Part shown: positions 1 to 64,000 of the stretch, in pieces
Position numbering within the stretch: position 1 is the stretch's first letter
Layout: each line of letters begins with the position of its first letter
Assembly: GCF_032062105.1 (NCBI RefSeq)
Contig: NW_026928671.1
Coordinates: forward strand, 124,001 to 188,000
Source of the DNA: Saccostrea cucullata
Lineage: Eukaryota
Direction of reading: 5' to 3'
Length of the DNA: 64,000 bases
Notes under the pieces: generated by a model
What the model saw: only the letters and a program-made list of their open reading frames with translations
Databases searched by the model: none
What the model was told of the DNA's origin: nothing
Translations under genes and position numbers: made by a program

Positions 1-1650
1 CCTCCCTGATTTACTGCTGATGTAATGTTTGAATAAAATAAACTAACCCATTTCCTCATAGACTTTCCAAAATTAAAGAATTTAAGTGATTTTTGAATAA
101 AAGCCCAAGAGACAGAATCAAATGCTTTTTCAAAGTCAACAAGAAGAAGAAGACCTGGTATTTTTTCTTCTTCTGTGTATTGCATAATGTCATAGATTAG
201 TCTAATGTTTTCAGCTATATGCCTGCCCTGTATAAAGCCTGTTTGATCAGGATGTATAATTTTATCTAGAAACCTTCTAATTCTATTCGCAATTGAACCA
301 GATGCAATTTTATAAACTGTGTTTAAAAGAGAGATAGGTCTCCAATTTTTTAACAAGTGTTTAGGTTTGTCACCCTTCGGTAAGCAGGTAATGATTCCAT
401 GTCTCTGAGTTACACTTAAAATATCATGATCATATGCATAATTAATTGATCGGACAACAAAAACGCCTATAAATTTCCAAAAGACCTTAAAAAATTCTGA
501 GGTAAAGCCATCTGAGCCAGGTGATTTATTTGATTTCATCCTAAAAAGTGTTTCTCCTGCCTCCTTCATTGTAATTTGACCTTCTAATGACCTTGACTCT
601 TCATTGGAAAGCTTTTTAATATCTGAAAAATTCATTTCCTCCTGAAGGTTAACATTTTCAATAACATCATCTACATTTCTATATAAATTTTCATAATATT
701 GTTTGGTTGTTTTTAAGATATCTGACTGATTATAAACTGTCTCTCCATTTTCTAATTTAATTTTTGGAATAATTTTACTTATGAAATTTCTTGACTCGAG
801 ATTACAGAAATATTTTGTCGGTTTCTCCCCTTCTTCTATCCATCTTGCCCTTGACCTTATATATACACCAGCCATTTTTTCTTTTCTAATATCTTCCAAC
901 TCTTTTTTTTTTCTTCAAGAGTTTCATTATTGCTTGTAGATCCCTGTGCCAATTCCTCCAGGGAACTTATTTCTTTTATAAGTTTTTCTTCTTTAAAAAT
1001 TCTGGATTTTTTTTTAAAAGACGAATACGAAATACATTTCCCTCTAATTTCCATAAGAAGTGTTTCTAAAAATAACTGGTCATTGACTAAAAATACAATA
1101 TTTTCATCTTCAATAGATTGCAAGTTATCTATATTGTATACTGGAACTGCATACTGCTCTTTAACCCTTTGTATCACCCCCTTAATTGAGTTTAAAAATT
1201 CTTCATCATATAAAAGAGAATTATTAAATTTCCATAATCCTTTGCCTTTCTTAAAATCATTGAACTTTAAACATAAAGTAATAATCGAGTGGTCGGACCT
1301 ATAGCTAGGTTCTATAGAACTTGTTGTAACACTTGACAGTAAATTCTCCGATACAAGAAAAAATTCTAATCTACTTTGCTTAATGGGACTTTTTTTTCTC
1401 CAAGTATATCTCAAAGCATCTGGATTATTTTGTCTATAAATATCAACTAAGTTGTTATCTTCCATAAGCTCTATAACCCTCTGCTTGCATTAGGGTTATT
1501 TATATGTTTATAATTATAGTAGTCTAATTCAGGCTTTAAAACAAGGTTAAAGTCACCACATAATATAACATTTTCACAATTAAAATCATTAATGTACTCA
1601 TGTAATCTTTCATAAAAATCAGGGTTATCATTGTTTGGTCCATATATACA
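1..1650 (-). mobile_element. Decayed L1/Tx1-clade LINE ORF2 fragment (APE endonuclease + linker + N-terminal part of reverse transcriptase), runs off the window start
   Basis: Endonuclease motifs IYGPN, ILCGDFN, YTW, SRLEFFL, YRSDHS and GLWKFNNSLL lie at 857-1650. RT motifs on the minus strand (1-540) include KSPGSDGFTSEFF, WRPISLLNTVYKI, DQTGFIQGRHIAENIR and LLLLVDFEKAFDSVSW. Frame breaks near 1470 and ~900 indicate inactivation. Confidence 0.92.
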
Positions 1651-1654
1651 TCTA

Positions 1655-2225
1655 GAGAAATTTCTGTGAAATTGTTTCAAAATGCTACTCCTCCTACAGT
1701 TTTGGTTCGATTTCAATATAACTTGGCACACAAGTAGACTACACTAAGATACATTATTTTGTGCATCGGTTTTTGATTTAGATGAACGGTGTTGCCAAGG
1801 TTACTAAAAATAGAAATTTGTGTGAAATTGTTTCAAAATGCTACTCCTCCTACAGTTTTGGTTCGATTTCAATATAACTTGGCACACAAGTAGACTACAC
1901 TAAGGTACATAATTCTGTGCATCGGTTTTTGATTTCAATGAACAGTGTTGCCATGGTTACTAAACTTAGAACTTCCTGTGAAATATTTTCAAAATACCTC
2001 ACCCCCATACAGTTTTGGTCTGATTTCAATATAACTTGGCACACAAGTAGACTATACTAAGATACATAATTCTATTCTATGCATTGGTTTTTATTTTGAT
2101 GAGTGGCAAGGATCATTTTTCTATTTATTGCTGATTTAAAATCTCAAGTCCCAACTGCTACTTTTCTCTTCCTTTGTTTTAAGTATAAACCAGTAGAGCT
2201 ACAGTCTCAACAGAGACTTCTGGTT
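1655..2225 (+). repeat. ~157-bp tandem repeat (about 3 units) ending in a Helentron/HINE-like 3' terminus
   Basis: The unit AGAAATTTCTGTGAAATTGTTTCAAAATGCTACTCCTCCTACAGTTTTGGTTCGATTTCAATATAACTTGGCACACAAG starts at ~1655, ~1812 and ~1968. A terminal short hairpin AGTCTC-AACA-GAGACT followed by TCTGGTT lies at ~2203-2225. This architecture resembles non-autonomous Helentrons carrying satellite cores in bivalves (inference). Confidence 0.7.
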
Positions 2226-3289
2226 AAAATGATAAAATAATAAACAACATGGATTGCAATTTTTTTTTTTTTTTATAAAACCATATGGTCTTTTATGAGG
2301 TCTTTATTTTTGTTTAAAAATTAAGCACTATATATTTGTATATTTAAGCTTCTTCATTTTGTGTTGTTGAAAGAAAATTCGTAATTTATATCCAAAGGAT
2401 AAGATAAGAATGTAGACTAGCATATTTTTTTACTCCTTATTTGCTATTTCAGCTCAGTTAGACCAGAGATGACCAACCTGCTGCCAATGTTGGACACCAA
2501 ATTAAACATTTATAGTGCATTCCTACTAGTGCCAGAAACTGTTACTGCTACACAAACCGTCCAAAAGGCATTAACCACAAACTGACAAAATTGGCATTAA
2601 TCTCAATTCCATCCAGAATTACCAGGTGCTTTCACTTACAGTTCTGCTCCAGAGTTATTTCCCTTAGAACTGTTCAAAGTGTACAAACTGTAGATAATGA
2701 TTATCATGAACTCGTTAACTTCAGTGTCATGTTTTAAATGAATTTGTGAGATGAGATTTCACTGTTGTCTTTTGCCCTGAAAGATGGTGATTGTGTTCTG
2801 TTTAATGTAATATTTATTACAGATAAAAACTTCTTAATAAAATAAATATGTGTTTGTGTCTATCCTTCTTTATGATTCACAGAACTTCCTTGCAAGATAA
2901 AATGTACCAATATAACTTCCTTTGCAAGCTCGGTTGTACCAAATTTTAGTACATGTATCTTCATTAGACAAATTGTGAAGTCTACAGACCCATATAAGAA
3001 AGTGTGTAGGTCATTTAACAAGGTTCAAATTTAATTTTTTTTTTACATATTTAATCATTTTAAATCTGGGAATTATAAATCTGGGAATTATTGTGGAATC
3101 CAGATAAATTTAATACCCTGGAAGCCATTATGTCCATAGTTAAAAAGTCAAAACATCATATACCGGTACATGAAAACTTGTATATCTACATTATGAACTC
3201 AGAGTTACTTTTGTTACGGTAATCAATAGTTGAATCTGTAACCTGTGTTACATTTACATGATACCTCAATTGCACCCAAATGAAAGGGG

Positions 3290-3755
3290 AGGTCAACATT
3301 ACTGCTACATCACCAAAGATTTCAACTCATTACCGCTACATTTTTTTTCAAATTTTCAACTGATCATTACCACTGCATTATATGAGCGATTTCTCAGAGA
3401 TGGCTCGTTCGATTTATACCAAACTTTCAGATCTGAAAGACATTCAATTTCAAAATTTTAATTTTTTTTTTTGTTTTATGAAATAATATAGATTTTAAAT
3501 AAACAAATAAATGAACACGTCCTGCTCAACCTCCTACTTTCACCTTCCCGTAGCTAGCAAGGGAAACAGGACTTATGCTTGTATATATTATACTTTTAAA
3601 AATCAATCCATACACACATAAATGGCTGGCTAACCAAAGAGGAAATATAGCGGTAATGTATACTTTTACATGTAGCGGTAATGTAACCTTTTTCGTAGCA
3701 GTAATGGCTATGTAGTGGTAATGAAAATTTCGAAAATGTAGCGGTAATGATATGC
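3290..3755. mobile_element. Degenerate MITE/DNA-transposon remnant with reiterated subterminal motif
   Basis: CATTACCGCTAC-like motifs at ~3297-3375 face inverted GTAGCGGTAATG-like motifs, repeated about 5 times at ~3648-3749. The ends and TSD are not resolved. Confidence 0.45.
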
Positions 3756-4696
3756 ACCCAATGAAAGAGGTTTCAATGTATCCACTGAAAGTTTTGTTTA
3801 TTAAAGTAATAAAGTACATCAGATTCCTTTTATACCAAATTTTTATTTGATATTTTACCTGCAACAAGCAAACATAACAATGCAGTATCTGCAACAGTAT
3901 TTTTGTTTAAGTGCATGGAAAAAAAACAAACAAACCAAAAAAACTAACTAACTAAACTAGATGTCTGACTGACATCTGAAAATGGAAGATAATAAAATAA
4001 AACAATTACACCAATAACTCTATCTTAACAACCTACATGCTAGTATGTGACACAAACATGCAATACACAATTTAATGAGCAATCATAATGCTGATTTTGC
4101 TGTGTTTTAGTAACATTTCATAAAAAAAAAACATATCATTGAAGAGTGCCTTTTAGCACCATTTTTCTGACAAGAAATCATATGCCATTTTTTAAAATTA
4201 AATTTGTTCAAGTAAAGGAAGGAAAATATTGATAAAAATGTTGTATAAAAGAAATGAAAATGTTCACAGGTATTTGATTATATAAAAATTTTAGTGACAT
4301 GATTAAAAATGTTTGGTACAAATTGCACATGAAATATTTAATGTTTTCTTAAAGAATTGAACACGCAGATTACATAAAGGTACAATCCACAATCACCATA
4401 ACAACATGACAACATTAATGTTTTGGTATTTAGGTGGGCACTACTAAATCAGCAGTAATGACAAATGTAAAAAAAAAAAAAAATACATAATGAAAACATA
4501 AAAATTCAAAAACATTGCATATTCATCCCTAAATTTGGAGTGTTCTAAAAATGAAAATAATAAAATAACTTAACAGTTGCACATTGAAAACAATATATCT
4601 TACATCTAATTCCACAAAAAATTGATTCAGAAAATAATGAATCTAGAGAAAACACATTTTCAAGTTTAAGGTTTCAATCAATGAAGTCCAGGAAAT

Positions 4697-7600
4697 TCAT
4701 CTGTGTGGACTGTCCACGCGACCAATGTTGTCCACAGGTCTGGTTTGAGGAACTACTTCCATCTCGGTATCCTGGACATAGGCACCAGAAATCTCATTCT
4801 GGCCTGTATCCAAATGACCCACAGTCTGGATTTCTTCCTTGAGCGCATGGACCTTCATGACCTCCCCCATACCCTTGGTTGTGCCTTGTCTGAAGAGAAG
4901 TCTGGATCCAGGTCGTAAAAACTCAGGCTGCTTCATGAATCGGAATATGACATGTGCCTTTTCATTGGTTTTAACAGATTCCTTCAATAGAAAATAATGC
5001 ATGACGTAACTTCAGTTAATTGCTTAACACTGAAGAGCAAAAAAGGACAACAGTTATGGTCAAAATTAAAGTTAAGGATATTACAGGAAGCATAAAAGCA
5101 AGATTTAATTGCAAAGGCATGAAAATATAGTTATTGACTCACAGATACTTCTTTTTGTAACAAACTTTTTACCCCTTCATATAATAATACAAGGTATTTT
5201 ACTCCAAATAAAATAATGTATCCTCACATGAATTGCAGGGTTTTTTTTTGGTTTTTTTTTTCGGAGATAGTGGCAACTCAATGTAGTTTGGAGTTAGTAC
5301 ATGGTGTATGTGTAATTATTAGTACATGGTGTATGTGTAATTATTAGTACATGGTGTATGTGTAATTATTATACAGTACTATGGGATAAAAAATATATTA
5401 TAGAAACAAGAGCCTGTGAATTGACTGTAAGGAAATACATACCTTATCTTTGATTATCTCCACTTTGCAGATCTGACAAACATTTCCTACATGAACAGTG
5501 GTTTCAAATCCTCGACTGATTTGATGGGTGTGGTAAAGCAGGTAAATACTGGCCTCAAATGTTCTACACACAAAGTTGTTAAAGGTGGACTCGGGGCTCA
5601 CTAGCACCATTCCCTGTAGAAAGGCAATCATCACAAAACTATTAAAAATACTGACTTGATATGAAACTACCCGTAATTCAGATATCCCCAAAGATTTCCT
5701 TTAATAGTTTTTGTTGTAAACAAAAAATTACTGGAGGTTTAATAAAAAGAAAAGCAGCTAATAGAAAAATGTGTTTATTTAGTGTCCAAGCATACATCAA
5801 CATGCATCTCTAAATGCAAAATAAATAATCAGCTGAGATTTTACTCACCCGCCTGAGAATATTTCTGTGTTTCTCTGTCAGAGCTACTGTAGCTGCCTGC
5901 CCGGCCTGAATGAGACGACATGGCACCCGATTCCTGTGAACAGTTTTGACCTTGACCTCCTTAAAGCTACCATCCTCCAGGGGACCTAGGTGGAGATTGT
6001 CCCCCTCCTTTATGGACCCTCGACTAATGTGGCCCCCTAGAACACTGTCCACACCAGGCACAGTGAACTGTGTGTCAATCTAAAAAGTTCATATAAAAAT
6101 TGTATTAATGAATTAAAAGTAAACATGCCAGAGAGAAAGCCATAAAAAATGAATGAAATTTGATAATTGCTTCTAATTCTGTATCACTTACCTGGAACTC
6201 AGTGTTATCTTGTGATAGTTTCTCCCTCTCTGTTACATTTTTCATTGATGGCAAAACATTCAGAAACTTGGTTAAGAGATCGGTATTCTTCCCAGTTACA
6301 CTGGAAATGGTAAATATAGGGGTAATTCTGAAAAAAAGAAAACATACAATATTTTATTTCATTGAAAAAATGACTAGAATCCAAGAAGTTATCTCCCATT
6401 TATTATTTAATTTGTGCATCACAAGTACAACAGTGTACTTTCTAAGCATAAAAAATTAGCTTTTCATAAGCAAACAGTACTGCAAAACCAGCTCACCTTT
6501 CAGAATTAAAGTTAGCTGCAGCAGTCATGGCATCGTCTTCAGATTTAATTCGTAAAGGGACCCGATTACAACCTGGTGATTTGAGTATTTTCTCCAGTTG
6601 TGAGACAGTTCTCTCGATCATGAATCTTCTGCACATGTCTATCTTAGTGATCACTACAAACACAGGAACTCCCAGGGCCAGGGCAAAACCAAGATGCTCC
6701 CTGGTAGTCCCAGCTGAAAAGGGGATTTTTTATCATTATATTTTTATAAAATAGATATTTTTATTGTTACACCATATGTACCAGTAATACAAATAATTTC
6801 CCCTTACTGGTAAATGCATTTACATGTGATTCAGTTTATTACAAAGGAATTTCTGAATTACAAACATGATATCAGAGTATGCAATCCATAATACATGAGC
6901 CTATCTACATATATACACATATCTACTATATATTTCCTTTCAAATTTCTAATTTCATAAATTATTTTGAAACTTACCCATTCCTGTGTTGGCAGAAACAA
7001 CTAGCATGGCAAAGTCTGGACAGTAACCAGTCAGACCAAATATAGTAGTCTTCAGGTACTTGTGATGACCAGCTAAATCTATGAGGGTTATTAGTTTGGT
7101 GGAATGTTCGCATATCTCCTCCACTGTTTTAGAGTCACTGTAGTTCACAATCTAGCAAAGCAAAACAACTGTTTTAAGGGTTACATGTAAGATGTAGGTA
7201 TTTCAGGATTTAATATGATTATCAATTCTTCAGTCAATATTTCATAAATTTTTCTATTCAGAAAAATAAATGTAAGCAAAGACCAATTTATAATCAGATG
7301 TTGAAATGAAAATTGAATCGATTTCTGTGCACCATCCTACCTCTCCTTGACTGTTGAACCCCAGGATTTCGTGACTTATACAGGAAGTTCTCCCAGTTTG
7401 GATTTCATGCAGGTGACGGAACAAATTCAGTCTGGCACGCCCCCTCCCATTGTCTAGTTCCCCCTGGGTGAGGACACCAAGCAAAGTGGATTTTCCAGCA
7501 TCCACATTCCCTAGTACTGCCAACTTCAAATCAATGAACTGAAAATGAACAATATTTAAAATCAGAAATTCACCCACTCAGATTCCTTGAGACCACAAAA

Positions 7601-10600
7601 AAGCCAAATTGAGAAAAAATAGTAAGAATGCTCCATCCTTAATATGCCAAACCATATAATTTAACTTAACAACAGTTTACCACTGAAGATAACTAAGAAC
7701 GACTTATCAAATTCCACTTTTTTTCTTATTAATTTTCTAAATGCCAAGGGCCTTCTTTGGAAAAATGCCTTTATTGAGTTTCAAATGTTAATGCCGACAT
7801 TTGAAAGTTCAACTCTCAGAAAGAGTAATTCCATAAATTCCAGAACATATTATTATCATTTCACTTACCTCCTGATTTTCAGGGACCTTTCTAACAAGGA
7901 TTTCTAAAGCTTTCCTTTGGCACTCTGCCCCCTCTGTCTCTACAATTCGCTCCCTTAGTATGCTTGTTGTTGCTCCTAGTCTGCAAAACATTATACATGT
8001 ACATAAGATCTTCAAAAATGCTTCAATTCAAACCCATAGTATCAATTTCTATAGAAATTATGACTTAATTCATTTATTTCTTTTTCTTAGTTCTGAAGAT
8101 GATGCAAACTGTGCAAGGTTCATCTATGAGATACATGCATTAGTGAGGAATAATTTTAGCTACAGGAAGGCTCATTTTGAGGATTGTTAACTCTGTCCCA
8201 TTAAATTACTGACTACCTTTTTTTCCCTAGAATTAAAGTGATAGAATTTTTTCAGTTCATTTTAATCAAAACCTTGAAGTATGAGAGATCATAGAATATA
8301 AAAATGTGGATAGAAGATAAGCCTAAAATTATGATACTCTGTCTATTCTACAGTGAAAAATTACAGTGCCGTCAATGTATTAATTTTTTAACTTTTTTTT
8401 TATTTTGAAATTCCCAGCTGAAGGGGTACAGGACTCTGTAGCAAAAAGGGCCAATGAAGCCCAGCACATTTGTTCATCTGTGAAGGAAGCAAGAAAGCAA
8501 ACATGATGTACAAATAGAACAGTGTTTTATTCATTCTCCTGACCTGCTGGCCATCCTGTTGAGTGTATTCAATGATGCTGTAAGTTCCTCCTCAGTAAGC
8601 CCCACCAACAGACCGTTGTCCTCTACCCCTATCTCGTAAATGGCCTCCCCTTCTCCCTCCTCCAACCGCCATTTCATCTGAGTGACAAGGTGCTCCACGC
8701 GAGACTCTGAGGGGTTCACTAGCTTCAACTATTAACACAATATGAAAAGGTTTATGATTAATTATGCATTGAAAAATGAGGTCTAGTTTAAAGGAAAATT
8801 GAGCATTTTTTCATTCATGCATATTTTTTTTAAAAATATCAATAACACTTCATCATGTTACCAATAATATGAAGAAATTATGCTTTATAAGTCTAAGTAA
8901 CATTCACCAAAAAAAACAATATGTTCTTGTTTGCATATTCAAGAATCATATTTGCATGTGAATCAATATTTTAAAAAAAATTCATCAAATATAGGTAAGA
9001 AACAAACCTTATACTCGATGTTTCCTTCTTCAATCTGGAAAAGATAGACAGAAATTTTCAAAATATTTACAGAATTTAGTGATTTTATTTTCTAATTGAT
9101 GATCCTTATCAGGAATAAAAAAGTATCAGTATCACTCAGTATTGAGAGCTCGGCTCATTTACAGAGTAGAGTTTTTTTTAATATGAAACATGATACATGT
9201 ACATTGTAATAACAGAAAGTTAAGATACTGGCAGAATTATACACAAACAATTTTAAAAAAAATTAATATTTATGATACTTAAAAAATAAGGACTTCATGG
9301 GCATCTCATTTGAAATCAATTTTTTAAAAATTCTTATGAAAAAAATATATTTTACAATATCATATAAAAATAAATTCTGCTTTTCTTTGTCTGTGTAGAG
9401 AACTAGGCTACATCATTGATCATCAAATTATGTTCGCAAAAGTGGTTGAGAGTAAGTACATGTACATGTACTTCATTTTTACAGGTAATTTAATTTGGCA
9501 GCTTTGGGGTCAACATCCTGCTTGAACAAGCTGACTTTGATCAGCAATTGCTCTTTAAGCAATAAGCCCCGCTAAAAACCACAATTAAGAAATAAATAAA
9601 AAGTTTAAAAATTTCAATGGGAATTGAAGTGGGTCGGTCACATAATAAAATCCTATGAAGGCCAAAGGCGCAAAAAAAATGCGCTCGGTTCTCGATTTAT
9701 TTCTCCATAATTTTAAAACTGTAATATCAAAATATTACTAACCATGTGTTCCTAACATATTCTTTGACTCTTTCCACAACAAAATATTCCTCATAATTGT
9801 TGACTTGTTAATAGTCCTCCTGGCCCTGATATTGCAATCATCGAACATTTTGCTTATTTATACTGCCAATTTGGTTTTAAGATAATTCGGTCCAATATGC
9901 TTCGTTCAGATGTCAACAACGAGAGAACTTGATAGAGGAGAGAGGAATTTTTTGAAATCTTCCATTTTTTGCAACTGAGGTAAGGATTTGGAAAAATTAA
10001 TCAAGAATCGAGCGCACTTTTTTGTGCGCAATAAATATACAGCTTTTTCAATGGGTGGCTCTGTAGCTCTCCGGTCTATCAATATATATTTTTTCGGAGA
10101 GCTACAGATCTGCAGCTAGCAAAGGATTCTTTTTAGAAGGGAATATTTTGTGAAAGGCTACTTGTAATCAGTAAAAGTCAATGGATTGTTGTCTGGGAAT
10201 ATTTGTATTCGTGAAAATTAATACTGAAAAGACACAAGAAACAAGTTCAAAGATTGATCATGTTGATGATAAAAATTTGGAGGATTCTCCAAATTTTGGA
10301 TGGGCCTAAAGGGATGGATTGAGACACTTGTCCGAACAAGTTCATTTGCAATCAAGTATTAAATTTGCTCAAAAACATTAAATTTATGATTTTCTTACAT
10401 GGGACATGATGGGTACTTAATTCTTATGAAGAAAAATGCTAAATTATCTGGATTTACTATTTAAATTAGCTAACTTTACATAAACATTATGCAGTAAATT
10501 TTTTTAATGCAAGCTATGTAGTCTAGAGAGACAATACAGATTTTCCATCCTGGTTAGAAAGACTATATACATATAATTCTTATTATTCATATAAGATTCC

Positions 10601-10985
10601 GGATCTCCTGCCACGTTTTATAAAAACAACTCAATTCTACGCATTTTTTTTTCTTCAAAAGAGTAGTTTGGCATGACACCGAAATTAATGAATTATAAAG
10701 CTGTAGGGCACTATAGATCTTAAAGGTTAACCCACTTTCAGTAATTACTGGGACAAGGTCACGTCACATATTCGTCGATTACAATCAAATGGTAAAAATC
10801 AAACACCAACATACCTACAATATATACACTGTAGGTATATACAAAAAAAGTAAATGGGTGCTTTGCAATTAAATGAAAAAAGATTAATCATAAAAATGTA
10901 AATTTTGACACCTTACCTCTGGGGGAAGTGCCGCAGGCAGTTCGATTGCGGGGTCTCCATTGTCATAAGCAATCACTTCATCCAT
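4697..10985 (-). CDS. GTPBP2: GTP-binding protein 2 (translational GTPase, ribosome rescue)
   Basis: Eleven GT-AG, phase-consistent exons: 10917-10985, 9008-9034, 8544-8728, 7869-7980, 7341-7538, 6977-7151, 6497-6713, 6192-6327, 5849-6079, 5443-5613, 4697-4981. Motifs: [35 protein letters not shown]1 [40 protein letters not shown]4 [18 protein letters not shown]. The start ATG is less certain than the internal exons. Confidence 0.95.
5293..5370. repeat. 25-bp intronic minisatellite, 3 copies
   Basis: TTAGTACATGGTGTATGTGTAATTA repeated three times in the last GTPBP2 intron. Confidence 0.9.
9667..10030. mobile_element. MITE-like element with ~40-bp imperfect inverted repeats in GTPBP2 intron 1
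   Basis: GCGCAAAAAAAATGCGCTCGGTTCTCGATTTATTTCTCCA at ~9668 is the imperfect reverse complement of TGGAAAAATTAATCAAGAATCGAGCGCACTTTTTTGTGCGC at ~9989-10029. The true ends and TSD are not resolved. Confidence 0.5.
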
Positions 10986-11099
10986 TCTATCGTTCTTTAT
11001 CGTATATGATGCCGTAGTTTTGGTATTAGATACATCTTACACTTCCTATTTGAGTAATGCGTTCTAAAATTGGATAACATTATGTCAGCTGTTGCTAAT

Positions 11100-11140
11100 T
11101 TTGGCGGCCATATTGCATCATCTAACTACAAGTCCCCGGA
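11100..11140. promoter_or_regulatory. GTPBP2 core promoter motifs: YY1-like and ZNF143/SBS-like
   Basis: AATATGGCCGCC on the minus strand (~11103-11114) resembles a YY1 site. ACTACAAGTCCC at 11125-11136 matches the ACTACAnnTCCC ZNF143/THAP11-associated motif. Both lie ~120-150 nt upstream of the predicted ATG. Confidence 0.6.
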
Positions 11141-12215
11141 TAATAATAAATAAAAAATTCTAAAATGAAAACCAATCTGGGTAAATTTTACGGATATGTG
11201 TATTGCAACTGCCTGATGAAATAAATGGAGTTTTGAATGAAATTTAAATACTGTTGGTACAAATTAAACACAAAAATTCGTTAGAATAATTTTTAACTCA
11301 TACAAATGTGAACTCGCCATAATTCAGTGCATTTAAAGTTTAAATTTTACCTACACAAGAAATGTGGACTATAAAATGAAAAATAAATACAACAAAATAA
11401 AATAAATAATTTTGCTTTAAATGGAATTCTCAATGTTAAATCATTGGCAAGTTTGTTGTCTTTGAGATTTTACTTCTTATGACTTACAAATGACCCCCTG
11501 TTGACCTTAAAGTCAAAAGGTCAAGGTAAAAAGCATAGAATTAAAAGCTTTCCAGCTCATAATTTTAATACAGTAAATATTTTAGTTAATTTGTGTCATG
11601 ATATCCAACTCCCATTGCCTAAAAGAAGACACCTTTTAATTGAAATCAAAAGGTCAAGGTTAGATATTCATAGATTGCATAAAATCAACCCTACCGATTG
11701 GGAGGTCTAAAGGTGAAAGGTTACTCGTTCCTTTCTCAAATGTTTATTTTAGGTCTTCAACCAACTTATTTTGTGGGGGACATAAATTCCTTGAATTTTC
11801 ATTCCTATTTTCATTAATTTTGAGTTCTTCAGTCCAAATCAAAATTTTTAACTTCAAATATCTTGCTGCACAGTGCTTCACGATTCTTTTGTATTCATAG
11901 AAAGAATCAGTTGATTTGTGTGAGTCTTGCAACATACTGTCCTCCTCCCAGATTTGTGCAAATATAAAATTAATGTAGATGTGTATCATACAGGATAAAT
12001 GAATGATAAATAAAAATATATAAATACTTTTCAAAGTTTTATTACAAGAAATAAAGCAGTAATTTAAGAAAGTAAAATCACAGGCTCATTCTGGTTACAA
12101 ATCACACAGCACATCTTCTAGCAAGATACTTAATAGATAATTATGAAGAATTGTTAACAGGTACATGTCATATATAGTTATTGCCTATAATTTTTCTGTC
12201 CATGATGAGTTGTCT

Positions 12216-12290
12216 GCCCACTATCATTCCTCCAGCCAAGTCAAGTTCAAAAAACTTTTAGACAAAGCTTTCATTACAGATAACATCAGC
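12216..12290 (-). promoter_or_regulatory. SECIS element (type II) candidate in SELENON 3' UTR
   Basis: Minus strand reads GCTGA TGTTATC TGTA ATGA A AGCTTTGTC T AAA AGTT TTTTG AACT T GACTTGGCT G GA G GAAT GATAGTG GGC. It shows helix I TGTTATC/GATAGTG, a UGAA/GGAG core with tandem G.A pairs, and helix II AGCT-TT-GTC/GAC-TT-GGCT. AAA lies 11 nt after AUGA, and there is an apical ministem AGTT/AACT. Folded by eye. Confidence 0.8.
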
Positions 12291-13045
12291 ACAAATTATC
12301 AATAAAACAGAAAACTTATAGTCCATAATAATAATATGCATGTACGAGGAACATTCTTCTTGAATTACATTAAAAACTATCGTGGTAAATTATTACATGA
12401 TATAGATTGAATTGTTGGCTTTGTGAACGTTCTAAAGTTTTGACAAATATTTTTAAGGTAGCTGTAAATTGTTAAATTTTCTAAATGTAAGACATGATCA
12501 ACAAACTGTTTAAGGACATGGCAAAATGCTTTACTGTAATATTATACCAATTTGAAAATATCTACTTTATGGATGTAAAATCATAATATTAATCATAAAA
12601 TTCACATAATATGAAGTAGATAAAAATAAAGAACAAAATTATGCACATAGGAAAAAAGCATAAAAGTAAATTAATACATCTAATAAAAATTCATAAATTG
12701 ATAAAATTCCCTCCTAGCATTAACAGTGATAAATGAGATCTGTCATAGCTGATGGAAATATAATTTACTATAATATCACATGTCCAGCATTGTGTGTTCA
12801 ATACCCTGATTGTAGAAATCTTATACAATAATAAATTATGAGGGCTTCACATACATATGAATTCTTAAAATGTACATAAAAAGAGACAACAAAAAGCTTT
12901 TGGCAATTGAATTTGCTGGATTTCTCTGTAAGATTAAAGTTTGATTAGAATTATTTAGAATCTAAAACGCTAAAACTTACAGTATTAATACATTTAAATT
13001 TTATACAAGCTCCAGTGAGTTGTAAATAGAAGTTGAATTTGCAGT

Positions 13046-16000
13046 TTATGTGGAAAATGGTTGATATTCTTTTGACCTTTTAATTCCCTCCTTCAGAAAA
13101 ACATTGTAGTAATAGGCATGGGAATCTTCAAATCTGCAACAAAAATGGACAATGTTGATAATGGGTGGTGAGTATTATTTTTACACAGTTCTAAAAAATG
13201 CATCGGGCATGAAAGGAGCTGATTTCTGTATTGCATGCTGCAGGAATTTCATGTAGTGGTACTCTTGTGGACCATTAAATCTGCCAAGAAAAAAAAAATC
13301 AGAATTCAGAATTAGTCCTTTTAAGCAAACATATTGAATATTCATGCACTAAAAAAGTTTTGATTTTGCCCTTTCTTCTTTCAATTAAGTTTATTATATT
13401 AAGAAAGCCCAAATAACGTTTCCTATTGCTTCATGTTTTCTTATCAAAGTATGTATGTTAGAAACAGGTAAAAACATTTTCTTATAAAAGTATGTTAGAA
13501 AAACAGGCAAAACATTATATTATCAAAATATGTTAAAAACAGGCCAAAAAAGGAGATAACTATTAATAAACAACACACCAACATTTTCAAAGGGTCTGAA
13601 GACAGTTTTACCAAAGCCACAAGTGACGGAATGTTAGAGGCATGCACAATATTAAAATAAGCAGTATATACTCAGACCTTAGAGAACACAGAGATTATTA
13701 ACACAAAAGATAACAAATTGATAGATCATTTATCTGAAAATGTTAAGCTGTTTATCAAAATTGATTCAGTTAATAAGTATACTTTTTTATCAACTGAATA
13801 TTTTAGGTTTATGGTTAATTACACTGCAGATAATCATCTCTTAGTTTTAAAAATAGAGATTGTGCTAAAAGGGAGATAAAAGGAAGCATTGGCATGTTTC
13901 TAGACTGTGAATAATGAAATCAAAGTTTGCTGTTAACTATATTCAAATATCATATTTGGTACCCCCCCCCCCCTTTCTTTTCACATATAACAACCCATCT
14001 GTTCCAAAATTGATTCATAAAAGGATAATGAGCATGTCCATGCATTTTGTTCTGACAGGGGCTATGTCACTGACACTGAAGTGCATTGATGGCCAAAAAT
14101 GTTAATGATGTTAAGTTCACAACAGTGAGACAATGTGGTAAGCAAAAACAAGACCTGTGAGCATTAGATAAGTACCAGTAAAACTTTTCAAACACTTCCA
14201 AGTGTTGAAAAAGACTAAACTATATTCATCGCTGCCATACATACCCATCTGCTTTGAATTTTTCCATATCTTGTTTTAATCGGGGGCACATCGAGTCCCC
14301 CTGAGGTCCTCCTAGCCTACTAGAAGCTGTAATTCTCTTGGGTTTAGGATTGACTTTTTCGATGAATTCCCTGTAAAAAGTTTACCTTATGATAGAAGTT
14401 CCCAAATACGTAAATGGGTAATATAATTTTACATTCTTAAGCACATAAATACCAGTAATGCAAATCCCTATCTATTCTTGATTACTAGTTTATAATCAAC
14501 CTGTTGGAAGTGTGTTTAATTTTTTTTGTTTCACAAATGAAACCCCCTTCCCCTCTTCCCTTCCAAATGTTCAATGTTTCAACTCCAGGCAAGTCATCTC
14601 CATTGTCATGTTTTTCACTTCCTGAGGAATAATACTCTGACTTATTCATAATATATTTAACATCATGCTAAAAACTACTTTATTGTGTTGGTAACTTGTG
14701 TTAGTAGCCTCTGCTTAGAAGATTTAAACCGATATACTAAATTACAGAAATAATCAAACAATATGATTCATGCATGCAAAACGTTGGGATCATTATAAGG
14801 GAAACCCATGGCCCATGCAGACAAATTCATATCCGAAACATGCATATAATTCTAAATACCCAACCAAAGATAAAATGCTTGTACAATTTGTTCTACATAA
14901 TTCCAATGGCTGCTAAATCCTGATATCTATGGAAAAACTTGAGAATATGATAAAATTTTGGACAGTTAGCTAAAATCTTAAGGAGTTTTTTATTATTTTC
15001 TGTTTAGAGATGTAATCATAAGTATTGCTTTAAATGCTCAATAAATGAATTGTCTGCTTAAATGAATTTGTAAAAATTAGTAAAACATGCAAAGCAAATT
15101 ATATCATGTCTACACTTTACACTTTCTTCAATAAATTGTTAATATTTTTTAAAAATCATTTAAGTGGTGAATCTGTTCCAAATTCCTGAAATCTAAAACA
15201 AAACCATTAATGCTTCTCTTTCCCATTTCTTCAGCTCCTTTCAGATATACATTGTATATATGTAAATACTGTATGTAGTTGATGTAACATGTAAAATGTT
15301 CATCCCAAGAAAATCACTGTGAAACAATGCCACGAGTTGCTGAGGTTAACACAATGGTTTTCTTGAGTGAAAATTTTCAATGCTACCCACAACTGTATGC
15401 AATAAATGTTTTATTTTTCTATTTGCTAAATCAGAACTGTATACATACCAAGACCATATTTTTTGTTATACCAATCATTGTGAAGTTAGATTTTCTCTTG
15501 CTATATAAAGTCACACTGGAGGGCATGATTCTTCTCAAAGATGGCAACAATATTGTTGTTTAATGTTTTTTTTTCTTTTTTGACCAATCAGTATTTGGAA
15601 TGAATTTGAATAATTTGCATAAGATCAATATATAATAAAAGGCAATAAAACATTTTCCATGTTTGCATCACTTGAAAAAAAAAAAACTTTATAAAATAAC
15701 ATAACATTTATATCAGCATCATTTCAATCCCAAGCAACAGTCAAATTGCTAAAAATTGAAGAAAAATTAGCTGGAATGTAAAATATTTAAATATTTTAAA
15801 AAAGTGTAATAGGATCTGGGTGTATTGGCCAAATAGCTAAGTGGTAAAACATCTGTATATTTAAGGAATGGTTCAAGGTTTGTGTCTTAGTCTGGCCAAA
15901 TCTGTTACATTTGAAACCATTAGTTTTGAGGATCAAGTATCAGTTTTATAAATGCTTTTCAGACAGAAATCTTCAAGGATACAGGAAATAAAGGACTCTT

Positions 16001-19000
16001 TCATGAACAAGTGTCATTTATTTCCTATTTCAGTACAGGAGTGTTTTTTCCAAGGACATCTAGTCAACAGTACAATCATCAATCTCTTAATCCTACAACT
16101 TGACTTGACAGTTTTGTGTAAGTGTAATGTGTTGTTCTGTTTTAAACCATAAATCTTAATCATATTTTTCAAATAGATACCATAGTTTTATCTTATTAGC
16201 ATTCATGTTTTTTTTTCTTAACTTCTTTATTTGCTTGGGGGATGTTCAGCAATCCATATATATATATATATATTTTCAAAGTTAACCTCATCTCACTCTG
16301 ATAAATTTTAATATGTAAAACTAACAGAATCTCGTCAAGGATTGTCCTATTTTATTCAGTACATGTGTATTTATTTTTCAACATGTGGAATATCCCTTCC
16401 ACTTACCCAAAAGTCCCAGCCAGAGTACTGAACAGGGAGGGCTCCGTTTCACCGTCTGCCCCCTCATCCATGAACTCATTGGCATTGACCTTGTGGAGAA
16501 TGGTGCCATTAGGCAAGGCCACCATCATCATGACTGGGAACTTGTAGTTCTCCAGGAAGTGGGCGGCTACCTTGCTGTACTCAGGCTGATGAGGATCTTT
16601 CTCAAGTTCCTGGAAAAAATAGACCATAAATAGTGAAACTTTCTGCATTAAAATGGATAAGTTTGATTATATTTTATTTAAATGATGTGTTTGTCAGCAA
16701 ATGTAGAAACTGTTTAACTGTAAAGCACTTCGCAGGGTTGTTCCTTAGAATTAAAATTGAAGGAGACATTAAAATAAAAGGTGTGTCTGGGGTTTTTACC
16801 ATATCAAGAGGCTGGAGGGGAATAGCAGGATAACCAAGGGATTATGTCATCATTGGCCAGGAATTAAGGACATCTATGACTTAGTATGTATTTCACATAA
16901 TAAGTGATTTGGAATGACTACAAGAAGAATATGAAGTTAAACATGAAAATTTAAAATACTTTGATTACATTATGACACAATGAATTCTATAGGACTGGGT
17001 AAGAACATGTATCTCTTTATTAATGGTCTATAAAATGAGACACATCTATTAGTATAATTGTCACATTTACCTTCAAATCAGCGACGAGTGACCAGCTGCT
17101 GACAAAGCTCTCGTTGAGGAGAGCCAGGATGGGCGTACTCTCGAGGGCTGTTTCCCTCAGAGTACGCCCGGAACCTCAGCAACTCTGATCGTCCAGCGCA
17201 CCCCAAAGTAAGATGTGGTGAACCAGACGATTCTCTTTTTTGGCTATTTCAAATGCATCTGTGAAGTTGTGGTACACAATCTGCAATGTATAAACAGGAA
17301 CTGAGCATCTGTGGTTTGTGCAATGCAACTATTTTATTCACACATGCTCCTGAATGATCCTGATGTATGCATTTGGAGAGCAAATTTAAGGAATTAATAT
17401 AAACTATCAAAAATATAAATTTTACCTTCTTGAAAGGATAAAATGCTATTTCTAGATTCCTCTCAGCATCGTACATGGATATTTCCTTTGTCCATTTCAT
17501 ATTTTGGACAGTCTTAGCCATGTTTTTATCCTCGGGCAGTTCTTTCCCTTGATCCTCCTTGGGGACTTTCTTCGATGGACTAGAAATTTTAATCTCCATC
17601 TGAGGCATGAAGCCAATATCCACCTCCATGTTCTCATCTGTTTCTGGACCATTCAACCACTCCATGTCTGAAATATGTTATGTAAGATGTTTGAAGTCAA
17701 ACTGAGAAATCCCTGCCTTGATTCCTTTTTATAAAATTGAGCTACAATTTTCATTTCATTTAGTATTTTAAAAAATCTTAATCTTGATTGTTTTTACACT
17801 AAATAAATGATTGCACAACAATATTGATCATTTTAAAACGAATTAAATGATTGCACAAGAATTCTATCTATAAATACTTTACATGTACTTTTTACTGTCA
17901 AAATTTATCAGAGAAGAAAAAGCACTTGTTTGTTTACTGTTAAAACAGGTGTTACTCTTTTGCTGACTTGACATAATCAGTTACTTACCAATATTGAGAC
18001 GTTTGTCTGTGGGAACATACATGTGAAAATGCTGGATGTGTGAGCCATCTTGAGATATTATTAGATTGCCCTTGAATTGAGCTGGTGTTAACCAAAATGG
18101 GTAATATGGAGCCTCATTCAGCTGATACTCTGCATGGATTCTATAATAAATAACAAAAAGATATGTTTCATTTTATAATGAGGTATGTAAAATAAAGAGT
18201 TTAAATGTCTGGCAAAGAGGAGTGGGAAAGTTGGTTTTATAACTGGGATAAAACTTTAAATAAAAACAAATTCCAGGAAAAATCTCAACCTACACTGAAA
18301 GCATATAAAGGACATTTAATTAAACACAAATGTCAACATAATTTATAATTAGGTATGTAAAATAAAGAGTTTAAATGTCTGGCGAAGAAGAGTGGGAAAG
18401 TAGGTTATATAACTTGGATAAAACTTTAAATAAAAACAAATTCCAGGTAAAATCTCAGCCCACGCTTAAAGCATATAAAGGACATTTACCTAAACACAAT
18501 GTCCACATATTTGTCATTGAATGCCCTCACAGTGGCTTTGGCTCCTTGAGGAGCAAACCTGGTTCTGAGGAACGGACGAGGATGGAACATTGCTAGGAGT
18601 CTATGAATGAGGACTAATCTGTCCTCAACCTTAGGGGGATTATAGCGATTGCTGGATTTCATCTGCATGTCAAATTTGGCAAAGATCCCTTCATCCATAG
18701 TATAGATGTCGTAAACTTCTCCAACTTGACTAAGCAGTGCTTGGTCACTTGGGAAAAAGGCTTCCTTAAAGTGTCGAGCACCAAAATTATTCCACTCTTG
18801 GGTCAAAGTTGTCCACTTCTTCAACCCGATCAGGGAATCCATATTATCAGACAGGAACTAAAAAAGTCAAAATCATAAAGAAAATCTTAATTTCTATTGT
18901 TTTATGAATTTTACATTTTAATATTTTCTTTTTCTTGACCTCAGTCTTGTAAACATTTTGAAATTTAACATGCATATGGTATAAATGAGCTAATTTTAAT

Positions 19001-20144
19001 TTCGTTTTAGTTTCATACTTCAATTTAGACAAAATCAATCCCTGCACCATGCATCAAGCTGTTACATTTCAAATGGATTATCCCTTTTAGTCATAAAATT
19101 CAGCATCCATGATATATGCACAATGAAATGAAATTTTAACTGCCTGTTTGAGATAAATTTTATGATGTGCAACAGCTTTCAGAAGAAACAGTAACTTTTT
19201 TACATAATGTGATCTGTGCAATGCTGAAAATTATTGATTTTAAGACTTTATTGCCCAATCCAACATCATTTTTTTTTTTTTAGTGTCAGCAGCACTGAAT
19301 ACGTTATCATGTAATACTTACCGATTCATTGAAATCTTTTGTCATGGTTTCTAACAGAAGAGGTTGAAACCTGGCTCTGGCCGTCAAAACTTCATCGTCT
19401 TCATCGATCAGCTGTGTGTACTCTGGTACTGCTGTTATCTGTATAAATATTTAAAAAAAAATATCCTGGAGCAATTTTGAACATGTCATTTTCAGAAAAA
19501 AAGAATTATTAAAATCATATTTTGAAGAATTCGTAATTGCTGGCATTTAGATCATAATACCTTTGCAGGAAATAGTCAATATTAAATTTAATATATGTGG
19601 TAAATATATTATGCTACAATATTGCTCTCCTTACATTTACACCATCTCCTAGCAGCCTGTAGTACATAGCCTCATATTCCTCCAGAGACAGCTTTCCGTC
19701 CATATCTCGGTCATACTGACGGAAAAAGTCCACCCCTGCCTCACCAATGACACTTTTAAGTCCCGACTCAGGATCCCATGGGGCAATGCCATAGTAATAC
19801 TTCCACACCCTGTCTCCAACATACCCTCCCAAGGCAATAAAGCCAATGGCTAAAATCACCAAGACAGGATAACATATCCACTTGGGTATGGCAAATATGA
19901 TCCTGTTGGCAGGAATGTAGATAACATCAGGTTGTTGGTATGGCACTTGTTGCGGCAGAGGTTGCTGTTGCGGTGGTGCTTGTGACCCTTGTGCACTTGG
20001 CGTGTCTTGTCCTGTTTGCTCTCTATTTTTTGCTTGCTCTGCTTTAGGTTTTTGTCGACCTTGTTTTCGATTTCTTAATTCCGTCTCCCCGTCGCCCCCT
20101 GGGTCGGGGCCAGAGGGCTTTGCCGAATCCTCCTTCTTCGGCAT
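13046..20144 (-). CDS. SELENON: Selenoprotein N (ER membrane, EF-hand, SCUG motif); in-frame TGA = selenocysteine at 17176-17178
   Basis: Exons 19635-20144, 19322-19438, 18490-18857, 17989-18140, 17426-17667, 17071-17280 and 16407-16609, optional 14245-14370, then last exon 13181-13280 or 13046-13133; all phases are consistent. Motifs: N-terminal TM helix, EF-hand [53 protein letters not shown](U)[36 protein letters not shown], and C-terminal FED...FLKEG. Confidence 0.96.
17131..17169 (-). promoter_or_regulatory. Selenocysteine redefinition element (SRE) hairpin in SELENON coding sequence
   Basis: Six nt after the UGA (spacer GGTTCC) the sequence reads GGGCGTACTCT-GAGGG-AAACAG-CCCTC-G-AGAGTACGCCC. 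This is a 16-bp stem with one bulged G and a 6-nt loop, at the same position as the known SEPN1 SRE. Confidence 0.9.
18175..18509. repeat. ~170-bp tandem duplication spanning the SELENON exon 3 donor site
   Basis: Two similar copies start at 18175 and 18345 (ATAATxAGGTATGTAAAATAAAGAGTTTAAATGTCTGGC...GCATATAAAGGACATTTA..TAAACACAA.TGTC.ACATA). Confidence 0.9.
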
Positions 20145-20520
20145 TTCCCCTTCCAGCTAACGTGGCTACCTAGTCATGGAAGTAGTCACGTATACACTGA
20201 TAATAAAACTTCCTGATATAAATAGGACTACTGCGAAATACTACGACCTCGTTGCTTGCCTAAACAAGTCGATCCGGAACTCCTCGTGGGCGTGTGGTAG
20301 GCCCTTTAAATCTGAGAAAAAAAGATTTCTGTAATACAAGCTAACAAAGTAAATTATGACACGAATATAAAGCTTATTAAGAATAATGATGATTGATAAA
20401 TATTTAAATGCATGAAATGAGTGCATGTTATATAAATCTTTAAATAATGAAAATGAAAGTACACTTCATTTCTTTCGTAATCCCTCGGAACACTTTACTT
20501 TCGCAATCGCAGAAGTTGAC
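20145..20520. promoter_or_regulatory. Bidirectional promoter SELENON/AP5M1
   Basis: Head-to-head start codons are only 376 nt apart. The interval contains ETS-like cores (GGAAGT, ACTTCCTG, CCGGAA) and a partial E-box (GTCACGT). Confidence 0.7.
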
Positions 20521-23500
20521 ATGAGCATTCGAGCATTATGGATTGTTCCAATAGTACGGCATACTAATACTGATTTATTGCAAAACAGCATTTTATTAAG
20601 GTATTGCAAAATTCTTTATGTGTTATCTGCTCAAACTGCCATAAGAATCTTTTCAGGAGGAAAAAAAGGGGCGTTAACCATAGGCCATTCCAGAGACTTG
20701 TGTCTCTTGCCATTCCATATTCAATACAGACAAACAGACGAAATAGAACTAATAAATTTTTAGAGGCCCCTTTCTTAGTTAACTTTTACTCTTTCAAGTC
20801 AATAAGGAACTCCTAAAGAATTTTATTGCCGTATATATTCGCCTATAAGTCGGTCCGCCTATAAGTCGGTTGTATTTTTTTAGCTTATATGGCAAGAATT
20901 TGCCATTGACCCGCTTATAAGTCGGTTCAATTTTTGCAAGAATGAGATGACAATTTCTAGTAAATGCTCTGATGTTTTAACCTGATTTTAATGAATATTT
21001 TGAGAAATGAAGTCTATATTTATTTTTAAATTTAAAGAAAAGAATAATGCCCTCTTAAGATTAAAAAAAATAAAATTATAAACACATGTATAGTATTATA
21101 ATACATAAATGATTTAATATATGCAGGCTTTGTTCAGCGATAGCTGTTGGAAATGTTTGTAGAATACTACGATTTGCCATCCAGAAAAATATTAGTCTTT
21201 TAATGACTCGCCTATAGGTTGGACGTAGACTCTTTGACTAAATTTGAACTCCCAAAATACCGACTTATAGGCGAGTATATACTGTATAGGGGGAAAATAA
21301 CTCGCGGTGTTAATATTCGCTACATTCACGGTGTTGATAAATCCGTGAATTCAAGAAACAGTGAATAAATTTTCAATAATCTCCATGTTTTATTTGGAAA
21401 TTTGAGAATATATAGACTACGGTCGGTTTATGTACGTGCAGTTCATGGCCATTTCAGTAATTACGAGTAGTATTTGTCATTTAATTATTTTAATTATCAA
21501 GCTTTACTTTAATTCCAATTGGCAGATCATAAAATGTATTTGTTAAAAAGCTGTTTTAATAGCCAACGCTACATGTTTCCTCAATCAAAACACGTGGACC
21601 ATGGGTTTTGATTACCCGTGCGAAACTAATGTTACCACGTGTATTTGTTACCTGCATTATCATGCATATTAATTTTTATCGAAAATTTGTTTTTAAAATC
21701 ATTCAAATGAATATCGAACTTACTGAAGATGTGGAAGGATATTATTTCGATCGTCGGACTACATTAATACATTTATTACTGTCCAGTGGTTTTCGCCGCG
21801 TTGTATTGAAGATCTTAGAGTGTACATGAACTCATCGTAATAGCATAATATAGGAAAGTCATTTGCGTTTACAGTCAACGACGTTTGAAAACTGTACTTG
21901 TTTTAATTAATTAAGTCAATTACATGTATTTTTTATGTCTAACAATTTTATATTAACCAACCCCGTTGTTCGTGAAATAAAGACACTACGCTGATTAATG
22001 TCGTTTAGATGTAGCTATGGTATGGATTAAATGTATACAGACAAGGGAGGTAACTTTTATTATACATAAAAATTCGGCGAATTCAAGAAACCGCAATCGT
22101 GTCAGATGAGAGAAAAACTTGAAAATTACAACCCGTGAAATTAATCCCCTGTACAGTACTGTAAACTGTACGTTATAAACAATGCTAAATCAAGATGTAA
22201 CTACTGAACTAATTCAGGGACCTGTATACTAATAAAGTATAGTTAGTTTATAGGCCCCTGGTTAATCTCTCTACTTTTTAAAACATTTTTTTAGACACTA
22301 TCCTCTCATTGAGAAGAAAGCTAAGCTAGTGAATGGAGAAGACTATGTTTCATTGCCAAACCCTACAGAATTTTCTAATGCTCTTCTATTCGAGCTAGGA
22401 TACAGAGATGAAGAAAAGGTATTTATTATACCCATGCTGCACTATGAAATTACTTGTCATTAAACACAGCATTGAAATATTCAAAGTGGATTTAAGTTTG
22501 AAGAAATTATCATAATTTTTGCAAATGTGATAATCTGTTTGAAGAGTTATTCCCCTTATGGGACTCATTTCAGGCAAAATTCATTCAAGATCTCTTGAAA
22601 TTCTTAAATTATCTTACTGCTGAGCAATTACAATACATATTCAGATAAAATAGAAAGCCTAGAAATAAAGATTATATATCTACTTTGTAGTTCATACAGT
22701 CACGAGACACGTGTCAGAGGGTGGACAGGAAGCCAGTGTTTGAGGTGACCACATCAACAGGAACAATATGGCCGCTGGTGGTGGTGGAACAGGTATAATG
22801 CAAACAATTTGTTGTTCTTAAAGAAGAATATTTGACTGTCACATAGAATATTTAACAATGTATCATCATTTTCCCTATATGGATAATGTGCAGCTATATT
22901 ACCTTGGCTATAGAAATGCATTCCATCAAAACCATGAATCTTCACAATATATAATTTTGTCTTGTTTGGATGCCAGGATATGAGATATCAGTATTGATCA
23001 TACAAATACTGATACACCTTATAATAAGTCAAAACTGATTATCCTTAGCACTTTGCAATAAGAATGTTTAACTGTGTGTTGAATCACTGTCTTTATTACC
23101 ATTTATCAGAGGGGGCTTCTCTTTTGCTGTCTTCCATTGGTCCAAGAAAACCTGTCAACCAGACCAAATCTCATACAGATGTAAGTTATGCAACTGTTAT
23201 CATTTTATATAAGGCTGTTTAAAATTAAAACTACGTTTAACGTCACCCGCGCGCGTAGGTTTATGAGAAATTCGTCTTTGAAAAAAACAAACAATTCGGA
23301 ATTCTGTATGTCTGTTCCGGTTTGGTTCTACAATTAGCAACTGAATTCTGCTTCCCGTAGTGACAGAAAATGTGCTTTGCCGAGTTGGTGTCTTAATTAT
23401 TGAAGAAAACTAGTGAATTAAAGAGTTTGGGATCATAAATGTAAGTAAGAAAAAGACGATTTTATGATTAAGTTAATGACAAAGTCAAGTTTGCTGAGTG

Positions 23501-26500
23501 TTTTGTCAGTCTTCGAATCACAGGTTCAAACTGACAGTGACAGACTCTCAGTTCGTGATTCTATTGGCTGAAATTTTCATTGTATTTTGGAGAGAATCGA
23601 AAAACTTTTTTACCGAGTGGAAAGTGTGTCAAAAACCAAGATCTATATACAGTGAAAAGCATCATTCAAATCTTATTTGATATGTTTCATATTCAAAATA
23701 TTTCTGTAAAAATCGAAAGGAACAGTAATGAGTAAAGTAATTGATTTCTTCATAATTCATGTACCTACAAAAAGCTACAATTTTTGGAAAAGATAATACT
23801 TGTCGTAACCATTTGGCAGGGAGAAGGTTACCGAAGATAGGGCCTTTCAAGTGAAGGAGAGTAAGGAAAGAAGTTGAAGTATTCCAAGACGTGAAGAATC
23901 CTGTCCTTAGTGTGGAATTCAAGGTATTAAAAATAATCTAACAGCTATCATTATGGTCCAGATATTAGTATTCACACTTTCAAAATTTAATACTGGTAGA
24001 TTTAGTACTAAGAAAAAATACGGCATAATTCAATTTGAGATATTTCAACATGAACAGTTTTAAATATTGTCATCAATAATTTTAATTGTAGATATTGATC
24101 AACTATTCCCATAAGAAGAAGCATTTTCCTCCAGGGTACCATGGATGTGTGGCAATATAAATCCAAAGGACAATTGAGGCCTAGTTAAAAGTCACTTTCC
24201 TGCACATTCAGTCTTAGAATACATTGTTTGCTAACAATAGGACTCAAACTGATTTACAAACTAAGAAAAAAATCTGCTATGGAAATTAATCTTAGGTGTC
24301 ATATCAATTAAATGCTCTTTGTTACTTAATTGTAATGTTTTTAATGTAGTGAATAGGTTAGTTTGAATAAATTCACAATTGTTTGAAAATTTTGTTTGTT
24401 TATTTTTTTCCTCCCTCCCTCGTAGGTTTTGAACTTTAGATGTGACGTTAAACGTAGAATTAACTTTAAACAGCCTAATATTATAAATATTTCAGAAATG
24501 TATCATGCTATAGACTGACATTGTCTTTCACAGACCTGGAGTTTCTCTGGGGTTTTCTTTACTCTGTGGATTGGCAGATTTCCTCCGACAATGCCCTCCC
24601 AATGAGGTAACATTTTTACTTTTTCAGATAAAGAATTTTCCAAAGATACAGTCACATTTGAATATTTGCATATCCACTGCTCTCTCCCACTGTGAACATG
24701 TATCCATCAAATGCGTTTACATGACTATAAACGCAACTGCTTTTGCTATGAGTGCAATTGCTCTAACTCACTCGTGTAGAACGAGGTCTACTACACTTAT
24801 GTACTGTGTTGAGAAGTATATATATGAAATGTTTCGTAAAAGGACTAAATATAAGTTTTTAATAATATTTTTTGGAAAAAAAGAATTCAGAACAATTTAA
24901 ATTTGCTGTTTTATATCTTTAAAAATTTAATTTTGGTCAATGTATTTAATTGTAATATAAAACTTTTTAAAAATTGAATAAAACTCCATATTTTTTTTTT
25001 TTTGTATCATGCATACTTGTACAAAGAACGATAACTCTTCACACTTGGGTAATAACATTCAGAAAGAGAATTTTTTAAACTAGTATATCTATTTCAAGAA
25101 AAAATAAATAGAAAACGTACCAAAAAATCACAGAAAAGCATACTGGAGTAATAATCATTATAAAAGCATTCTCATTTTTATCATAGTGTTAAATTATTGA
25201 TTTTTGTCAGAGGATTTCAATAACGTTGATTGATGACGTCACGACTGCATCAAAACAAAAATTAAGAGAATGGGATGATGGCGCTGCTTGTATCCTGATA
25301 ACTGTGTTTGAGAGGGAAATACTTTATAAATTGTGATTTATTAGAGAAAAGGGGTATTGATCAGGTGTACTGATTTTAAAGCTGTATGGTTTTCTTTACT
25401 GAAGACAGAAGAAGCTGCGTCCTTATGTAAGTCAGGATTTCCTCTGATATTCTTGACAACATCAAAGAATGCAAATATAAGTAATAAACAGCGATTATTT
25501 AGTGAACATGGCGTAATGAATAGCAATAGCTCTGCTGGCATATTTTCCATGATGCGCTAGCGCGCATCATGGAATATGCCAGCAGAGCAATTGCTATTCA
25601 TAACGCCATGTTCACTAAATAACGTTGTTTATTTCTTAAATAATTCAAAACAGTAAACTAATGAATGTTTATGAAAAATTACACATGTGAAGAAACTATC
25701 ATTTTGGTTGTACCAAATTTCAGATATAATTTCACAGTATTTTAAAAGAAATCTTCAAACCGGTGTAGCATAATATTTTGATACCGCGATATATTGAACC
25801 CGGGTTCGAAATATCGCATAATATTTTGAACCCGGGTTCACTTTTTCGCTGCGATATATTGAACCCCCTTATAAAATATTGAACCCCTACCTTTTTCATT
25901 AAAGAGGTAGGGGTTCAAAATATTATGGCCATAAAATATTGAGTCCCCCTGCCCATTTAATTTTACAGGGAGGGGGGTTCAAAATATTATGGCCATAAAA
26001 TATCGAATCCCCCTGTCCTTTAAATTGATGATGGAGGGGGTTCAAAATATTATGGCCATAAAATATTGAGTCCCCCTGCCCTTTTTAATTTTTGGAGGGA
26101 GGGGGTTCAAAATATTATGGCCATAAAATATTGAACCCCCTGCCCTTTTTAATTTTAGAGGGAGGGGGTTCAAAATATTATGGCCATAAAATATTGAACC
26201 CCCCTGCCCTTCTGATTTAAGAGGGAGGGGGGTTCAAAATATTATGGCCATAAAATATCGTGTCCCCCTACCCTTTTAATTGATGTGGGAGGGGGTTCAA
26301 AATATCATGGCCATAAAATATTGAGTCCCCCTGCCCTTTTAATTGATGTGGGAGGGGGTTCAAAATATTATGGCCATAAAATATCGAATCCCCCTGCCCT
26401 TTTTAATTTTAGAGGGAGGGGGTTCAAAATATTATGGCCATAAAATATTGAACCCCCTGCCCTTTTTTATTTTGAAGGGAGGGGGGTTCAAAATATTATG

Positions 26501-29500
26501 GCCATAAAATATTGAACCCCCCTGCCCTTCTGATTTAAGAGGGAGGGGGGTTCAAAATATTATGGCCATAAAATATGGAGTCCCCCTGCCCTTTAAATTG
26601 ATGTGGGAGGGGGTTCAAAATATGGCCATAAAATATTGAGTCCCCCTGCCCTTTTAATTGATGTGGGAGGGGGTTCAAAATATTATGGCCATAAAATATC
26701 GAATCCCCCTGCCCTTTTTAATTTTAGAGGGAGGGGGTTCAAAATATTATGGCCATAAAATATTGAACCCCCCTGCCCTTTTAAATTTTAGAGGGAGTGG
26801 GGTTCAAAATATTATGGCCATAAAATATCGAGTCCCCATGCCCTTATTAATTTTAAAGGGAGGGGGTTCAAAATATTATGGCCATAAAATATTGAACCCC
26901 CTGCCCTTTTTTATTTTGAAGGGAGGAGGGTTCAAAATATTATGGCCATAAAATATTGAACCCCCCTGCCCTTCTGATTTAAGAGGGAGGGGGGTTCAAA
27001 ATATTATGGCCATAAAATATGGAGTCCCCCTGCCCTTTAAATTGATGTGGGAGGGGGTTCAAAATATGGCCATAAAATATTGAGTCCCCCTGCCCTTTTA
27101 ATTGATGTGGGAGGGGGTTCAAAATATTATGGCCATAAAATATCGAGTCCCCTTACCCTTTAAATTTTACCGGGAGGGGGGTTCAAAATATTATGGCCAT
27201 AAAATATTGAACCCCCCTGCCCTTCTGATTTAAGAGGGAGGGGGGTTCAAAATATCTCCATCTCTTCTTGAGGATGACGTTGTAATGATTACTATTGCTT
27301 TAAAGACGTACAACACACTGGGGGAGATAACTCTTGCGATTTCAATTGAACGTTTGACGTGACGTCAAATTTAACGTCAAAAATAAAGCGTCAAAACGAC
27401 GAGTAAAACGATCCCGATGTATATCAATCATGAAAGAAAATTGGGATATGGGGCTGAGCTGTGATTGTGCGTACCATACTCAATCAATAAGTATTTTTTA
27501 ATTAACCCGATTAAACTCCGTAAAAAGCAAAACATAAAATACCACCCCTTAATGTTTATTTCATTTCATTTCATATACAATAAAGTGTATTTTTGATCAA
27601 AGCGCAGCATTTTTTTTTATTCTGAAAATTTTATTTTACATTGCCGAAATTCTCATTATGTACAATTGGCTATATAACATTCCGATTAATGGTCTTCATT
27701 ACAATTTGTGCATTTACGATATAAATATTGTTTTTCTTCTTTAATTAAATAAAACAATAAAAAAAAAAAGAACCTTTTTACAATGTAAAATCGATGATTG
27801 TTCTCAGACCCTTACTGATCAAAGAGGAACAACTCTGAAAATGTAGGAGATGTTTATTTTCCTCCCTTTATTCACGGTTTTCCACAGAATCAGATACATT
27901 TACAGCAAGACTTGATAAATCCGAGAATTGAATACTATAGACCTCATTATACACAATGTAAGTATAGAATTGAAAAGAATTGTTCACTTGTACTGAAATT
28001 ATCTGCATTTATGAATATCCTATTGCAGCAAATCGTTTGACTTTCTGTCAACAATGTCGGTTCGCATTTCCTCGAACCAAAACAAAACGTAGCCTATGAG
28101 ATTTTAAAAAATATCAAAGTGTGATTTGATATAAATTGAAATAGAGGAAGAGTTTAATGTTTGATATTTTGAAGTTAATGTGGACGAATACGGAATTTTC
28201 ATTTTAACTTTAGAAGTGACGACATTGAAAGAAATGCGTACAATATCATGAGGGGTGTACATCTATGCAAATGTCGATGTATCCCCACGGCCACATACTG
28301 TCTCGTTTGAAATAATGACATGAAAGAAACTACAATTATTCCATTTATATCAACGGAGAGTTGAATATACACCATTTTTTAATGAATAAAATTAAAGAAA
28401 TAAAATTAAAAATCAACATATTCAAGTTCAACAAAACTTGAATTCGTATCCAGGTTTCATGTGATATGGAACGCATAACGCATACATATATGGACTAAAC
28501 ACTAAAATCCTTCAGTAATTTTTTCCTGATACATATAAAAAGAGTAGTCAATATTTATTATGCATTCATGAATTTAAAAACTAATTCATACCTGCGGGAT
28601 TCAAATGACGAAATACCAGTATATTTGCACTGTAAACGACGTTTCGTCAAACGCTAATGGTCTGCGACGCAAAAAAGGAAGGGGTGGGGGTGATAGGGGT
28701 ATTCAAAAATTGCCTAAAAATCTACATTTAAATACGCTTTACATATGAGAACTTTTAAATTTGTAAGTTAATATATTTCTGAAGCAAAAGCAATATTCCA
28801 ATTTAATTTTTTTAATGTGTATTTGTAGATTCATATAACAAAGTGATCGACCCCCGTCTGAAATACGCGCGGGAACGTGATTTATTGAGAAAGGGGGAGG
28901 GGGTAATTTTCCGCTATTAAATCAAAACTGGTCGTACAAAAATTATACAAAAAATTATGAAGATTATTTTTACTACCAGCTACCTAAAGAAAGTTTTTTA
29001 CTAAAATTAAACGACAGGTTTTTTCACAAAAAAATTTTGAATTTGAAAAATACGCAATTTTCAAGGCTTAGATAATTCATAGTTTTTCAGTTTAAGGTCT
29101 TTAAAAATTATTTTAATGATATGTATATCAAAAAGATGACTATGTTATTGTGTTAAATGGTTAAAGGAATAAGCCAATGAAATTTGATATTTATATCTAA
29201 CCTGGCTTTTTTGAAAATCAAGGTTTAAGTAGTTCATTGATTAAAAATTTTCTCTCTTTGTAAACAACTAAAGGGGGGTAACTTTTGGAAGTTCCTGTCC
29301 AAAAACCACTCGAACGATTTTGTCCAAAATGTGCATATATGCAGTAGATATAGTCATGTACTAAATATACAAAAATAACGAAAATTAAACGACAGGAATT
29401 TTTTGGGGTAGGTGTGTTGTACATCCTTAATTAACTCTATTTAACTCTATTTAAACACCCGAATGTTGTATGTAAGTTAACCACCCCTCAATCTGGGCTA

Positions 29501-32500
29501 CCCTATCAGTGCACTCTCAAAACACTGTATTGCATAATATAGAAACCACAAAGGGGAAGCAACAAGACAGTGGGGATTGTTGACCTCCTATGTTGACCTC
29601 CTATGACACCTCCCTGTGTACACACAATACACAGGTGCTATACCCCTGTTACCTCCTCAATGGAGAGATACCTTTCTTATTCAATAGCATTGTTCCTTAA
29701 AATTTCCTTTATCAAATTGTTAATTACATGTATATACAATTAAATAAAAATGAATAAATACCTTATGAGATTCATCATGATACATGTGTATAATTATAGT
29801 TATTTGATGTAGAATATTGTGGGTTTAATAGTAAAAAAAAAAATTATTTCCTTTGTAACAATTGTACACTTCAATATTATGATTATATTATCCTACCCTC
29901 AATTCTTTAAGAATTGCATGTATATGAAAAAAAAGTTTTATAATAAAGATACCCTACTCTCAAGTAGTGGAAGTGTGTAAGTGGGAGAAGGATTTTAGAT
30001 TATTTGCAGGCATATTTTATCCTCACTCCCTTTTCAAAACAGTTCAATAGGGTGACTGAATAATATATGAGCCATAATATTTTAAGCCCCCATCCCTGTA
30101 AAATTAAATGGATGGGGGACTCGATATTTTATGGCCATAATATTTGGAACCCCCTCGCTGTAAAATTAAATGGGCAGGGGGACTCATTATTTTATGGCCA
30201 TAATATTTGGAACCCCCTCCCATTTAATTTTAAAGGGCAGGGGGACTCAATATTTTATGGCCATAATATTTTGAACCCCCTCCCTCTTAGATTTAAAGGG
30301 CAGGGGGACTCAATATTTTATGGCCATAATATTTTGAACCCCCTCCCTCATAAATTAAATGGACAGGGGGACTCGATATTTTATGGCCATAATATTTTGA
30401 ACCCCCTCCCTCATAAATTTAAATGGCAGGGGGACTCGATATTTTATGGCCATAATATTTTGAACCCTCTCCCTCTTAAATTTAAAGGGCAGGGGGACTC
30501 AATATTTTATGGCCATAATATTTTGAACCCCCCTCCCTGTAAAATTAAATCGGCAGGGGGACTCGATATTTTATGGCCATAATATTTTGAACCCCCTCCA
30601 TCTTAGATTTAAAGGGCAGGGGGACTCAATATTTTATGGCCATAATATTTTGAACCCCCCTCCCTGTAAAATTAAATGGGCAGGGGGACTCGATATTTTA
30701 TGGCCATAATATTTTGAACCCCCTCCCTCTTAAATTAAAAGGACAGGGGGGTTCAATATTTTATGGCCATAATATTTTGAACCCCCCTCCCTGTAAAATT
30801 AAATGGGCAGGGGGACTCGATATTTTATGGCCATAATATTTTGAACCCCCTCCCTCTTAAATTTAAAGGGCAGGGGGACTCAATATTTTATGGCCATAAT
30901 ATTTTGAACCCCCCTCCCTGTAAAATTAAATGGGCAGGGGGACTCGATATTTTATGGCCATAATATTTTGAACCCCCTCCCTCTTAAATTAAAAGGACAG
31001 GGGGGGTTCAATATTTTATGGCCATAATATTTTGAACCCCCTCCCTCATGAATTAAATGGACAGGGGACTCGATATTTTATGGCCATAATATTTTGAACC
31101 CCCTCCATCTTAAATTTAAAGGGCAGGGGGACTCAATATTTTATGGCCATAATATTTTGAACCCCCCTCCCTGTAAAATTAAATGGGCAGGGGGACTCGA
31201 TATTTTATGGCCATAATATTTTGAACCCCCTCCCTCTTAAATTTAAAGGGCAGGGGGACTCAATATTTTATGGCCATAATATTTTGAACCCCGGGTTCAA
31301 TATTTTATAGGGGGGTTCAATATTTCGCAGCGATATTTTGAACCCGGGTTCAAAATATCGCGGGGTTCAATATATTATATGACACCGGTAGTCCAATTTT
31401 TAAAAAAAAAAAAAAACATCTTAAAGAGCATTTTATAAATGCTCTTTTTATTCAATGAAGGATTCAATATCGAAACATACTTTTTAGGTTCCTCAAAAAA
31501 GTGCAGACATTCATCTCTACCTGAATACAGCAGTTCCTTTTGGGAGAATATCTGATGTTAACTGTGATACTGTGATGGCCAAAATGTACAATAAACCAAG
31601 CTACCTCCCTAGGGCACAGAAAGTAAGACTGCTTTGTACTCACAATCATTTGAATGTATGTAATCCATTTCTAACAGAGAGCTGTCTCCCTTCTCCATAT
31701 ATTAAATTGCTTTGGGTACATTCTTGAAATCAACTTTTTATGCTTTAAATAATTAAATGTTAAATATCTTCCGTATACATGTATCTTTTAACTTAATGCT
31801 TCTAATAAAAGTATAAGATAAATAATTTACAGAAATCATTGAAAAATATGTTTTTTTGTTTTAATATACCGGTACAATCATTCAGAATTCTTAACTTCAC
31901 CTGGAAAAAAATCTTGGGTATATAACAATAAATATCCTTTCTTTCTCATTATTGATGGTTTCTACATTAAAGTTTTGTAATGTATAAATAAACATGATGT
32001 TATGACATAAAGAATGATAAGTTAACATCAAGGAGAACATGAGATTTTTTTTAATTTGTTTTAGCAACCTTCTTGGAAGCCTGTGCTCCATAAAGGGAAG
32101 AATACTCTTTATCTAGCCCTCACAGAATATGTCAGGGCAGTGCAGGTATGTATCAAACTGGCACACTTGCTTTATCTTCACTGAGTGTATTAGAGTTTCA
32201 AGCATGTATCATACTGCTATTACAAATTGTTTCATGACATTGATAGACAAGTATGTATCATACTGCCGGAATACCAAACATTACTTTTTTAATTCACTGT
32301 TAAGTTGTTAATAATTAAAAAGTCTTTTAGAATGATAAAAAATAGTCCATTGTTGTGCATGTTTAGATTTTATTAAACCACTTTCAAATATAAAAATAAT
32401 TTATTTTTTTCAAGTTTAACAAAGAGAATATTGCTGACACTTTTGACCTCTATGGCACAGTGACCTGTAAATCAGAACTGGAGGTGGCGCTGTCAGACAT

Positions 32501-35500
32501 CACCATTAACCTGGCCTACAACTCTCAGGAATCAGCCTTACCCGTGGACAACCTTTTGATCCACCCATGTGTTCAAAGTGCAGACTGCTCCATGCTTCAA
32601 AAAGGTACACATTAAGAAATATTCAGAAAATTACTAAAAACTTTGCATTGTGATTGTTTTAGAAAATTTCAAAATGCCTTTGATCTTTATCTGACCTGCA
32701 ATAAACTTTTCAATTTCGGTAAAGTGCATGTAGTCAATAATGATCGACCTTTGTGTTTACCTTTATCAAGGGGAGACCAAAGCATTACCCAGGAGAATCC
32801 GATTTACCCCTCCCACTGAAATGTTCACCCTGTGTCACTATACTGCCATAGGGCTAAAGGAACCCCCCATCAAAGCTGTATATGATATGAAGGTTTGATC
32901 ATTATAATACAACTACTGTTATGTTTAAATCAATATATTTAACCCTAATAATGTTCAAGATAACTGCGGATATAAATGTACGCAATACAATTCCTAATTA
33001 TTTGAAACTGATCTTATTTTTGTCATTTTTCACACATAAGCATACATTATAATGTAAGTAGCTACACAATTTATCTCCCCTTAATTGACTCTCCTGCAGA
33101 TGACAGACAACAGAGCTTCACTAACAGTACAGCTAACACTGAGTGACGGGGTGAGGAATGCTTTTGAGTATTGTGAGATGCAGATTCCATTTCATAATAG
33201 GTAGGAAATATGGAGATAAAGAATAGTAATCAGGCTCAATAGTCCATTAAAATACATATGTAATAAAAATCCGGAGCAGAGCAAACAGGGACTTCTGGCC
33301 AAAAACTATGATAACCATCAACAAAGATTAACATTCTGACATACCGGTATATATTCAATCAAATGGTATCTTGAACTGAACTTGGTGGGGCCTAGAATAG
33401 AATAGATATTTGAGATATCAATGTTCGTGATACCAAAGACTTGGCCTATAATTGTGATTTACATCTGAAAAGGAATTAAAAATAAAAAATAATAATGTTA
33501 TAGTATACATGTACTAGAATGGAGCAACCTTAGCATATTGGAGCTGGAATATGACAATGTTTTACTGTATAAGATTACCATTGAAGTAACTTTAATTCTG
33601 TCCGACAAATACAATATTAGTTTTTCCATTATAGGGGTGTGATTTCTAGCCAGGACTCCTCTGTCAACCAAGGAAACACACTTGTTTCTCCAGATAAAAA
33701 AATTCTAGTTTGGAACATTGGTAAGTCTGCTTAATCAAGGCAATATACATGTCTTTACTAAAAGAAAGCCGATGCAAGGATGTTTCAAGTTGTTCATCTA
33801 ATACTGAAGACATACTTTTTCCGCATGGGATGCATTTCTGCTATGTATCTGATCAAAATTTTTCTGTGAAAATTTGTCACAGCATACTAAAAATTCATTA
33901 GGGACATAAAACAACAATTCAAGATATCTGAATAATTAAATTATTTTATACTAGCAGATTGAAAAGATATTGTGTTTCTGCAGAATTATGACCCCGTGGA
34001 ATAAAGTACGTTTACAGTAAAAAATTGATGCTGGTCTGCATAAACTTTAAATGAGCAATCCAAATTCCAATTTATACTTTAATTTTTCACAAATATTAGT
34101 AATAGCTTCTGAAAATTTAAAAGTGAATTGCTTAATATTTCCGTTTCTAATTTTTTTCTCTGTGATAGCCCTTTGAAAGTTAACAGAGCTGATTTCTTCA
34201 AAATTCTACCGGAATGTAAATTAGGCAGGTTGATAGGTTAGGAGCTAAGGAGGCCTAATATGCATGCAAATCTCGTGCGCATCTGTCTCTGACGCTTAGG
34301 AGGCCAAATATGCATGTAAATCTCGTGTTGCTGCCTTTGTCTTTAACGTCAGTGGGCGTCGACTAATGAAATTGGCATGGGAGTTCTCGTGTAATTTAAA
34401 TCTATGTCTACATTTTTAAAGTCTAAATCTACAATTTTATTTCACAATGAAATAGATATATAAGGAATTCTGCAGTTAAATAGTATAAATCCAAATTCCA
34501 TGGGATAATTTATATAACGGGCTTCGCCTTTTATGCAAAAATGTTTACTATCGTTATGCCCTGGCAACTATATTAAAACAAGTTAAATAATGCAAATTCA
34601 ATGTACTAGAATACAACCTTAAAAGTGTATTATCTGATTTGCAGATGCATTTTTGCCATGTTAATTGAAAACTGATTTTTAATTTCCTCTTAAAGGTCAG
34701 AAATTTTCAAAATCCCTAACTGCAAACTTGGAAGCAACAGTCATATTCTCAGAAGCCAAGTCTGCAAGCTCATTTGATGATCCTTTCTGTAAAGGTCAAA
34801 ATGCCTATGCACAGGTATGTTAGAATATTATACTTTTATGACATAAAAAATAACTCAAAATTTTGCCTTTATGCACACTTGTGTATTAATATCATACTTT
34901 TATTAAACATAACATATATGTAAATATGAAAGTAAAAATGCCTATGCACAGTTTGTTGAAAATTATTTTATTTTATGATAAAATAGCATAAATAATTTTC
35001 TATATACATACAAATGGCACTATTTACATATACAAAAATTAAATCTATATTTTAATCTGACATTGTCATTTGTGCATGCTTTTCCACAGCTGTATTTCAA
35101 GATTTCTGACTTTACCCAGTCAGGGCGTTGCATAGACTCCAAGTCAATACAAGTCTCTCCCAGCACCAAGTTCAAACTTAACACAGGTATGGATAAATAA
35201 CAAATAACAATCTAGTCACATTTCCATGCCCTGACTTTCACTAAAGCTTTATGAATAATTTATAATTTCATTTTTCAGAGTATATATTTTCAAAAAGTGT
35301 ATTTCTTTGTAATAATTCATATATTTTACAATTAAGAATCCTTTTGGTAATTAGGGCTGTATATATATTTTTTAAAAACATTTTTTGTCATTGAATCTGT
35401 ACATTTGCAAGAAATGCAAATATCGCCCAAAAAAATCTGACTTCTGTTTTTCTTTGTTTATTTAACAATTGGGGTTTAATATGTAAAGTAAATAAGATAA

Positions 35501-35931
35501 ATATAAATATAGATATGAAATAAATAATAATTTACACCATTTGAGTAAAATATTTTTGTTTTACAACATATGAACAACTATTTTGAATAAATTATTCTTA
35601 TTTGCAAAGAAATTATCCGTTTATTTCACTGCAAAAACAGATTTTATAAGCAATTAAACATATTGTGATACATATCGTATCGTGGCTCAAATATCGTGAT
35701 ATGTATCGATATAGAAAAAATTGTATCGTCCCAGCCCTATTGGTAATGTATATATAAAAACATTTTTTGTCAGTGAATCTGTAATGTGCATGATATGCAA
35801 ATGAGTTCATGAAAATTTTAATTTCAGTTCATGAATATTTATCAGCCGAGTACAAGATATGGAACAGCAATGGAGATGTGTTAAGCAGTAGTGTACCCAG
35901 GTCCCTTCTGAAACAACCAGCAGAAATATAG
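20521..35931 (+). CDS. AP5M1: AP-5 complex subunit mu-1 (MuD)
   Basis: Fourteen phase-consistent exons: 20521-20600, 22295-22418, 22691-22792, 23110-23180, 24534-24606, 31488-31622, 32065-32145, 32415-32604, 32771-32892, 33100-33200, 33635-33720, 34696-34814, 35090-35186, 35828-35931. The peptides MSIRALWI, RHYPLIEKKAK, ALLFELG, CLPLVQE..RP, VPFG, QKQPSWK...HKGK, GTVTCKSELE, LIHPCV, FTPP, FEYCEMQIPFHNRG, LVWNIGQKF, DPFCKGQNAY and YKIWNS match AP5M1 as I recall it. Confidence 0.93.
20829..22161. mobile_element. Tc1/mariner (pogo/Tigger-like) MITE, interrupted in its right TIR by a second MITE
   Basis: The left TIR CCGTATATATTCGCCTATAAGTCGG is at 20829. The right TIR CCGACTTATAGGCGAGTATATA is at ~21260-21281, and its terminal CTG-TA resumes at 22159-22163. 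Confidence 0.7.
21282..22156. mobile_element. Tc1/mariner-type MITE with TA target-site duplication
   Basis: TA|CTGTATAGGGG at 21280-21292 and CCCCTGTACAG|TA at 22146-22158. Confidence 0.75.
23213..24475. mobile_element. Non-autonomous DNA transposon with TAA TSD (PIF/Harbinger- or Zator-like)
   Basis: TAA|GGCTGTTTAAAATTAAAACTACGTTTAACGTCAC ... GTGACGTTAAACGTAGAATTAACTTTAAACAGCC|TAA: a ~34-bp near-perfect TIR with a 3-bp TWA TSD. Confidence 0.85.
25478..25638. repeat. ~160-bp near-perfect palindrome (hairpin MITE-like)
   Basis: TAAGTAATAAACAGCGATTATTTAGTGAACATGGCG...CCATGATGCGC TAGC GCGCATCATGG...CGCCATGTTCACTAAATAACGTTGTTTATTTCTTA: two ~78-nt arms with few mismatches. Confidence 0.9.
25870..27254 (+). 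repeat. Left tandem array, ~21 units of ~63 nt, each self-palindromic
   Basis: Unit GGGGTTCAAAATATTATGGCCATAAAATATTGAACCCCCTGCCCT-(variable AT-rich)-AGGGAG; I counted 21 TGGCCA centres. A 3-nt-deletion variant recurs at ~26621 and ~27064 (443 nt apart, 7 units), which shows a higher-order duplication. Confidence 0.95.
27304..29426. mobile_element. Kolobok-like non-autonomous element nested inside the Ginger-like element
   Basis: TTAA|AGACGTACAACACAC at 27300-27318 and GTGTGTTGTACATCC|TTAA at 29412-29430: 13/15 TIR match, purine-purine termini and TTAA TSD. Confidence 0.75.
30061..31295 (-). repeat. Right tandem array, ~20 units of ~63 nt, reverse complement of the left array
   Basis: Unit GGGCAGGGGGACTCAATATTTTATGGCCATAATATTTTGAACCCCCTCCCT. 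The variable segment alternates CTGTAAAATTAAAT / CTTAAATTTAAA in a dimeric higher-order pattern. Confidence 0.95.
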
Positions 35932-49670: not shown

Positions 49671-49959
49671 CTCTGATCATTATTTATCAGCCAGACATTC
49701 TACCTAAAATCATATCAATCAGAAATATATTGTGATGCAAGTCACTTAACAATTTATAACAAATTCAGTTTATAATAAAACAAAACTGTTTTTCAATAGC
49801 ACAATGCTATACATGTTTAATTATATTTTTATGCCTGGTAAGAGATGAAAATAAATTCATTATATACACTGTTTCATATGATATTGAAAAATAGAAAGAG
49901 GCCTATGGATGGTTTATTATTTAAATGTGGGAAAAAAGATGTGAACCTAGTATTTTTGA

Positions 49960-50305
49960 AGGAGAGGAGAAATGCATGAAGGAAACTATATGACTTGACC
50001 AGAATTTGAACCTAGGACCCCTGTATTTCTAGTCAGGTGCTTGACCAATGAGCTTCCTAGGTGCTATCCACAGTCAAAGCCTAATTTCTACATTCCATCA
50101 CATTATCTTTTGACTGTCCATGTTCCCTGTCAGGACTTATTTATTTACACACATCAGTAACCTAAATGAGGGCTAGGCCCTTCAAACTGGCCAACAAATG
50201 TAGTGAAAAAGAAAAAATGCACAAAGAAAATATAAAATAGACCTAGTTTTGAACCCAGGACCCCTTTATTTCTATCCAGGAGCTCTACCAATGAGCTATC
50301 CGCTA
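49960..50305 (-). repeat. Decayed tandem copies of the same tRNA-derived repeat
   Basis: GAACCTAGGACCCCTGTATTTCTAGTCAGGTGC and GAACCCAGGACCCCTTTATTTCTATCCAGGAGCTCTACCAATGAGCTATCC match the 41.9-kb unit with many substitutions. Confidence 0.7.
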
Positions 50306-50899
50306 TCTTAGTCCCCTTAGAAGGTCCCTTATACCCAGGCTAATATAATTATTCATGGTCCGTTATGGCCTGAAATTTTATACAAATGTTATCTGCAATT
50401 CTATAGCAGGACAGCAGCTGATCGAGACTGAGCTCTGGTAGAAAAGTCTATATTTAATTTGCTGATAGTATTACAATGCAGTGATATTAACAGTTTTGAA
50501 GCAATACAAATTGTTCCTTATAAAGTTATAGGTAGAAAGTATGTATATATTATAATATAGATTTGTCCTGCACTTGGCTTTTAAAATGATTTGCATCTTA
50601 CCAAGTTTTCACAATGCACGTAAAACTAAATAAGTATAAACTTATAGAAACTTCAGATGACATGTCATATATTTTTCTTAAATATCAAACAACAACCCAT
50701 GCATCATGGCACCTGGCATGAATGCATCTCGTGGTAGGATGCAGCATAAACATCGGCATTCTAAATATACCTTTCATGTACCTTCAACTTGATTGTTCGG
50801 TGCATATAAACAATATTCAACAACTATATATCTTATATACATAAAAACATACCATTAAACCTTATTTAAATACAAAAGTTGAAACATTTTCAGCAGCGT

Positions 50900-51147
50900 T
50901 TTAAACCTACAGGCGGGTACAGTCACGTGACAAAAACTTCCGGTTAATAGAAAAGTCAACCTTTACGTGTTCTTATTCCGGATACAGAAAGAAAAAAATC
51001 ATTTTGTGTTTTATTTACAAAGCATGAAATCTATATATTAAAATAGAAATCTGCTAAGATAATCTTCTTTCATTTGGACAACGTTTTGCCTTCAATTGAT
51101 TGTGAAATACGAATCATTCTTGGAACGATTCTTACATTTCTTCAAAC
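50900..51147. promoter_or_regulatory. Shared divergent promoter of G2E3-like gene and CCS
   Basis: A palindromic GTCACGTGAC (E-box/CLEAR-type) lies at 50922-50931 and ACTTCCGG (ETS/GABP) at 50936-50943. A minus-strand donor-like GTAGGT near 50910 would fit a non-coding first exon of the G2E3-like gene. CCS starts in an AACATGGC context. Confidence 0.65.
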
Positions 51148-54100
51148 ATGGCAGCCTCCAGGGAAGACAGTGCTGTGGTAAATTTTGTTTGTTGTTATCT
51201 TATAATAAAGTGGCAGTGACAATATCTGTCTTATTTCTTTGATATGCTATGATTCTTAGATAATCTGTTTGCTTTATCATTTCGTGTGTAACTGATTGTT
51301 TTTAGGCCAGGTAAAATTCATCTTTAGATTCTCATCCTAATTTGCTAAAAAATTGGGGCGGGTGGGCGGATTTTATTTTTTATTTTTTATAAATGTTAAA
51401 TTGAAAGTATTAACAAAACATGAACTTAATTTTCGTACACATTTTTCTTATCATTATATTATATAATAATGCCAATATGAATAGATGTTATTCTTTTCCT
51501 ATTCTTTTAAATATTTAAAGAAGGTGCTTGCTTTTAAAAATTAAATATTCGTTGTTAATCAACAAACTATCAAGTACACATTATACGGCAGACGCCAAAC
51601 AAAATGAGGTGGGGATACTAAATAAAATGTATGTGCATGACTTCTCATCCGCCTTTCCCCAGATACCTTTAAGTTTTACCAACAAATCCATCTGTTTTCT
51701 GTAAAATATCATAGATTTCCACCTTCCTAAAAAATTTTATCGTTCTTAACACTTGTCGTGTTCGACATTAAAATAGGTTAAATATTTGCAAAATCTATAA
51801 AATATGCTAATAAAATATTGTAGTAAAAAACCAAGGCCTGAATAGTTTGAAGACTTAATATTTCCTTGTCACTCAATATTTTTTAAAGTCTGCCTACGAT
51901 GTTTTTTTTTCCAAAGCAAAATCACACAGATCTGGAGATCATTATAACTTGACCAGGTGTCATTTTCCTCGTCTATTTTAACTTAGTTAAAATCTCTCTA
52001 AAACTAGCTCATACCAGTGATAGTATCTACATGTAGATGTGTTTATGCTATTTTTCCTTCTAAACCTTCTCTATACTGACAAATTATCTTTTCCTTACAT
52101 GTTTAAACTGCTTTTAATGCCGATTTTTCTCCATTCTTCACATGGCTCTTTTGCTATAAATAGCGACACGCGACTTGTATTACAGACGGGAGATAACTCT
52201 CAAACTCTGACCCAAATTCTTGCTGAATAAAAAATACATGAAAATACGTTATTAACTCAAAAAAATGAAAATAAAAAACACCGGGGCGGGGCATTTTGAG
52301 AGGGGCGGGCGGGGATGAGAATCTAAATATTAATTTTATCTGGCCTTATGTACATTTTTTTATTGAACTGCTCAGCTTTTACTTTTTGTATGGGTCAGTA
52401 TCTAGGATGTTAGGCCTAAAACTAAATTGTATTTTTCATACAAACAGGATTAAAAAGATTGAAGTCAGAGAAGACTAGAGAATAAATATCAAAGTACAGC
52501 CCAGAGTCAATGTCAATAATGACATTGGATATATACCGAGACCAAATTAAATATTGATAAAAGTTATTATCTTAAACATTAACGTGCATATGTACCAGAT
52601 TTAACTTCTTAAGTTCCTATATTATGATAGTTTTTGAAAATAACATCATATTGAGGTTTTGTTTTCTACAGATGGAGTTTGCTGTGAATATGACATGTGA
52701 GGGCTGTGTTAAATCTGTGAAAAATTCACTTCTTGATGTAAATGGTATCTATCAAATTATTACCATGCATGCTTTGAAGAATGAAATTGTATTTTCAACT
52801 TGTGAAACTATTGAAAATTGAAATCAATCTGCCAGTTTAAGAGTGAAAATGTAAGAGCAAAAATACTTAAATGATTAGAGCTAAAAGAAAGAAGATTAAA
52901 TCTTGAGTGCAATAATGTGGATTCAGTACGGATTGGAGAAAATGAATATTCAGTTTTTACTAGGGCATAGTATTTTTCAAGTTCCTCTTTTCTTTCAGGT
53001 GTAAAGTCAGTTGAGGTGAACTTGGCAACAGACCAGGTAATTGTTGAAAGTACTTTGACCTCTAATCAGATCCAAGCATTGATAGAAAAGACCGGGAAAA
53101 AGGCAGTTCTTCAGGGGTATGGATCACTGAATAGTGAGTTCAGTCTCTGTTTTATAGGGCCTATAACTTTAACAATAAATCACAATATATAAGCTCTTTA
53201 CTTCATCAGATATGCTATATAAGTTTCAAGACTTAAAGTATTGAAAAAAGTCTTCTTTTTTTAATTAGAGACCCCTGTTGAGTCAGGTGTGGTTCAATTA
53301 AACACTGGTGATGACAGAATCCAGGGAGTCATACGAATGGTCCAATCAAATTCATCCAATTGCATCATAGATGGCACTATTGATGGTCTACCGCATGGGA
53401 AACACAGACTTTTTATACATGAACTCGGGGATATTTCCCAAGGATGTGACAGGTTCGTGTATGCTTATATATGATGGTATATTTACTGGGTAGTTGTACA
53501 TGTATGATTTATTATTATGAATTGATGTACCCAAATTTCTCCTTGTCGGGATGTGAAGTGAAACAAATGCTTGTATTCATTGCCATTCTGCATCTAAATT
53601 AAGTTTTTATATTTAAGACTTGGCCATTGTATGGAATATTTGTAGAAAATAATCATTTCAATATTGTGAAATTACTACAGTAATTTATTTTTTTTCATTT
53701 TGTAAGTGTTTGTACAAAATATATGAGAATTTTTGGTAATTGCCTCCCTTGAACAGAAGTAAAAATATATTGGAGAATGTAAATTGCTTTTTTTCAGTTG
53801 TGGAGAAATTCTTGGAAGACTGAGTCCTCAGACAGAAAAGGTACAGTCAATTTTAAGAATTGTCATCAAAACTTTTTAAACTTCTAATTTTGAAAAAAAC
53901 TACACATAAAAAAAAAATAGAGAATAGAAACTACTAATCTATCTGATATTTTCACACACAATATGTACATTATGTGATTCTTGCATATAAAACATTAAAT
54001 TTTATAGATACCTTGCAAGTTTTCTGAGTCAATTTTTTTAATAGAATTGAAAAAAGAACATTAAAAATGAGATAGGAATAAGAAAAATTCCTGACATATT

Positions 54101-55123
54101 TCATACTTTTCTTCATGTTATCGCTAAAGAAAATCATTATCGAACTGGCATGATAGCAATTTTTCTTAGAACAAAACCCTCAAAAACCCTCTAGTTCATT
54201 TTACTCTGAATGAAACCCTTATACCGGTACATGTACTACCTTGTTCTTTTATTTGAAATTTGTATCCAAAACGCATCTCAAATTTGGCAGAATTCAGATG
54301 TTTCAAGCATAATGCTCAGTTGCAGTTTAAATCATTTATTGGTAATGTTTACCATTAATATAAAAAATGTTAACTCCTGTATTTCAGAGTGAAATGCATT
54401 TTCCTCTCATGTTGCTTAAATTTTTCTGCATTTATTTTTGCATTAACAGCCTGTAGGTGACCTAGGAGAAATTGAAGCTGCAGCTAATGGCCGGGCAGAT
54501 TTCAGATTGACCAGCAAAAGATTAAAAGTCTGGGAAGTCATTGGAAGATCTCTAGTTGTTCATCAAGAGACACCAGAAAGTTTAACTTCACAGATCCAGA
54601 AAAAGCAAGAGAAACTGCACTGGGATTAATTGAAATGTTACAAACACCTCTATATAGATGAAATGTTGTTGCCCTATGTTTAACATCTTTATTCACATGG
54701 ATGATTTAGAGTTTTATTTTTTTTTTTTACTAAATTAACCTGATACAAAAGTAGTCTTCATATAACATTTCTTCTTTCTTAATCCCTATTCTTAATTAGG
54801 AATCAAATATTTGTCCTCTGACAAACTATGCCAGTGCTCTAACTACTGAGCTATTGAACCCCAATATATTGACCGATCCTCACACACGCATGTGAACCCT
54901 GTATTAGGAAGAGAACAAACTAGTTTAAATGAAAAAAGGAATTTATCAGATAGCCCTAATAATTCAGAAAATCTCCTTTTTCAGACTTTCCTGTGGCATA
55001 ATTGCAAGATCAGCAGGACTCTTCCAGAATTCCGAGAAAAAAATCTGTTCATGTGATGGAGTGACAATCTGGGATGAAAGAAATGTTCCTGCTGCAGGCC
55101 ATACAAGGAAATCCAAAATATGA
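51148..55123 (+). CDS. CCS: Copper chaperone for superoxide dismutase
   Basis: Exons 51148-51177, 52672-52744, 52999-53133, 53269-53452, 53798-53840, 54450-54604 (GC donor) and 54985-55123. Domain I MEFAVNMTCEGCV (MxCxxC); SOD-like domain II (IDGTIDGL..G.H, GDLG, VWEVIGRSLVV, LSCGIIARSAGLFQN); domain III KKICSCDGVTIWDE (CxC). Confidence 0.95.
51305..52345. mobile_element. Non-autonomous DNA transposon with TTA TSD (Zator- or Harbinger-like) in CCS intron 1
   Basis: TTA|GGCCAGGTAAAATTCATCTTTAGATTCTCATCC ... GGATGAGAATCTAAATATTAATTTTATCTGGCC|TTA: a 33-bp TIR with subterminal GGGCGG repeats. Confidence 0.85.
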
Positions 55124-56068
55124 TTTTTGGGTCAAGGACAAATGTAAAAAAAAATGAGATTCAAGTGTCAAGGACACAAATCCAGGAAGAAGACAGTAAT
55201 GATGCCATATACACCATGATTATAGTTCTGTTGATTGATGTTTCACACTTAAGCATCTTCTGAAAATGCAGATACATTTTTGTCAACTCATACATCTTCA
55301 TGAAACATTTTAATGACAAGGTTAGAATTGCAGTTCTTCATCAATTTTGGTACGTTTTCACATCATCAAAACTTACTTCTCTATGGTACTTCATGTATGA
55401 AGAAATGCACCTCGGGTGAAGGTTGTTGGATGTGAGCCTATTGTTGTATTATATATATTAGATTGTAGCTTTAACTCAATTTAATTGAATTAAACATTGT
55501 TTTGTATTCCATTCCAATTGTAGCCAAAAAATAATACAATGTATTGATTTTTTGTCGTCGGCTTTATTATCATTAGAGGGGTGTATACAGACATCTCCCA
55601 AGCTTGTTGATTTTTAAATTATAAAATAAATACTTAAAACCATGAAGAAACTTTCTCTTTTATTCAGTTAAAGCATTTTCAATATGTATAAATATTGATG
55701 TTAGATATTAATAATTTTTAGCTGATGTGTAGAAATAAATATCTCTGTGTCGTCTATGAAAATATCCTGCTAAAAGTGAAGATTATCACAACTGTTGAGG
55801 TTACAGGACGGAATCCTCCCAATTTGTAAAAGAAGGCACAGGGCATTCTTTTTAAACTTTAAAAGTAGGCACTTATTAAGGTTGGCACAGGCTGAATAGC
55901 ACAAAAGGGTTGTAATGAAGGTCACATAATGCATTAATGTATTGCCATGCAAGTGAAATGTGTCTTTCAGTTTACAATTGTAGATTTGACACTGATCCCA
56001 ATTTTCCATATACTAAGTATATGTGTACAGTGCAGACTTGAGAACAGAAATAATTCCAGTGGAAACAT

Positions 56069-59000
56069 TCATGTTTCATTATCAGTCTTCTCTTGGTACT
56101 TTTTGATGTGTTCCTGAAGTTTCTCTTGATCAAAGAAATTTCTGTAAAAAAAAAAATGATGTATGCGAAATTTATAATAATGAAGATAATCAATGATTAC
56201 ACAATTATGATTTGAATATGGTAAAGAGCTTACCCGAAGTAGATTCTGCCATTCTCATTTCCTGGTTTCTGGTCAACAAGACGTTTGACAGCTTCCTCTA
56301 CCTTAGCTCTATCATAAGGTATAGCTAGTTCCTTAAAGTAAAGAAGGTTTTATCAATTATTATTTTTTCCCCAATATCTCTGATTTTAGCCTGGATTTTT
56401 GGTTATAATGGTCGTTTCTGAAATTGTGGTAAAGAACCTATATCCACCTTCCTTTTTATGCGTACCCTGTTTTTTTATTACAATCTGAATATCTACCTTT
56501 AATTTTAACAAGTTTCAGCTTCTTTTCATAACCTATTCCAAGATCAGCCAAAATTAAAATGCAGGATAAATATAAATATACACTACAATTTTATTTTTCC
56601 AGAAAATCTCAATCTTTAAAAAAAAAGGTATACATACCTCACAAGCGGCGAGAAATTGCTGAGGTTCAAGGGTCATAGAGTTGTCAGGGTCATAACGTTT
56701 AAGGATATCTAAGAGACGGAAGTCGTTGACCACTATGTGCTGGTCTAACACCATTATGGGGTCTTTTTTCCGGCGCGGATTTGGATCAATGGCGGGTTTG
56801 CCTAGATCTTCTGTCGTATTCCCAACTCTCAATATAGGTCCATGAGCAACTTTAAAATTGGGTCTTTTGGCTTTGATGTCTTCAATAATGCGCAGGAATT
56901 CAAATTCAACGGGGACATCCTGCAATGGGAAAATACAGCATTAAAGAATTACGGATGATTATAGAGCAAAAAGAGTCCATAGGCAATTGACTACATTTGT
57001 AAGCCAAGCACGCTTAAAATCTTAAGAATATATTGAAATTTAATTAAGCACAATATCACCTACAGTTAAGTCCAACTCTTCCATTTCACTGCTTTCACTT
57101 TCGTTTATAGCTTTTGCTAACGCTATTGCACCTGCCGTTGTAAGAAGGTTGTTACCCATCTGTAATTACAATGGAATAGTGTATGGTTAGGCGTTAGTCA
57201 TTTTTTTTAAAAGAAATAGCTTTTAATTTGTTCAACAACTTAAGACCGTACCTTGAGTATTCTGATATTGTCATTACTCATTATGGCTTTAGCCACTTTT
57301 ATGGCAACATCCGCACTTAGTCTGTTACCACTGATGTCAATTTCCTGGAGGGAGTTGTTGGTCATAAGAGCGTCAGCGATCGCCACGCCACCCTCTGGAC
57401 CAAAACCGTTCCATGCAAGACTGCATTTCTTTAACCTAACGTTTTCCTGTACAAAAAAAAAGCATGTATGACTTGGAACTTGGGAACTTTGGAAATACGA
57501 AGGTATATGCAACTGTCATATTTGAGAAGATGATCTTCAATGTAGAATACCTTGATTCCCTTGGCTACAGAGACAGCGCCCTTTTGTCGAAGACAATTCC
57601 AACTTAGATCCAAAACATCCAAGATGTCATTGGCACCTATTGGTATTATTTAAGATGTATTTACGTAATTATGTCTTTATGTTAAAAATTCTTTGGTTAT
57701 GTAAAATTTTGGCATGCTTTTGTCGGTATGGGTATTCTTTTTCAATAAGCATATATTTTTAACGACTTTGTCACTGCAAAATGATTTGATGAGGAACTGT
57801 GTTTTGCATTTACTGCAGAGATATGAGATAATCTACCGTACCTATTGCGGGACCCAAAATTTCCCCAGCTTGTTCATCAAAACGGTTATGACTCAAGTTC
57901 AGCACTTTAAGATATTTGTTTGTCTACAATGAAAAAGAGGACATAATTCTTAGAACCAGACCAACAATTCTAATAGTCTGTCTGACATGTCAGAAACATC
58001 GTATTGATCAATTAAATGCGAGAAGTGCATGTTAAATGAGATCATTAATGGAAAGGTTGAGCCCAAAGTGCAAGCAAAGGCTTTTCTACACCTGCTGCAA
58101 ACGGTGTCCAGAGTTACAAAATGATAAATTGCGCCATGAAAAAACACGGTGGCCTTGTAAATCTCGGGATTTAATAGACACTTGAACGACAGAAAGGTAT
58201 TTTTTGCTTATTGTTTGTTAAGAGATTTGATTTTTTTTTTCGTCCCATGAAGGTTAATAAAAACATCGGTACCTCGAGGGCCTGCGCTATCACTGCTGCC
58301 TCTACTGTGCCGAATCCATTGTCTGTAATAGTAAAATAGATTACAAGGTCACATATATGCAATTGTAAGAACACAACGCATCTGTGCGGCATGTAGACAT
58401 TTTGATTAACATGCGCCACCAACGTTCTACATTGTAATTTATTATCAACTTATAAGAATATCTCGGAAACCATTCTGACAATGTAGTTAGGTAGAATGGT
58501 GATTATCACCCTTTTTATTACATTGGAGCGTAAATGTCAAATACCAATTTATTTGCAAAACTCACCTGAAATATCCAACTTGCGAAGGCCTGCGTTAGTG
58601 CTTAACATTCTACATAAGCTCTCAGCACCAGTAAGTCCAAGTTTGTTGTCTGCAAGGCACTGTAAAAACGAAGTTTCTTTTTAATTTTGAAGAATAAACG
58701 TCAGAAATATTTAGTATTGATATTCAAACATTCTTGAGTGAGTGAAATTTACCACATCGGTGACGTAATCGTTTTCTTCGAGCATGCGCGCCACCGCTTC
58801 ACCACCTTCTCCCTCTATCCAATTCCCACGTAAGTCTAGTTTTTCTAACGTAATGGTATCCTAAAAAGCACAAGAATAATACATGTCATCAAAGTATATT
58901 GTGAAATAGAGACATTGAACAAATTGATCAAATGATTTTTGGATGAAGGTAAAAAAACAAAATAAATCGAATAGCTGTAAAAAAAAAAAAAAGGTGTACC

Positions 59001-62000
59001 TTTAACACTAGCGCAATTGCTCTTGCTGAGCTTGGTCCCAGTCCGTGGTATCTCATAGCTAGCTCCGTGTCCTGGATATGCCGCATAAAGTATGAGATTG
59101 GTACTAAACCAAGCTGATGGCATATTTTTGTGTAGTGAGATCGACCAGTTGTATCATGTACAAATGTCTCTTCTGAAATATTTTTTAAGAAAACATATAA
59201 TTCTCATCGCAATCCAAGTATTTTTTGCTAAAACAAAAGTTACATGAAAGAATTTATAATTTATCTTCGTTTTATTCAATTTTATGTATCTAAAGAAATT
59301 TATATTTTTGGTGCCGTGCCAGGATACATAGCTTACCTTCGATTTCAAGATCGGTATCATAGTCTTCCTCCTTGGGTTCGGCCTCTATTGGCTCCACTGC
59401 TACATGTTTAAGTTCCTCGCTTCCTTGAGACACCGAATCTTCCTCCTGCTCCACTTCAACCTCGAACTCTACCTCCTGATATTCTGTCGGCTTAATCTCA
59501 GTAATTAAAATGTTGTCTTCTTCATCCTTTTTGAACTCTTCTTCCTCGTTAAACACTAAAGGCGATGTGGTCTTTTCCCGCGTCGCAGGTGTCCTTACGA
59601 GGGTTGCACGTGCTGATTGAGATGGTATCCGAACATTTGGTGTCGACACTTCCCGAGTCAAGTCTGGCTCTATTTCGTATTCTTCGTCCGGCTCCTCAGG
59701 AACTGACTCCAGTGGGATCTGGTCAAGAAAGTGCAAATTCATTTCCGTTAAAATAAAAATGACTTCTGTATTCACTACTGTGATTGTCTGTGCATGGCGA
59801 ATATTGGTGTGTTTTTTTTCCGCTGCACTACAACCCCAATCCACCCTAAGAGGTGTTGAATTTAATAATATATGAAATTTCGTAAACCTTTAACCCGTAA
59901 AATTGATCAAAATAATCACAATAAACCTATTAAAACAAAAATTAAAATTTCGAAATTTTTTCCACACCAATTGCAAGTATACAGAACACGAGCATCAATT
60001 CCATTTACTAGAGATTCCGGATAAGAGTACCTTTGTCACTACAGAACGAGTGAATTTCTTCTTTTCATGCACTTTAACTATGGAACAGTGAATGGTATTG
60101 GCCATTGAAGGTAAAGCAAGTTTCCATTAACGCTTTTCTAATTAACAGGTACGACACCTCATCAGTTAGCACGCCATTTTCTTTTTCTGACAAGGGGAAA
60201 TTGCTGATGAGATTCCAGATGCCAATTCAAAATCAAGACAAACCAGCGACCATTAATGGACGAATTAATTTCATCAAAGATATTCGATAACAGTCCATTT
60301 TCTTACCATAATTGAATTGTGCTTACTGAAAAAGGTTAACAACGAAAAGTGATTGATCTAAAAAAAATCTATATACATGTAGTTTTTATACAGTTTTGAT
60401 AACAGGACATACACATGAAACCTCTGAAATTTCAGAGGTAGGATCAGATGTCTAGGGGGAGTAAACATCCCGTTTACCAGTCATGCCCGCCTTGAGCACT
60501 ATGTATAATGCAATGCTAGGTTATATCTGCCAACAAGGTCACTGTTACATACATAGAATCTGATGCCATGTATAATACAAAGACCTAACAAGTTTTAAAT
60601 GTCAGCCAAAATACGACATAATGATAGTTTATATTTGCTAACAAGATCATTATAACGATCTTAGAATTCAAGAAATGCTGACTTTAAAGAGGTTGTTGAT
60701 ATCCCCGTAACATCAATTTATCTATCAGTAGCTTACTCCATTTGAAAAAATAATCTTACTCGGAGCATCCTTATCTATTATAACAAGTAAAACAGCCAAA
60801 TATGAAAGACATGTAGCATGCACTGTGCTGTCGTAATTCAAGTTCAATGGGATGTTTCGAATCGACACTGTGTATGGAAGTAACTAATGTTGTTTGATAC
60901 TACGACGTTGATCTATCTAAATGATGAATTGAATGCCCCAGTAAGTATTATTTTTTTCTTATGAAGTCGTTATTGTCGAATAGAATTCATTTGATTATAA
61001 AAACAGGTCAGCTGATATAGGAGCACAATTGGTGTCCATCGGAATTCCATCAGTTTCTGGAAAACCTGGTCTCCGAAGACTACATAAATCTTTTTTTTAA
61101 TGAGAAACTCTAGTATCTTTTTAACATCAACTTAAGAGTACTTTGTATAAATTTAAAAACGACTTTTAACAAAATATTTTGGTCGATGAACAATCAGAAG
61201 TTACAAAAATTTCAGACTTCCATTTTTATTGAAGATTGTCGATGATATCAAAAAATCTAGTTTTCAAGTTCACAGTGAGAAATAGTAGCATAAAGTCGTA
61301 CGTTTTTATTTAACTGAGGTTCTATATTATTTGGATATATTTTATCTATACTTTTTCATAATTTATTTCTTGTATTTTGTGCAGTTGTCAAATATTTATA
61401 ACAAAAATTATCCCCATCAATGCACATACCTTTTATTTTCATACGAAAGAGATAGGGGTTAATACAGTATTTAAGTGCATCTTTCATCAGATTAGGCTTA
61501 AATGACCATACATAATTTTATACGTGTTCTTATCAATCCTTATCATGGTCATCAAGTTTAGTGAATCCCCATTTTAAAATTTGAACGTAAATAAATATAT
61601 ATACGTTATTTGTAAACAAACAATTTTAAAAAGCTTTTATCACCCTTAAAAGCTGCAACCTACAAAAGCTCTGTACGCCCATCGAACAGAATAATGTTAT
61701 TGAAGCTCTCAAAAATACTTTTATCACCACGCCAACGCATCCTATAAAGTCAACCTTGGATCTCCCTCAAATCTTGCTTCAAATTATCTATAGAACATAA
61801 ACATGGAAATTTCAATTGTTTCATGCCAGGGTCCCTATTTTAAGTTAACAGATCAAGGTCATTAAGTTTTTTTTTCTATCACTCATAAGCCAAATAACCG
61901 TATTGGATGTCAGTGTTCTTTTTATGTCTATTGTGTCGCCTACTTGTCTGATAAGGAACTCTGATATATATTTTTAAAACTTATTATTTCATAATCCAAT

Positions 62001-63436
62001 ACACCCAAATCAAGGTTTGATTTCATCGCAGAAGAACAACAAAGAGGGAATCAGGATTTTTAAAACTCGTGGTTTTGGATATAAAAAAAAGTCTTGTTAC
62101 TTTTAACTAAAATGCGAACAATACTTAGTCTAGTAACTGGTACAGAAGTACAAATATGGGAAAGGAGATCTTTCCATTTGAAAATTAAAAACTTCACTGT
62201 CTTCAGATTTGACCAATGCAATAGAAGCATGACGGTATGACGAATGGTTTAACATTAATAAATATTTTTTTGTAATGATATTTTAGGTCCATTTGTCAAA
62301 TATTGATATGTCAAAATTAATTTATCTTCGTTTAGATGCTTTATTTATAGTTATGCACTTAAAGGGTGAGAAAAGGTCATGGTTTTAAAATGATACTTTT
62401 GTTAAGATAATTTTAATTCGTCAAAGATTAATTAAGAAAACATTTTAACAGTGTGTTGTAATGCTTTATTCATTCACATTTGGTTAAATCGGATTAGAAT
62501 TTAAAGCAGATTTCTCTCTTTCAGTGTAATTATTTGTCTTAAAAGTATTGCTTCCGTTCAACCACGAAGTTTTCAAACCACATGGAGCAATAAACGCCAA
62601 AACAACACCATGCTAGAACTTTAATTGTGAAAAAAGGCGCAGCAAAAAAGGTGTTTAAAATACGTTTTGAAACACTGGCAACCCACCTCGATTCTTTTCA
62701 AGACCTTTGTTTAAATATTTATTTTATCGCTTGATCAAACTGACTTACTTTTGTAAAAGGAAAGCATTTATATACCCACAATGGAATGCAATGAATGATT
62801 TCTCCAAAACTCAATACACTGTACTATAAGAATGAATTACACTTTCTGGTACCACGTGTATGAATTTTATTCGAAAAAAAGAACTTTATCTAAAATAGAA
62901 CTTCCCTTTTACAAAAAAAAAAAAATGCTGCTTGAGTGCCAAAATTCCCGAAAACCTGGTGTTGCTATCGACACAAATGCATGTCCTCAACCCAAAACTA
63001 TAGCTTTTGGTATCTCTAACTGTTGCATGTAAACAAAAAATTAATTATGGTTGACAACTTATTATTTATATGCTGCCGTGAGTTATCACAAGCAGTTAAT
63101 CGAGAACCTTGTCGACCTAATGTATAGCAGGAGACGGGACCCATGTTTCGTGATAAGTCTGAATACGGCGTCAATTCTAACCCACTTCTTCGCATAAACA
63201 AAGAAGACCTTTGACATGGATTATGAAATCTTTGTCAAATCAACACCTTATATCTTGACAACGACCAAATCTTTGTTAATATTTAGAGATGTAAAGATAC
63301 GTCACGTGTGGATAAATGAACCAGAATAAAACGCATACGTGATGCGTATCCATGAATTGACAGAATCCGTTTTTTTTACCTGTGGAGTTTCCGATTGCGT
63401 TCCGGAGTCCTGCATTTTTTCACCTCCTCCGGTCAT
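56069..63436 (-). CDS. LRRC74A/B-like leucine-rich repeat protein (RI-like LRRs, acidic N-terminus, C-terminal EF-hand-like region)
   Basis: Exons 59337-59718, 59000-59172, 58753-58860, 58566-58659, 58273-58322, 57842-57923, 57551-57636, 57252-57446, 57064-57159, 56638-56919, 56234-56331 and 56069-56141, all phase-consistent. Motifs: YDTDLE, Y.KIC..LG.VP.SYF.R, YHGLGP, repeated L.L..N LRRs, YDPDNSMTL. The first coding exon is uncertain: 63380-63436 (MTGGGEKMQDSGTQSETPQ, phase 0) or an ATG-only exon ending at 60307. Confidence 0.85.
60415..61280 (-). mobile_element. Highly decayed Penelope-like retroelement RT fragment
   Basis: The minus strand at ~60990-61090 translates, with a frameshift and a stop, to IYVVFGDQVFQ..GIPMDTNCAPISADLFL*SNE. 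This resembles the PLE RT motif GIPMGTNCAPLLADLFLYSYE. Boundaries are approximate. Confidence 0.6.
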
Positions 63437-64000
63437 GGCTACGGTATAAACAACATTGTTAACACTATCTTCTTACACTTTATACTTTGAAATATATACA
63501 CACAATATTCCCTCAAATATTGATTGAACCAGATTTTTCAAGTCTCCATTTCTTTCATTTCAGTTCTCGTGAGAAATCAAAATATTCGATTCCATGTACA
63601 TTTAAATGAAGTCACAACACGACTTTGCCTATAACTATTCAGCAAGTCCAATCAAGTAGACTTTTTTTTCAAACAGGTTATTTAAGACTTGTATACTGGG
63701 GCATTAATTCAATATTCTTGTCGATCCGATAAGGTTTAATTGTGTCTCGTCAAACTACTTCCATTTAAACTTTGAGAGCATATAGAATGACTGGGAAATG
63801 TTAATCAATACATATCTTGAAAAACCTTGCTTGGATAATGGGCATTAATGATAATAACGGCTTATTTGCAACATCCATCTGGAAATATCAATTTTTACAA
63901 ATAGTAAAAATAGCGATCTGTCAACAATGTTAAAATGTTATTAATATTGACTATAGATCGATCTGACTCGGCATCTATCAAATGCATTAGGAAATGTGTG

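Follow-up and report, generated by a model that had tools for sequence, protein, structure and literature searches.

According to the accessible portions of PMC7474598, human SEPN1 is known as a selenocysteine (Sec) protein located in the endoplasmic reticulum (ER) that takes part in the redox control of SERCA, and its oligomerization is calcium dependent and proceeds partly via a nonconserved cysteine. The alternative splicing described for human SELENON concerns an Alu exon 3 and leads to an untranslated form, and an SRE hairpin after the UGA is named as a feature of SelN (PMC12839072, accessible portion). SELENON was reported to be single copy in vertebrates (PMC13134290, accessible portion). 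Two systems outside the family are also close in kind, namely, the 77 human C-terminal substitutions that derive from tandem exon duplication and are ascribed to alternative polyadenylation (PMC8373072, accessible portion) and calcitonin exon 4, a case of Fox-1/Rbfox regulation, where upstream or exonic (U)GCAUG represses exons (PMC2777236, accessible portion). SELENON is not named in the accessible main text or one supplement file of PMC8373072, and SelN isoforms go unmentioned in the accessible portions of PMC3473315 and PMC13134290. No paper on SelN isoforms or splicing in bivalves was found in the literature searched, which lay outside subscription papers and database isoform lists; both isoforms described below may already be in the automatic oyster genome annotation.

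We analyzed a 64,000-nucleotide stretch of the oyster Saccostrea cucullata (contig NW_026928671.1, positions 124,001 to 188,000; here called the window), in which a minus-strand SELENON gene ends in two alternative C-termini, A and B. The gene shares with the SelN (SELENON/SEPN1) family a type II membrane layout, an EF-hand, the SCUG motif, an SRE-like hairpin, and a predicted thioredoxin fold, and it also has a SECIS-like element. The event is a duplicated-exon C-terminal substitution, which is a known class; it differs from the described human cases in its single poly(A) site and coupled cassette exon. As in the class of PMC8373072 (accessible portion), two homologous C-termini are adjacent, one or the other is used, and both are expressed in RNA. 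Unlike that class, there is one poly(A) site, the two acceptors lie 147 nt apart in one exon, and an obligatory nonhomologous cassette is involved. Compared with the human Alu exon 3 form (PMC12839072, accessible portion), variation here is C-terminal, and both forms have an open frame with one Sec.

Gene structure and SelN identity

Seven coding exons from 20144 to 16407 formed one open frame with a single TGA, located in an S-C-U-G motif (Table 1). Exons 1 to 3 were predicted from splice signals, frame, and homology, without read-based junctions. The EF-hand in exon 1 matched Pfam EF-hand_5 at 27.2 bits (above the cutoff), the N-terminal membrane span had a hydropathy peak of 2.24 at residues 82 to 100, and the Sec was residue 498. 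The SRE-like hairpin folded at -32.7 kcal/mol (z = -6.3), which was matched by none of 200 shuffles. Two proteins were predicted: isoform S, in which exon 7 (E7) is joined to B (629 amino acids [aa], two cysteines), and isoform L, in which E7 is followed by cassette exon C and then A (675 aa, three cysteines, with the extra conserved Cys supplied by C). The predicted short protein had 65% identity to the Pinctada imbricata model, 49% identity to Solemya and Mactra SelN, and 41 to 45% identity to wombat and primate SelN; homology to the named primate, wombat, and Mactra proteins (41 to 49% identity) extended across 470 to 540 aa. Judged on every feature testable from sequence, the locus is a predicted SelN orthologue whose SECIS score falls under the threshold, and the gene identity given in the original prediction was upheld by full-length homology, the S-C-U-G motif, the SRE-like hairpin, and the EF-hand.

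Table 1. Positions in the window of SELENON exons, alternative 3' ends, and candidate regulatory elements.
Feature	Position	Strand	Basis
Coding exon 1 (start ATG, predicted transmembrane segment, EF-hand)	19635..20144	-	Open frame and GT donor
Coding exon 2	19322..19438	-	AG/GT signals, frame, homology
Coding exon 3	18490..18857	-	AG/GT signals, frame, homology
Coding exon 4	17989..18140	-	Exon model; 3' end is a loose read end behind 17668
Coding exon 5	17426..17667	-	Joint 17280/17426 in 4/4 runs
Coding exon 6, with S-C-U-G motif (TGA 17178-17176)	17071..17280	-	Sequence and RNA joints
SRE-like hairpin, 16 bp, beginning 6 nt past the Sec TGA	17131..17169	-	Folding
Coding exon 7, phase-2 donor to C or B	16407..16609	-	RNA joints
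Eight TGCATG (Rbfox-type) hexamers (span 13343..15091)	15091, 14844, 14819, 14778, 14774, 14044, 13646, 13348	-	Motif; putative function
Cassette exon C (126 nt; 42 codons with one Cys; phase 2-2), spliced to A whenever included	14245..14370	-	RNA joints and Pinctada orthologue
Branch-point-like CTAAT, 35 nt upstream of acceptor A	13311..13315	-	Sequence motif
Acceptor and terminal open reading frame (ORF) A, 32 aa, last helix of L	13181..13280	-	C-to-A joint in 8/8 runs
GCATG inside A	13238	-	Motif match
47-nt spacer: 3' untranslated region (UTR) in L, intron end (acceptor B) in S	13134..13180	-	Sequence and reads
Acceptor B with its 28-aa terminal ORF (last helix of S; part of the 3' UTR in L)	13046..13133	-	E7-to-B joint in 7/8 runs
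Shared SECIS-like element (AUGA...AA...GA core)	12220..12284	-	Rfam SECIS_1
AATAAA (12043) and shared poly(A) site	12028..12043	-	Poly(A) loose end in run X1; raw-read depth zero below 12014

The same genome has another SelN-like selenoprotein gene (G000:C10546, ~179500 to 181800, plus strand; L010/L011). It has an in-frame TGA after DDQSC, an intron just past it, a strong hairpin opening the next exon, and a SECIS-like match of 24.6 bits (L011:1236-1299). Its single terminal exon, which ends in TEL, occupies the equivalent phase-2 position. Within SELENON, intron 3 contains a tandem 170-nt duplication (18172 to 18509) that starts at the exon 3 donor region. Elsewhere in the window, the minus strand carries a retroelement fragment with a reverse transcriptase domain (PF00078) and broken frames (3 to 1743), a translational GTPase gene downstream of SELENON with weak EF-Tu domain matches (4700 to 8800), which we take to be GTPBP1/2-like, a PHD-like zinc-finger gene (44400 to 49500), and a leucine-rich repeat gene (56500 to 59900). 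A heavy-metal-associated domain gene, presumably copper chaperone-like, lies on the plus strand (52576 to 53189). Two arrays of 63- to 64-nt repeats with ~20 copies each occupy 25871 to 27255 and 30049 to 31292, and their units are apparently related and in opposite orientation.

Two acceptors in one terminal exon

The minus-strand acceptors at 13280 and 13133 (both cag/A), on which the original prediction was built, are real: both are present in the sequence, and both had junction reads. They open phase-2 terminal ORFs of 32 codons in A (stop 13183-13181) and 28 codons in B (stop 13048-13046). Four AG sites between 16406 and 12200 passed a pyrimidine filter, which missed the C acceptor, and A and B gave the longest phase-2 ORFs among the four (32 and 28 aa versus 7 and 9 aa). 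Acceptor A has a longer pyrimidine run than B and lies 147 nt further from the poly(A) site; in another genome, the translated intron points to a stretch matching the CTAAT upstream of A. The A/B region had one match in the assembly.

A-containing contigs continued across the 47-nt spacer into B, so A is not a separate exon with an end of its own. Instead of the two separate tandem last exons that had been proposed, the gene has one terminal exon, with a single poly(A) site, that can be entered at either of two 3' splice sites, A and B, spaced by 147 nt. Use of A as an internal exon joined to B via a GT at 13184 (a 51-nt intron, in frame) was rejected, with this joint absent in eight runs. No AATAAA was found between the A stop and B. 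One poly(A) tail was seen among the loose ends listed, at ~12028, 15 nt past the AATAAA, and weaker poly(A) signal variants at 13084, 13005, 12769, and 12535 had no tail among those same loose ends. Since A and B lie in one terminal exon, the same SECIS-like element is on both messages; the earlier placement of both C-termini upstream of a shared SECIS agrees with L contigs reading through B and with the one poly(A) site seen. The SECIS-like element is a full-length SECIS_1 match with an intact core, scoring 24.4 bits (E = 0.49) where the gathering score is 35, with a folding z of only -1.07, and it sits inside the transcribed 3' UTR. Length variants of the 3' UTR were common among samples (a 71-nt replacement in 12956 to 13028), and 3-nt insertions in the A-B spacer varied between samples (13172 to 13178), beside the likely branch point of B.

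Coupling of cassette exon C to acceptor choice

RNA was examined in 8 of 24 listed runs, comprising three raw-read runs of one study (X21, X22, and X23) and contig sets of five other studies. For the raw-read runs, 44 to 47% of each run was covered, and joints were counted from 3 reads up. The E7-to-B joint was covered by 45, 17, and 14 reads in X21, X22, and X23, respectively (total, 76; 41, 17, and 13 exact, plus 4, 0, and 1 with a variant base near the joint), the E7-to-C joint by 52, 35, and 39 reads (total, 126), and the C-to-A joint by 74, 50, and 50 reads (total, 174). E7-to-A, C-to-B, and A-to-B joints were not found at ≥3 reads in the three raw-read runs and so had <3 reads each per run; the same data did yield a 3-read joint from ~15449-15459 to B. 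Among the contig runs, C-to-A was present in five of five, E7-to-B in four of five, and E7-to-C as a joint in one of five and as matching loose ends in the other four. E7-to-A and C-to-B were not seen in any of the eight runs, of which the contig sets cannot demonstrate absence.

When each unseen joint was set to 2 reads as a worst case, coupling of A with C and of B with C skipping still gave Fisher P values of 1e-28, 3e-12, and 1e-10 in the three raw-read runs, and free combination of two donors with two acceptors was rejected. A is used only after C, and B is used only when C is skipped; there are two isoforms and not a pair of freely interchangeable acceptors. The original prediction gave both donors (16407 and 14245) only, without this coupling: both acceptors were indeed spliced, but of the four donor-acceptor pairs it allowed, only 16407 to 13133 and 14245 to 13280 were seen.

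Isoform S accounted for 0.46, 0.33, and 0.26 of E7-donor reads in X21, X22, and X23 (chi-square P = 0.04). Run X4 gave one unbranched 346-nt contig through C, A, and B down to 13065, with no E7-to-B joint; this is a hint of a sample-dependent S:L ratio, the absence being one seen in contigs. The choice between S and L is likely set by cell type, for runs that carry no tissue labels and include three raw-read runs from one study. RNA reads were mostly 95 to 99% similar to the window, with fixed differences, so the sampled animals were other individuals or members of a very close species and not the assembled animal. Two further stretches of intron showed RNA signal. A minus-strand stretch of intron 7 (15449 to 15606) was transcribed at a low level, with 3 X21 reads joining ~15449 (GTATGT donor) to acceptor B, and is possibly a minor cryptic exon. 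In the C-A intron (13776 to 14244 and nearby, minus strand), low contig depth was seen in several runs, and none was seen in the intron just upstream of C, which suggests late removal or partial retention.

Origin and conservation of the two C-termini

The homology of A and B, which was part of the original prediction, was confirmed at both levels. Their proteins gave a BLOSUM62 local score of 45 (z = 6.8), and their DNA, acceptors included, gave a score of 68 (versus 39 ± 5 in shuffles), each reached by 0 of 2,000 shuffles; DNA identity was 48% ungapped in register and 26 to 30% out of register. From these similarities, A and B likely arose by tandem duplication of the front end of the terminal exon. 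B retains family consensus residues that are missing from A (Asp at -6 and Lys-Glu-Gly at +5 to +7). The Pinctada model, a gene prediction that lacks the Sec exon and is incomplete, ends in a C-like stretch (score of 113 to C; z = 21) and an A-like tail (score of 81 to A and 47 to B). A tree built on 30 columns of 17 tails chosen by hand separated the A copies plus Pinctada from B and 13 other tails with modest support (UFBoot 74). Because the Pinctada tail is A-like while B keeps the consensus residues, we favor a duplication that would predate the split from the Pinctada lineage.

In another genome (Logan records), A was identical at 30 of 32 residues and C at 37 of 40, with diverged flanking introns. 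The same-genome paralogue (read by eye) and L003 each have a single terminal exon that opens at the same phase-2 position. No other species yielded a B in searches that included exon 7 queries, with only 3 and 9 proteins returned, and that were blind to B-only fragments. None of 122 pattern matches to A in metagenome contigs was confirmed, and a second scan gave five distant loci, of which four had one terminal-helix motif after the match, one had none, and none had a tandem pair. In Pfam, neither C nor A matched a family, and B gave just a subthreshold YABBY match; the ESM Atlas gave no usable match for the Pinctada C and A stretch.

Predicted structure of the swapped segment

Searches of PDB sequences found no solved SelN structure, the best 60 of 249 matches all being calmodulin. 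An AlphaFold2 model of wombat SelN was made from a 79-sequence alignment and a record without the Sec-Gly pair (mean pLDDT of 78.7); it has a confident last helix (569 to 587) after a lower-confidence linker. The region from ~426 to 588 matched thioredoxin-fold proteins (best Z of 13.8, root mean square deviation [rmsd] of 2.2, 111 aligned), and Escherichia coli thioredoxin 1 to 108 aligned with wombat SelN 428 to 580. Because the last wombat helix lies inside the thioredoxin match, the segment swapped between A and B corresponds, on this orthologue model, to the last helix of the thioredoxin fold. The earlier proposal that the isoforms differ in this helix is therefore borne out as to the swap and on the wombat model as to its place in the fold, but the helix is not the only difference, as L also carries the 42-codon exon C. 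In the Pinctada model, pLDDT was <50 at residues 415 to 455, followed by a helix at 458 to 469 that starts directly after the conserved Cys-Pro and by a helix at 475 to 494 formed by the A-like tail. Since SEPN1 oligomerizes partly via a cysteine, the extra Cys in L is a lead worth testing, not a finding.

The linker before the last helix could be measured in 98 homologues among ~180 proteins and was 16 to 48 aa long in 93 of them and 65 to 75 aa in 5: Pinctada, Mizuhopecten OWF41178.1, and three further records (two in one cluster). Mizuhopecten OWF41178.1 and P0002/P0014 have ~35 to 41 extra residues before the last helix, placed as C is here; unlike here, the insert has no significant similarity to C and is followed by a consensus-type or B-like tail. 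Among the five long-linker proteins, only the Pinctada insert resembles C; for the scallop and P0002/P0014 inserts, homology to it was rejected as not significant (z < 1). The scallop-type inserts could be either a rapidly diverged orthologue of the cassette exon or the product of repeated gain.

How C and the acceptors may be coupled

The locus yields two abundant mRNAs with homologous last helices, which probably arose through tandem duplication, and we consider it likely that a cell-type repressor silences C and A together. With the repressor absent, C would be included, and its donor would take the nearer acceptor A, with the longer pyrimidine run, so that no C-to-B joint would form. With the repressor present, the acceptors of C and A would both be blocked and B alone would remain, so that no E7-to-A joint would form; one repressor acting on both acceptors would thus explain both missing joints. 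With a common 3' end instead of alternative polyadenylation, each message would retain the one SECIS, and each product would therefore be a selenoprotein. Calcitonin exon 4, unlike A, presumably has its own poly(A) site. Just ahead of the last thioredoxin helix, L would have a luminal loop of 42 aa that is for the most part disordered and closes with Cys-Pro and a short helix; this loop would change partner binding or oligomer state, not the Sec active site.

An Rbfox-family protein is our tentative lead candidate for this repressor, and a cell-type repressor of any kind is rated higher. Eight sense copies of TGCATG occur in the 3,273 nt from the E7 donor to acceptor B, versus 1.19 ± 1.06 in shuffles (0 of 1,000 reached 8) and a window-background expectation of 1.5 (P = 2e-4); the motif was spotted by eye before testing, and as one of 4,096 hexamers it would not survive correction. 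It was the only strong excess among 10 motifs tested (QKI, P = 0.03), with no copies in B or the UTR and two on the antisense strand. TGCATG also clumps, as 7 copies occur in a different 3.3-kb stretch of the window. Five of the eight copies are 400 to 720 nt away from C, and one is on its downstream side, a position from which Rbfox would activate. A Pfam Fox-1_C search of the genome gave no match, which is a weak test for an intron-split invertebrate gene. Calcitonin exon 4 is like A in that an upstream 3' alternative is skipped for a downstream one, with (U)GCAUG just upstream and inside; its repressing elements are at -34 and +45, and those of A are at -68 and +43 (PMC2777236, accessible portion). 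Unlike in that system, the -68 element here is not conserved in the other genome, where the translated intron had 0 possible sites within ~240 nt (10 of 10 ORFs) and one possible site at -249, and the Rbfox role here is predicted from motifs.

The nonconserved TGCATG upstream of A would also fit regulation of C alone, in which A is recognized only via commitment of the C donor across the 964-nt intron; skipping of C would leave the poly(A) end to define the terminal exon, and the nearer B would win, with no repressor on A. One switch would then account for the strict coupling, and the minor 3-read joint from ~15449 likewise goes to B and not to A. However, the pyrimidine run of A is the longer one, A also has a CTAAT, and its distance from the poly(A) site is greater by only 147 nt, so it is not obvious why E7 would ignore A without repression; we regard this account as rather unlikely. 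A model in which long-range RNA pairing places C and acceptor A in one loop and brings exon 7 to B is, in our view, very improbable. The skipped region is contiguous (16406 to 13134), and the strongest pairing of intron 7 with the A region had an energy of -29.5 kcal/mol, but 3 of 40 shuffles reached that energy, local folds at all three acceptors were weaker than shuffles, and no outstanding inverted repeat was present among the longest 25 of 120. Neither acceptor hairpins nor long-range pairing rose above shuffles, and both were rejected.

Two other explanations concern the standing of the isoforms themselves. B could be a recent lineage-specific copy or a leftover without separate function, with L and its A end as the working form and S as tolerated noise. 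L outnumbers S, the Pinctada model terminates with a C-like stretch and an A-like tail, one sample has an Asn-to-Lys change in B, and B is known from this species only, by searches that could not have detected B-only fragments. S nevertheless makes up 26 to 46% of E7-donor reads, B keeps family consensus residues lost by A, and no indel was present in B among the rows listed, so we judge this reading improbable. That the two forms come from different alleles or loci, and not from regulated splicing of one gene, might be suggested by reads that are 95 to 99% window-like with fixed differences and come from animals other than the assembled one. Yet the A/B region has its one match in the assembly, both forms occurred in seven of eight runs from six studies, and L reads cross B with window-like sequence, which makes such an origin scarcely credible.

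Implications for SelN biology

Returning to joint repression of C and A, a broader scenario can be sketched, which as a whole we think unlikely. Since the split of the oyster and pearl oyster lineages, an Rbfox-type switch might have produced the short canonical form in muscle or nerve and the long form elsewhere, the latter with a conserved third luminal Cys and a coevolved last helix. That Cys might act as a built-in resolving or oligomerizing residue that retunes ER calcium-redox control, and read-through of the upstream copy might be what lets the last exon duplicate without duplication of the SECIS.

The locus is a compact, all-or-none case in which inclusion of a cassette exon is tied to the choice of acceptor, and it illustrates a way for a selenoprotein gene to acquire a second C-terminus and still keep one SECIS. 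A natural, abundant isoform pair bears on the role of the SelN C-terminal helix, and since it swaps that helix and adds or drops a conserved Cys, it offers a ready comparison for partner binding and oligomer state.

Follow-up and report, generated by a model that had tools for sequence, protein, structure and literature searches.

Ginger1 transposons, as set out in their founding description (PMC2836005), have TGTNR ends, a CCGG target duplication, terminal inverted repeats (TIRs) of 40–270 bp and a length of 2.6–7 kb, and their excision is described in that paper as unknown. Foldback arms are already known from Mutator and P elements (PMC4079207, PMC3688188), and the arm repeats of Galileo are reported to bind Galileo transposase (PMC3688188). 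No foldback-armed Ginger1 was found in our literature searches; Repbase and Dfam, which lay outside their scope, may hold such families. Here we describe an element with arms of this kind in the oyster Saccostrea cucullata, within a 64,000-nucleotide stretch of contig NW_026928671.1 (hereafter the window). It is very probably a non-coding, internally deleted, foldback-armed Ginger1 copy carrying a Kolobok-like insert, and the integrase-like transposase of its family, an enzyme that likely binds the TTGAACCC motif of both the ends and the array units, probably inserted it at a CCGG site.

Structure of the element

The element occupies positions 25764–31384 of the window (5621 bp), from a left end that begins TGTAGC to a right end that closes in ATGACA, and is flanked by matching copies of CCGG on the left (25760–25763) and right (31385–31388). 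The TGT..ACA ends and perfect CCGG duplication of the original prediction were thus borne out at 25760–31388. The left terminal domain (25764–25909, minus strand), which is the 3' end as the transposase gene reads, is conserved and contains TTGAACCC motifs repeated in both orientations as well as two internal CCGG sites. The right terminal domain (31270–31384, minus strand), the 5' end relative to the same gene, is likewise conserved and reads TGTCAT inward. Between them, the left arm (25910–27255) comprises 21 quasi-palindromic units of 60–65 bp and is broken off within a unit by an internal deletion, while the right arm (30049–31269), inverted with respect to the left, comprises 19 clean units and one degenerate unit, in agreement with the predicted ~21 and ~20. 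TRF returned periods of 64 and 63 (21.9 and 19.7 copies), together with longer periods of 444 and 127. No reading frame was found in the window copy except one running through the array.

The interior of the element is divided in two. A remnant of the 5' interior of the Ginger family (27256–27303, minus strand) ends in a TTAA (27300–27303) that is duplicated by a nested element, and the second TTAA (29427–29430) opens a longer portion of non-coding 5' interior (29427–30048, minus strand) with 98.8% identity to a coding copy. In that coding copy and at five other loci, the remnant joins directly to the sequence from 29431 onward. The nested transposon (27304–29426, 2123 bp), which was overlooked when this DNA was first read, accounts for 2.1 kb of the interior. 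It has AG..CC ends with short inverted ends and 1072 candidates in the genome (33 near full-length among 40 scored, at 91–98%), and 8 of 9 further copies were bordered by TTAA at both ends. A TTAA duplication and RR..YY ends, the features given in the definition of Kolobok (PMC9587614), are both found here, and neither a long frame nor a transposase was found within the insert. The nested insert is Kolobok-like, non-autonomous and unrelated to the Ginger family.

A coding copy and its transposase

A copy with the same ends as the window element (G000:C14853) encodes an integrase with H2C2 (Pfam, 2e-21) and rve (1e-12) domains, D-D(35)E and GPY, and the integrase exon is followed by Ulp1-like and PHD-like exons. 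Single-exon Pfam matches for the latter two (Ulp1, E 0.003; PHD, E 0.006) both fall below curated cut-offs; a scallop rve+Ulp1 protein (P0002) aligns at full length along all of the coding parts. No reverse transcriptase (RT) frame was found between the ends of this copy. The originally proposed Ginger1 affinity was upheld by this D35E integrase with its accompanying exons, an arrangement known from Ginger1. When the nested insert is removed, the window interior is contiguous in G000:C14853, from which the window copy differs by loss of internal sequence.

Neither tblastn nor a motif scan found a first transposase exon with a YPYY start, and the long exon opens with the downstream half of this motif. 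Other repeats occupy ~12 kb upstream of the frame in the only copy where it is long and intact, and the flanks of that copy do not match (CCGG/CTGT). RNA depth across the transposase lends slight support, at <6 in one of three runs, about 1 in another and 0 in the third. In an integrase tree built without a published Ginger1 reference, the family integrase fell in a clade of 20 of the 44 rows (support 0.985), together with Ulp1/OTU/PHD integrases that lack RT and two proteins that have it.

Copies, deletions and age of the family

The family has roughly 100 copies. Searches of the genome recovered 75 exact left ends and 79 exact right ends, whereas reversed patterns used as a control gave 0 matches. 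Fifty-seven closed copies with distinct flanks, from 80 bp to 21.9 kb, were delimited (the pairing of L230 is doubtful and L042 and L246 are probably one locus; both cases were kept in the count). CCGG was present on both sides of 39 of these 57, as anticipated for the 4-bp duplications of other copies. Arms-only copies made up 27 of the 57, and in 21 of the 27 the arms switch orientation in register, either inside a core of hybrid type or across a single ordinary spacer. Three of the closed copies were array-free miniatures of 80–180 bp with matching 4-mers; the existence of such unit-free copies means that arrays may be unnecessary, although these miniatures may not have moved in this form. 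One deletion junction was common to three loci (L040, L050 and L060), showing that at least one deleted form has spread, to three loci.

The ends of family copies differ from those of the window element by a median of 1–2.5%, and the family is young. This, together with an empty allele of the window site in other animals, supports the fairly recent insertion that had been proposed. In a second Ginger1 family of the same genome, of the OTU type, about five repeats of 31–33 bp lie at the one end that was examined, and an array is lacking.

Array units and a proposed origin of the arms

The AT(A/T)T(A/T)TTGAACCC motif occurs six times in each terminal domain, in both orientations, and the conserved part of the array unit is this same repeated motif, as the original prediction had claimed for the conserved half of the unit. 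The 22-bp unit core is 93–99% conserved per position and the spacer is variable. Core spacing is 62–64 bp, or about six helical turns of DNA, in 85% of 1184 spacings. Folding of a two-unit stretch gave z = -9.4, with 0 of 200 shuffles equally good. The proposal that the spacer hairpin is a selected feature was rejected, since 560 units yielded almost no compensatory pairs (5 at one position, none listed at the other two). A compensation of spacer length across the C-run, middle and G-run (variance 1.27 versus 2.72 when shuffled) was also discounted as a signal, because substitutions at the run edges produce the same result.

Unit identity within the left arm was highest at lag 7 (0.909 versus 0.85–0.89 at other lags), whereas in the right arm, where two unit types alternate, even lags (0.92–0.94) exceeded odd lags (0.89), which matches the 7-unit higher-order duplication and the dimeric alternation first read from these arms. 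With regard to the suggestion that the arms diverged independently, 190 of 300 sampled cases were untied, and for 159 of them the closest unit of another copy belonged to the same arm, which agrees with it, but 16 of the 74 unit sequences common to different copies were present in both arms, which does not. Unit numbers compared across copies varied (0–41 and 0–30 by arm, without a fixed ratio; the longest arm, of 41 units, is ~2.6 kb), and the best higher-order lag ranged from 1 to 10 among 29 long arms. Decay increased inward, from 0.55 to 1.27 mismatches on the left and from 0.33 to 0.94 on the right. Contig pairs from the same locus had unit counts of 21/22, 10/9, 10/10, 34/31, 11/10, 8/8 and 16/14, so that five of seven pairs differed by 1–3 units, in either direction, with assembly error a possible source.

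We infer that the array unit arose when two terminal motifs arranged head to head were duplicated together, and that arms would lengthen or shorten via slippage or unequal exchange, mostly within one arm. A unit reads almost the same on either strand, and the arms, though inverted, can therefore pair as direct repeats too; exchange between them would delete the interior and generate arms-only copies. Palindromic units offer a simple path by which a coding element could give rise to miniatures made of arms only. By analogy with Galileo, the array units may also add putative transposase-binding sites; the core may be conserved because its amplification was recent, and not through selection.

It is quite possible, if somewhat short of an even chance, that the arrays of this same family are neutral minisatellites, in which a slippage-prone palindromic unit expanded with no help to transposition. 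The unconstrained ratio of unit numbers, the more decayed inner units, the array-free miniatures, the array-less OTU-type family and the lack of compensatory pairing in the spacer all favour this reading, but it sits poorly with the identity between the conserved unit part and the motif of both terminal domains, with the tightly held spacing and with the Galileo precedent (PMC3688188).

A one-sided tag at left ends

The hexamer GACAGG was found before 7 of 80 distinct left ends versus 0 of 78 right ends (Fisher p = 0.014; L289, a 25-bp fragment preceded by TACAGG, was left out). The hexamer matches the tail of the right end plus GG, and three tagged left ends read ATGACAGG, with 6 bases matching the right end. 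GA precedes 7 of 8 CAGG left ends versus 5 of 118 CCGG ends (p = 7e-8), and a single point mutation therefore does not explain the tag. In empty paralogs, the tag position reads TGCCGG or TACCGG at L037, and no such bases are present at L041. Two distinct sub-lineages carry the tag, and the sisters of each have plain CCGG.

These features would be expected of a copy-out/paste-in type of circle, a mode defined by end-joined junctions (PMC7780238). On this reading, the right end would strike the left flank at a point two bases out, and integrations that went wrong would place the tail of the right end, with GG, ahead of the left end. We nevertheless regard this as unlikely, at perhaps the upper edge of that word: no longer right-end/left-end junction was seen in any locus examined, GACAGG also lies inside some array units and could come from one donor flank, the right-hand CCGG of L041 is also missing from its empty paralogs, which a circle would not simply explain, and the comparison was made post hoc over 8 ends. 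Slightly more doubtful is the fuller proposal that Ginger1 leaves its site via a right-end/left-end junction with a 2-bp GG spacer, in the manner of the bacterial copy-out/paste-in elements IS3/IS30, with GACAGG as its fossil and the phased palindromic arrays as a docking platform for end pairing. If true, the context for such an exit would be that Ginger1 is the eukaryotic DNA transposon nearest to retroviral integrases.

Target sites and free repeats

The orthologous empty allele of the window site was recovered from runs X1 and X2 (one sample) and X11, with one 4-mer at exact spacing. The predicted collapse of the empty site thus held for the single 4-mer, but its sequence is TCAG or TCTG and departs from CCGG at two positions. 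Within the assembly no empty haplotype was found, the left flank matching over its length only to itself. Among paralogous empty sites, a single CCGG was present in the best matches of L038 (97%), L209 (92%), L045 and L252, and in 10 of 11 paralogs of L037. A model in which CCGG flanks travel with the element as piggyBac-like overhangs, and are not copied from the target, would accommodate the two window-site alleles, the one-sided deviation of most non-CCGG cases and the L041 paralogs. It was mostly rejected, and we hold it to be improbable, because two copies are bordered left and right by an identical 4-mer other than CCGG (CCAG in one, CGGG in the other), the commonest paralog of the CGGG/CGGG copy being also CGGG, and because CCGG is present in the empty paralogs of L038, L209, L252 and L037; the internal CCGG sites of the ends, moreover, decay at similar rates (19–22% and 11% changed).

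That the arrays escaped as free-standing satellite DNA, as Tetris did in Drosophila virilis (PMC4079207) and as the original satellite-seed proposal implied, is very improbable despite the differing higher-order periods of the 29 long arms, since 1206 of the 1358 exact 22-bp cores in 1.17 Gb lie within 113 stretches taken at element ends (the other 152 are unplaced, and collapsed satellites can occur where an assembly is fragmented) and the longest arm reaches only about 2.6 kb.

Comparison with known systems

The foldback-armed Ginger1 family of the preferred reading resembles two groups of elements. As in Ginger1-9_HM, of the Ulp1+PHD type (PMC2836005), the family has an H2C2/DDE/GPY Gypsy-like integrase with C-terminal Ulp1-like and PHD-like parts and with introns, and as described for Ginger1 in the same paper it has a low copy number and non-autonomous derivatives. 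Its ends, TGTAG and TGTCA, conform to TGTNR and are conserved in the family. Unlike the Ginger1 elements described there, with TIRs of about 40–270 bp, the oyster copies have terminal domains of 115–146 bp that tandem arrays of 0–41 units lengthen into inverted arms of 1.3–1.5 kb in the window and up to 2.6 kb elsewhere. CCGT/ACGG pairs, which make up 24% in hydra Ginger1 (PMC2836005), were absent from the 57 closed oyster copies. Among proteins annotated as uncharacterised, Saccostrea echinata LOC133189855 (P0001) is 95% identical to the family integrase core and the scallop rve+Ulp1 proteins P0002–P0004 are 59–62% identical; all four group with the family integrase in the tree (support 0.97). 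CgiSat41 of Crassostrea gigas, a satellite-like cluster in an oyster that likewise bears a Ginger1 annotation, is set apart by its description (PMC8268682), which gives a monomer of 1736 bp, not 63 bp.

Without the GACAGG tag, these repeats would form a neat family of an ordinary sort; the youth of the family, its 57 junction pairs that can be read and the recurrent one-sided tag offer a handle on Ginger1 excision. The long inverted arms, each a terminal domain plus a tandem array whose unit number varies by arm and by copy, are those of a foldback element. Galileo (P superfamily, PMC3688188) and Tetris (putative Mutator, PMC4079207) are likewise described with a terminal domain and a variable array sharing the end motif, and with variable interiors between inverted arms. 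Unlike in either, the oyster units are quasi-palindromic, so that the arms match as both inverted and direct repeats. No free satellite was detected in the oyster. The superfamily also differs, Galileo being a P element and Tetris a putative Mutator with 8–10 bp duplications (PMC4079207). With the oyster family, Ginger1 joins the superfamilies that have evolved foldback arms. Unlike Tetris, the oyster family has a cognate transposase gene, which makes binding to the arm repeats testable.

Ends, arms and genomic copies

The element at window positions 25764–31384 belongs to a genuine Ginger1-type family that is young and has foldback arms. It runs from TGTAGC at 25764 to ATGACA at 31384 between two CCGG 4-mers (25760–25763 and 31385–31388), in agreement with the TGT..ACA ends and CCGG duplication of the original prediction. 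Its arms are arrays of a quasi-palindromic ~63-bp unit with a conserved 22-bp core. The left arm carries 21 cores and the inverted right arm 19 plus one degenerate core, where ~21 and ~20 units had been predicted, with tandem-repeat periods (TRF) of 64/444 (left) and 63/127 (right). Identity between units was maximal at lag 7 on the left and highest at even lags on the right, bearing out the proposed seven-unit higher-order repeat and dimeric alternation. As had also been read, the unit motif recurs in the terminal DNA, with TTGAACCC present six times per terminal domain in both orientations, and a two-unit stretch of the array gave a folding z of -9.4. Since tandemly arrayed head-to-head motif pairs necessarily give each unit two centres of symmetry, the 'double palindrome' reduces to a single fact, alternating motif orientation. 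A near-perfect 85-bp palindrome (25519–25603) lies just left of the element, beside the end of a high-copy repeat.

Searches of the species' own assembly (G000, 1.17 Gb) with the two ends gave 205 and 200 candidates, 40 of each being scored, and exact end patterns occurred 75 (left) and 79 (right) times, against 0 control matches. From the fetched stretches, 61 end pairs were assembled and merged by flank into 57 closed copies, spanning 80 bp to 21.9 kb. The predicted sharing of the CCGG duplication was seen in 39 of the 57; two had an identical non-CCGG 4-mer on both sides, five had CAGG/CCGG, and the remainder comprised seven other one-sided differences, three flanks displaced by small indels and one doubtful case. 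Ends diverged from the window copy by a median of 2.5% (left) and 1.1% (right; n = 53 copies >500 bp).

Several unusual forms were also observed. The 80-bp copy L211 (G000:C6637:225701-225780) consists of two tips only, with CCGG either side, while L216 (G000:C11875:365041-373979) is an 8.9-kb structure between two inward-facing left ends, with 28 and 21 units and flanks CAGG and CCGG. At L188 (G000:C4632:48748-48840) and L213 (C8641:153531-153680), a right end starts exactly at the CCGG at position 69–72 of the left terminal domain; the family thus appears to have inserted into its own end.

Structure of the window copy

The window copy is a deleted passenger of the family with a nested insert. 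Elsewhere in the window lie minus-strand membrane-protein exons with an EF hand (Pfam; 19614–20156 and 18486–18857), which may resemble selenoprotein N, the element being ~5.6 kb upstream of the first. A minus-strand fragment at 857–1489 has no Pfam match and may be part of a LINE endonuclease region, and a 738-codon low-complexity minus-strand frame at 44407–46623, also without a Pfam match, is probably a large exon.

The nested insert, a separate transposon at 27304–29426 with ends AG..CC, gave 1072 candidates in the genome. It is bracketed by TTAA on either side, as are 8 of 9 other copies, and fits Kolobok as defined in PMC9587614. Once it is removed, 27256–27303 and 29431–30075 are contiguous in the coding copy G000:C14853 (98.8–100% identity), and the same continuity was found at five further loci. 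The window copy thus retains the 5′ arm followed by ~0.7 kb of interior, and its junction with the 3′ arm falls within a unit; the transposase gene has been deleted. This deletion junction was absent from all other fetched loci.

Coding copy and transposase

The copy in C14853 (21,875 bp) has both family ends and arms of 38 and 27 units. Its 726-codon frame encodes H2C2 and rve domains, D-D(35)E and GPY, supporting through an integrase in a same-ended copy the Ginger1 affinity that had been proposed. Downstream, GT-AG exons carry stretches that are Ulp1-like and PHD-like, and a scallop protein (P0002, rve + Ulp1) could be aligned across all exons; this layout is that of Ginger1-9_HM (PMC2836005). 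The best named protein match to the integrase was from Saccostrea echinata (95% identity). In a FastTree analysis of 44 rows, with no published Ginger1 reference among them, the integrase fell into a clade (0.985) that joins protease-bearing integrases lacking RT to two proteins that have it.

By DNA search, four copies carry part of the gene at ≥89%, the whole long frame being present in one; those in C12786 and C2589 are broken. The first exon was not found. In the coding copy, repeats are stacked over ~10 kb upstream of the long exon (G000:C14853:46400-55900), among them 156-, 147- and 168-bp arrays. DNA contigs of sequencing run X1 covered the gene in 30/30 bins. Transposase RNA reads were scarce; of three runs, one had two reads that spanned the last predicted intron.

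Array turnover and deletion

Contiguous arms hold 0–41 and 0–30 cores (median 9). Across 1075 units the 22-bp core is 93–99% conserved per position and the spacer is variable, with almost no compensatory pairs, and inner units have decayed ~2–3 times as much as outer ones. Of seven same-locus contig pairs, five differed in unit count. The suggestion that the arms diverged independently held in part: of 190 untied nearest units in other copies, 159 lay on the same arm (base rate for the left arm 0.56), but among 74 identical units shared between copies 16 occurred in both arms. The satellite-seed suggestion was not supported: 1206 of 1358 exact cores genome-wide fell within 113 stretches taken at element ends, with no sign of free satellite.

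The interior is missing from 27 of the 57 closed copies, and in 21 of these the point at which orientation switches is a hybrid core (11 copies) or a single ordinary spacer (10 copies). We infer that arms-only copies arise via deletion by arm-to-arm exchange, the arms matching as direct repeats because their units are near-palindromic. One deletion junction is common to three loci (L040, L050 and L060), indicating that deleted forms have moved.

Empty sites and flanking tags

Left flank runs directly into right flank in contigs of sample S1 (runs X1 and X2) and of run X11, which carries a different organism label. As predicted for an empty allele, one 4-mer was present at exact spacing, but its letters were TCAG and TCTG rather than CCGG, differing at two of four positions; nearby sequence diverges by ~8%. 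Paralogous empty sites were located for 20 of the 57 closed copies. A single CCGG was found in the closest empty paralogs of L038, L045, L209 and L252, in 6 of 11 for L203 and in 10 of 11 for L037, while those of other copies had CCAG/CTGG or were unalignable.

CAGG ends 8 of 80 distinct left flanks, extending to GACAGG in seven of the eight and to ATGACAGG in three, whereas GACAGG ended 0 of 78 right flanks and GA preceded only 5 of 118 CCGG ends. The tag was missing from the empty paralogs at L037 (11/11) and L041 (11/11). As the right end reads ..ATGACA, the tag corresponds to right-end tail, GG and left end, an arrangement matching the end-to-end junction form seen in copy-out/paste-in transposition (PMC7780238). 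That the tag is a trace of such a junction is nevertheless unlikely: no longer right-end/left-end junction was found among the fetched loci, GACAGG also occurs inside some array units, a single donor flank could have supplied it, L041 fits poorly, and the comparison was post hoc.

Comparison with known elements

No Ginger1 with array arms was found in searches of the literature, including text searches within PMC8268682, PMC12628747, PMC6431247, PMC10294476 and PMC12863088. Foldback arms are reported mostly for Mutator, with Galileo (P) an exception (PMC4079207), and Galileo repeats bind transposase (PMC3688188). A second, OTU-type Ginger1 family in the same genome (L144 and L145; G000:C8796 ~13500-25760 and C9400:23968-29512) has an intact 609-aa integrase + OTU frame with a YPYY-like start and ends TGTTG.., and a third integrase + OTU-like frame (629 aa) lies at G000:C10796:1062-2948 (L146). 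In contrast to the family described here, the OTU-type family lacks an array, having about five repeats of 31–33 bp at one end.
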